Counted from the stretch's first letter, positions 1-47,729 are shown. The stretch is DNA of 47,729 nucleotides from Erythrobacteraceae bacterium (GCA_046339235.1 JBKDUW010000155.1:1-47729), one strand, 5' to 3'. Numbers and translations: made by a program. The notes: generated by a model not told the origin, from the letters alone.

Positions 1-972
1 GCCGGCGATATGGACGCCCAGCAGCTTGCCGCCCACCGCTGCGACCAGCAGCAGCGCGGCGGCGCCGAACACGATCAGCCCGCCGCCTTCCCATTGGGTT
101 CTAAGGCCGGTCGAGAGGAAGAACACCGGCATGACCGTCAAAAGCACCACGTTGCGGAAGCGGTCCATCGCCTCGTGGCCGAACCACTTGGCGTCGAGCA
201 CCACGCCCGCCAGAAACGCGCCGACCATGAAGTGCAGGCCGGACCAGTCGCCAGCGAGGCCGCAGACCGCCAGCCAGATCAGCCCCACCGCCCAGCGGTC
301 GCTCTCCGACAAGCGCTGCATCAGCCAGCGAACCGCGAAAGCAGCGACGGTAAAGCCGACGAGGAACACCGCTTGCCGCCCGATCCGCTCCCAGTCGAGC
401 AGGATCAGCGCGAGCACGCCCCAGATCGCGATGTCATCGAGGCTGGCGTATCGCAGGATGCGTTGCCCGAGTTGTTCGCGCAGGATGCCGAGCTTCTCCA
501 TCAGGAGGACGAGGATCGGCAGCGCGGTCACCGCGCAGGCCATGCCGATGCCGAGCAAGGCTTGCCAATATGCGCCGTTCGGCCCGCGCCAGCCGGGGTA
601 TTGCAGGATCACCGCCGCTGCCAAGCTGCCCGCAATCAGCGGCACTCCGAGTGCAAGGCCCGCAGTCAGCCCGGTCTCGCCGCGGTGCTTCCACGCCTGG
701 CTGAGGTCGAGCTCGATCCCCGCGACAAAGACGAACAGCATCACCGCCCACCACGCGACGCCGTTGAGCGCGGTGATCACATCGGGCTTGAACACGAAGG
801 CGTAGTAATCGGGGAAGGCCGCGCCGAGCACGCCGGGGCCGAGCAGGATGCCGCCGACAATCTGCACCACCACCAGCGGCGCCCAGTAATCGGTGCGAAA
901 CACGCGCCACACGAGCCACGGCACTGCGAAGATGATCGTCAGGGCGATCAGGTAGATTTCGGTAAGGTTCAT
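1..972 (-). CDS. Cation:proton antiporter (CPA2/Kef-type), 3' end outside window
   Basis: Manual minus-strand translation from ATG 972: MNLTEIYLIALTIIFAVPWLVW...QIVGGILLGPGVLG...FVAGIELD...TALPILVLLMEKLG...ASLDD...GAFLAG...PVFFLSTGL. Polytopic with Na+/H+ exchanger motifs; absent from the ORF track because it runs off the edge. Confidence 0.85.
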   Translation of the reverse strand, partial: MNLTEIYLIALTIIFAVPWLVWRVFRTDYWAPLVVVQIVGGILLGPGVLGAAFPDYYAFVFKPDVITALNGVAWWAVMLFVFVAGIELDLSQAWKHRGETGLTAGLALGVPLIAGSLAAAVILQYPGWRGPNGAYWQALLGIGMACAVTALPILVLLMEKLGILREQLGQRILRYASLDDIAIWGVLALILLDWERIGRQAVFLVGFTVAAFAVRWLMQRLSESDRWAVGLIWLAVCGLAGDWSGLHFMVGAFLAGVVLDAKWFGHEAMDRFRNVVLLTVMPVFFLSTGLRTQWEGGGLIVFGAAALLLVAAVGGKLLGVHIAG

Positions 973-1116
973 CCCGCCGCCGTGTCTATTGAGCCGCGGC
1001 TGTGCGTGCAAATGCGTTTTCCACACGCCAAACCGGCGTTCCCCCGATTGACGCGCTGCAGCAAATCAAGCAGGGCGGGCCGGTCTTCCGCGCAGAAGCG
1101 ATTCTGTGCGGGCAGG

Positions 1117-1316
1117 CGAGCGGGAGAGCCCGATGCCTCTGTCAAAAGAGGCGCGGCGCCGAAGGAGCAACCGCCCCGGAAACTCTCAGGCCCACGGACC
1201 GCTCGGCTGCGTGACACTCTGGAAAGCGTCCCTCGCTTGTCGGCAAGGGGCCACCGAAGGGGAGGCGGCCCGTCCTTGTGATGGCCCCGCCGAAGCTCTC
1301 AGGTCACCCGACAGAG
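1117..1316 (+). promoter_or_regulatory. Tandem glycine riboswitch
   Basis: Two aptamers with conserved blocks: GGAGAG...CCGAAGGAGCAA...CTCTCAGG...GGACCG and CTCTGGAAAG...CCGAAGG...CTCTCAGG...GACAGAG; directly upstream of gcvT. Confidence 0.93.
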
Positions 1317-1382
1317 GGGGCAGTTATTGGGCAGTGCCGCGCGCGCTGCCGGACTGCCGTATTCTGCCGGGGATATTCTCAA

Positions 1383-2537
1383 GTGACCGACCACGATACC
1401 GAAGAACTCCTCGAAGATCTGCCGCTGGACGCGCTGCCGCTCGATGCGTGGCACCGCGCGCGGGGTGCGCGGATGGTGCCGTTTGCGGGCTACGACATGC
1501 CGATCCAGTACGACGGCATCGTCGCCGAACACAATTGGACACGCGAGAGCGCGGGCCTGTTCGACGTATCGCACATGGGCCAATTGCTGCTGTCCGGCCC
1601 CGATCTCGACGCGGCGGTCGAAGCGGTGCTGCCGATTGACCTCTCGACGCTCAAGCTTGGCCAGCAACGCTATTCGCTGCTGCTCGACGAAGACGGCGGG
1701 GTGCTCGATGACCTGATGGTCTCGCGCTGGCCGGATGCGCTTTACCTTGTCGTCAATGGTGCGACCAAGTGGGACGATCTCGGCACGCTGCGCGAGGCGC
1801 TGCCCGATGACATCACCATCAACCACCTCGATGACCGCGCGCTGCTGGCCTTGCAGGGCCCCAAGGCGGCCGAGGCTTTGGCGCGCCATGCGACCGGCGA
1901 ATATCCCCTCTCGGCGCTGACCTTCATGAAGTTCGGCAAGTTCAATCTGGCCGGCCATGATGTCACCATCGCGCGGGCGGGCTATACCGGCGAGGACGGG
2001 TTCGAAATCTCGCTCCCCGCCGAGGCCGCAGCCGAAGTCGCCGACCTGCTCTGCGCCGAGCCCGAAGTGAAGCCCATTGGCCTTGGCGCGCGGGATTCGC
2101 TGCGGCTGGAGGCGGGCTTGCCGCTCTACGGCCACGACATGAGCCCCGAGACCTCGCCGATCGAAGCGGGCCTGATTTTCGGCATCAACAAGCGTCGCCG
2201 CGCGCATTCAGAGCAGGGGGGAGGCGGCTTCCCCGGCGCCGAGCGGATCATCCGCGAGATCAATGAAGGCACTTCGCGCAAGTGGATCGGCCTGACCATC
2301 GAAGGCCGCTTGCCGGCCCGCGAGGGCGCAGAGGTCTTCGCAGGGGCCGAGAAGGTCGGCACCGTCACCAGCGGCGGCTTCTCGCCCACGCTCGGCGCGC
2401 CCATCGCCATGGCCTATGTCGCCAGCACCCACGCCGCCACCGGCACTGCGCTCGAGATCGAAGTGCGGGGCAAGCGCCTCGCCGCCACCGTTTCGCCCAC
2501 GCCTTTTGTCCCCCACAGCTACTACCGAGGGAGCTGA
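1383..2537 (+). CDS. gcvT: Glycine cleavage aminomethyltransferase T
   Basis: MVPFAGYDMP, LFDVSHMG, GYTGEDGFEI, GLGARDSLRLEAG motifs. Start moved to GTG 1383 because the ORF-track start lies inside the riboswitch. Confidence 0.95.
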   Translation: MTDHDTEELLEDLPLDALPLDAWHRARGARMVPFAGYDMPIQYDGIVAEHNWTRESAGLFDVSHMGQLLLSGPDLDAAVEAVLPIDLSTLKLGQQRYSLLLDEDGGVLDDLMVSRWPDALYLVVNGATKWDDLGTLREALPDDITINHLDDRALLALQGPKAAEALARHATGEYPLSALTFMKFGKFNLAGHDVTIARAGYTGEDGFEISLPAEAAAEVADLLCAEPEVKPIGLGARDSLRLEAGLPLYGHDMSPETSPIEAGLIFGINKRRRAHSEQGGGGFPGAERIIREINEGTSRKWIGLTIEGRLPAREGAEVFAGAEKVGTVTSGGFSPTLGAPIAMAYVASTHAATGTALEIEVRGKRLAATVSPTPFVPHSYYRGS

Positions 2538-2540
2538 CCC

Positions 2541-2909
2541 ATGCGTTACTACACTGACGAACACGAATGGATCGATGTCGAGAATGACGTCGCAACCGTC
2601 GGCATCACCGACTATGCGCAGGGGCAATTGGGCGACATCGTCTTCGTTGAACTGCCCGAAGTCGGCGCGCTAATCGAGCAGGGCAAGGATGCCGCCGTGG
2701 TCGAGAGCGTCAAGGCAGCCTCCGACGTCTATGCCCCGATCACCGGCGAAGTCACAGAGACCAACGCCGCCCTCGAGGAAGACCCCTCGCTGGTCAATTC
2801 CGCACCCGAAGACGGCGGCTGGTTCTTCAAGATGACCATCGCCGATCCGGGCGAACTCGACGGGTTGATGGACGAAGACGGCTACAAGGCTTTCGTCGAC
2901 AGCCTATGA
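2541..2909 (+). CDS. gcvH: Glycine cleavage H protein
   Basis: [22 protein letters not shown] and lipoyl motif VESVKAASD. Confidence 0.97.
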
Positions 2910-3715
2910 GTGCTGCGCCGGCCCTCGCTGATATGCGTTTGATGGTTGCGACCCCGCTTTATGACGGGGCGCAAGCGGATTACCTGCGCAGCGTGGTCGG
3001 CCTGACGGGTGCGGCAGCGCGGGCGGGGGTGGGCTGTGCCTTCGCCTGGCTCAGCAACAATGCCGTGATCGACCGCGCGCGCAATGTGCTCGCCGCAGCC
3101 TTCCTGCAATCGGATGCGACGCACCTCGTGTTCATCGACGGCGATATCGGCTTTGTGCCGGAGGTTCTGCTCGATCTGGTGCAGCGCATGGCTGCCGATG
3201 ATCGCCTCGCGGTGATCGGTGCGCCCTCTCCCAAGCGGCGGATCAACTGGAGCCTTGTGGCTTCGGCTGCGGCCAAGGGGCTGGCGGCGGGTAACCCGGG
3301 CGAGCTTGAACGCTTCTCGGGCCTGTTCGCGGTCGAACCGCTCGAGCCCAAGGGCGAATTCCGGCTCGATGCGCCGATCGAACTCCTGCGTGTCGGCACC
3401 GGGCTGATGGTGGTCCGCCGCGACGTGATCGAGGCGCTGTGCGCTGCGCATCCCGAACTGCGTTACGCTGCCGATCAGCTCGACCGTGAGAGCGGGCTGG
3501 CGGGCGACACGCTTACCGCGCTGTTCATGCCCCTGATCGATCCCGACAGCGGGCACCTGTTGTCCGATGATTACGCCTTCTGCCACCGCGTCCGCGCGGC
3601 AGGCTTCCGCATCTGGCTCGCGCCGTGGATGCGCACGTCGCACACCGGCCCGGCGCGCTTTGCCGGGGCGCTTGCCGATCTTGCGCACCTCAACGCTGCA
3701 ACCCAACCCGCCTAA
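2906..3715 (+). CDS. GT-A fold glycosyltransferase-like protein
   Basis: VATP start strand, [14 protein letters not shown] (DxD), [15 protein letters not shown]-terminal H-x-G; ATGA overlap with the gcvH stop. Confidence 0.7.
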
Positions 3716-3747
3716 CCTTCCACCTCCAGCCACGGATACCTCTCCCC

Positions 3748-5121
3748 ATGCGCTATCTTCCTCTCACCGATAATGACCGGCAGGCGATGCTGGCGAAAAT
3801 CGGCGCCGCCACAGTGGACGATCTGTTTGTCGACGTTCCCGAAGTCGCGCGGCTCGACGGCCCGATCCACGGCCTCCCCATGCACGCTGGCGAAATGGCG
3901 GTGGAACGCCACATGAAGAAACTGGCGGCGAAGAACCTGGTCGCGGGCGAAGTGCCGTTCTTCCTCGGCGCGGGCGCCTATCGCCATCATGTGCCGGCCA
4001 GCGTCGACACGATCATCCAGCGCGGCGAGTTCCTGACAGCCTACACGCCATATCAGCCCGAAATCGCGCAGGGCACGCTGCAGATGCTGTTCGAGTTCCA
4101 GACCCAGGTCGCGCGGCTTTATGGCTGCGCGGTCGCCAATGCCTCGCTCTATGATGGCTCGACCGCGTGCTGGGAGGCGGTCGCGATGGCGACCCGCGTG
4201 ACCCGCCGCAAGCGCGCGGTGCTCTCGGGCGCGCTGCATCCCCATTACGCTCAGGTGGTGAAGACCATGGCGCACTTCACCGGCGACACCATCGCCGACG
4301 CGCTCCCTGCGATCACTGCCGAGCCTGATTTGGCCGGCCTGATGGCCCGGATCGACGAGGAGACCGCCTGCGTCGTGGTGCAATATCCCGACATCCTCGG
4401 CCGCATCAGCGACCTTGCTGCGGTGGCCGAAGCCGCGCATGCCAAGGGCGCCCTGCTGGTGGTGGTCAACACTGAACCCGTCGCCTTGGGTGCGATCAAG
4501 TCGCCCGGCGAGATGGGCGCTGACATCGTGGTGGGCGAGGGCCAGTCATTGGGTGTCGGCCTGCAGTTCGGCGGGCCCTTCCTCGGGCTGTTCGCGGTGC
4601 GCGATCCCAAGCATGTGCGCCAGATGCCCGGACGGCTATGCGGCGAGACCACCGACGCCGAAGGCAAGCGCGGCTTCGTGTTGACGCTTTCGACCCGCGA
4701 GCAGCATATCCGCCGCGAGAAGGCGACCAGCAACATCTGCACCAATTCCGGGCTGTGCGCGCTGGCCTTCACTGTCCACATGACGCTGCTGGGCGAGCGC
4801 GGCCTGCGCGAATTGGCGGCAGAGAACCACCGTCTCGCCTGCCTTGCTGCTGACCGGCTGGCGAAGGTGCCGGGCGTGAAAGTGCTCAACACCGCCTTCT
4901 TCAACGAGTTCACCCTGATGCTCGGCGGCAAGCCGGCGCGCGAAATCATCCGTGACCTTGCGGATCGCGGCGTGCTGGGCGGCGTGTCGCTGGGGCGGCT
5001 CTATCCCGGCGTCGATGCGCTCGAACATGCGCTGCTGGTCGCGGTGACCGAGACCACGACTGAGGACGATATCGAGGTGCTCGCCCGCGAGCTTGAAGCC
5101 AGCATCAAGGAGACCGTGTGA
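3748..5121 (+). CDS. gcvPA: Glycine dehydrogenase subunit 1
   Basis: MRYLP start, [38 protein letters not shown]. Confidence 0.96.
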
Positions 5122-6677
5122 TGAACGCCCCCAACCAGTCTGGCTGGAAGCCCGAGATGACGCTCGCTGCGGACGGGATGCACAACGGCCCCGCTACCAC
5201 CACCGGCAACCGCGCGCTGATGCTCGAAGAACCGCTGCTGTTCGAGATCGGCCGCGCTGACGTGACCGGCGTCGATCTGCCGCCGGTCGATAGCGCCGCG
5301 CCGACGCGGCTGGCAGGCCTCGCACGCTCAGAAACGATCGGCCTCGTCGGTCTGACCGAGCCTGAAACGGTGCGCCACTACACCCGCCTCAGCCGCCAGA
5401 ACTACGGGATCGACCTCGGATTCTTCCCGCTCGGCAGCTGCACCATGAAGCACAACCCGCGCCTCAACGAGAAGGTCGCGCGCCTGCCCGGTTTTGCCGA
5501 CATTCACCCGCTCGCCCCGCAGAACGCGGTGCAGGGCGCACTCGAGGTGATCCACCAGCTTGGGCAATGGCTGTGCACGCTGACCGGTATGCCGGCGGTG
5601 GCAATGAGCCCCAAGGCCGGCGCGCATGGCGAGCTGTGCGGCATCCTCGCGATCCGCGCCGCGCATGAGGCCCGAGGCGACGCGCGCGAGGTGGTGCTGG
5701 TGCCCGAAAGCGCCCACGGTACCAACCCCGCGACCGCCGCCTTTGCCAACTATCGTGTCGAGGATATCCCCGCGACGCCTGAAGGCCGGGTCGATGTGGC
5801 GGCGCTCAAGGCGCGGCTCGGGCCGGATGTGGCGGCGGTGATGATCACCAATCCCAATACCTGCGGCTTGTTCGAGAAGGACTTCCGCGAGATCGCCGAT
5901 GCGGTCCACGCGGTGGGCGGCTATGTCTATTGCGACGGGGCCAACTTCAACGCCATCGTCGGCAAGGTGCGCCCGGGCGACCTCGGCGTCGATGCGATGC
6001 ACATCAATCTGCACAAGACCTTCTCGACCCCGCATGGCGGGGGCGGGCCGGGTTCGGGGCCGGTGGTGCTGTCGGAAGCCTTGGCACCCTATGCCCCACT
6101 GCCCTTCGTGCGGCAGGACGCAGGCGGCAGCTTCTACCTTGTCGAGGAAGAAAACCGCGAGGAGCGCGGGCCGACCTTCGGGCGCATGACCGCCTTCCAC
6201 GGGCAGATGGGGATGTTCACCCGCGCGCTCACCTACATGCTCAGCCACGGGGCCGACGGGCTCAAGCAGGTGGCCGAGGATGCGGTGCTCAACGCCAATT
6301 ACATCCTGCGCTCGATGGAGGACATCCTCCACGCGCCCTTCGCCGCCTCGGGCCCGTGCATGCACGAGGCGCTGTTTGGCGACAAGGACTTCACGCAAGG
6401 CCTGACGACGCTCGATGTCGCCAAGGGGCTGATCGACGAGGGTTATCACCCGATGACGGTCTATTTCCCGCTTGTGGTTCACGGCGCGATGCTGGTCGAG
6501 CCGACTGAGACCGAGAGCAAGGCGGCGATCGACCAGTTCATCACCGCTTTCCGCGCGGTGGTGGAACGCGCGCTGGCAGGCGACGAGGCGCTGAAGCAGG
6601 CACCCTATTACGCCCCGCGCCGGCGGCTCGATGAGACCGCGGCGGCGCGGAAGCCCAAGCTGGCGTTCGAGGGGTGA
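5118..6677 (+). CDS. gcvPB: Glycine dehydrogenase subunit 2
   Basis: [22 protein letters not shown]-lysine motif [25 protein letters not shown]. Confidence 0.96.
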
Positions 6678-6678
6678 G

Positions 6679-7983
6679 TTACCGGTCGGAGGAAGGGACG
6701 ACGTCGGCCTCTTCCTCCGGCTCGACCACCAGCCGGATCTGGCTGAGGTTGAGGATCGCGACATAGAACCCGATCACCGCCAGCGAGCTTGAACCCAGCA
6801 TCGCGAAGGCCGCGCCCTTGGCCCCGTTCCAGTCGATTGCGGTCTCCAGCAGCACCAGCGCCAGCACTGTCGGCACCGCGCGCACGAGGAAGGCGACATG
6901 CGCCTTGCCGGCCGAGACCAGCAGCGATTCAAGGCTCGCGCCGACCAGTTCGACTGCTCCGGCGATGGCGAGGATCACCATCGCCCAGTAGAACACGCCA
7001 AACTCGTCGCCAGCGATCAGTTGAAGGCCCATCCGGCCGAACAATAGCGCGCTCACCACCGCGAGGACGCCGCCGACCGCCGCGATATTGGCCATGCGCC
7101 GCGCGATTTCGAGCGACTTGTCGCGCGAATGGACCAGTTCGGGCAGGATCGCTTTGCTGACAGTCTGCGCGAGGCTCACCAGCGCCTGTCCGAGCTGGCT
7201 CGCGACCCGGAAACCACCCGCCAGCGCCGCCCCGCCGAAGGTGCCGACCAGGAGGATCATCACCTGCTTGCCGGCAATCGAGAGGCTGCCCGAAAGGTTG
7301 GTCGAGACGACAAAGCGCCACGCATCCTTGTGGCGCGCCGGGATGGTCTTGAGGCTGACCGCGCTCCACGCCACCGGCTGCACCCGCATCGCCACCACCC
7401 ACAGCGCAATGGCGACCGCGATTTCGGCGGCGGCATAGGCGATGATGAACCCGGTCACAGTCGGCATGAACACGAAGGCAAGGACAGAGCCCACCGCGCG
7501 GATCAGCGGCTGCACCGCATCGGCCCCGGCAGCGCGGGCATATTGGAAATGGAGCCGCAGAATGCCGGTCGGCGTGGTGCGGATCGCGGCCAAGCTGATC
7601 GCGCAATAGCCGAAGGTCAGCCACAGCAATTCGGGCGGCACATCGAGCCAGTAAGGCGCGCTCGCGATCGCCGCGCCCGCCAGCGCGATGCCGAGCGCGA
7701 CCGAGACGAAATCGAGCGCGACGGCAAAGCCGGTCGCCTCGCGCGCCTTGTCCGGATCAACGCTCCCGCCGTCGCCGCTCGCGCCCCAGCGCACGATGAA
7801 CTGCCAGGTCTGGAAATTGGCGAGGCCGGTGATCGCCTGCCCCAGCGCGACAATCAGCGCGAAATGGCCGAAGCCCACCGTACCCAATGCGCGGGTGGCG
7901 AGCGCGAGATAGACGAGGCTGAGCACGGCGTTTAAGCCGCGTCCGCCGAGCAGCCAGCCCATGTTGGAGAACAGCCGTTTCAT
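6679..7983 (-). CDS. Wzx/MOP-superfamily flippase-like membrane protein
   Basis: About 12 hydrophobic segments; N-terminal LFSNMGWLLGGR...TRALG...FG pattern typical of polysaccharide exporters. Confidence 0.7.
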   Translation of the reverse strand: MKRLFSNMGWLLGGRGLNAVLSLVYLALATRALGTVGFGHFALIVALGQAITGLANFQTWQFIVRWGASGDGGSVDPDKAREATGFAVALDFVSVALGIALAGAAIASAPYWLDVPPELLWLTFGYCAISLAAIRTTPTGILRLHFQYARAAGADAVQPLIRAVGSVLAFVFMPTVTGFIIAYAAAEIAVAIALWVVAMRVQPVAWSAVSLKTIPARHKDAWRFVVSTNLSGSLSIAGKQVMILLVGTFGGAALAGGFRVASQLGQALVSLAQTVSKAILPELVHSRDKSLEIARRMANIAAVGGVLAVVSALLFGRMGLQLIAGDEFGVFYWAMVILAIAGAVELVGASLESLLVSAGKAHVAFLVRAVPTVLALVLLETAIDWNGAKGAAFAMLGSSSLAVIGFYVAILNLSQIRLVVEPEEEADVVPSSDR

Positions 7984-7999
7984 GGCTTGGCCGACCCGC

Positions 8000-8818
8000 T
8001 CAGGCCGCAGCCCCCGTCCGGTCGCCTTCGCGCGCCTTGAGGATCTTCTCGGTCACAGTATAAGTGCGTTCATTATCGACATCGATCGCGAAATGCCCGT
8101 CCGACAGCACCACCGGCACCAGCTTGAAGCCGAAACGGCGCGAGATCTGCGCGAACAGCTTTTCCTTTGAGCCCCAGCCCATGCGGAAGCGCACGAGGTT
8201 GATCAGCCCGAACGCCTTGATGATGCGGCGCGGATATTTGATGAACTGCCCGCCTTCGCGCATGATCTCGGCGGCCTTCAAGGCCTGCGCGCTGCCGAGC
8301 CAGTAGGTGTTGCAGTTCGAATAGCCACCGTCGCGGAATTCGTAGAAGCGCTTCTGCCCGATCGGGTCAGCGGCCTGCACATCCTCGCGCCGCGCTAGCG
8401 CCGCCGCGCCGCCTGCGCCTTCCGCAAGACACTTGGCGATGAACTCGCCGTAGCCTTCGGGGGTGACGAGGCAATTGTCGGCGGTGGTGATCAGCAGCGG
8501 GAAGTCCGCGCCCTCGGCCCCGGCAAACACAGAATCGACGATGTTGAACGCGCCCTCGACCATCGTCAGGCGGCCTTGCGCGATCAGCTTGGTCACCGTG
8601 GGCAGGCGGGCGATTTCCCCCTTGTCATGCGCGACCACGCGGATTGCGCCGACAGCCTCGCAAGCGGCGACCTGCGCCACCACCCGCTCGATCATCGGCA
8701 CGCCGTTGACCGGCACCACTGCCTTTTGTGAAACACCTGCACGTTCGGCGAGCGGATCGAGCACGCCCGAACGCTTGCCCGCCATCACCAGTGCGGTGGT
8801 CTTGATTGCGTTTACCAT
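8000..8818 (-). CDS. MobA-like NTP transferase (nucleotidyltransferase)
   Basis: ALVMAGKR...K.VVPVNGVPMIERV, LITTAD, C-terminal IDVD motif. Confidence 0.8.
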   Translation of the reverse strand: MVNAIKTTALVMAGKRSGVLDPLAERAGVSQKAVVPVNGVPMIERVVAQVAACEAVGAIRVVAHDKGEIARLPTVTKLIAQGRLTMVEGAFNIVDSVFAGAEGADFPLLITTADNCLVTPEGYGEFIAKCLAEGAGGAAALARREDVQAADPIGQKRFYEFRDGGYSNCNTYWLGSAQALKAAEIMREGGQFIKYPRRIIKAFGLINLVRFRMGWGSKEKLFAQISRRFGFKLVPVVLSDGHFAIDVDNERTYTVTEKILKAREGDRTGAAA

Positions 8819-8927
8819 AGCGCGCGGCCCTTAGCCGGATTGGCGCGAAAAAGCCAAGCGCGGATGGTGAGCCTTGTGCAACAATCGCGGCGCAGCGAGC
8901 CGCCCCGCCGTCCTTGTGCTGGCTGCC

Positions 8928-10433
8928 TCACCCCATCGTCGGGATGACGAAGGCGTTCGATCCATCGCCGCCACCATCGGGCCAGCGCTGGGTGATCTTC
9001 TTGTTCTTGGTCCAGAACCGCAGGCCCTCGGTGCCATACTGGTCGATGTCGCCGAAGCCCGAACGCTTCCACCCGCCGAAGCTGTGATAGGCGACCGGCA
9101 CCGGAATCGGCACGTTGATGCCGACCATGCCGACATTGACCCGTGCGGCAAATTCACGCGCGGCGTGGCCATTGCGGGTGAAGATCGCGACGCCGTTGCC
9201 ATATTGGTGCTCGGACGGCAGGCGCACCGCTTCCTCGAAATCCTTGGCGCGCACGATTTGCAGCACGGGGCCGAAGATCTCTTCCTGATAGCTCGTCATC
9301 TGCGGGGTCACGTGGTCGATCAGCGTCGGGCCGACGAAGAAGCCCTTCTCGTGGCCCTGCAGGCTGAACCCGCGCCCGTCGACGACGATTTCCGCGCCTT
9401 CCTGTTCGGCGATGGTGATCCACTGTTCGATCCGCGCCTTGTGCTCGGGGGTGACCACCGGGCCGTAATCGGCGTCGGGATCGTTGGAGACGCCGATCCG
9501 CAGGCCCGCGATCGACTTCAATAGCTTTTCCTTGAGACGCTCGGCGGTCTCCTCGCCCACTGGCACCACCACCGGCAGCGCCATGCAGCGCTCGCCCGCC
9601 GAACCGAAGGCCGCGCCGGTCAGATCGGTGACGACCTGATCGAGATCGGCATCGGGCAGCACGATCCCGTGGTTCTTGGCCCCGCCGAACGCCTGCACGC
9701 GTTTGTTGTTCGCGGTGCCGCGCGCATAGATATACTGCGCGATGTCGGACGAGCCGACGAAACTGATCGCGGCGATATCGGGGTGATCGAGGATCGCGTC
9801 GACCATTACCTTGTCGCCGTGGACGACCTGCAGCAGGCCTTCGGGCGCGCCCGCTTCAAGGAACAGCTGCGCGAGCCGCACCGGCACGCTCGGATCACGT
9901 TCCGAGGGCTTGAGGATGAAGGCATTGCCCGCCGCGCAGGCCATGCCGAACATCCACATCGGGATCATCGCCGGGAAGTTGAACGGGGTGATGCCGACGC
10001 CGATGCCAAGCGGCTGGCGCACCGAAAAGACATCGATCCCCGGCCCCGCGCCGTGGGTATATTCGCCTTTCATGATCTGCGGCAGGCCGCAGGCATATTC
10101 GATCACTTCGAGCCCGCGCTGCACATCTCCTCGCGCGTCGGGAACGGTCTTGCCGTGCTCGGACGAGAGCATCTCGGCGAGGCTCTGCATATTGGCCTCG
10201 ACCAGCTCCTTGAACGCGAACATCACCCGCGCGCGGCGCTGCGGGTTGGTTGCGGCCCAGGCCGGCTGGACGCGCTTGGCGGTCTCAACCGCGCGGGCGA
10301 GCAGGGCGGCATCGCCCAGCGCCACCTCGGCCTGCACTTCGCCGGTCGAAGGGTTCCAGATGGCGTGCTTGCGGGTGGGGGCGGGGCTGTCGCCGACGAT
10401 GAAGTGGTCGATCTGACGCAGAGTCTGAGTCAT
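8928..10433 (-). CDS. mmsA: CoA-acylating methylmalonate-semialdehyde dehydrogenase
   Basis: GITPFNFPAMIPMW, LKPSERDP, GGAKNH, GERCMA, EEIFGPV, GINVPIPVP; start ATG 10433. Confidence 0.92.
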   Translation of the reverse strand: MTQTLRQIDHFIVGDSPAPTRKHAIWNPSTGEVQAEVALGDAALLARAVETAKRVQPAWAATNPQRRARVMFAFKELVEANMQSLAEMLSSEHGKTVPDARGDVQRGLEVIEYACGLPQIMKGEYTHGAGPGIDVFSVRQPLGIGVGITPFNFPAMIPMWMFGMACAAGNAFILKPSERDPSVPVRLAQLFLEAGAPEGLLQVVHGDKVMVDAILDHPDIAAISFVGSSDIAQYIYARGTANNKRVQAFGGAKNHGIVLPDADLDQVVTDLTGAAFGSAGERCMALPVVVPVGEETAERLKEKLLKSIAGLRIGVSNDPDADYGPVVTPEHKARIEQWITIAEQEGAEIVVDGRGFSLQGHEKGFFVGPTLIDHVTPQMTSYQEEIFGPVLQIVRAKDFEEAVRLPSEHQYGNGVAIFTRNGHAAREFAARVNVGMVGINVPIPVPVAYHSFGGWKRSGFGDIDQYGTEGLRFWTKNKKITQRWPDGGGDGSNAFVIPTMG

Positions 10434-10541
10434 GGGGGGAGGTCTCCTGTCTGGCCATCCCTTTGGCCTCCAAGGCCCGCCCATGCAAGGGTTCGGCTCC
10501 CCTCAAAAGTACTGGCGCGCAGCCTATGCGACAGGCCGATC

Positions 10542-10862
10542 TCAATCGAATATATCGAAGATCGATCCGCGCTTCTTGCGATAGTTCCCGTATTTGCCGC
10601 GCTCACCATACTCCCCGCGTTCGCCATACTCCCCGCGCTCTCCCGCTTCGCCGTATCCGCTATAGCCGGGCTGCGGCGGCTGCGGCGCCGATGGGCGCGG
10701 GGCGGGCGCGGGGCTGGCCTGCGCGGCGGCGTCCATCAGCTTTTCCAACTCCCCCCGGTCAAGCCACACACCGCGGCACGAGGGGCACATATCGAATTGT
10801 ACGCCGTCGCGGTCGACGGTCTGCATGGCGCTGCTGTCATTCGGGCAAAGGAGCAGGGGCAT
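10542..10862 (-). CDS. zf-TFIIB-like zinc-ribbon protein with low-complexity tail
   Basis: CPND...CPSCRGVWLDRGELEKL and C-terminal KKRGSIFDIFD. Confidence 0.85.
   Translation of the reverse strand: MPLLLCPNDSSAMQTVDRDGVQFDMCPSCRGVWLDRGELEKLMDAAAQASPAPAPRPSAPQPPQPGYSGYGEAGERGEYGERGEYGERGKYGNYRKKRGSIFDIFD
10581..10652 (-). repeat. Imperfect 18-bp tandem repeat encoding (Gly-X-Y)8
   Basis: Translates GEA GER GEY GER GEY GER GKY GNY; DNA unit GA(G/A)CGCGG(G/C)...TA(T/C)GG repeated about three times. Confidence 0.75.
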
Positions 10863-10952
10863 GGGAGGTTCCGTTCTTGAGAAGCTGTTCCTGACCCCTA
10901 TCGCAGGTTTCAGGCGATTATGAGGCGCTGCCTGGTGCAGCGGTTGTGGCGC

Positions 10953-12326
10953 TCAGTTGCCCGAAGGGATCAGCGTTATCGCGGTCTGCCGCCCGTCGAT
11001 ATAGCGCACGCTCTTGCCGTCGAAGAAGGCGTCCTCCTCGGTGCGGAAATCGACCTTCTGCCCGCCCCATTCGGGCACGGCGGCGAAGGAGGTGAGCTCG
11101 ATCGACCAGGCGGTGTTGGCGCGGATCGGGCCGCTCCCGCGCGGATCGGGGTTCTGGTTGTCCCAGAACCCGATCGCCGGGCCTGCGCCATGGCCGTGGT
11201 GGCCGATCGGGTGGGTGTAGATCGAGGGATCGAGCCCCGCCGCAATCGCATCGGCGCGCGCTTGCGCCAGCGCCTCGTTACCGCTGCGGCCCACCTTGAA
11301 GGCGCGGGTGAGAAAATCCTGCACCCGGTTGCTGTTCGCCAGCCCCTGAGCGAGGCCAGCAGGTACGGCCGTCTCGCCGGGCTTCAGCACATAGGCGAGG
11401 TGCTGGGTATCGGTGTTGAGCCTGAGATAGGTGATCCCGAAATCGGTCCACAGCAGATCGCCCGGCTGGATCACCGCATCGCCCTCGATCATACCCTTGG
11501 CGCCCTGCCGCTGGATCGCGACCGAGGGGTGGAACCACGGGTCAAGGCCGAGCGCCAGCAGCCGATCACGATACCACCATTGCACCTGTTCCGCCGTGGT
11601 GACGCCCGGGATGATCACCTTCCTCGAAAACGCCTCGGCAATCACCGCGTGGGCGATGCGCACCACGCTCGGGTAGATGGCCATTTCTGACGGCGTTCGG
11701 GTTTCGAGCCAGCGGATCGCCAGCCCCTCGCCGCTCACCACGCGTTCGTGCAGCGCGGGGGGCAGGGCGGACATGAAGCGATCATACTGGCTCAGCGTCA
11801 TCCCGTCGGCGAATTGATACAGATCGGAGGAATTGATCGCGATTTTTGCCGGATCGCGCGCGGCGATCAGCTCGGCCACCGCCTGCCACTGGTCGGGCTG
11901 CTTGGCCGGATACCACACGGGCGCGAACAGCCCGCCAAGCCCGTAGCGGCTGACGGTGAGGCGCTCGACCGGCTTGCCCTCGCCCGGATCGTGGAAGATC
12001 AGGATCGTGCGACGGCGCGCGTGCATGTTCTCGGCATCGAGCATGGTGGCGACCACCGGTTCTTCAAAATATTCGCGCGCCACCAGCAGCCACAGGTCGA
12101 TCCCCTCGGCGCGCATGATCGCCGGGATGATCGTGTCGAGCCGCTCGGCCAGAATGCGGTTTTCGAGTGCGGCCCGTTCGCGCGGGGCGAGGATCGCGGG
12201 GAGCGCCGGGGCGGCCGCTTCGGTTTCGCTCGTGGTAATCGGCGTGTTCGCCTGCACCGGCGCGCCCGCCAGCGCCCCTGCCGCCATCAGCGCCGCGCTC
12301 GCCCAAGCTGTGACCTTGCCCTGCAT
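10953..12326 (-). CDS. Secreted M24 family metallopeptidase (Xaa-Pro aminopeptidase-like)
   Basis: Signal peptide; metal ligands in DFG, TDTQH, HPIGHHGH, SIE, EED. Confidence 0.85.
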   Translation of the reverse strand: MQGKVTAWASAALMAAGALAGAPVQANTPITTSETEAAAPALPAILAPRERAALENRILAERLDTIIPAIMRAEGIDLWLLVAREYFEEPVVATMLDAENMHARRRTILIFHDPGEGKPVERLTVSRYGLGGLFAPVWYPAKQPDQWQAVAELIAARDPAKIAINSSDLYQFADGMTLSQYDRFMSALPPALHERVVSGEGLAIRWLETRTPSEMAIYPSVVRIAHAVIAEAFSRKVIIPGVTTAEQVQWWYRDRLLALGLDPWFHPSVAIQRQGAKGMIEGDAVIQPGDLLWTDFGITYLRLNTDTQHLAYVLKPGETAVPAGLAQGLANSNRVQDFLTRAFKVGRSGNEALAQARADAIAAGLDPSIYTHPIGHHGHGAGPAIGFWDNQNPDPRGSGPIRANTAWSIELTSFAAVPEWGGQKVDFRTEEDAFFDGKSVRYIDGRQTAITLIPSGN

Positions 12327-12436
12327 CCCTTGCCCCCATTGGCCGCCTGCCCCGGCATGCCGTCATGCCACCATGAAGCGCCGCCGCGCGCTGCGCAAGC
12401 TTGCGCCCGCGCCCGCGCTGGCCCACCTTGTCTGCC

Positions 12437-13186
12437 ATGACCCGCCCCCCCCGCTCTCCCGGCCCGGCCCGCATTAGGCTCGCCAGCTACAATATCCGCA
12501 AGGGCGTCGGCACCGATCGCGTGCGCAACCCGCTGCGCATCCTCAAGGTGCTGCAGGAGGTGGATGCCGACATTATTGCGCTGCAGGAGGCCGACCGCCG
12601 CTTCGGCACGCGCGCCTCGGTGCTGCCGCAAGTGCTGCTCGATCATCACAGCGAGTACGAGGCCGTTCCGCTCGATGTGCAGGCCGATTCGATGGGCTGG
12701 CATGGCAATGCGATCCTTGTGCGCAAGGGGATGCAGGTGCTGCAGCACGACATCATCCATATCCCCTGCCTCGAACCGCGCGGGGTGGTGACCGCGACCA
12801 TCGCAACCCCGGCGGGGGCGCTGACGGTGTTCGGAATGCACCTCGATCTGTCGGGCCTGTGGCGGGTGCGGCAGGCGCGGGCGATTGCTGGTCTTGCCGA
12901 GACCGCGCGCGCCGCGGGGCCGACGGTGCTTATGGGCGATTGCAATGAATGGCGCGCCGCCGCAGGGTGCTTCCGCGAGTTTGGCCGCCGCTTCACGATC
13001 CTCGATTGCGGACCGAGTTTTCACAGCCGCCGGCCGTTGGGGCGGCTTGACCGGATCATGCATTGCGAGCGCCTGCAGTTGGGCGATTGCGGTGTCCACC
13101 ACACCCCGCTCGCCGCGACCGCATCCGATCACCTGCCGGTCTGGGCCGAACTGGCCTTCAAGCTGGACACACCACGAAGCAGTTGA
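12437..13186 (+). CDS. Endonuclease/exonuclease/phosphatase (EEP) family protein
   Basis: SYNI, LQE, GNAIL, HL, GDCNEW, LDRI, SDHLP motifs. Confidence 0.9.
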   Translation: MTRPPRSPGPARIRLASYNIRKGVGTDRVRNPLRILKVLQEVDADIIALQEADRRFGTRASVLPQVLLDHHSEYEAVPLDVQADSMGWHGNAILVRKGMQVLQHDIIHIPCLEPRGVVTATIATPAGALTVFGMHLDLSGLWRVRQARAIAGLAETARAAGPTVLMGDCNEWRAAAGCFREFGRRFTILDCGPSFHSRRPLGRLDRIMHCERLQLGDCGVHHTPLAATASDHLPVWAELAFKLDTPRSS

Positions 13187-13228
13187 CGGCCCCGCGCCAA
13201 TCGTGGCAAGCGGCGCCCCGCGCACGAC

Positions 13229-13302
13229 GCGGGTGTAGCTCAATGGTAGAGCAGAAGCTTCCCAAGCTTACGACGAGGGTTCGAGTCCCTTCACCCGCTC
13301 CA
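13229..13302 (+). tRNA. tRNA-Gly (CCC)
   Basis: 74-nt cloverleaf GCGGGTG...CACCCGC-T-CCA, anticodon loop TTCCCAA, T arm GGTTCGAGTCC, encoded CCA. Confidence 0.96.
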
Positions 13303-13443
13303 CAATCCTGAAATAACCTCAGAAAACCGCTATTCCGGAGGCGGTAATGCGTTCACCTTCACCCATAGCTTCTCACACGGCTTCTCACAGGCCGGGCGAG
13401 GGAAGCAACATGCCGAACGCGTTCGGCCTGCTGGTGCGCTGAC

Positions 13444-13510
13444 ATGGGCCAGCACAGCTATCTCGTGCGCCGCGGAGCCCGATACCACTTTCGGCGGAGA
13501 CTGTCCGTCG
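13444..13510 (+). pseudogene. Remnant of an integrase N-terminal (DUF6538-like) domain
   Basis: MGQHSYLVRRGARYHFRRRL matches the Y-L-x-R-R-G-x-x-Y-x-F-R-R-R start of this domain. The frame then runs antisense through the methyltransferase with no recombinase motifs. It lies 140 bp after the tRNA. Confidence 0.6.
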
Positions 13511-13582
13511 GCAGAACATTTGGCGCAGCCAGCGCAAAGGTGATCGCGGCAAGCGCCGGTGAAATCCACCCTCGCACCCGCA

Positions 13583-14263
13583 TTAGGCCCGCGCGCTCCA
13601 ACCCGTCCACAGCAGGCCCGCATAGAAGATTTCGATGTCACGAAACCCTGCCTCGGCAAGCAGTTGGGCTTCTCTCTCCCGCGATATCATCGGAACGAAT
13701 TGACGGATACCTTCGCACGCCCGCGCCACATCTTCGAGCGGTGCGCCGGAATCCAGCGCGAACCGCGCATAGCGATCCAGTTTGTGCGCGAACTGCGGAT
13801 CGGATCTGTCGAGGCAATGATCGACGACAACGAAAGGCGCTCCCGGATGCAAGCGGCTGCGGATGGCCTGCAAGGTCGCAAGCTTGGCCCCGTCGTCCGG
13901 GATCATGTGAAGCGTCAGCAAGCAGGTCGCGGCGTCAAACGGCCCCGGCGGCGCGGCGTCGATCAATCCTTCGACAAGATCGCAGCGGTCACTGAATTCA
14001 CCCAGCGTCCGGCGAGCTACTGCCAGCATTTCGGATGACGGATCGACGCCAGTGAAACGCCAACCGGGCTGCGCTTGCGCAAAGTGCCGAAGCTCGATCC
14101 CGCCGCCTGCGCCAACCACAAGGATGTTCGCCTCATCGGGTGCGCCCTCGGCGACGAGCAGCGCGCTCATGCGCAGCATATCATGGTGCCCGGGAACGAA
14201 CCGCTTGGGCCCGTCGACATAACGCGCGGCGAAATCGGGGTCGGCGAAGGGGTCTTCGGTCAC
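13583..14263 (-). CDS. Class I SAM-dependent methyltransferase (CmoA-like)
   Basis: ILVVGAGGG motif I, GVDPS, FDAATCLLTLH, L.PGAP; GTG start overlaps the upstream stop (GTGA). Confidence 0.85.
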   Translation of the reverse strand: MTEDPFADPDFAARYVDGPKRFVPGHHDMLRMSALLVAEGAPDEANILVVGAGGGIELRHFAQAQPGWRFTGVDPSSEMLAVARRTLGEFSDRCDLVEGLIDAAPPGPFDAATCLLTLHMIPDDGAKLATLQAIRSRLHPGAPFVVVDHCLDRSDPQFAHKLDRYARFALDSGAPLEDVARACEGIRQFVPMISREREAQLLAEAGFRDIEIFYAGLLWTGWSARA

Positions 14264-14829
14264 CGCAAGTCGGCTTTGGGATTGAGCGGCGTGTCGATCA
14301 CTAACACCAGCCGCTTTTCGCCCATGTCGCCGGCTGGCGGGGATCGGTGGAAGCACGGCCGGTGGTCGGCGTCGTAGGTCCGACCCTTGAACAGGCCGAC
14401 CCAACCCGTGGGAACGCGCTCGAGGCAGCAATCGCTTCGATCATTTTCATCGGCGTGCGGCGCGATGTCGGTTCCGGGACCTGCATAGGTCGTTATCAGC
14501 CGGACATCGGTGTAATCGGCGTGAACCTTGCGGCAGGCATTGCTGTCGGTGCGCTCGATCCGAACCCGCACCGCGCTGACGTTCATGATCTGTGCGAACC
14601 GGCGAGCAAGTGCTTCGACATCGACCACCAGATCACCCGGCAAATCGGCGAAGGCCTCGCGCACACCTCCGGGTTCGCCCTCGTAACGCCGCATGTGCGG
14701 TTCGAGCGCCAGCATCTCGGCAAGCGTCGCGTCCGAGAGCGGCGGATCGCGCGGTTCAAGGTGGAGCGGGCAGTCGCGGTCATGGATCTGCGCCCATTGA
14801 TCCATGAGCAGTGTTTCTGCCGCGATCAT
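14260..14829 (-). CDS. DUF1826 family protein
   Basis: CRKVHADY...[11 protein letters not shown]...LFKG...HRSP...RLVLVID; ATGA-coupled to the COG0523 gene. Confidence 0.8.
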
Positions 14830-16061
14830 TCCGCAGGCTCCAGCGCGGTTTGGGCTTCGCCCCAGGCGGGGAAGGGATCGTTCAGGCTTTCCCACTTTTC
14901 GGGGGTGAATGCGTCGGACGGCACAAGGCACGTATCGAGCGCCTTGGTTATCGCCGCCTTGTCGAGCCCGATGCCGATAAACACCAGCTCCTGCCGCCGG
15001 TCGCCCCAGACCGGGTCCCAGTGACGGATCACGAATTCCTCGAAACTGCCATCGTCCGGCCAGCGGTTTTTGGGCACGGCGGCCCACCACCGGCCCATGC
15101 GGCTGACGGTTTTCTGGTGCCCGGCAATCGCCAGCTCGCCCAGAAACTCGCTGCGGGTCGCGAGCCAGAAGTGGCCCTTGGCGCGGATCACCTTGTCGAG
15201 CGCGTCGCCGGTCAGGAAGCGGTAGAACATTGCCGGGTGGAACGGGCGGCGGGCGCGATAGACGAAGCTCTCGACCCCGTATTCCTCGCTTTCAGGGCGG
15301 TGGCTGGCGTAGTCGTAGAGTTCTTTCATCCACAGCGGGTGCTGCTCGGAGCGTTCCTCGTCATAGAGCCCGGTGCCCATGATGGTGTCGAGCGCGACCT
15401 TGCCGAAATCGGCGTCGATGATCCGCGCATCGGCGTTCAATGAGGCGACCACCTGCTTGACCGTGGCGAGCTGTTCGGCGCTGACCGCGCTCGCCTTGTT
15501 GACGATCACCACATCGGCGAATTCGATCTGTTCGACGAGCAGGCTGACAAGGCTGCGATCATCGCCTTCGCCCGCTGTCTCCCCACGCGCCGAGAGAAGA
15601 TCGGTGCTCGAATAATCGGCCAGCAGGTTGAGCGCATCGACCACGGTCACCATGGTGTCGAGCCGCGCGACATCGCCGAGGCACTCGTCTTCTTCGTCGC
15701 GGAACGAGAACGTCGCGGCGACCGGCAGGGGTTCGGAAATCCCGGTGCTTTCGATCACGAGGTAGTCGAAGCGGCCTTCTTCGGCCAGTTTGCGGACTTC
15801 CTTCAGCAGATCATCGCGCAGGGTGCAGCAGATGCAGCCATTGGTCATCTCGACCAGCGTTTCCTCCGCGCGGCTCAATGCCGCCTCTCCGCCACGCACC
15901 AGATCGGCGTCGATGTTCACCTCGGACATGTCGTTGACGATCACCGCCACCCGCTTGCCCTCTCGGTTGGCGAGGATGTGGTTGAGCAGCGTGGTCTTGC
16001 CCGCGCCGAGAAAGCCGGAAAGTACGGTTACGGGGAGACGAGGATCAGGTGTGGCATTCAT
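14826..16061 (-). CDS. zigA: COG0523 (G3E) zinc metallochaperone GTPase, ZigA/YciC type
   Basis: [30 protein letters not shown], CobW_C-like C-terminus ([11 protein letters not shown]). Confidence 0.9.
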
Positions 16062-16110
16062 GCAGGGGATCCTTGTGAGCGGGACTTATCTGGGTGCGCC
16101 TTGATATTAA

Positions 16111-16128
16111 GTAATGTTGTATCATCAC
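16111..16128. promoter_or_regulatory. Putative Zur box
   Basis: GTAATGTTGTATCATCAC; core ATGTTGTATCAT matches 10/12 of ATGTTATAACAT; 50 bp upstream of the COG0523 start. Confidence 0.7.
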
Positions 16129-16208
16129 GCAATAGGCAGGGCTGTGGTTTGAAACGGGTATGCCGTCACGCAGGGCTGAGACGCCGATGGGTGTTGCCCG
16201 GCGAGATT

Positions 16209-16232
16209 ATCTATATATGATAAAATATAGAT
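16209..16232. promoter_or_regulatory. Putative ModE-type operator
   Basis: Perfect inverted repeat ATCTATAT-N8-ATATAGAT in a GC-rich background; resembles the TATAT-N8-ATATA core of ModE sites; a ModE-type gene follows the downstream TBDR. Confidence 0.65.
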
Positions 16233-16255
16233 TCGGCGGCAGTTCGGGGGACTTC

Positions 16256-18616
16256 TTGCGCAACATTTTTCAGATTGGTCTGTCCGGCAGCGCCGCGTTT
16301 CTCCTGTCGGCACCGGCCTTGGCCGACGCGGCTTCCGCGGAGAGCGAGGCCAGCGAACCCATCATCGTCACCGCGCGGCAGCGTCCGGAAGATGCGCAGG
16401 ACGTGCCCGCTGCGCTTTCGGTGGTGGACGCGCGCTGGCTGGAGCAGTCCTACACGCTCAACACCCGTGACCTCACCGCGCTGGTGCCCGCGCTGAACTA
16501 TTCCTCGGCCAATCCGCGCAACACGGCCTTCACCATCCGCGGGCTGGGATCGAGCGTCGTCGCGGTCAGCCAGGCCAATGACGGGCTCGAGCCGGGGGTA
16601 GGCTACTATGTCGACGGGGTCTATCACGCGCGCCCCGCTACGGCCGCCTTCGACTATTCCGATATCGAGCGGATCGAGGTGCTGCGCGGACCGCAGGGCA
16701 CGCTGTTCGGCAAGAACACTACTGCGGGCGCGATCAACATCATCTCTGCCGCGCCGAGCTTCACGCGCAGCGTCAATGGCGAACTCAGCGGGGGCGAGCG
16801 CCGCTTTGCGCAAGGGCGGTTCTCCGCCACTGGTCCCTTGGCGGGAGAGACGCTCGCCTACCGCCTGTCGGGCACCTTCACCCGGCGCGACGGGGTGCTG
16901 CGCAACGTCACCAATGGCCGCGACCAGAACACGCTCGGCGCACAGGCGGTGCGCGGGCAGGTGCTATGGCAGCCTTCGTCCACCTTCCGGCTTCGGCTGA
17001 TCGCGGACTTCTCCAATTTCGACAGCGAGTGCTGCACGCAGGTCTATTTGCGCGTCGGCACCAGCCTGCGCCCGGCGGCTCGACAGTTTCCGGCGTTGGC
17101 GGCAGCGGCGGGCTATACCCCGGCGAGCACCAATCCCTATGACCGCCTGACCGACATCGATGCGCCGCTTGCCGTTGAAACCAGCGAGGGCGGCATCGCG
17201 GGAACAGCGGACTGGGACATCGGCCCGGCCACGCTGACCTCGATCACCGCATGGCGCTTCTGGAACTGGGACGCGGCGAATGACCGGGACTATACAGGTC
17301 TCCCGATCCAGCTGATCCAGCGCATCCCCTCTCGGCAGGACCAGCTCAGTCAGGAAGTGCGGATCGCGTCCGATGGCGAGGCCGATGTCAGCTATGTCGC
17401 GGGGCTCTACTTCTTCCGTCAAGTGCTCACCGGATCGCCCAATTCGGTCTTCGGGCCCTACGGCGCGCCGTGGCTGATCGGAGCGACGACTGGCGCGAGC
17501 GCCACACCGGTGCCGGCGAACCTGCTCGACGGTTACGGCCAGACCGGCGAGACGCGCTTTGCGGTCAATAGCTATGCCGCCTTTGCCGAGGCGAACTGGC
17601 GGATCGCGGCGCGCGTCAGGCTGACCGGAGGCCTGCGCTACACTTACGAGAGCAAGTTGGGCGACTACAGCACACAGGTGTCCGGCGGTCCGGCCACCAC
17701 GAGCCCTGCACTCATCAACGCGCGGCTGGGCGTGCTGCGGCCGCAGACCTATGCCGCGCGCGACCGGGAGGGCAGCCTCTCGGGCCGCGCGAATATCGCG
17801 TGGCAGCCGACCAATGCCATATTGCTCTATGCGAGCTTCGCGCGCGGGTTCAAATCGGGCGGGATCAACATGTCGGGCCTGCCCCTCGATGCGAACAACC
17901 AGCCCGCGTTGGCGACGGCGGTGGTGGAGCCGGAACGCAACACGACCTGGGAGGCGGGGGTCAAGTCGACCCTGTGGGACGATCGCCTCACGCTTAACCT
18001 CGCCGCCTATCACACCACGGTCAGCGATTTTCAGGCGACGGTGGTGGATTCGAGCCAGACCGTGGCCCTGCGCGGCTATCTTTCGAACATCCCCGAGGTG
18101 CGCGTGCAAGGCATCGAGGCCGATGCTGCGCTGCGCCTAGGGCGCCTGACGCTGATCGGCGCGCTCGCCTATGGTGATGGCACCTATACTGACTATCCGG
18201 CAGGGCCCTGTCCGCTTGAACTGCAGACTGCCGCGACAGCGGCATGCGATCTCACTGGTCAGCGATTGGCGGGCCTGCCGCGCTGGTCCGAAACGCTGAG
18301 CGCCGATTATACGCTGCCAGTGGCGGGCGGCGTGCTTTTCCTCCATGCCGAAAGCAACTGGCGCAGCGGCTATTCCGGCGATCCGAGCCTGTCGCGGTTC
18401 ACCTTTGTCGAGGGTTACAACCTCACCAATGCCAGCCTTGGCTACCGGCAGGAGAATGCCGACGGGGAAGGCTGGGAGATCGCCGTCTTCGCGCGCAATC
18501 TGCTCGATGCAGATTATATCCAGAATGTGACCATTCAGGCGGGCAATTCAGGGCTAATCCTCGGTACGCCCAGCGATCTGCGCACTGTGGGGGTGACCTT
18601 CAGACTGCGGCAGTAG
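16256..18616 (+). CDS. TonB-dependent receptor
   Basis: Signal peptide, TonB box IIVTAR, plug motifs IRGLG and IERIEVLRGPQGTLFGKN, C-terminal beta strand. TTG start inferred from the GGGGGA RBS. Confidence 0.9.
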   Translation: MRNIFQIGLSGSAAFLLSAPALADAASAESEASEPIIVTARQRPEDAQDVPAALSVVDARWLEQSYTLNTRDLTALVPALNYSSANPRNTAFTIRGLGSSVVAVSQANDGLEPGVGYYVDGVYHARPATAAFDYSDIERIEVLRGPQGTLFGKNTTAGAINIISAAPSFTRSVNGELSGGERRFAQGRFSATGPLAGETLAYRLSGTFTRRDGVLRNVTNGRDQNTLGAQAVRGQVLWQPSSTFRLRLIADFSNFDSECCTQVYLRVGTSLRPAARQFPALAAAAGYTPASTNPYDRLTDIDAPLAVETSEGGIAGTADWDIGPATLTSITAWRFWNWDAANDRDYTGLPIQLIQRIPSRQDQLSQEVRIASDGEADVSYVAGLYFFRQVLTGSPNSVFGPYGAPWLIGATTGASATPVPANLLDGYGQTGETRFAVNSYAAFAEANWRIAARVRLTGGLRYTYESKLGDYSTQVSGGPATTSPALINARLGVLRPQTYAARDREGSLSGRANIAWQPTNAILLYASFARGFKSGGINMSGLPLDANNQPALATAVVEPERNTTWEAGVKSTLWDDRLTLNLAAYHTTVSDFQATVVDSSQTVALRGYLSNIPEVRVQGIEADAALRLGRLTLIGALAYGDGTYTDYPAGPCPLELQTAATAACDLTGQRLAGLPRWSETLSADYTLPVAGGVLFLHAESNWRSGYSGDPSLSRFTFVEGYNLTNASLGYRQENADGEGWEIAVFARNLLDADYIQNVTIQAGNSGLILGTPSDLRTVGVTFRLRQ

Positions 18617-19010
18617 GATCGTCTGACGCGGGTTCCTTGCTGCGTTTTGCGGGACGCGGTGCGGCGAGCAGGTGCCCGGCGATGGCTGCGAACCCGGCGC
18701 CGCTGGCCTGTTCCGCATCGCTCTGGAGCTGGCGATACCGGCCCAGAACCTCCTCCCCCAGCGCCGTCAGGTGTGCGCCCGCCTTCTGGTTGCCCGGCGT
18801 GGTCGCGACCAGCGGCCCCTGCCAGCAGCGGTTCATGGCATCGACGAGCAGCCAGGTGCGGCGGTAGCTCATCCCCATCGCCCGACCGGCCGCCGAGATC
18901 GAGCGGTGTTCGGCGATGGCGTCGAGCAGGTCGGCCTTGCCCGGACCCATGGCGATCTCGTCGCCGCACATGATCTGGATCTTGAACTTGAGGGGTGTGG
19001 GCGGCGTCAT
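18600..19010 (-). CDS. Stand-alone ModE-type winged-helix regulator (no Mop domains)
   Basis: MGPGKADLLDAI...SISAAGRAMGMSYRRTWLLVDAMN...GAHLT; only 136 aa. Confidence 0.88.
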   Translation of the reverse strand: MTPPTPLKFKIQIMCGDEIAMGPGKADLLDAIAEHRSISAAGRAMGMSYRRTWLLVDAMNRCWQGPLVATTPGNQKAGAHLTALGEEVLGRYRQLQSDAEQASGAGFAAIAGHLLAAPRPAKRSKEPASDDPTAAV

Positions 19011-19121
19011 GGCAAGATGTTACCCCTGCAACGCCTGCCGTCCAACAGCGATTGCACATGTGCGGCCAGAGCTTCCCAACGGCGTGACAAGCGGACCGTG
19101 GAAGGCTATGGCGCAACCCAA

Positions 19122-19535
19122 ATGACCCGCCTGCGCGCCCTGATCCGTGACCATGCCCGGCTGACGCTGGTGCTGCTGGCGCTTGCGCTGGCGGTGAAGG
19201 CTGTGGTGCCGGCGGGGTTCATGCTGTCGGCGGGCGGTGACCGGTTTCTGACGGTGACGATCTGCTCCGATGCAAGCGGAACGCCCAAGCAGATGCAGAT
19301 CGCCCTTCCGGGCAAGCAGGATGCCGGCGGCGATCATTCCGATGCGGCTGCCAAGGCGACACATTGCGCTTTCTCGGGCCTCGGCCATTCCGCGCTCGGC
19401 GGGGCCGATCCGCTGTTGCTGGCGACTGCGCTGGCCTTCATCCTGCTGATCGGGATTGCCCCGCTCCCGGCGCTGCCTCGGCGCGACCTTCCCTTCCTGC
19501 GCCCCCAATTGCGCGGGCCTCCTCTCTCCGCCTGA
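19122..19535 (+). CDS. DUF2946 family (CruR-like) leader protein ending in RGPP
   Basis: Hydrophobic N-terminus with PAGFM, ICS, HCAF, second hydrophobic segment, Pro-rich tail ending LRGPPLSA. Confidence 0.8.
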   Translation: MTRLRALIRDHARLTLVLLALALAVKAVVPAGFMLSAGGDRFLTVTICSDASGTPKQMQIALPGKQDAGGDHSDAAAKATHCAFSGLGHSALGGADPLLLATALAFILLIGIAPLPALPRRDLPFLRPQLRGPPLSA

Positions 19536-19612
19536 CACGCTGAACCCTTCGTGTCGGTAAGCCCGGCCATGCGCTCCATTGCGGGCGCGGCGGGCTGTCG
19601 GAGCTGCTTTTC

Positions 19613-20143
19613 ATGTATGCCATTCATAGCTGCCCAACTGGGCAGCCAGACGCGGGCCATCCCGCGCGGCTCGCCGAGCAAGGCGGGCTGATCCTGCAAT
19701 TGCAGGAGAACCGTTCGCACCTGTCGCAGGATGCGCGCGTTACCTTTACCGTGCTCATCGCCGTGTTCATGGCGATGGCGGTCCTGCCTGCACTCCGGGG
19801 CCAGTGGCTGGTGCCCGCCTACGCCATCGGTGCCATGGCGCTATTGGTCGGCGTGCTTGATTGGCACCGCCGCACCCGGCCTGCCGCCGAATGGCTGGCG
19901 CTCGATGACGGACGGCTGCTGTGGCGCAGCCTTGCCCACGAAACGGTCGAATGGCCGCTCGCTGCCACGCGCCTTGTCGTCGACGATGCGGTGCCCGCAC
20001 GGCTTCGACTGTTCCTCGAACACCGCGCCCGCCGCATCGAGATCGCCACCTGCCTCGGCCTCGAGGAACGCCGCGAGGTTGCCGATCTCATCACCCGCGA
20101 AATCGCCGCAGCCCGCCAGGACGGCTCGTCTTTGTCCTTATAA
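19613..20143 (+). CDS. DUF2244-like membrane protein
   Basis: L.ENRS, two TM helices, C-terminal IEIATCLGLEERREVA pattern; GGAG RBS upstream. Confidence 0.6.
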   Translation: MYAIHSCPTGQPDAGHPARLAEQGGLILQLQENRSHLSQDARVTFTVLIAVFMAMAVLPALRGQWLVPAYAIGAMALLVGVLDWHRRTRPAAEWLALDDGRLLWRSLAHETVEWPLAATRLVVDDAVPARLRLFLEHRARRIEIATCLGLEERREVADLITREIAAARQDGSSLSL

Positions 20144-20161
20144 TTTTTTGGAGACCGCACC

Positions 20162-20686
20162 ATGATCCGTAAACTCATTGCCGCCGCTGCCCTGAGCAGC
20201 ATTGTCATTCTTGCAGGCTGCCAGGCCTCGCCCGAGGCCAACGCGCCCGCCGCTGCCGAAACCGCCGCCAGCAGCATCGCTCTGACCGACCCCTGGTCGC
20301 GCGAGACCGCCGAGGGCCAGAACGCGGGCGGCGCCTTCATGACCATCGCTAACACCGGCACCGCCGCCGACCGCCTGACCGGCGGCAGCACCCCGGTGGC
20401 CGCGCGCGTCGAGATCCACACCATGACAATGGAGAACGACGTCATGCGGATGCGCCAGCTTGAGGACGGGCTGGAAATCCCGGCTGGCGGCGAGGTGACG
20501 CTCAAGCCCGGCAGCTTCCACGTGATGCTGATGGACCTCAAGCAGCCATTGAAGGCGGGCGACAAGGTGCCGCTGACGCTCACTTTCAAAGGTGCGGGCA
20601 CCGTGGAGACCGAGCTCGAAGTGCGGGCCGCGGGCACCATGGCCCCCGGCATGACGCATGGTGAGGAGGACAAGCCCCATGGCTGA
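20162..20686 (+). CDS. PCu(A)C periplasmic copper chaperone (lipoprotein)
   Basis: Lipobox LAGC; Cu ligands in EIHTM...MRM...LKPGSFHVML. Confidence 0.93.
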   Translation: MIRKLIAAAALSSIVILAGCQASPEANAPAAAETAASSIALTDPWSRETAEGQNAGGAFMTIANTGTAADRLTGGSTPVAARVEIHTMTMENDVMRMRQLEDGLEIPAGGEVTLKPGSFHVMLMDLKQPLKAGDKVPLTLTFKGAGTVETELEVRAAGTMAPGMTHGEEDKPHG

Positions 20687-21335
20687 TCCTTTCCCCGAAC
20701 TGGAGGACGAGCCCTCGCCCGAGCGCCGCGCGGAAGGGCTCAAGACCCTGCGCCTCGCCCTGTGGGGCGCGGTGGCGCTGGTGGTTGGCATCGGCCTTGT
20801 GGCCATGTTCGCCCCCGACCGCTCACCCCCCTCGGCGGGTGCCGCGGCATATTCGGACAGCATCGGCGGGCCATTCTCGCTGACCGCGCCGGACGGCTCG
20901 CGGGTGACCGATCAGACGCTGAAGGGCACACCCTTCGCGATCTTCTTCGGCTTCACCCGCTGCCCGGACGTCTGCCCGACCACGCTGTCGCGCATGGCGC
21001 AGCTGAGGAAGCAGCTTGGGCCGGACGGCGACAAGTTCCGGATCGTCTTTGTATCGGTCGATCCCGGCTACGACACTCCGCAAGACATAGGCCGCTATGT
21101 CGAACTGTTCGGCACCCCGATCCTCGGGCTGACTGGCACCGACAAAGAAGTCGATGCGGCGGTCAAGGCCTACCGCGCCTTCTATCAGAAGGTCCCGACC
21201 AAGGGCGGGGACTACACCATCGACCACACCGCCAGTGTCTACCTGATGGACGCTTCCGGCCGCCTGCAGTCGATCATCGCCTATGACGAAACCAACCCCA
21301 GTGCCCTCGCCAAGCTCAAGCGGCTGGTGGGCTAA
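20679..21335 (+). CDS. SCO1/SenC family copper chaperone
   Basis: N-terminal TM, FGFTRCPDVCP, VSVDP, YTIDH. Confidence 0.95.
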   Translation: MADPFPELEDEPSPERRAEGLKTLRLALWGAVALVVGIGLVAMFAPDRSPPSAGAAAYSDSIGGPFSLTAPDGSRVTDQTLKGTPFAIFFGFTRCPDVCPTTLSRMAQLRKQLGPDGDKFRIVFVSVDPGYDTPQDIGRYVELFGTPILGLTGTDKEVDAAVKAYRAFYQKVPTKGGDYTIDHTASVYLMDASGRLQSIIAYDETNPSALAKLKRLVG

Positions 21336-21357
21336 CCTCTTCCAACAAAAGGACAGA

Positions 21358-23469
21358 ATGACAATGAGCCGCCTTTCTATCGCCGCGCTGCTTGCGGCCA
21401 CATCTCTCACCACCCCTGCCCTCGCGCAGGAGGCAGCGCCCACAACCGGGGGCTGGACTCCGAACAATAGCACCGTCACCGGCGAGCGTGACAGCTACGC
21501 CGCCGACGAGGCCAGCGTCACCCGCACCCCCGTCCCGCTGATCGAGGTTCCGCAATCGATCCAGGTCATCACCAGCGAGCTGATCAAGGACCAGGAGCTG
21601 GTCACGCTCGACGAGGCGCTGCGTAACGTCTCGGGCGTGGTGCCCTCGCTGCCGTCCGAGATCGTGCTGGTGAACCCGATCGTGCGCGGGTTCGAGGCGG
21701 AGATTTTCACCGACGGGTTGATCGGCTACGGCGATACCGCCGTGATCGATCCGGGCAGCCTGTGGAATGTCGAGCGGATCGAAGTCGCCAAGGGGCCGAC
21801 CTCGACCCTGTTCGGCGGCGGGATCGGCTCGCCGGTGGGCGGGCTGATCAACCTCGTCTCCAAGACCGCCAACGGAAAGACCTTCCTCGATGGTCGGTTG
21901 CGCGCAGGCAGCTTCGAGACCTACTCAATCGCGGCAGACGCAGGCGCGGCAATCACCGACAGCCTCTCGGCCCGCGTGGTCGCCGAATACCAGTCGTCCG
22001 AAGACAATATCGATGTCGTGGAGATCGAGCGGCTGCTGATCGCGCCCTCGGTGCGCTTCGCCCCATCCGAGAACACCGAGATTGTCGGACGCTTCACCTA
22101 TACCCGCATCGCCCAGCTGGAATATGCGGGCCTACCGGCGATCTTCGTCGATGATCCGCGCGTCGATCCCGAGCGCTTCACCGGCGCCACCAATGCGCCG
22201 GATACCGAGGTCGAGAACCTCACCGTCCAGCTCGAATGGACCCAGCGCTTGGGCGAAGGTCTGACCTTCAACCTGCGCGGGCGTCGCTATGAGAACGACT
22301 TCAGCGAATTCGCCTCCTCGCCCTTCCTCGCCTTCTTCCCCTGCGGCGCGGCCTCGGGCCTCAACGCCACGTCCTGCCCGCAAATCCGTGCGCAACTGCC
22401 CGCCACCATCGACGAATGGACGGTCGATGGCTCGCTCACCGCCGAGTTCACGACCGGCGCCATCGAGCACGTGGTGCTCGGCGGGGTGCAGTGGGACCGG
22501 GCCGATTACGACGCGGCGATCGGCTTCGATCTCTTCAATGTCGAAGCCTTCGACTATGCCGATCCGACAGCGGATTTCGACTTCTTCCCGATCCCCGCGC
22601 TCTCTGGCTTCAACACCAACCGCTACGAGACGCTGGCGGCCTATGTGCAGGACCAGCTGACCATCGCGGACCGCCTGCACGTGCTGGCCTCGCTGCGCTA
22701 TTCGCGGCTGGGGCTGACCGAATTCGTCGGCGGCACCAATGATGAAGTCTATCACGAATGGGACCCGCGCCTCGGCGTCACCTTCGATGTGACCGATGGG
22801 GTCAGCCTGTTTGCCGGCTATGCCACCGGATCGCGCCTGTCGATCTTCTTCAATGGCACTGCCAGCCCGGTGCCCGAACGGTCGGAAAGCTGGGAAGGCG
22901 GGGTCAAGTTCGCGCTGGCGGACACCGGGCTTTCGGGCACCATCGCCGCCTTCCGGCTTGATCGGACCAATGTGCCCACGCCCGATCCGGGCACCTTCTT
23001 CACCTCGATCCAGACCGGCGCGCAGCGCAGCGAGGGGATCGAGGCGGATGTCATCTATGAACCCACGCCCGCCTTCTCCTTGCTGGCGAGCTATGGCTAC
23101 ACCGATGCGCGCGTCACAGCCGATACGGTGATCCCGGTCGACAGCCGCCTGCCGCGCGTGTCCGATCATCGCGGGCGGATCGCCGCGCGCTACCGCTTCC
23201 TTGATGGCGGCGTGAAGGGGCTGGAACTGGGCGCGGGTGTGACGGCAGCCAGCGACAGCGTGATCGCACTGCCCAATGGCGCGGAGGTCGATGGCTATAT
23301 CGTCGCCGATGCCCAGGCGAGCTACACCATCGGCGGCATCCGTGTCGGCCTCAGGGTCGATAACCTGTTCGGCGCGGATTACTTCGTGCCCTACCAGTAT
23401 TTCGCACAGGACGTGGTGCGCCCGGGCAACCCGCGCTCGGCCTTCGTCACGCTCGGCTTCGGATTTTGA
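21358..23469 (+). CDS. TonB-dependent receptor (siderophore-receptor type plug)
   Basis: Signal peptide, PLIEVPQSIQVI, VERIEVAKGP, GGLINLVSK, C-terminal GFGF. Confidence 0.92.
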   Translation: MTMSRLSIAALLAATSLTTPALAQEAAPTTGGWTPNNSTVTGERDSYAADEASVTRTPVPLIEVPQSIQVITSELIKDQELVTLDEALRNVSGVVPSLPSEIVLVNPIVRGFEAEIFTDGLIGYGDTAVIDPGSLWNVERIEVAKGPTSTLFGGGIGSPVGGLINLVSKTANGKTFLDGRLRAGSFETYSIAADAGAAITDSLSARVVAEYQSSEDNIDVVEIERLLIAPSVRFAPSENTEIVGRFTYTRIAQLEYAGLPAIFVDDPRVDPERFTGATNAPDTEVENLTVQLEWTQRLGEGLTFNLRGRRYENDFSEFASSPFLAFFPCGAASGLNATSCPQIRAQLPATIDEWTVDGSLTAEFTTGAIEHVVLGGVQWDRADYDAAIGFDLFNVEAFDYADPTADFDFFPIPALSGFNTNRYETLAAYVQDQLTIADRLHVLASLRYSRLGLTEFVGGTNDEVYHEWDPRLGVTFDVTDGVSLFAGYATGSRLSIFFNGTASPVPERSESWEGGVKFALADTGLSGTIAAFRLDRTNVPTPDPGTFFTSIQTGAQRSEGIEADVIYEPTPAFSLLASYGYTDARVTADTVIPVDSRLPRVSDHRGRIAARYRFLDGGVKGLELGAGVTAASDSVIALPNGAEVDGYIVADAQASYTIGGIRVGLRVDNLFGADYFVPYQYFAQDVVRPGNPRSAFVTLGFGF

Positions 23470-23483
23470 GAGGAGAAACGACA

Positions 23484-24365
23484 ATGACCCTTGATAGACG
23501 CGCCCTCTTGGGCGGCATGACGGGGGCGGCGCTGCTCGCCCCCTATCTCGCGCTCGGAAAAGCGATGGCGCAAACGGCGGGAGGGCACGCGAACCACACT
23601 CCCGCTGCAGGTTCGCCAAGCCTCGAAGAACAGCAGGCGATGGCCGCGCACCAGAAGTCGATGGAGGACCTGTTCGGCGAGAATCTGTTCAGGAACGAAC
23701 AGATCGCGATGCTGCTCTACCCAGGCTTCACCGCGCTTGATCTGGTCGGCCCGCATTACTTCTTCGCCTGCCTGTTCGGCGCGAAGGTGCATCTGGTGAC
23801 GACGCAGCCCGATCTGGCTCCGGTCGCTTCCGACCTCGGCCTCGCCATTTCGCCAACGGTCACGCTGGAGAACACGCCCGCCGATCTCGACGTGCTGTTC
23901 TTCCCGGGCGGCACCAACGGCACGATGGATGTGATGCGAAGCGAACGCACGATGGCCTGGGTGAGGGACCGCGCCTCGCGCGCCAAGCATATCACCAGCG
24001 TGTGCACCGGCTCGATGATCCTGGGCAAGGCAGGCCTGCTCAAGGGCAAGCGCGCAACTTCGCATTGGGCGACCTTCCCGGTGCTGGAGGATTTCGGCGC
24101 GATTCCGACCGACGAGCGGGTGGTCAAGGACGGCAACATCCTGACCGGCGCAGGCGTTTCGGCCGGGCTCGACTTCGCCATTGCCCTGACCGAGCAACTG
24201 CGCGGCCGCGAATATGCCGAGGCGCTGGTGCTACAGGCGGAATACGCGCCCGAACCGCCGATTGTGGCTGGCTCGATGGCCACCGCATCACCGCCGGTCG
24301 GAAACATGATGGGCCAAATGTTCGCGCCCGTGGCCGACCAGTTTCGGGCGCTGGCGAAGAGCTAG
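23484..24365 (+). CDS. Tat-exported DJ-1/PfpI protein, isocyanide hydratase (InhA)-like
   Basis: Tat motif DRRALL; LDLVGP (Asp), SVCTGS (Cys), ATSHW, ERVVKDGN.LTGAGVSAGLDF, EYAPEPP, which follow the isocyanide hydratase pattern. Confidence 0.85.
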   Translation: MTLDRRALLGGMTGAALLAPYLALGKAMAQTAGGHANHTPAAGSPSLEEQQAMAAHQKSMEDLFGENLFRNEQIAMLLYPGFTALDLVGPHYFFACLFGAKVHLVTTQPDLAPVASDLGLAISPTVTLENTPADLDVLFFPGGTNGTMDVMRSERTMAWVRDRASRAKHITSVCTGSMILGKAGLLKGKRATSHWATFPVLEDFGAIPTDERVVKDGNILTGAGVSAGLDFAIALTEQLRGREYAEALVLQAEYAPEPPIVAGSMATASPPVGNMMGQMFAPVADQFRALAKS

Positions 24366-25335
24366 CTATCCGCCTGATTGGGCCGGGCTGCGATCAATCC
24401 GCCCGGCCCATTCGACGAGGCGGGAAGTCGCCACTCAGGTCTCCACCAAGGTGCGGTCATAAGGGGGAGCCTGGCGCGATCCCGAAAGTGGCGGGGCGGC
24501 TGCTGGCGAAACCAGGCATTCAAGCTCGCGACCGGGAGCGACCGGGTCTGGGTCGATAGATTGCGCAGCTTAGTGACCGCAATTGGGGAAACCGAGCCGG
24601 TGCGGTGCGGAGCAGTGAATACACCGCCGGTTCGGCTTTGCCGGCTGTCTGAAACAAATACAAATCCGATGTTCAGCCGCGTTTGTGTGCAGGTTCGTGG
24701 TTCCTGAATGCGTTCCAAAAAAGCGGTTTGAATGCAGCAGAGAGCCCGTCGATGCCCACGCTTTGAGCTCGAAGATAGCAATCCCATTGCAGCGCGCCGG
24801 GATCATTTTTCAATGATGGCTATTTGGTCCCCAATCGCGAACAAAACGTATCCGCACTAACGAGAAATGTTGCCGATCTGCACGGAAAATTGGTCGCTCG
24901 AATGCCGCTCTTATGCGCGAAATCCCCCCGGATTCAAAGCCATGACAGGATAGGCGATGCGTCGTAAAAGCTGGATCGCCTGACGCAGTTTGAAACCGGC
25001 TTGACCGGCACACCGTACGCGGCAGGGCGGCACGCTACTGTAATGAAATTAAAAAAGAATACATCTGAACGTGCGTATGGCAGCTTCTCAATCAAATCCG
25101 ACTGACCAATCGGATCAGATAAACTGATCGCTATGCCGCTGAAAAAACGATACATTTTTCAGACTTCAATCATTCGAATCTGATTGGAAGGCCGCGAGTT
25201 CAAATCTGTCCCACACTGTCCCACGTTTTCCACAGGCATCCGGCTCATGCTGGGGCTCATCTGGGGGCCTCCGAAAGCCGTGGTATAAAAATTAATACTA
25301 TCTATCAGGATATTGTGTCGACGATTGGCTTCCCT

Positions 25336-27624
25336 TCACTCCCTGATCCGCTTCGGCTTGGCGATGGATTGCGCTTTGATGTCCTTCTGGTGGAACGGCA
25401 GGCGGTGCCATTGCTTGGCCGCATAGGCGCGGGTCTGGTCGGCGACGTGGGGCGAGGCCGGATCGGTTGACTGCGAATAGCTCAGGATCGCATCGGCCAC
25501 CGGGCCTTTCTCGTCGAAGCCGACGATCTGGATATAGCTGGTGCCGTGGCGCGGCACGAGCCGGCCGTTGGCGGCGCGCTCGGATTCCTGCATGTTGAGC
25601 ACCCCGAGGCCGCCCGGGCCGCCGTGGATCGGGATGATGGTGTTGCCGGTAATCACCTGCTGCTCCGCGCCCCATGCTGCATCGAGCGCTAGACCCTGCT
25701 CCTCCATTGCTGTAACCGTAGCGGCGAGAGCCTCGAGCAGTTTTTTTCCCGCTTCGCCCTCGGTCGCAAGGTCGCGCGGGGTGGTGACGGGGTTCTCGGG
25801 ATCGAACGGCACCGCCCAGAGTCCCTTGATCCTCTCGGCTTGCGGCCAGAAGGCACGGAACAGGCGCGCGCCGCGGCTATTGGCCTCGAACCGTCCGTCC
25901 CACTTGGCGAGAGCCGCGCAGCCGCGCGCTGCGGCGCCTTCGGCCCCTGAACACAGCGCCAGCAATTCGGGCAGCGCGAGATCGGCGGCATGGCTATTGT
26001 TGGCAAAGGCGAAGGCCTGCGCCCGGGTGTGATCGATCTTGCCCGCCGCCAGCAGCGCGGTGGTTTCGGTGAAGTTCGACCGGGTGCGCAAGCTCCGCGC
26101 GGTAGCATAGTCCCCGAGGATCGGTGACAGCGCGCGGTGCGGGATCGCCGGGTTGCTGATCCAGTAGCTGTCGTTCGAATTGGTGAGCCAGGTCTTCACC
26201 TGCGTCGCGGCCTGATCGCTTGCGGGCATCAGGCCGGGGGCCGCCGTGCCTCGGTCAAGGTCCCAGTCGCAGGCCGATTTGCTGCCGTCGAGCAGGATCG
26301 CGAATTCGGCAAACAGCCCCGCGATCGGGGTCGCGCAGGTCTTGGCTTTCTCGGCCGAGACATTGGGCACTGCGGTGACATCGGCGTGGAGTGCGTCGCC
26401 AAACCGGTCGGCGGCAATGGTGTTGACCCAGGGGATGCCGAGCGTCTCGGTCACCGCTGCCTTGATCTCGCCGACGTTTTTCGCCTCGCCGATGCGTAGC
26501 CACGCCTCGATCCCGCGCTGGTTGCCGCGGTTGGCGTCCTTGAGCGCGAAGGCGCTTTGCGCCCCCCAGGTGATCCCGCGGTCGGGGACGATGAAGACCG
26601 GGCCGAAGCGGGTGCTGTAAAGCGTGCGGGTGACCGCAGCCGTGCCGTCGGGCATCGGGATGGTAACGGTTTGCCCCGTCATCGCCTCGCTCTTGCCGTC
26701 GACCATGTAGCGGGTCGGATCGGCGGGATCGAGCGCCAGCTGGTACAGCGTGAAGTGCCGCGCCTCGGTGACCGTGTGGGTCCAGGCCACATCCTTGTTG
26801 AAGCCGAGCGTCACCATCGGCGTTCCGGCGAGGCCCACGCCCATCACGTCGTAACCCTTCGGCCCGTCGATGTGCATCTGCCAGAAGCGGTTGGGGCCCT
26901 TCCACGGGAAATGCGGATTGCCGATCACCATGCCGCGCCCGTCTGCGGTCACTTCGCTGCCAAAGGCCCAGCCATTGCTGCCCATGCCCAGTTCCTTGGG
27001 ATCGGGCAGGGTGCCCGTGCTCCCGAGCGCGGCCTTGCGTGCAGGCGCGCCCGGAGGCGCGGCGTTGGCGATTGCGGGGGCAAGGGCGAGCGAACTCGCC
27101 AGCAGCATCTGCTTTTCGTTCAGGCGCAGCATATCATCGGCGGTGATCGGGCGGACCCAGGCCTTGCCGCGGCATTCGGCGGGGATGCCATCCGGCCCGG
27201 CGTCCTTGAGGAAGCGGTTGTAGCCCGCGACATAGCCTGCCATCAGGTCCCGTGCGCGCGGGGGCAGCGTCTTGGCGCTCTCGCGCAGCGCCGCGACGTC
27301 GATCACCGCGCGGAAGAACACATCCGAGCTGAGATTATCGACCTGATCGAAGCCGAGGGTGGCTTTCGCTTCGGGGCCGAAATGGCGCGAGCGTTCGCCT
27401 GCCACAGTGGCGAATTCCTCGGCCAGCAGGCACAGATTGTCCTCGGCATAGGCATAGGCGACCCCGTAGCCCACACCGGCCCACGTCTCGGCCTTGATAT
27501 GCGGGATCCCGTAAGTGGTGCGCGTGATGGTCGCTTCTGTGCGCTTGCGCGCGTCGGCCTCGGCCGCCGCAGCAAGCAGCAGCGCGGCAAGCCCGCCTGC
27601 CAGCAGTGAATGGCGCAACATCAT
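25336..27624 (-). CDS. Ntn-hydrolase acylase (penicillin acylase family, PvdQ/AHL-acylase-like)
   Basis: Signal peptide, YGIPHI, beta-subunit nucleophile GSNGWAFG, NPHFPW, WVNTIAAD, NSND, YSQS. Confidence 0.92.
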   Translation of the reverse strand: MMLRHSLLAGGLAALLLAAAAEADARKRTEATITRTTYGIPHIKAETWAGVGYGVAYAYAEDNLCLLAEEFATVAGERSRHFGPEAKATLGFDQVDNLSSDVFFRAVIDVAALRESAKTLPPRARDLMAGYVAGYNRFLKDAGPDGIPAECRGKAWVRPITADDMLRLNEKQMLLASSLALAPAIANAAPPGAPARKAALGSTGTLPDPKELGMGSNGWAFGSEVTADGRGMVIGNPHFPWKGPNRFWQMHIDGPKGYDVMGVGLAGTPMVTLGFNKDVAWTHTVTEARHFTLYQLALDPADPTRYMVDGKSEAMTGQTVTIPMPDGTAAVTRTLYSTRFGPVFIVPDRGITWGAQSAFALKDANRGNQRGIEAWLRIGEAKNVGEIKAAVTETLGIPWVNTIAADRFGDALHADVTAVPNVSAEKAKTCATPIAGLFAEFAILLDGSKSACDWDLDRGTAAPGLMPASDQAATQVKTWLTNSNDSYWISNPAIPHRALSPILGDYATARSLRTRSNFTETTALLAAGKIDHTRAQAFAFANNSHAADLALPELLALCSGAEGAAARGCAALAKWDGRFEANSRGARLFRAFWPQAERIKGLWAVPFDPENPVTTPRDLATEGEAGKKLLEALAATVTAMEEQGLALDAAWGAEQQVITGNTIIPIHGGPGGLGVLNMQESERAANGRLVPRHGTSYIQIVGFDEKGPVADAILSYSQSTDPASPHVADQTRAYAAKQWHRLPFHQKDIKAQSIAKPKRIRE

Positions 27625-27701
27625 TTGGCTCTCCCGATCCCGACTCTGCGGTGTTGTGGGCAAGCTATGGCAAAGCCGTGGTCAAAGCAAAGGGGGCAAA
27701 G

Positions 27702-27735
27702 CAAAGGGGCGCCCGGCATGGTGCCGGACGCCCCT
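27702..27735 (-). terminator. Probable intrinsic terminator after the TorF-like porin gene
   Basis: GC-rich hairpin GGGGCG.CCGGCA/TGCCGG.CGCCCC followed by TTTG on the minus strand, about 30 bp after the TGA at 27766. Confidence 0.55.
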
Positions 27736-27765
27736 CGCGCGCTTGGTGTCAGATCAGGTTTGCGG

Positions 27766-28758
27766 TCAGAACGAGGCCGTGACCGAGAAAACCACGGTCG
27801 CATCCTAGATCGAGTTGCCATCAAGCGTGGCGAAGTTCGGGCGGATCAGGTCGGCTTCGGCTTCCGAAATGTCGGTCTCGACATAGGAGACCGACAGCGT
27901 CAGGCCCGAAATCGGCACGAAGTCCGCGCCCAGCGACCAGTCGAAATAGGTGCCGGTCGGCGCGATGCTGGTGCCGTTGGGGCCAAGGCCGGGGTTGCCG
28001 TCCGAATAGCCGAGGTGGGCCTTCAGGGTGATCGGCATATCGGGAACGCCAAAGGCGGCATCGCCCGAAAGGTAGATATTGTCTTCCTTGTCGCCCGGAT
28101 CGGCCGGACCGACCACCGGAAACCAGTTGCCGATCGCTTCCTGCTTCGGCGCGTAGAACACACCGCCGGTCAGCGAGACCGGGCCGACGGTGCCCGACAG
28201 CTTGGCGTAGAGTTCGGCAAAATCGGTCTCGTCCGCGCCGCTGGGATACATGTACCAGGTCACGCCGGTGTCGAGCGTGCCTTCGCCCACCCCGAACTTG
28301 AAGCCGGCGATGAGGTCGAGCTCCATATTGGAACCGCCGAAGGTGCCCCAACCTGCAAGGTTCGAGCCCCAAGCGCCGACATAGAAGCCGCTTTCATGGC
28401 CGATGGTGATGCCGCCCTGCACGGCCATGCCTTCGTCCGACTGCGAGACGCCGCGGAAACGGTAGTCCGAGGTCAGCGTGGCAGCGCCCGAAATGGTGAT
28501 GGCCGAGGCTTCTTCCGCGGCGTCCTGCGCGCCCGAAGCGGTGGCAAGGTCGACCGGCTCGATCGCGCGAAGCGTGGCGGCGGTCTCGTCCGCGGCAGAA
28601 ACGGTACCAATGGTTTCGGCGCCAATGACTTCGGCGTCCGCAATTTCGGCGGTGATGATGGATGCGCCGGCTGCTTGCGTCTCGGCCGCGAAAGCGGGCG
28701 AGGAAAGGGCGGCGACAAGCGCGACAGCCGATGCGGCCGAAGCAAAACGGATGAACAT
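27766..28758 (-). pseudogene. TorF-family putative porin with in-frame TAG at 27805-27807
   Basis: Signal peptide, TSDYRFRGVSQ, GFYVGAWGSN, ELD. After GNSI-TAG the frame continues DATVVFSVTASF-TGA, the expected last beta strand with terminal Phe. Confidence 0.8.
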
Positions 28759-28810
28759 AAGGAACGCTCCATGAAGAGGATTGGTTCGTTCCACCTGCGT
28801 GCCACGCAGG
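28759..28810 (-). promoter_or_regulatory. Structured 5' leader, copy 1 (hairpin over the RBS)
   Basis: mRNA sense CCUGCGU-GGC-ACGCAGG hairpin, then GGAACG-AA-CCA...UGG-AG-CGUUCC-UU-AUG. Confidence 0.55.
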
Positions 28811-29026
28811 GCCTGTTATCCTTGTCGACCAACCCACCGAGGCGGTGTCGCACACGAATCTGACTCCCGTCGCTTCCCTTCTAATGTACGAAGATAGCGA
28901 GAAAGCACAAAGGTCATGTGGTGAGGCCGTCTACATTATCTTGTTGCGTGTCATGATTGCATCACTTGCGCAGATATGCGGGCGGGGGAATCCGTCGTTT
29001 GCGGGGGGCAGTCCTCCGTGATGACG

Positions 29027-29060
29027 AGGAACGGCCGGAGGTGGAGCACCGGCCGTTCCT
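29027..29060. other. Perfect 12-bp intergenic hairpin
   Basis: AGGAACGGCCGG-N10-CCGGCCGTTCCT just downstream of the 29086 stop; no U-tract. Confidence 0.55.
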
Positions 29061-29085
29061 GCTGATGGTCAGAAATGTGCGGCGA

Positions 29086-30108
29086 TCAGAACGACCAGCC
29101 CGCGGCGAGCTTGTAGAAGTCGCCGTCGTTGCCGCTTTCGATGTCGGCGCCGGCGGTGAAGCGGGCGAAGAAGCCGTTCTTGGTGGTGAACTGCACATAG
29201 GGGCCGACCCATTGGTAGACCCGTGCGGTCGATGCGCCGGGATAGGTGGTGCGGGTGTTGCTCAGCAGTTCGTAGTGCAGACCGGCCGAGAAGTTCGACG
29301 AGAACTTGTACCCGGCATTGACCCAGGTGTGCAGGAAGTCCAGCGCCGCATCCTTGTTGCGGTTGGCGAGCGCGGCGTAATAGCCGCCGTAGAATTCGGC
29401 CTCGAAGCTCGAATCCGAATAGTTGATGGTCAGGCTCGGCACGATGCCGTCGGCGAAGTTGGAGCCGGTGCCGGTCGGCACCTCATTGGCATCGAGCACC
29501 CCGCCCGAGAGCAGCGCGCCGTTGGTCAGGCCGATCTGCGGCTTCACCATCAGCTTGCCGTCGGCGAGGATGAAGTTTGCGCCGATGCCGAACTCGGTCC
29601 ACAGGTCGCTGCCCGAGGGAGCGTTGCCCGCAAGCGCGGTCGAGGCGAAGCTCGGGGTGGTCCAGAGGATCCCGTAGAAGCTCAGGTCGACATTGTCGCT
29701 GACGGGGATCAGGCCGGTGAAGGTCGGGTAGAAGCCGAAGAAGGCATCCTGGTTGAGGACGACGGTGAAGCGCTCCTGGCGCTCGGTCGGGGCATCGCCC
29801 TGCACGGCTGCGGCAGCAGCGGCGATCGCCGCGCTGCTCACGGCGACATCGCCATTGCCCTCGGCAAGGCCCGGGGCCGTGCCGGTGGCGGTGAGAATCA
29901 CGGGGGCGGATTCACCCTTGGCGGCGGCAATGGTCACGCCCGACAGGGTCTCGGCCGAAGCGGCATCGAGCTTGGCGGCGGCCTTTTCAGTCAGCACCAC
30001 CGGAGCGGCGGTTTCGATCGCGGTTGCCGGGCCGTGCGCCAGCGCGGGGGCGGAGAAGGCGGCAACAACGGCAAGCGCCGAGGCGGTGGAAGCAAAACGG
30101 ATGATCAT
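29086..30108 (-). CDS. Outer-membrane beta-barrel protein (DUF6733-like)
   Basis: Signal peptide, Ala-rich linker, LNQDAFFGFYP...SFYGILW...WTEFG, amphipathic strands, terminal WSF. Confidence 0.7.
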   Translation of the reverse strand: MIIRFASTASALAVVAAFSAPALAHGPATAIETAAPVVLTEKAAAKLDAASAETLSGVTIAAAKGESAPVILTATGTAPGLAEGNGDVAVSSAAIAAAAAAVQGDAPTERQERFTVVLNQDAFFGFYPTFTGLIPVSDNVDLSFYGILWTTPSFASTALAGNAPSGSDLWTEFGIGANFILADGKLMVKPQIGLTNGALLSGGVLDANEVPTGTGSNFADGIVPSLTINYSDSSFEAEFYGGYYAALANRNKDAALDFLHTWVNAGYKFSSNFSAGLHYELLSNTRTTYPGASTARVYQWVGPYVQFTTKNGFFARFTAGADIESGNDGDFYKLAAGWSF

Positions 30109-30165
30109 GTGGAACGCTCCATACGAGAGGTTGGGATCGTTCCGCCTGCGTGCTGCGCCAGAGCC
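30109..30165 (-). promoter_or_regulatory. Structured 5' leader, copy 2
   Basis: mRNA sense GCACGCAGG-C-GGAACG-AUC-CCA...UGG-AG-CGUUCC-AC-AUG; homologous to copy 1. Confidence 0.55.
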
Positions 30166-30369
30166 TTCTTATATTACGAATGTGCACTGTGCGCGGCAAT
30201 GAAATTCCATATCACCGCCGCAGTTCCGCACAATTCTTTAATAACAGCGAATCTCAAGATTGTTTTTATTGTGTTGCATCAATGAAACAAATGCAATTTC
30301 ACAAGTATTCGCGTCAACTAATATTCGATAATACCATTATATGTATCTTCAGACCTTCGTAGTAATGTA

Positions 30370-31443
30370 TCACTCCGCTCTACGCAGGCTTTCCATGTCG
30401 ATCACGAAGCGATACTTGATGTCGCTGGCTTCCATCCGGTCATAGGCGGACTGGATGTCCTGCATCGCGATCACCTCGATATCGGGCAGGATGTTATGGC
30501 CTGCGCAGAAATCGAGCATCTCCTGCGTTTCCGCGAGCCCGCCGATGCCGCTGCCGGTGAGCACCTTGCGCCCGAGCAGCACGCCGGTGTGAAGCTCGGG
30601 CATCATCCCGATCAGCCCGACCAGCACTTGCACCCCGTCAATCCGCAGCAGGTGAAGGTAGGGCACCACATCATGGCGCACCGGAATGGTGTTGAGCACC
30701 ATGTCGAAATAGCCGCGCTTGGCCTTCATCGCGGCTTCGTCATCGGTGTTGAGGAAGGCGTGGGCGCCGAGCTTCTCAGCATCGGCGCGCTTGCTTTCTG
30801 AGCGCGAAAGCACGGTCACTTCCGCGCCCATAGCCGCTGCCAGCTTCACCCCCATGTGTCCCAGCCCGCCGAGGCCAGCGACCGCGACCTTGCTGCCCGG
30901 GCCGACCTTCCATGTCCGCAAGGGGCTGTAGGAAGTGATCCCGGCGCACAAGAGCGGCGCGGCTTCGGCCATCGGCATGCCTTCGGGCACTTTGAGCACG
31001 AATTCCTCGCGGCATACGATGCGCTCGGAATAGCCGCCGAAGGTGAGGGTACCGTCGCGTCGGTCCTTGCCATTATAGGTGCCGGTCATCCCGCCACTCT
31101 GGCAGTATTGTTCGAGATCAGCGTCGCAATGCGCGCATTCCATGCAAGCGTCGACCATGCAGCCGATCGCCACGCGGTCGCCGACCTTGTGGCGGGTAAC
31201 GCCCTCGCCGACCGCGCTGACGGTGCCGACGATCTCGTGGCCCGGCACGATCGGATAGGTGGTGAAACCCCAGTCGTTGCGCGCCGAGTGCAGATCCGAA
31301 TGGCAAATGCCGCAATGGGTGATCTCGATCAGCACATCATCGTGGCGCAGGCCGCGGCGGGTGATTGCCATTGGCCCGACGCCGCTGTCAGGCGCGGTCG
31401 CGCCGTAGGCCTTGGTGGGGTATTCGTTGGTGGAGGTGGTCAT
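30370..31443 (-). CDS. Zn-dependent NAD(P) alcohol dehydrogenase (cinnamyl-ADH type)
   Basis: CGICHSD, GHEIVG, structural Zn C..C..C.......C, APLLCAG, GLGGLG, YRFVID. Confidence 0.93.
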   Translation of the reverse strand: MTTSTNEYPTKAYGATAPDSGVGPMAITRRGLRHDDVLIEITHCGICHSDLHSARNDWGFTTYPIVPGHEIVGTVSAVGEGVTRHKVGDRVAIGCMVDACMECAHCDADLEQYCQSGGMTGTYNGKDRRDGTLTFGGYSERIVCREEFVLKVPEGMPMAEAAPLLCAGITSYSPLRTWKVGPGSKVAVAGLGGLGHMGVKLAAAMGAEVTVLSRSESKRADAEKLGAHAFLNTDDEAAMKAKRGYFDMVLNTIPVRHDVVPYLHLLRIDGVQVLVGLIGMMPELHTGVLLGRKVLTGSGIGGLAETQEMLDFCAGHNILPDIEVIAMQDIQSAYDRMEASDIKYRFVIDMESLRRAE

Positions 31444-31553
31444 TTGCTTTCCCTCGCGGCTAGTTCGCTTCGCGAACACCTCCGGGCGGGCGGCCTGCCG
31501 GTCGGCGCGCGGTCGCGCTTGCGAAGCCTGACGGCTTCGATTGCGTTGCTCTG

Positions 31554-32348
31554 TTACTTCGGCGGCATTCTTATCGCCCCGTCCAACCGGAACTGGTGGC
31601 CGTTGATGTAGCTGTTGCGCGCGATCTCCAGCACCAGTGAGGCAAATTCCTCCGGCTCGCCGAGGCGTTTGGGGAAGGGGACCGACGCGTTCAATTGCGC
31701 CCACATCGGCGGGTTGCGGTCCTTCATCCCCAGCATCAGCGGGGTGGCGAAGATCCCCGGCATGACCGAGTTCACGCGGATGCCCATATCCATCAGATCG
31801 CGCGCCAACGGCAGCACCAGCCCGTTCACCCCGGCCTTGCAGGAGCCATAGATCACCTGCCCGATCTGCCCGTCCTGCGCGGCGACGCTGGCGGTGAGGA
31901 TGATGCAGCCGCGCTCGCCGTCGTCATTGACCGGTTCGGCATTGGCCATGCCTAGCGCCGAGATCGAGGCGACACGGTAGCTGGCGACCAGAATCCCTTC
32001 CGCCCCGAAGGCGTAATCCTCGGTCGAAAGGCGTTTGAAGGCGCCCGCTTCCTTGTCCCAGCCGAGCGTCTTGCCGCGCCGCGAGGCCATCGCGCAGTGC
32101 AGCGTCACGCGCTCCTGCCCATTGGCTGCGCGCGCGGCGGCGAACCCGGCCTCGACGCTGGCCTCGTCCATGATGTCGACATGGTGGAAGCTGCCGCCGA
32201 TCGCGGCGGCGTGTTCTGCGCCCGCTTCATCATTGATGTCGAAAATCGCGACCTTCATGCCCGCGTCCGCGAATGCCTTGGCGCTCGCCTTGCCGAGCCC
32301 CGATGCGCCGCCGGTGACCACTGCAGCTATGCCCGCCTCGATCTTCAT
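31554..32348 (-). CDS. SDR oxidoreductase (type II 3-hydroxyacyl-CoA dehydrogenase-like)
   Basis: TGGASGLG, TASVAAQDGQIGQ..YGSCK, RLG.PEEFA, RLDGAIRM. Confidence 0.9.
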   Translation of the reverse strand: MKIEAGIAAVVTGGASGLGKASAKAFADAGMKVAIFDINDEAGAEHAAAIGGSFHHVDIMDEASVEAGFAAARAANGQERVTLHCAMASRRGKTLGWDKEAGAFKRLSTEDYAFGAEGILVASYRVASISALGMANAEPVNDDGERGCIILTASVAAQDGQIGQVIYGSCKAGVNGLVLPLARDLMDMGIRVNSVMPGIFATPLMLGMKDRNPPMWAQLNASVPFPKRLGEPEEFASLVLEIARNSYINGHQFRLDGAIRMPPK

Positions 32349-32442
32349 GCATCCGTCTCCTGCATCATGTTCGGCCGATTGCTAGGCGCTTGCGCCGGCC
32401 TGCGCCACCTCTTCAATTGAGGCATTTGCGCAACAGGTTGCG

Positions 32443-32482
32443 CTGTCGTGGTTTCGTCATTGTCCGGTCGCTCACCTGTCAC
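32443..32482 (+). promoter_or_regulatory. Putative Pho box array (four half-sites)
   Basis: CTGTCGT, TCGTCAT, CGGTCGC, CTGTCAC at 32443, 32454, 32465, 32476 (exact 11-bp period), upstream of TBDR-phytase-phoX. Confidence 0.75.
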
Positions 32483-32547
32483 GGCTCGAAGCTAGGAGCG
32501 GCTGCATTATGGCCCGGATTAACGGGCAGCTCACGGGAAATACCAGC

Positions 32548-34947
32548 ATGATCCGCACCCATCTTCTGCTTGGCAGCGCCGCTGTGGCACTGACCTCGAT
32601 CATCGCCGCGCCCGCTTTCGCAGCCGACGCCGCCGACCCGCAGGCGCTTGCCGCCAGCGTCCAGTCGGGCGGCGCCATCGCCGAAACCGAGGAGAGCGAG
32701 GACGACAGGGTCCAGACCGCTAAGGAAATCGTGGTCTAGGGCAATATCGGCTTCCGCAACCGTAGCGATGCGGCCGAACCGATCCTTGTCTATGACGAAG
32801 AATATTTCCAGCGCTTCGAACCGCTGACAGCGGGCGACGCGCTCAAGCGCGTGCCGGGCGTCACCTTCCTGTCGGACGTGATCGAAAGCGACGGCGCCCG
32901 TCTGCGCGGCCTTGACCCGGGTTACACCCAGATCCTGATCAACGGCGAGCGCGTCCCCGGCGGCCAGGCCGACCGTTCGTTCTTCCTCGACCGTATCCCG
33001 GCCGAACTGATCGAGCAGGTCGAAATCGTGCGCTCCTCCTCGGCGCGTCGCACCGGCGATGCGGTCGCAGGCTCGCTCAACATCAAGCTGCGCGATGGCT
33101 TCGCGCTTGACGGCGGCTATGTCCGCGCCAGCGGGCTGTTTTTCGATGATGGCGAAGTGAAGCCCTCGGGCGGCTTCTACTACGGCGGCGAACTCGCCGG
33201 CGGGCGCATGCTGATCGGCGCCAACGTCCAGGGCCGTTACAACCCCAAGGAAAAGTCCAGCCTGCGCTACGGCGACAGCCCGGAAAACAACCCCGACTTC
33301 GCCACCGATGATTTCGACAACCGCGAAGACCAGTCGGACATCCGCGACGGCACCGATTATGCCTTTAACGCGAGCTGGGGGATCGAGACCGAGGAAACCG
33401 AATTCGAAATCCTCGCCAACTTCGTGCGCACCGAGCGCACCGAGGAAGAGCGTTCGTTCGAGTATAATGATCCGACCGCGATCAACGGCCCGGTGCGCGC
33501 CATTCCGGCGGGTAACCTGCTGACCTACAACGCCAACCTCAATGATATCACCACCGAAAGCTGGTCCGTCATCGCCAAGCTCGATCAGGAGTGGAGCCTC
33601 GGTGAAACCCAGCTGCGCGTCGGCTTTGCCAAGTTCGACGATCTGAAGGACGAGTTCGAATATGAAATCGACTTCGATCGCAGCACGCCGCGCTTCACCG
33701 GCGATCTGACGGTGCAGGACACCAATGACCAGGAGTTCTTCGTCAATCTCGAACAGGAAATCGAGCTCAACGACAATATCGAGTTCGCGGTCGGCGGGTT
33801 CGCGCAGAACAAGAAGCGCGTGTTCCGCCTGCAGGAAGTGCGCAGCCGCTTCAACCTCACCGCGGCCAACCGCCAGGGTTACGACCAGTTCGAACGCACC
33901 CCGGGTGAATTCGCGCCGAACCCCTTCCCGCCGCTGGGCGAGACCGCGTTCAACCGCGTCAAGGAAGACCGCCGCGATCTCTATGCGCTGGTCGAAGGCG
34001 AGTTTGACAGCCTGACCTTCGAAGCCGGGATCCGCTGGGAAAACACCGATGTCGAAATCACCGACTTCCAGGTTGGCGGCGCCGGCACGATCGAGAACAG
34101 CTACGACGAATTCCTGCCGTCGGCCTCGCTCAAGTTCGAGCTGGGCGATGGTCGCATCACCCTGTCGGGTGCCCGCACGATGCGTCGTCCGAACTTCAAC
34201 TTCATCACGCCCGGCCTGCTCGAGGCCGAGTTTGGCGACAACGACTTCCTCGGCAACCCCTTCCTGCTTCCCGAAGCCGCATGGGGCGGCGATCTGGGCT
34301 ACGAGCACAAGATCGGCAATACCGGGGTAATCGGCATCAACGTGTTCTACCGCGACATCAGCAACCTCATCGAACTGTCGACCCTGCTTGATGCCAACGG
34401 CGTGCCGGTCGAAGGTTCGGAAGGCGATGGCACCTTCATCTACACCCCGCGCAACACCGGCAATGGCGAGGTTTACGGGGTCGAATTCGACGCCTCGTTC
34501 AGCCTTGCTTTCATCGGCCTGCCGGACACCGGCTTGTTCGGGAACTTCGCGCTGCTCGACAGCAACATCACCGACGAATTCGGCGAGCGCCGCTTCAACG
34601 ACCAGTCGGAATATGTCTACAACTTCGGCGCGATCCAGAACATTCCCAGCTTTGGCGCGGCCTTCGGGGCGACCTACCGCAAGCAGGGCGAGGCCTTCGG
34701 CCGCGTGGTGGGTGAGGAAATCACCACCCGCTATGGCGCCGATCTTGAAGTCTTCATCGAAAAGCGCTTTGGCGACAGCTTCACCATCCGTGCAGTGGGC
34801 TCCAACCTGCTTGACAGCACCAAGGACGAAAACTTCAACAAGTTCGCGACCACGGGCGATCAGTTCGCCCGTGATTTCGACGAATACGAACTCGAAAGCG
34901 AGCGCGCCGGCCCGGTGTTCCAGGTCGTTGCCCGCTACGCTTTCTAG
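32548..34947 (+). pseudogene. TonB-dependent receptor with in-frame TAG at 32737-32739
   Basis: Signal peptide, then EIVV-TAG-GNIGFRNR continuing in frame into plug (LRGL.PGYTQILING, IEQVEIVR) and barrel ending YAF. The two ORF-track pieces are in the same frame. Confidence 0.85.
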
Positions 34948-34971
34948 GCTGACCAAAAGGGCCGTGATCTG

Positions 34972-36018
34972 ATGCTTCGACCTTTCCACGGCTTTGCGCT
35001 GATGACGCTGGGGATCGCCGCTGCCTGTGCAACGGTGCCCCCGGCGATCATGGGCGACCCCGCCGTCACCGTCACAGCCAAGGCGGAGACGGTGCCGGTC
35101 GGCACCAGCAACGGGGATGCGGCCGACGATCCGGCGATCTGGCGCAATCCGACCAATCCGGCTGCCAGCCTCGTCGTCGGCACGGACAAGAAGGGCGGAC
35201 TTTACGTTTATGACCTCAAGGGTGCCCAGAAGAGCTTCCTGGTTGCGCCCGGTATGAACAATGTCGATCTGGTCGAGATCGAGCACGGCCGTGTTCTGGT
35301 GATCGCCAGCGACCGCGCCGATCTGGTCACCGCGCATCTGTTCCTCGCACTGCTCGACCCTGCCACCGGCACGCTCTCGCCAACGGGCCGCATCGTGGTC
35401 GGGCCGGGCGAGGGCTACGGTATCTGCATCGCCAAGCCGGCCGGCAAGGATGAGATAGTCGTGTTCAGCGCCCCCAAGAACGGGATCATCTACCGCACCA
35501 CGCTGACCGGCACCGCCAAGGGCCGGGACTTCGCAGCCACCACTACCACACTTGCGACCGTCGCCACCCAGCCCGAAGGCTGCATTGCCGACCCGCGCAC
35601 CGCAACGCTCTATATCGGCGAGGAAGACGCCGGGATCTGGGCGATCGACATAAACACCGGCGCCAAGCGTCTGGTCGCCCCAATCGACAACAAGATGCTG
35701 GTCGCCGACGTCGAAGGCCTTGCGATTTCGCCCGAGGGCAGCGATGGCGGCTATCTCGTCGCCTCCTCGCAGGGCGACAATGCCTACGCCGTGTTCCGTC
35801 TGCCCGGCGTGACCCCGGTCGGCCGCTTCCGCATCGCCGCAGGCCAGTTTGGCTCGGTCGAGGAAACCGACGGGATCGAACTCGACAACCGCGATTTCGG
35901 GCCGGATTTCCCCAAGGGTATCTTCATGGCGCAGGACGGGGTCAACGCGCCCGCCGCGCAGAACTTCAAGTTTGCGCTCTGGGACGAAATTCTTGCCGCG
36001 CTGGAGGCGGGTCAGTAA
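34972..36018 (+). CDS. Beta-propeller phytase (probable lipoprotein)
   Basis: DAADDPAIW, GTDKKGGL, NNVD, YGIC, EGC, DVEG, SSQGDN, ETDG, QDG, QNFK. Confidence 0.92.
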   Translation: MLRPFHGFALMTLGIAAACATVPPAIMGDPAVTVTAKAETVPVGTSNGDAADDPAIWRNPTNPAASLVVGTDKKGGLYVYDLKGAQKSFLVAPGMNNVDLVEIEHGRVLVIASDRADLVTAHLFLALLDPATGTLSPTGRIVVGPGEGYGICIAKPAGKDEIVVFSAPKNGIIYRTTLTGTAKGRDFAATTTTLATVATQPEGCIADPRTATLYIGEEDAGIWAIDINTGAKRLVAPIDNKMLVADVEGLAISPEGSDGGYLVASSQGDNAYAVFRLPGVTPVGRFRIAAGQFGSVEETDGIELDNRDFGPDFPKGIFMAQDGVNAPAAQNFKFALWDEILAALEAGQ

Positions 36019-36028
36019 GCCTGTCGGC

Positions 36029-37393
36029 ATGACCGCCAACAGCTTTACCGCACCAGACCGCCGCCGCTTCCTCGGCGCGACCGCCAGTGCCTTTGCCGCG
36101 CTTGCCGCGAGCGGCTGCGTGAGCCGCGGTGCCAGCACCGCCGCTGCGCCGCGCGCTGCCAGTAGCTTTGCCGGTTACGGCGCGCTCGTTCCCGATCCCG
36201 CCGGCCTGCTCGATCTGCCGCAAGGGTTCAGCTACCGGGTTCTGTCCAAACTGGGCGCGACGATGGATGATGGTGGCACCGTCCCCGACCGGGCTGACGG
36301 GATGGGCTGCTTCGACATCGGCAACGGCGAGCTTGCCTTGGTGCGCAACCACGAATTGCAGCCGCAGCACGATGCCGGCGGGAGCATCGCCAAGGGCTTT
36401 GGCAAGAAGGACGGCGTGTTCGTCCCCGGCGGCACCACCACCATCGTGCTCGATGCCGCGACGCTCAGCGTGAAGCGCCAGTTCCGCAGCCTTGGCGGCA
36501 CGATCCGCAATTGTTCGGGCGGGGTGACGCCGTGGGGCACCTGGCTGAGCTGCGAGGAAGCGCCCATTGGCCCGGGCGAGCCGCGTGGGCAAGGGCTGGA
36601 CAAGAGCCACGGCTGGGTGTTCGAGGTGCCCGCCTCCTCGCGCGGGCTCGTCGATGCCGTGCCGCTCACCGCGATGGGCCGCTTCAACCACGAGGCCGCC
36701 TGCGTCGATCCGGCCAGCGGCATCGTCTACCAGACCGAAGACCGCGACGATTCGGTGCTCTACCGCTTCCTCCCCGCAGTGCCGGGCAAGCTTGCACAAG
36801 GCGGGCGCTTGCAGGCGATGGTCATCGAAGGCCTCGCCGATACCCGCAACTGGGACGTTTCGGACTCTGGGCGCGCGATGCCCATCGGCAAACCCTATCC
36901 GGTGCGCTGGGTAGACCTCGATGACGTCGAAGCGCTCAAGGACGATCTGCGTGCACGCGCAGCGGCCAAGGGCGCGGCGCTGGTGGCGCGGGGCGAAGGC
37001 CTGCACATGGGCGAGAACGCGGTGTTCGCCTGCTGCACCAATGGCGGGGCGAAGAAGCTCGGTCAGATCCTCAAGCTGACCCCTGGCCTTGCGGGCGCAA
37101 CCGATACAGTCGAGCTGTTCTTCGAAAGCCAGAGCACCGAGCAGTTCAACTACGGCGATAACCTGTGCGTTGCGCCAAACGGCCACCTGATCGTGTGCGA
37201 GGACCAATATACCGATGTGGTCGACAACCACATCCGCGGGATCACCCCGGCGGGCGAGGCCTATGAATTCGCGCGGCTGACCGCCCAGACCGAGCTTGCC
37301 GGCGGCTGTTTCTCGCCCGATGGCAAGTGGCTGTTCGTCAACGCCTATTCGCCGACGGTGACGCTGGCGATCACCGGGCCGTGGGCGGCCTGA
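36029..37393 (+). CDS. phoX: PhoX-family (DUF839) alkaline phosphatase, Tat-exported
   Basis: DRRRFL, RNHE, NCSGGVTPWGTWLSCEE, MGRFNHEA, DN, CED, E.AG..FSPDG. Confidence 0.88.
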   Translation: MTANSFTAPDRRRFLGATASAFAALAASGCVSRGASTAAAPRAASSFAGYGALVPDPAGLLDLPQGFSYRVLSKLGATMDDGGTVPDRADGMGCFDIGNGELALVRNHELQPQHDAGGSIAKGFGKKDGVFVPGGTTTIVLDAATLSVKRQFRSLGGTIRNCSGGVTPWGTWLSCEEAPIGPGEPRGQGLDKSHGWVFEVPASSRGLVDAVPLTAMGRFNHEAACVDPASGIVYQTEDRDDSVLYRFLPAVPGKLAQGGRLQAMVIEGLADTRNWDVSDSGRAMPIGKPYPVRWVDLDDVEALKDDLRARAAAKGAALVARGEGLHMGENAVFACCTNGGAKKLGQILKLTPGLAGATDTVELFFESQSTEQFNYGDNLCVAPNGHLIVCEDQYTDVVDNHIRGITPAGEAYEFARLTAQTELAGGCFSPDGKWLFVNAYSPTVTLAITGPWAA

Positions 37394-37423
37394 CCCACGC
37401 CCTGAGCAAGGGCTAGCGCGCGG

Positions 37424-37993
37424 GTGGACACCTTCCTGTTTGCGCTGCTGCTGGTGTTGGCGCTGTCGCTCGGCGGGCGCGATCAATGGCTGGTGGCGCA
37501 GTGGTCGGGCGCGCTCGGGCGCAGCATGCCGCTGCTCGTGCTGGGCATGTCCTGCGCCGGATTGAGCGCTGCGCTGATGGCGTGGTTGGGGGAGGGGTTC
37601 GCCGCGCTGCTGCCGCCGCGCGCGGCCCAGATGCTGGTCGCCTTCGCGCTCGCCGTCGCCGGGTTCGAGCTCGTCTGGCCGGTCAAGCACAAGCCGCCCC
37701 CACGCGAGCCGACCCGCTCGCTGGGAGCCATCGTGATCGTGCTGCTTGCGCGGCAGGTGGGCGACGCGGCGCGCTTTGGCGTGTTTGCGCTCGCCGCATG
37801 GGCGCACCTGCCGGCCACCGCAGCGCTCGGCGGCGCGATCGGCGGGGCGGGCGCGATGGCCATCGGATGGTCGCTGGGGGCGAAGAAGCTCGCGCGCTGG
37901 CCGTTGCTGCTGCTGCGCCGGAGCCTTGCGGCGGGGCTGCTGGTGGCAGCGCTGTTGATCGGATTGGACGCGCGGTTCGGCGCCTCTGGCTGA
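37424..37993 (+). CDS. Divergent GDT1/TMEM165 (UPF0016)-like membrane protein
   Basis: Six TM segments in two repeats; degenerate motifs SLGGRDQ and QVGDAARF where EhGD(K/R)(S/T) is expected. Confidence 0.5.
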   Translation: MDTFLFALLLVLALSLGGRDQWLVAQWSGALGRSMPLLVLGMSCAGLSAALMAWLGEGFAALLPPRAAQMLVAFALAVAGFELVWPVKHKPPPREPTRSLGAIVIVLLARQVGDAARFGVFALAAWAHLPATAALGGAIGGAGAMAIGWSLGAKKLARWPLLLLRRSLAAGLLVAALLIGLDARFGASG

Positions 37994-38124
37994 CACCCAA
38001 ACCAATTCCCGCGCCGCACTGGTCGTTGTGCGCAACGGCTTGCTCGCCCAAGGACAATTTGCTCCACATCAAAAAAGGGCCGTTCCCGCTGACCGGCGGC
38101 GGCCCCATTGCTATGCTCGGTTTT

Positions 38125-38745
38125 ATGCACGAGTTGACGATCATCGAACACGCCGAACCAGCCATGATTGCCGATTGGCTGGCGGCCCGGCTCGCAGGCA
38201 CAGGGGCGATCACCGTTCCCGGCGGCTCGACCCCGGGTCCGATCCTTGCCGCCCGGATTGACGGGTACCGCGAGCAGATCGACTGGGGCGCGTGGCAGGT
38301 CTGGCCGAATGATGATCGCATCGTGCCCGAGGATCACGAGGCCTCAAACACCGGGAAGATCCGTGCGCTGCTCGAACCTTATGGTGCGCAGATTGCGGCG
38401 CTGGCCGAAGGGGCCACCCCGCCGCATTTCGCGCTGAGCTGGCTCGGGATGGGGCCGGACGGGCATATCGCCTCGCTGTTTCCCAACACCGATCCCAAGG
38501 CCGACGATCCGCAAGCCATCCGCCGCCTCACCCCCGATCCGCTGCCAGCCCATGCGCCGTTCGATCGCATCACGCTGACCCTGCCCGCGCTGCTCGATAG
38601 TGATGCGCTGGCGTTCACGCTGGGCGGCGCGGCGGACAAGCGCAGCGTTTTCGAGGGCGCGCTGCGCGGCGCGCATGATCTGCCCATCGCCCGCCTGCTG
38701 CGCGCTGCCGAAGCGCGGCATATTCCCGTCACCGTGTTCACCTGA
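38125..38745 (+). CDS. pgl: 6-phosphogluconolactonase
   Basis: PGGSTP, DDRIVP.DH.ASN, LGMGPDGHIASLFP, RITLT. Confidence 0.88.
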   Translation: MHELTIIEHAEPAMIADWLAARLAGTGAITVPGGSTPGPILAARIDGYREQIDWGAWQVWPNDDRIVPEDHEASNTGKIRALLEPYGAQIAALAEGATPPHFALSWLGMGPDGHIASLFPNTDPKADDPQAIRRLTPDPLPAHAPFDRITLTLPALLDSDALAFTLGGAADKRSVFEGALRGAHDLPIARLLRAAEARHIPVTVFT

Positions 38746-39218
38746 TGCCCGCCTTCCTCCCCGCCTCGCTCCACCGCGCGCTGCTGCCGCTGGCGCACCG
38801 TGTGCGACACCTTTGGCGGCGCTGGCGCAAGACGCCGATTGCCGGGGTGAGCGTGATCATCACCAATCTCGGCGGCGATGTGCTGCTGCTCAAGCATTCC
38901 TATGGCCCCGATGTCTGGGGGTTGCCCGGCGGCGGGCTCGGGCGCGGGGAAGATCCGGTGGCGGCTGCGCGGCGTGAGGTGCGCGAGGAACTGGGGCTGG
39001 AGCTGGCGCGGATCGAGCCGATCGGCACGCTCGAGGAGGTGCTGTCGGGCTCGCCCCACACCGCATTCCTGTTCGCCGGAACCTGCGACCGGCAACCACA
39101 GCCCGACGGGCGCGAGGTGACAGAAGCGCGCTACTTCCCCTCGCACTCGCTGCCCGAACCGCTGGGCCGCCACACCCGCGCCAGGATCGCGGCGTGGAAG
39201 GCGCGGCGGGTAGGTTAA
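38745..39218 (+). CDS. Nudix hydrolase
   Basis: Nudix box GGLGRGEDPVAAARREVREELG. Confidence 0.92.
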   Translation: MPAFLPASLHRALLPLAHRVRHLWRRWRKTPIAGVSVIITNLGGDVLLLKHSYGPDVWGLPGGGLGRGEDPVAAARREVREELGLELARIEPIGTLEEVLSGSPHTAFLFAGTCDRQPQPDGREVTEARYFPSHSLPEPLGRHTRARIAAWKARRVG

Positions 39219-40348
39219 AGCAGCGAGAGCTGCGCCTCGTCGCGGGCGGGCTTTTCGCCTTCTGCCCCTTCGAGGCTCGAAAGCGTTAGCCCCATCAGCC
39301 GGATCGGCTGCGGCAGGGGCAATTCGGTTTCGAGCAGCGCGCGGGCGGTCTGCGCGAACTCCTCCTTCCCGCTGACGAAATCGGACAGCGAGGCCGCGCG
39401 GGTCATGGTGCGGAAATCGGTGAACTTGAGCTTGAGCGTCACGGTCCGCCCGCGCGCCCCGCTGGTCTCGATCCGTTCCCACACGATGGCGATGATGTTT
39501 TCCAGCGTTGCGCGCAATGCCGCCCCGCTGCCGATATCCTCGGCAAAGGTGCGCTCCCCGCCGACCGATCTGCGCAGGCGATGCGCCGCGACGGGCCTGA
39601 GGTCGATCCCCCGCGCCGCACGGAACAGGTAATCGCCCATGCTGCCGAAATGCGTGCGCAGGAAGGCGATGTCCTTGCCCGCCAGATCCGCGCCGGTGGC
39701 GATCCCGAGCTTCTGCATCCGCTCCTCCGCCTTGGGCCCGACCCCGTGGAACCGCCGCACCGGCAGCCCCGCGACAAACTGCGCGCCTTCGCCCGGGCGG
39801 ATGACGCACAGCCCGTCGGGCTTGTTCTGGTCGCTGGCGAGCTTGGCGAGGAACTTGTTGTAGCTAACCCCCGCGCTCGCGGTCAGCTGGGTCTTGGCGC
39901 GGATTTCCTGGCGGATCAGCGTGGCGATGCGGGTCGCCGAGCCGATCCCGAGCCGGTCTTCGGTGACATCGAGATAGGCCTCGTCGAGGCTCAGCGGCTC
40001 GATCAGGTGCGTGTAGTGCTCGAACACGTGGCGGATCTGGCGGCTGGCTTCCTTGTAGGCATCGAACCTCGGGCGCACGAAGATCAGATCGGGGCAGAGC
40101 CGCTGCGCCGTGACCGAAGGCATGGCGCTTCTCACCCCGAACTTGCGCGCCTCGTAGCTGGCGGCGGCCACCACCCCGCGCCCGCCCGCCCCGCCGACCG
40201 CCACGGGAAGCCCGCGCAGTTCGGGATTGTCGCGCTGTTCGACGCTGGCGAAGAAGGCATCCATGTCGACATGGATGATCTTCCTGAGGCCCAGCTCGTC
40301 TCGGGGAGCCTCCTCGCTATGCTCGTCGGACGGCGCGTCGCTTGCCAT
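39215..40348 (-). CDS. dinB: DNA polymerase IV
   Basis: IIHVDMDAFFASVE, ASYEARKFGVRSAM, SLDEAYLD, KLASD.NKPDG. Confidence 0.95.
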   Translation of the reverse strand: MASDAPSDEHSEEAPRDELGLRKIIHVDMDAFFASVEQRDNPELRGLPVAVGGAGGRGVVAAASYEARKFGVRSAMPSVTAQRLCPDLIFVRPRFDAYKEASRQIRHVFEHYTHLIEPLSLDEAYLDVTEDRLGIGSATRIATLIRQEIRAKTQLTASAGVSYNKFLAKLASDQNKPDGLCVIRPGEGAQFVAGLPVRRFHGVGPKAEERMQKLGIATGADLAGKDIAFLRTHFGSMGDYLFRAARGIDLRPVAAHRLRRSVGGERTFAEDIGSGAALRATLENIIAIVWERIETSGARGRTVTLKLKFTDFRTMTRAASLSDFVSGKEEFAQTARALLETELPLPQPIRLMGLTLSSLEGAEGEKPARDEAQLSLL

Positions 40349-40477
40349 GCTGGTGACAAATAGAACCTTCGCGCGCGCGAAGGAAGCGATGCTGGAACCA
40401 ATCACCCGTCCTGCCATTTTGTGCACATGCGAAAAGAACAGTGGTCTTCGGGAGAACCCCTTGGCAATGGCCCCCCG

Positions 40478-41731
40478 ATGGCCACCGCCCCTGCCTCGAC
40501 TGCGCCCCTGCGCAAGGCTCTCTCAGAGCGCGAGCTGATGTGGATGATGGCGCTGCTGATGGCCTTGAATGCCTTCGGGATCGACGCGATTTTGCCTGCA
40601 TTGGATGCGCTGGCGGCTGATCTCGGGGTGTCGGGCAATGACCGTCAATTCGTGATCGGGGTCTATCTCCTCACCGCCGGGATCGGCGCGCTGGCGCCGG
40701 GCGCGCTGGCTGACCGCTTCGGGCGGCGGCCGATCCTCTTGGGCTCGATCGCGGTCTATATCGTGCTGTCGGTCGCCAGTGCGATGGCGCCCACTTACGA
40801 TGCGCTGATCGCTGTGCGCGCGGCGCAGGGCTTCTTTGCCGCCGGCATCGTCGCGCTGCCGCCCGCGATCATCCGCGACCGGGTGGGCGGCGACAAGATG
40901 GCCAAGATGATGAGCCTGATCTTCGTGATCTTCCTGATGGTGCCCGCGGTCGCGCCGACCATCGGGGAGGGCATCCTGCAGCTCGGCAACTGGCGCGCGA
41001 TCTTCGGCTTTATGGCGGTGCTGGGTGTGGCCGTGGGCGCGTGGGTGCATTTCCGCCTGCCCGAGAGCCTCGCCGAACAAAACCGCCAGCCGATCCATCT
41101 CGGCACCATCGCCGCCAACATGACCCGCGCTCTCTCGACCCCGAGCGTGGCGGGCTACGTGCTCGGTTCTGCGCTGGTGTTCGGCGCCCTGTTCGGCTTC
41201 ATCAATTCCTCGCAGCAGCTGATCACCCAGACCATTGGCGCGGGCGACATCTTCCCGATAGTGTTCGCGATCTGCGCCGGATCGATGGCGTTCGCGAGCT
41301 GGTCCAACGCGCGCATCGTCGAACGCTTCGGCGCGCGGCGGGTGAGCCACACGGCGCTGTTCGCCTTCATCGTGGTGAGCGCGGTGCAGGTGATGTTCGC
41401 CTTCCAGCCCGACGAGAGCCTATGGCAGTTCGTCCCGCTGATGGCGATCAACATGGCGCTCTTGGGCTTCATCGGCAGCAATTTCGGCGCGATCGCGATG
41501 AACCCGTTCTTTGCGATCGCCGGCGCGGCCAGCTCTGCGCACGGCTTCGTGCGCATGACCATGGCCGCGCTGCTGGGCGGGGCGATCGGTTACGCGTTTG
41601 ACGGCACTGCGCGCCCGCTGGCGCTGGCGCTGCTGGCGAGCGGGCTGGCGTGCCTCGTTCTGGTGCTGTGGAGCGAGAAGGGCAAGCTGTTCGGGCCTTC
41701 GGATGCCGAGGCGGGGATGGGTAGGGGTTAG
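40478..41731 (+). CDS. Bcr/CflA-family multidrug efflux MFS transporter
   Basis: IDAILPAL, motif A GALADRFGRRP, RAAQG, WRAIF, LPES; 12 TM. Confidence 0.88.
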   Translation: MATAPASTAPLRKALSERELMWMMALLMALNAFGIDAILPALDALAADLGVSGNDRQFVIGVYLLTAGIGALAPGALADRFGRRPILLGSIAVYIVLSVASAMAPTYDALIAVRAAQGFFAAGIVALPPAIIRDRVGGDKMAKMMSLIFVIFLMVPAVAPTIGEGILQLGNWRAIFGFMAVLGVAVGAWVHFRLPESLAEQNRQPIHLGTIAANMTRALSTPSVAGYVLGSALVFGALFGFINSSQQLITQTIGAGDIFPIVFAICAGSMAFASWSNARIVERFGARRVSHTALFAFIVVSAVQVMFAFQPDESLWQFVPLMAINMALLGFIGSNFGAIAMNPFFAIAGAASSAHGFVRMTMAALLGGAIGYAFDGTARPLALALLASGLACLVLVLWSEKGKLFGPSDAEAGMGRG

Positions 41732-43281
41732 GCCTCCGCGCCCAGCCTCCGCCAAGCCAGCCCGGCAAACTCGCACAGCAAGGGCCGCGTGTCGCGCGGG
41801 TCGATGATGTCCTCGACATTGAACCTTTCCGCGCTGCGGAACGGCGAAGTCATCTTCGCCAGCCTTGCGCGGATTTCCTCCAGCAGCGCCGCAGGGTCTT
41901 CGGCAGCTTCGAGCTCGGATTTGTAGGCGACTTCCAAGCCGCCCGCGATGGGCAGGCTCCCCCAGTCGCCGCTCGGCCAGCAATAGCGATACTGATACCT
42001 CTCGGCGTTGCTCATGGCGCTCCCCGCGATGCCATAGGCGCGGCGCATGACGATGCTGGCTAGCGGCACGGTGGCGCGGTAGATCGCGTTCATGGCATTG
42101 ACGCCGTAGCGGATCGTCCCCGCAACTTCCGCCTCGCGCCCGATCATGAAGCCGGGGTTATCGACGAGGTGGACGATCGGCAGGCGGAACTGGTCGGCGA
42201 GGCGGACGAAGCGTTCGACCTTCTCGCTGGTCTTGGCCTCCCATGACCCGCCGAGATAGCTCGGATCGCTCGCCACCACGCAGACCGGCCAGCCATCGAG
42301 CCGCGCAAAGGCGGTGATCGCGGCGCGGCCCCAGTGCTTGCCGATCTCGAACACGGTGCCGGCGTCGAACAGCATCTCCATGCAGCGTCGCATCGAATAG
42401 ACCTGCTTGGGATCGCGCGGCACGAGTTTGAGCAACGCCTCCTCGCGGCGGTCCGCGGGGTCGGTGCATTCCGCGCGGCGCGCAGGCTGGCCGACATATT
42501 CGGGCATGAACCCGAGGAAATGCCGCGCCCGGGCAAAGGCTTCGGCTTCGCTCGCGACCTCGTCATCGACCACGCCGTTGCGGGTGTGGATTTCCGACCC
42601 GCCGAGCCGTTCCTTGGCTTCCTCGTGATTGGCCGCGCCGTCCTTGTAGGCCTCGCCCAAGCCATCGACCACGGCAGGCCCGGCGGCGAAGATCTGGCTG
42701 AGGCCCTTGACCATGATCGAATAGTGGCTCGCCACAGTGCGTGCCGCGCCGAGGCCTGCGGTCGGCCCGAGCGCGAGCGCGACCACCGGCACAGTGTCGA
42801 GATTGGTCACCACATCGCCCCAGCCGGGCACGGCGGGGATATAGGTCGCGCCGATCTGTTCCAATGTCTTCACCGACCCGCCGCCGCCCGTGCCGTCGAT
42901 CATGCGGATGATCGGGAGCTTGAGCTGATGCGCCATCATCTCGGCCTGCACCATCTTGCGCGCAATCCCAGCATCCGCCGCGCCGCCGCGAATGGTGAAG
43001 TCGTCCGCCGTGGCGACCACCGGGCGGCCATTGATCAGCGCCTTGCCGAACAGGAACGGGGCGGGGGTGACGCTGGCGAGGTCGCCGTTGGCGTCATACC
43101 TGGCGGAACCAGCGATCTTGCCGATTTCGCGGAAGGAGCCTTCGTCGCATAACGCAGCGAGCCGCGCGCGGGCGTCCATCTTGCCGCGCGAGTGCTGGCG
43201 CGCAACCTTGTCTGCGCCGCCCATCTGCTCGGCCAGCGCCTCGCGCGCGCGCAGTTCTTCGAGTTCCTTGGCCCAGGTCAT
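41728..43281 (-). CDS. Acyl-CoA carboxylase, carboxyltransferase (beta) subunit
   Basis: MGG..KVARQH.RGK, DFTIRGG, LGG...H..NGV.D, DNPGFMIG, IIDPRDTR. Confidence 0.9.
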   Translation of the reverse strand: MTWAKELEELRAREALAEQMGGADKVARQHSRGKMDARARLAALCDEGSFREIGKIAGSARYDANGDLASVTPAPFLFGKALINGRPVVATADDFTIRGGAADAGIARKMVQAEMMAHQLKLPIIRMIDGTGGGGSVKTLEQIGATYIPAVPGWGDVVTNLDTVPVVALALGPTAGLGAARTVASHYSIMVKGLSQIFAAGPAVVDGLGEAYKDGAANHEEAKERLGGSEIHTRNGVVDDEVASEAEAFARARHFLGFMPEYVGQPARRAECTDPADRREEALLKLVPRDPKQVYSMRRCMEMLFDAGTVFEIGKHWGRAAITAFARLDGWPVCVVASDPSYLGGSWEAKTSEKVERFVRLADQFRLPIVHLVDNPGFMIGREAEVAGTIRYGVNAMNAIYRATVPLASIVMRRAYGIAGSAMSNAERYQYRYCWPSGDWGSLPIAGGLEVAYKSELEAAEDPAALLEEIRARLAKMTSPFRSAERFNVEDIIDPRDTRPLLCEFAGLAWRRLGAEA

Positions 43282-43296
43282 TCCCTCTCCCTCACC

Positions 43297-43401
43297 TCGT
43301 CATTGCGAGGAGCCGCAGGCGACGCGGCAATCCATGGTCGGACGGCGCGCCGGGATGCGAGGTCGGGTCATGGATTGCTTCGCTGACGCTCGCAATGACG
43401 A
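43297..43401. repeat. Palindromic intergenic repeat (REP/MITE-like), copy 1
   Basis: TCGTCATTGCGAG...GCAATCCATG...CATGGATTGC...CTCGCAATGACGA nested inverted repeats. Confidence 0.85.
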
Positions 43402-43415
43402 AAACGAGGGGAGGG

Positions 43416-45290
43416 TCACTCCCCTGCAGGCACCACGCGGCACAACACCGCCTCGACCTGCACCTGCCCGCCTGCGGTGACCGTCAGCCCCTCGACCACT
43501 CCGTTGAAGGGCGCAGGTAGGGCGTGTTCCATCTTCATCGCCTCGAGCACCAACAGCCGTTGCCCGGCGGTGACGGACTGACCTTCGGAGACATCGACGG
43601 CTATGACCTTGCCCGGCATCGGCGCAAGGATCGCGCCATCGGCGGCGGAGGCTTGGCCTTCCCCATGCGGATTATGCTGGCCAATGGCGAAGGCGATACC
43701 CTTTGCACTCACCAAAGCCATGGTCGGTGTGGCGGACGACGACCAGACATCGTCGAACCAATCATCAGGAATGCGTGCTTCGACAGGGCCAGATTCCGTC
43801 GTCAAAAGCACTGACTTCTTGGGATTTGAATTCAAGCGAAAGCCAGTCAAAGGCGCCTGCTGCACACCAACGTATTCGCGTTGGAGATGCAGCGCGGCCG
43901 TCTCAAGCATGTCCTTGGTGGGCTGGCTGTCAGGGATCAAACCATCACCGCGCGCCGCGATGAGGCCTGTAGTCATCATGCCTTCAAGAAATTCGGCGTC
44001 TTCGAGCAGGCGATAAAGGAAGCCAGCGTTCGACTTCACCGGCCAGACAGCGGTGCCATCCAAAACTTGCTTCAAGTCCTCGATGGCGTGGTCGCGATCT
44101 GGAGCCCACGCGATGATCTTGGCGATCATCGGATCATAGAATGGCGAGACGGTCGCGCCTTCTTCGACCCCGGTGTCGACGCGTTCGTCGTCGGGAATAT
44201 GGAAGCGTTCCAACCGCCCCGTGCTCGGCAAAAACCCCTTGGCTGGGTCCTCTGCATAGAGCCGCGCCTCGATCGCATGGCCGTTGATCGACAGCTCCTC
44301 CTGCCGCTTGGGCAGCGGCTCCCCGCTCGCAACCCGCAGCTGCCATTCGACCAGATCGACCCCGGTGATCTCCTCGGTGACGGGGTGCTCGACCTGAAGG
44401 CGGGTGTTCATCTCCATGAAGAAGATGCGGTCGGCGCGCAGGCCTTCGCTCGCGTCGGCGATGAACTCGATCGTGCCTGCGCCCTCGTAATCGACCGCCT
44501 TGGCGGCGCGCACGGCGGCGGCGCAGATGGCTTGGCGGGTGGCGGCGTCCATGCCTGGAGCGGGGGCTTCCTCGATCACCTTTTGGTGGCGGCGCTGGAG
44601 CGAGCAGTCGCGCTCGAACAGGTGGACGACATTGCCGTGGCTATCGCCGAACACCTGCACCTCGATATGGCGGGGCGAGGTGATCCACTTCTCCAGCAGC
44701 ACCTCGTCATTGCCGAAGCTGGCCTTGGCCTCGCGGCGGCAGGATTCGAGGCTCGCGGCGAAATCAGCGGGGGCATCGACCTTGCGCATCCCCTTGCCGC
44801 CGCCGCCCGCGACCGCCTTGATCAGGACGGGATACCCGATCGCCTCGGCCTCGGCAGTGAGGCGTTCAAGCGACTGGTCCGCGCCGAGATAGCCGGGCGT
44901 GACGGGAACGCGCGCCTCGATCATGCGCGCCTTGGCCGCGTCCTTCAGGCCCATCGCGCGGATGCTCGCAGGCTTGGGGCCGACCCAGACGAAACCAGCA
45001 TCAAGCACGCCCTGCGCGAAGTCGGCATTCTCCGACAGGAACCCGTACCCGGGGTGAATCGCATCCGCCCCCGTCGCCTGCGCCGCCGCGATGATCTTCG
45101 CGCCGACCAGATAACTCTCGGCCGCAGGCGAGGGGCCGATATGCACGCTCTCGTCAGCGACACGCACGTGGAGCGCCTTGGCATCGGCATCGGAATAAAC
45201 CGCGACCGTCGCCACGCCCATCGCGCGCGCGGTGCGGATAATGCGGCAGGCAATCTCGCCGCGATTGGCGATCAGGAGTTTGGTTATCAT
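43416..45290 (-). CDS. Acyl-CoA carboxylase alpha subunit (biotin carboxylase + biotin carrier)
   Basis: LIANRGEIA, HPGYGFLSEN, GGGGKGM, ERDCSLQRRHQK, EMNTRLQVEH, biotinyl motif EAMKM. Confidence 0.95.
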   Translation of the reverse strand: MITKLLIANRGEIACRIIRTARAMGVATVAVYSDADAKALHVRVADESVHIGPSPAAESYLVGAKIIAAAQATGADAIHPGYGFLSENADFAQGVLDAGFVWVGPKPASIRAMGLKDAAKARMIEARVPVTPGYLGADQSLERLTAEAEAIGYPVLIKAVAGGGGKGMRKVDAPADFAASLESCRREAKASFGNDEVLLEKWITSPRHIEVQVFGDSHGNVVHLFERDCSLQRRHQKVIEEAPAPGMDAATRQAICAAAVRAAKAVDYEGAGTIEFIADASEGLRADRIFFMEMNTRLQVEHPVTEEITGVDLVEWQLRVASGEPLPKRQEELSINGHAIEARLYAEDPAKGFLPSTGRLERFHIPDDERVDTGVEEGATVSPFYDPMIAKIIAWAPDRDHAIEDLKQVLDGTAVWPVKSNAGFLYRLLEDAEFLEGMMTTGLIAARGDGLIPDSQPTKDMLETAALHLQREYVGVQQAPLTGFRLNSNPKKSVLLTTESGPVEARIPDDWFDDVWSSSATPTMALVSAKGIAFAIGQHNPHGEGQASAADGAILAPMPGKVIAVDVSEGQSVTAGQRLLVLEAMKMEHALPAPFNGVVEGLTVTAGGQVQVEAVLCRVVPAGE

Positions 45291-45760
45291 TGTGCCGCTC
45301 CGCAGCCGGTGGCGAGGTGGCTGTAGGTGATGGTTGCGATCTTCCACGCGCCGTCGATCCGCATCAGCGTGAAGATGTCCACCCCGCAATGGCTGCGCTT
45401 GCCGTCGATGATGAAATCGTAATCGGCACGGACCGTCGCCACGGGGCCATCGACCGTTACCACTTCGCCGCGCAGCGGTTCGGATACGGGGACGGGAATG
45501 CTCGACACCGAAGCGATCAACTGCGCCATGGGGATCAGACCGACGCGGTCTGCGCCGTCTCGTTCTTCGACCTTGGCGACGAAGCCGGGCTCGGTGACAT
45601 GGGCGCGCATGGCTGCGGCGTCCTTGGCGGCAAGGCCGCGCATGAAAGCCTCAACCGTGGCTAGCACGGCTGCCTCGTCGGAGTTGCGATCAGGCGCGGG
45701 CTCGGCAGCGAGCGGTGCGGCGGCGGCGAGCGCGAGAGCGGTTGCGAGAATGGCTTTCAT
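45287..45760 (-). CDS. Secreted NTF2/SnoaL-like protein
   Basis: Signal peptide; HCGVDIFTLMRIDGAWKI C-terminal pattern; ATGA-coupled to the carboxylase. Confidence 0.75.
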   Translation of the reverse strand: MKAILATALALAAAAPLAAEPAPDRNSDEAAVLATVEAFMRGLAAKDAAAMRAHVTEPGFVAKVEERDGADRVGLIPMAQLIASVSSIPVPVSEPLRGEVVTVDGPVATVRADYDFIIDGKRSHCGVDIFTLMRIDGAWKIATITYSHLATGCGAAQ

Positions 45761-45783
45761 GCCCGCTTGGTTAGCCGCTTTTT

Positions 45784-45896
45784 TTCGTCATTGCGAGCCG
45801 GAGGCGAAGCAGTCCATGACCTAACATCACTGCGGATGGCGAGGCTGGTTCATGGATTGCCGCGTCGCCCCTCACGGGGCTTCTCGCAATGACGAA
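45784..45896. repeat. Palindromic intergenic repeat, copy 2 (inverted relative to copy 1)
   Basis: TTCGTCATTGCGAG...TCCATGA...TCATGGATTGCCGCGTCGCC...CTCGCAATGACGAA. Confidence 0.85.
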
Positions 45897-45898
45897 GG

Positions 45899-46873
45899 CT
45901 AGGCCCGGGGTGACGGTGATGGGGACTTGGGCCGGTAATCCGCAATCCCCCAGTCGATCCCGCCTTTGGGCTTCTTCTCGCGGTTGAGCACCGCGGAAAG
46001 AAACGCGCGCACGCCGTAGAGCGCCTTTTCGCTGCGCGGCACGTAAGTGCGGCCGGCCCAGGCCTCGGGCCCGCGCGCCCTCACCTTGCGGCCGATCGCG
46101 CCATAGATGCGCGCCGCCGAGAGCACCGCCCAGCGGCTGCGGAAGGGGAGTTTGGCCGCACCAACCCGCGCCGCCGCCTCGTGCTTTTCCACCAAGGCAA
46201 CCAGCCGCGCGGCCATGTCGGCGAGTTCCTTGCGGTGGTGCGGCTTGGTGTGCTGGCCGGGCTCGATATCCTCTTCGGCGAGCCATTCCTGCGGCAGGTA
46301 GCAGCGCCCCGCCGCATCATCCTCGACGATATCGCGCGCGATGTTGGAGAGCTGGAAGGCGAGGCCGAGGTCATTGGCGCGGTCGAGCGTTTCCTGATCC
46401 TTGGAATCGACGCCCATCACCACCGCCATCATCACGCCGACCGCGCCCGCGACATGGTAGCAATAGCGCAGCATGTCGGCCTCGGTGCGTGGGCGCCAGT
46501 CTTCGGCGTCCAATTGGAAGCCCTCGATTACGTCCTCGGCCATCTGCGGGGTGAGACCCACTTCGGCCGCGACCACGCCCAATGCATCGAAGGCCGGATC
46601 GCCGGTCGGCAGGCCTTTGAAGGCGAGCGCCGTGAGGCGGCGGATCAGCGCGAGGCGCTGGCCCAAGTCGGACTGGTCGCCCAGCACCCCGCCCATGTCC
46701 TGATTATCGGCAATGTCGTCCGCGCGGCGGCACCAGGCGTAAAGCAGCCACGCGCGCTCGCGGGTTTCCTTGTCGAACAGCCGCGCGGCAGCGGAAAAGC
46801 TCTGTGATCCGCGCTTGATCGACAGCCGCGCATGTTCGACCAGCGCGGCACGGGTGGCAGCATCGACCCCCAT
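45899..46873 (-). CDS. crtB: Phytoene synthase
   Basis: GSQSF, LYAWCRRADDIAD, YCYHVAGAVG, LGLAFQLSNIARDIVED, GRCYLP. Confidence 0.95.
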   Translation of the reverse strand: MGVDAATRAALVEHARLSIKRGSQSFSAAARLFDKETRERAWLLYAWCRRADDIADNQDMGGVLGDQSDLGQRLALIRRLTALAFKGLPTGDPAFDALGVVAAEVGLTPQMAEDVIEGFQLDAEDWRPRTEADMLRYCYHVAGAVGVMMAVVMGVDSKDQETLDRANDLGLAFQLSNIARDIVEDDAAGRCYLPQEWLAEEDIEPGQHTKPHHRKELADMAARLVALVEKHEAAARVGAAKLPFRSRWAVLSAARIYGAIGRKVRARGPEAWAGRTYVPRSEKALYGVRAFLSAVLNREKKPKGGIDWGIADYRPKSPSPSPRA

Positions 46874-46882
46874 CGCGCCGCC

Positions 46883-47464
46883 CTACAGCTCCTCGGCCTT
46901 CATGCGGAAGATAGGGGTGTGCGGCTGGTAGGCCTCCATCTTGGCGAGCAGTTCGTGGATCGAGGTCGCCGCAATCAGGATGTTCTGGTGCGCGGGCCGC
47001 ACAAAGCCGACTTCGCCCATCTTGGCGTTGAAGGCGAGCAGGTGATCATAGAAGCCGAAAGCATTGAGCAGTCCGACCGGCTTGGTGTGATAGCCGAGCT
47101 GCGACCAGCTCAACGCCTCCCACAGCTCGTCCATCGTGCCGACCCCGCCGGGAATGGTGATGAAGCCGTCCGAGAGGTCGGTGAAGCGCTGCTTTCTCTC
47201 GTGCATCCCGCTGACGGTGACGAGTTCATCGCAATCATGGTTGGCGACTTCGGCCTTTACCAAGTGTTCGGGGATGATGCCGATCACCTCGCCGCCCGCA
47301 TCCTTCGCGCCCTTGGCGACCGCGCCCATCAGCCCGAGCTTGCCCCCGCCATAGACGACGCCAATGCCGCGCCCGGCCAATTCCGCGCCGACATCATAGG
47401 CCAGTTGGACATAGCGCGGATCCTCGGGCGAGGCCGAACCGCAATAGACGGCGAGACGTTTCAC
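46883..47464 (-). CDS. LOG family (TIGR00730) nucleotide phosphoribohydrolase
   Basis: VYCGS, VYGGG..GLMG, MHERK, PGGVGTMDE; GTG start overlaps the crtI stop. Confidence 0.92.
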   Translation of the reverse strand: MKRLAVYCGSASPEDPRYVQLAYDVGAELAGRGIGVVYGGGKLGLMGAVAKGAKDAGGEVIGIIPEHLVKAEVANHDCDELVTVSGMHERKQRFTDLSDGFITIPGGVGTMDELWEALSWSQLGYHTKPVGLLNAFGFYDHLLAFNAKMGEVGFVRPAHQNILIAATSIHELLAKMEAYQPHTPIFRMKAEEL

Positions 47465-47729
47465 GCGCCCGCCTTTACCGCTAGATCCTCCAGCATCAAC
47501 CCGGCGGTCGCCTTGGCGCTGCCGACCACCCCCGGAATGCCTGCGCCCGGATGGGTGCCGGCGCCGACGAGGTAGTAGTTGTCGATCACATCGTCGCGGT
47601 TGTGGCCGCGCAGGTAGGCGCTCTGCCATAGCACCGGCTCAAGGCTGAAGGCGCTGCCCATGTGGGCATTGAGGTCGTGCTTGAAGTCCTTTGGCGCGTA
47701 GCTGAACTTGGTGACGATCCGGCTGTGGA
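47461..47729 (-). CDS. crtI: Phytoene desaturase, C-terminal part (5' end outside window)
   Basis: GSAFSLEP.LWQSA..R.HNRD...YLVGAGTHPGAGIPGVVGSAKATA signature; adjacent to crtB. Confidence 0.93.
   Translation of the reverse strand, partial: HSRIVTKFSYAPKDFKHDLNAHMGSAFSLEPVLWQSAYLRGHNRDDVIDNYYLVGAGTHPGAGIPGVVGSAKATAGLMLEDLAVKAGA

What the first reader, a model, noticed from the sequence alone, without database searches (positions are those of the whole stretch)
19122..24365. Candidate copper-isonitrile (chalkophore) uptake-and-release operon: RGPP leader > DUF2244 > PCuAC > SCO > TBDR > periplasmic isocyanide hydratase-like enzyme
Seen: six co-directional genes with short gaps or overlaps. 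The last has a Tat signal and the Asp (LDLVGP), Cys (SVCTGS) and EYAP.PP features of isocyanide hydratases. Known: PCuAC and SCO load Cu into heme-copper oxidases; DUF2946 leaders precede Cu-import TBDR operons (Bordetella cruR-bfrG); isonitrile natural products bind Cu; the characterised Pseudomonas isocyanide hydratase has no such export extension. Inference: the TBDR imports Cu-isonitrile complexes, the exported hydratase destroys the ligand in the periplasm, and Cu passes to PCuAC/SCO. No chelator biosynthesis genes are in the window, so this would be scavenging. I do not know of a description of this combination.
Basis: partly seen in the sequence, partly recalled or inferred. Interest (0 to 1): 0.85.

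Follow-up and report, generated by a model that had tools for sequence, protein, structure and literature searches.

The report
Copper-isonitrile importer with periplasmic release enzyme
A copper-linked operon places an outer-membrane metallophore-type receptor next to an isocyanide-hydratase-like enzyme with an export signal, a pairing kept across several bacterial families, which likely imports copper bound to other microbes' isonitrile chelators and would free it by destroying the chelator in the periplasm.

Summary
All six genes are real and tightly packed. The receptor forms its own clade. In 26 of 29 evaluable clusters at 36% identity or more it has a DJ-1 gene within 2 kb, against 1 of 19 for distant siderophore-type receptors, and 6 of 6 in a later search. 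PCuAC or SCO occur in only 12 of 42 clade loci. The enzyme keeps the catalytic Asp/Cys and the hydratase fold and adds a His/Met-rich arm. The receptor resembles FhuA, not OprC. Hydratase-driven metal release is proposed in print for actinobacterial producers (SfaF, Rv0052); my searches found no Gram-negative uptake version. Against: no substrate evidence; the leader has CXXS, not CXXC; three loci carry an alpha/beta hydrolase instead; and the apparent Caulobacter counterpart was not repressed, but slightly induced, by a 10-minute copper shock. Best reading: scavenging of Cu-isonitrile complexes with periplasmic ligand destruction (0.45). It is directly testable in Caulobacter and Erythrobacter isolates.

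The parts
19122..19535 (+). DUF2946 (CruR/CutF-family) leader, 137 aa: N-terminal hydrophobic stretch, C48 (TIC), C82-A-F-S, 45 residues, then R-G-P-P three residues before the end
   Evidence: Pfam PF11162 31.7 bits, cut-off 23.7. C48, C82 and PP invariant in 20 aligned leaders; second Cys of CXXC mostly absent. The 45-residue spacing equals CruR's (PMC9426467).
19482..19541 (+). Most C>G-rich 60-nt window of the operon, a possible Rho-loading stretch as in cruR
   Evidence: C minus G = +18 against mean 1.9, SD 6.1. Confounded by the proline codons, so weak.
19613..20143 (+). DUF2244 membrane protein, accessory
   Evidence: PF10003 E 4e-19; the only copy found in the genome; in 11 of 42 clade loci and 0 of 20 outgroup loci; absent from the E. 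oryzae locus L047.
20162..20686 (+). PCuAC copper chaperone with lipobox and H-x10-M..H-x-M motif, accessory
   Evidence: PF04314 E 3e-44; 11 of 42 clade loci.
20679..21335 (+). SCO1/SenC with CPDVC and His, accessory
   Evidence: PF02630 E 3e-48; 7 of 42 clade loci.
21358..23469 (+). TonB-dependent receptor of a distinct clade, FhuA/FoxA-like, core gene
   Evidence: TIGR01783 269 bits, cut-off 223.5. Best structures FhuA, FoxA, enantiopyochelin receptor; OprC ranks 47 and 50. 43-row clade with support 100.
23484..24365 (+). Isocyanide-hydratase-like DJ-1 enzyme with Tat signal, core gene (D86, C174, T175, D230, Y254)
   Evidence: 3EWN E 4e-70, ICH 3NON E 4e-53; model rmsd 1.4-1.5 A to ICH; residues invariant or nearly so in 21 partners, T175 is Ser in 4.
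23484..23570 (+). Predicted twin-arginine signal peptide (residues 1-29)
   Evidence: RR invariant in 21 partners; tatC present in the genome. Export not shown.
23571..23699 (+). His/Met-containing arm before the catalytic domain (helix 47-64 in the model), candidate Cu(I) acceptor
   Evidence: His+Met 116 of 738 linker residues in partners against 4.4% genome-wide; model. Metal binding untested.
24380..24409 (+). 9-bp inverted repeat after the last gene, likely the operon end; no T run
   Evidence: Read from the sequence.

Best explanation
The operon encodes a metallophore-type TonB receptor and a hydratase-like enzyme with a Tat signal that sit together in many bacteria; the receptor likely imports a copper-isonitrile complex made by other microbes, and the enzyme is predicted to hydrate the isonitrile to a formamide in the periplasm, which would free copper for periplasmic chaperones. 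Shown here: gene content, conserved pairing, catalytic residues, fold, copper-gene context, no detected isonitrile synthase. Inferred: co-transcription, Tat export, the ligand, copper capture by the His/Met arm (which would strip the metal so that the freed isonitrile can be hydrated and cannot rebind), transfer to PCuAC/SCO and on to the two heme-copper oxidases of this genome, and metal-dependent control by the leader, whose direction is open.
For: Pairing: 26 of 29 evaluable receptor clusters at >=36% identity have a DJ-1 gene within 2 kb (23 hydratase-type), 4 of 6 at 31-36%, 1 of 19 below 31%; 6 of 6 loci in a later search of another family. Receptor clade of 43 rows: 30 hydratase-type, 5 other DJ-1, 3 alpha/beta hydrolase, 1 none, 4 not evaluable. 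Exported hydratase-like proteins form one 39-row clade (support 98), 32 of them receptor partners. Copper context: leader upstream in 30 of 41 clade loci against 1 of 17 outgroup loci; CopC/D, MbnP/MbnH-like, CusF-SCO and PepSY neighbours. Receptor is metallophore-like, with no conserved Cys and only one partly kept Met column. Hydratase residues and fold. Precedent: Rv0052 converts diisonitriles to formamides and is proposed to release metal (PMC8872721); formamides neither bind copper nor rescue growth (PMC13674278). PF05141 found in 0 of 17 carrier genomes, with one ring among 9 other genomes. Two COX1 genes in the genome. The apparent Caulobacter cluster behaves as one block, is higher in minimal than in rich medium and is not named in the iron/Fur microarray paper's main text or tables.
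Against: No substrate, uptake or activity data; the nearest solved relative (3EWN) is titled only a ThiJ/PfpI protein. The leader has CXXS, and CXXC is needed for copper control in CruR; CutF, the other prototype, is copper-induced. In C. crescentus a 10-min copper shock did not repress the apparent counterpart: in stalked cells in M2G log2 change was +2.2 for gntR (FDR 1e-6), +1.9 for the SOD gene (FDR 0.018), +1.3 receptor and +1.1 hydratase (not significant), and +0.0 to +0.6 in swarmer cells. The same cluster fell to 0.23-0.50 in a zur mutant with zinc, so zinc may matter. Eight of 47 evaluable loci lack the DJ-1 gene: 3 have an alpha/beta hydrolase and 5 have no enzyme gene detected downstream. 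The hydratase also occurs with unrelated receptors (L183, L186) or with none nearby (3 of the top 10 family hits; 7 of 39 clade rows). His/Met arms also occur in non-partner exported homologues (16 of 140 residues). In Aspergillus, deleting the cluster hydratase xanA changed nothing measurable.
Confidence: 0.45

Rival explanations
1. Periplasmic isocyanide defence: the hydratase destroys isocyanides that would poison or strip periplasmic copper proteins, and the receptor imports copper in some other form; the genes share only a copper-status regulon.
For: ICH is described as a defence against isocyanide natural products (PMC10792529); fungal isocyanides inhibit bacteria in a copper-dependent way. 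The hydratase joins DUF2946/PCuAC operons with unrelated receptors (L183, L186). Exported Fe/Mn-SOD in 4 of 42 loci and cytochrome bd genes behind one locus (L086, after a terminator-like hairpin) look like a copper-independent backup. Mild induction by copper shock in Caulobacter.
Against: Does not explain why one receptor clade keeps the enzyme directly beside it across 28-80% pairwise identity, nor why a hydrolase takes that same slot when the hydratase is missing.
Confidence: 0.2
2. Same import-and-destroy logic with another ligand: the receptor takes up a non-isonitrile chelator and the DJ-1 Asp/Cys site cleaves an ester, amide or thio bond.
For: One receptor subclade (L068, L158, L159; support 100) has an esterase-like alpha/beta hydrolase in place of the DJ-1 gene. 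Partners also include more distant DJ-1 types: DJ-1+YHS and a 418-aa fusion. The C-terminal helix differs from cytosolic ICH (Met-rich rather than Arg-rich), so the pocket may differ.
Against: The ICH-specific set (D17, C101, T102, D157/Y181 equivalents, EYxPxPP) is kept, and ICH is the closest characterised fold. Diisonitrile chalkophores also contain ester or amide bonds, so the swap fits an isonitrile ligand too.
Confidence: 0.2
3. The DJ-1 protein is a periplasmic copper chaperone or thiol redox protein that receives metal from the receptor, with no catalysis on the ligand.
For: His/Met arm and Met276/Met279 conservation. Human DJ-1 binds Cu(I) through cysteines (recalled, not from a call).
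Against: The full hydratase catalytic set is retained; dedicated chaperones (PCuAC, SCO, CopC) already occur in these operons.
Confidence: 0.08
4. An iron- or zinc-metallophore system annotated near copper genes by chance.
For: Receptor scores as a siderophore receptor. ZigA lies 3 kb upstream here and nearby in L048, L097 and L200. Isonitrile kupyaphores were reported as zinc carriers. Zur-mutant effect.
Against: Leader and copper chaperones are absent from outgroup siderophore-type receptors. No Zur-type box near the leader. The Caulobacter cluster is not named in the iron/Fur paper. A short diisonitrile bound Cu but not Zn (PMC13674278 abstract).
Confidence: 0.07

Closest known systems
Streptomyces thioluteus SF2768/SfaF and M. 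tuberculosis kupyaphore/Rv0052 (PMC8872721, PMC13674278; SfaF seen only as cited there)
   Same: An isonitrile hydratase with the D17 equivalent is proposed to release metal from a diisonitrile by converting it to formamides; copper goes to a heme-copper oxidase.
   Different: Those are producers with release placed inside the cell. Here no synthase was detected, the enzyme has a Tat signal and a His/Met arm, and it is paired with an outer-membrane receptor. PMC13674278 calls the import and release machinery largely unknown.
Bordetella cruR-bfrG-bp2921 and the DUF2946 operon survey (PMC9426467)
   Same: DUF2946 leader heading an operon with a TonB receptor; PcuAC, ScoC, CopC, MbnPH-like and PepSY neighbours are already listed; 45-residue spacing.
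   Different: CXXS instead of CXXC, 77-bp instead of 162-bp spacer; no DJ-1/PfpI gene in the passages, section 10 or the 3 held supplements (Fig. 7 itself not seen). BfrG was not compared by sequence.
Rhodobacter cutFOG (PMC9973294; bioRxiv 2025.02.05.636593)
   Same: DUF2946-family leader with signal sequence, Cys motif and C-terminal prolines.
   Different: CutF turns a detoxifying oxidase on in copper; no strong RBS-hiding hairpin here (z -1.8).
Pseudomonas isocyanide hydratase InhA/ICH (PDB 3NON) and P. syringae ThiJ/PfpI protein (PDB 3EWN)
   Same: Fold and catalytic residues; 44-45% and 52% identity. L083 and L086 show 3EWN-like proteins directly behind a clade receptor.
   Different: ICH lacks the 70-residue N-terminal extension; position 150 is Ala here, Gly in ICH; 3EWN carries no functional name.
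Siderophore receptor plus ligand-destroying esterase (FepA/Fes; PfeA/PfeE recalled)
   Same: Import followed by enzymatic destruction of the chelator to free the metal.
   Different: Copper context and a DJ-1 hydratase rather than an esterase.
OprC/NosA copper receptor (TIGR01778)
   Same: TonB receptor in a DUF2946 copper operon.
   Different: Not among the 25 NCBIfam hits shown (of 26); low structural rank; no conserved Cys or Met track.

Membership tests
Isocyanide hydratase (ICH/InhA) | Catalytic Asp17 and Cys101 (PMC10462001) | tested here: met
   D86 and C174 align to them; invariant in 21 partners.
Isocyanide hydratase (ICH/InhA) | Thr102 and the Asp-Tyr interface pair (RsICH D180/Y204, PMC10792529; mapping is my alignment) | tested here: met
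   T175 (Ser in 4 of 21), D230 and Y254 invariant.
Isocyanide hydratase (ICH/InhA) | ICH fold with C-terminal extension | tested here: met
   TM-score by target 0.91-0.92, rmsd 1.4-1.5 A to ICH; DJ-1 proper ranks lower.
Isocyanide hydratase (ICH/InhA) | Hydrates isocyanides to N-formamides | not testable with these tools
   No assay.
CruR (DUF2946 copper-repressed leader) | DUF2946 domain, first in operon, C-terminal RAPP-like motif at 45-residue spacing | tested here: met
   (RGPP).
CruR (DUF2946 copper-repressed leader) | CXXC copper-sensing motif | tested here: not met
   C82-A-F-S; second Cys kept in few of 20 leaders, while C48 and C82 are invariant.
CruR (DUF2946 copper-repressed leader) | Downstream genes repressed by copper | tested here: inconclusive
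   No data for this genome; the apparent Caulobacter counterpart was not repressed after 10 min of copper; no copper-chelation data seen.
TonB-dependent siderophore/metallophore receptor (TIGR01783) | Score over cut-off; plug plus 22-strand barrel | tested here: met
   269.3 against 223.5 bits; model and fold search.
OprC-type copper receptor (TIGR01778) | Family match and conserved Cys/Met copper site | tested here: not met
Isonitrile producer cluster (isn/pvc or sfa/kupya type) | Isonitrile synthase PF05141 in the genome | tested here: not met
   0 of 17 carrier genomes; 1 ring among 9 others. G000 is 90% complete; three other carriers are 67-87% complete.
Isonitrile producer cluster (isn/pvc or sfa/kupya type) | FcoT thioesterase PF10862 | tested here: inconclusive
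   0 of 17, but nothing rang in the controls either.
Tat substrate | Twin-arginine signal and Tat translocase | tested here: met
   Motif and conservation; tatC in genome. Export itself untested.

The most novel reading that the evidence does not exclude
This receptor clade is the first Gram-negative outer-membrane importer for copper-isonitrile complexes, and its partner is a two-in-one periplasmic enzyme that catches the copper on a His/Met arm while hydrating the ligand: chalkophore piracy that turns fungal and actinobacterial isocyanide weapons into a copper source, spread across sphingomonads, caulobacters, methanotrophs, pseudomonads and acidobacteria.
Probability: 0.33. Interest if true: 0.9.

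Novelty: new variant of a known kind. Interest (0 to 1): 0.74.

Why it matters
How bacteria import isonitrile-bound copper and release it is described as largely unknown (PMC13674278, 2026). This pair offers a named receptor clade and enzyme clade, a solved but unnamed structure (3EWN), cultured carriers (Erythrobacter oryzae COR-2, Erythrobacter sp. WG) and an apparent copy in the model organism C. crescentus. If right, it would extend siderophore-style piracy to copper and recast isocyanide hydratases from detoxifiers to nutrient-release enzymes. If the defence or other-ligand rival is right, it still assigns a copper-linked role to an unannotated receptor-enzyme pair.

Tried and rejected
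RNA runs for the locus: none was listed, so no reads were laid. Earlier scan findings: four look-ups returned nothing. Sigma-70 promoter scan found none. Folding of the leader-DUF2244 spacer was not significant (z -1.8). Zur-box search gave one chance-level hit away from the leader. GC profile shows no island edge. My recollection that Caulobacter 'TbcT' is a copper importer in this cluster was wrong: in the paper read it labels the iron receptor CciT. The 2010 ICH paper (PMC2937996) is not held. Supplement searches for PfpI/DUF2244 in the CruR and CutF papers were blank, but the CutF context table (File S1) was not among the 3 small files held and figures are not held. The iron paper's held supplement lacked even the positive control gene, so it is uninformative. 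FcoT search had no positive control. The divergent ModE-like gene and upstream receptor (16160-19010) are not conserved beside the operon in close relatives and were left out. No complex prediction was run, since I do not claim binding between these proteins. The careful tree search for the enzyme did not finish; the quick tree is reported.
Full report
Observation. The six co-directional ORFs exist at the stated place with gaps of 77, 18, -8, 22 and 14 bp, and each scores over its Pfam cut-off. The window is contig C155 of a 90%-complete, 2.8-Mb genome; the closest named relatives of the last gene are Erythrobacter records at 84-94%. The genome holds one DJ-1 gene over cut-off, one DUF2946, one DUF2244, two COX1 genes and tatC.

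The enzyme. The best PDB matches are 3EWN (E 4e-70) and isocyanide hydratase (E about 1e-53); human DJ-1 is far behind. D86, C174, T175, D230 and Y254 match ICH D17, C101, T102 and the interface Asp/Tyr pair (the last mapping is my alignment); Asp17 and Cys101 are the catalytic residues in PMC10462001 (passages). The model (pLDDT 86) fits ICH at 1.4-1.5 A. All 21 aligned partners carry RR. In a quick tree of 77 homologues, 39 rows with RR signals form one branch (support 98): 32 receptor partners and 7 others; cytosolic homologues lie outside. Between signal and core, His+Met make up 116 of 738 residues (28 of 32 rows measured; the motif rule missed 4) against 4.4% genome-wide; the C-terminal helix averages 2.06 Met against 0.63 in 38 other rows. 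Six exported non-partners also show 16 of 140, so the arm marks the exported clade rather than the pairing. Kin are not independent, so these are descriptions, not tests.

The receptor. It passes TIGR01783 and matches FhuA, FoxA and the enantiopyochelin receptor best, with OprC at ranks 47 and 50. No Cys column is conserved and one Met column reaches 58% in 26 members. This fits an organic metal complex rather than bare copper.

Linkage. I gathered 99 receptor-anchored loci and merged them into 62 clusters at 80% identity. A DJ-1 gene lay within 2 kb on the same strand in 26 of 29 evaluable clusters at >=36% identity (4 more end too soon; 23 hydratase-type), 4 of 6 at 31-36% (1 not evaluable) and 1 of 19 below 31% (3 not evaluable). 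The bins were set after seeing the data, and a cluster counted as positive if any member did. Per locus the figure is 39 of 47 evaluable out of 62. A FastTree tree of 65 rows that I chose (58 of the 99 loci, the window and 6 more) gives a 43-row clade with support 100: 30 hydratase-type, 5 other DJ-1, 3 alpha/beta hydrolase, 1 none, 4 not evaluable; the other 22 rows are 20 without DJ-1 and L183 and L186, added because they have one. A later search of 151 genomes in another family gave 6 hits, all 6 with the enzyme downstream; one is nearly identical to L097 and one is broken in both genes. Pairwise identities of 26 receptor-enzyme pairs correlate at rho 0.43 (0 of 2000 shuffles), with matching nearest neighbours in 16 of 26: co-inheritance with some reshuffling, not proof of co-evolution. 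The receptor is patchy: 11 of 400 family genomes, 0 of 6 same-genus genomes, 4 of 400 class genomes (two candidates scored per genome).

Context. Among 42 clade loci a leader lies upstream in 30 of 41 with enough flank (profile built partly from these loci; Pfam confirms many independently), DUF2244 in 11, PCuAC or SCO in 12, Fe/Mn-SOD in 4; among 20 outgroup loci, 1 leader and none of the rest. CopC/D, MbnP/MbnH-like, CusF-SCO and PepSY genes recur. The exact six-gene order recurs in L036 at 41% receptor identity. Methylosinus and Methylocystis plasmids carry receptor plus enzyme beside a two-component system instead of a leader. So the core is leader, receptor, enzyme; the chaperones are optional.

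Results against. Three loci of one subclade have an esterase-like hydrolase in the enzyme's slot; five loci, four of them near-identical, show no enzyme gene. The enzyme also sits with unrelated receptors or with none. The leader lacks the second Cys that CruR needs (PMC9426467, passages and section 10), and the family's other prototype is copper-induced (PMC9973294 and bioRxiv 2025.02.05.636593, passages).

A model-organism counterpart. PMC4176598 (passages) lists C. crescentus CC1775 DUF2946, CC1776 GntR, CC1777 sodA, CC1778 receptor and CC1780 ThiJ/PfpI as one cluster, down to 0.23-0.50 in a zur mutant with zinc. Coordinates for CCNA_01853-01859 (PMC8224329 supplement rows) match locus L102 in gene sizes and gaps: GntR 666 bp, leader gap 145, post-receptor gap 27, a 1257-bp gene, a 43-bp overlap. 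Homology is inferred from this, not sequence-tested. The block is higher in minimal than rich medium (swarmer cells log2 +2.1 to +4.3 for CCNA_01854-01860; leader +1.5), but 10 min of copper did not repress it and raised gntR (+2.2) and the SOD gene (+1.9) in stalked cells. That argues against quick CruR-type shut-off; no copper-chelation data were seen. The cluster is not named in the main text or tables of the iron/Fur study PMC3751524, while control genes are.

Mechanism. I commit to import of a foreign Cu-isonitrile complex followed by periplasmic hydration (0.45). [quoted passage not shown] PF05141 was not found in 17 carrier genomes, which fits scavenging. A chemical caveat from general knowledge: a copper-bound isocyanide carbon is occupied and Cu(I) can poison a catalytic thiol, so the enzyme probably needs the metal handed off first; the His/Met arm is my candidate for that step. 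Rivals are periplasmic isocyanide defence (0.2), another ligand (0.2), a chaperone role (0.08) and an iron or zinc system (0.07).

Novelty. DUF2946 operons with receptors, PCuAC and SCO are published, and hydratase-driven release is proposed for actinobacteria. I found no description of a Gram-negative receptor-hydratase pair in ten full-text searches of the open library, though the Caulobacter genes appear together in a table without comment on this link. Subscription journals, figures, bioRxiv supplements and the CutF context file were not seen. Other papers seen as passages only: PMC8006170, PMC10792529, bioRxiv 2020.07.23.217810 (45), bioRxiv 072470 (46), PMC6110883, bioRxiv 2024.11.25.625226 (102, 113). 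Verdict: new variant of a known kind, interest 0.74.

Noticed in passing
L037:5424-6512, L067:1746-2462, L077:11613-12314, L104:6542-7279, L109:115-726: Fe/Mn superoxide dismutases recur in these copper operons; those in L067, L077 and L104 show export-signal-like N-termini. Possibly a periplasmic stand-in for Cu/Zn-SOD when copper is short.
   Followed up: partly
L086:11199-17416: cydD/C-like ABC genes and cytochrome bd genes follow the receptor-enzyme pair after a terminator-like hairpin; a copper-free oxidase beside a candidate copper-scavenging unit.
   Followed up: partly
L078:10110-11441, L098, L099, L102:8391-9647, L201:5694-6965: A second, 418-550 aa DJ-1 protein with an N-terminal region that had no Pfam match in the one tested and DGDADGDG repeats, often in tandem with the Tat hydratase-like gene.
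   Followed up: no
L105, L107, L109, L113, L115: A Tat-signal DJ-1 fused to a YHS domain partners the same receptor clade; leaders there end in KRGPP.
   Followed up: partly
window 19122-19535 and alignment A3: Alphaproteobacterial DUF2946 leaders keep two distant cysteines (TIC and CxF) rather than CXXC, a possible different metal site; regulation direction unknown.
   Followed up: partly
first gene after the leader in 21 loci: Start codons are often preceded by a pyrimidine-rich TTTC/TTCCC-ATG without a clear Shine-Dalgarno sequence.
   Followed up: no
window 21466-21483: The TonB-box region reads NNSTVTG where relatives have NIIVTG; may weaken TonB coupling in this strain.
   Followed up: no
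window 13583-16061 (-): Methyltransferase, DUF1826 and ZigA-like COG0523 GTPase (587 bits, cut-off 600): a zinc-starvation-type cluster 3 kb upstream; ZigA-like genes are also near L048, L097 and L200.
   Followed up: partly
window 16160-19010: A second TonB receptor converging on a lone ModE-type HTH gene; not conserved beside the operon in close relatives.
   Followed up: partly
window 29086-30108 (+): 340-aa protein with signal peptide and no Pfam match, beside a Gcw_chp outer-membrane protein gene; looks like an outer-membrane barrel.
   Followed up: no
window 32851-37393 (+): TonB receptor, phytase and PhoX phosphatase in a row: a phosphate-scavenging unit of ordinary kind.
   Followed up: no
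L066:5455-6537: 361-aa exported-looking protein with a His-rich N-terminus, between leader and receptor; no Pfam or NCBIfam match.
   Followed up: partly
L031, L052, L075, L082, L204: The receptor gene is frameshifted, truncated or interrupted in several loci (transposase-like ORFs beside some), suggesting frequent decay or assembly error.
   Followed up: no
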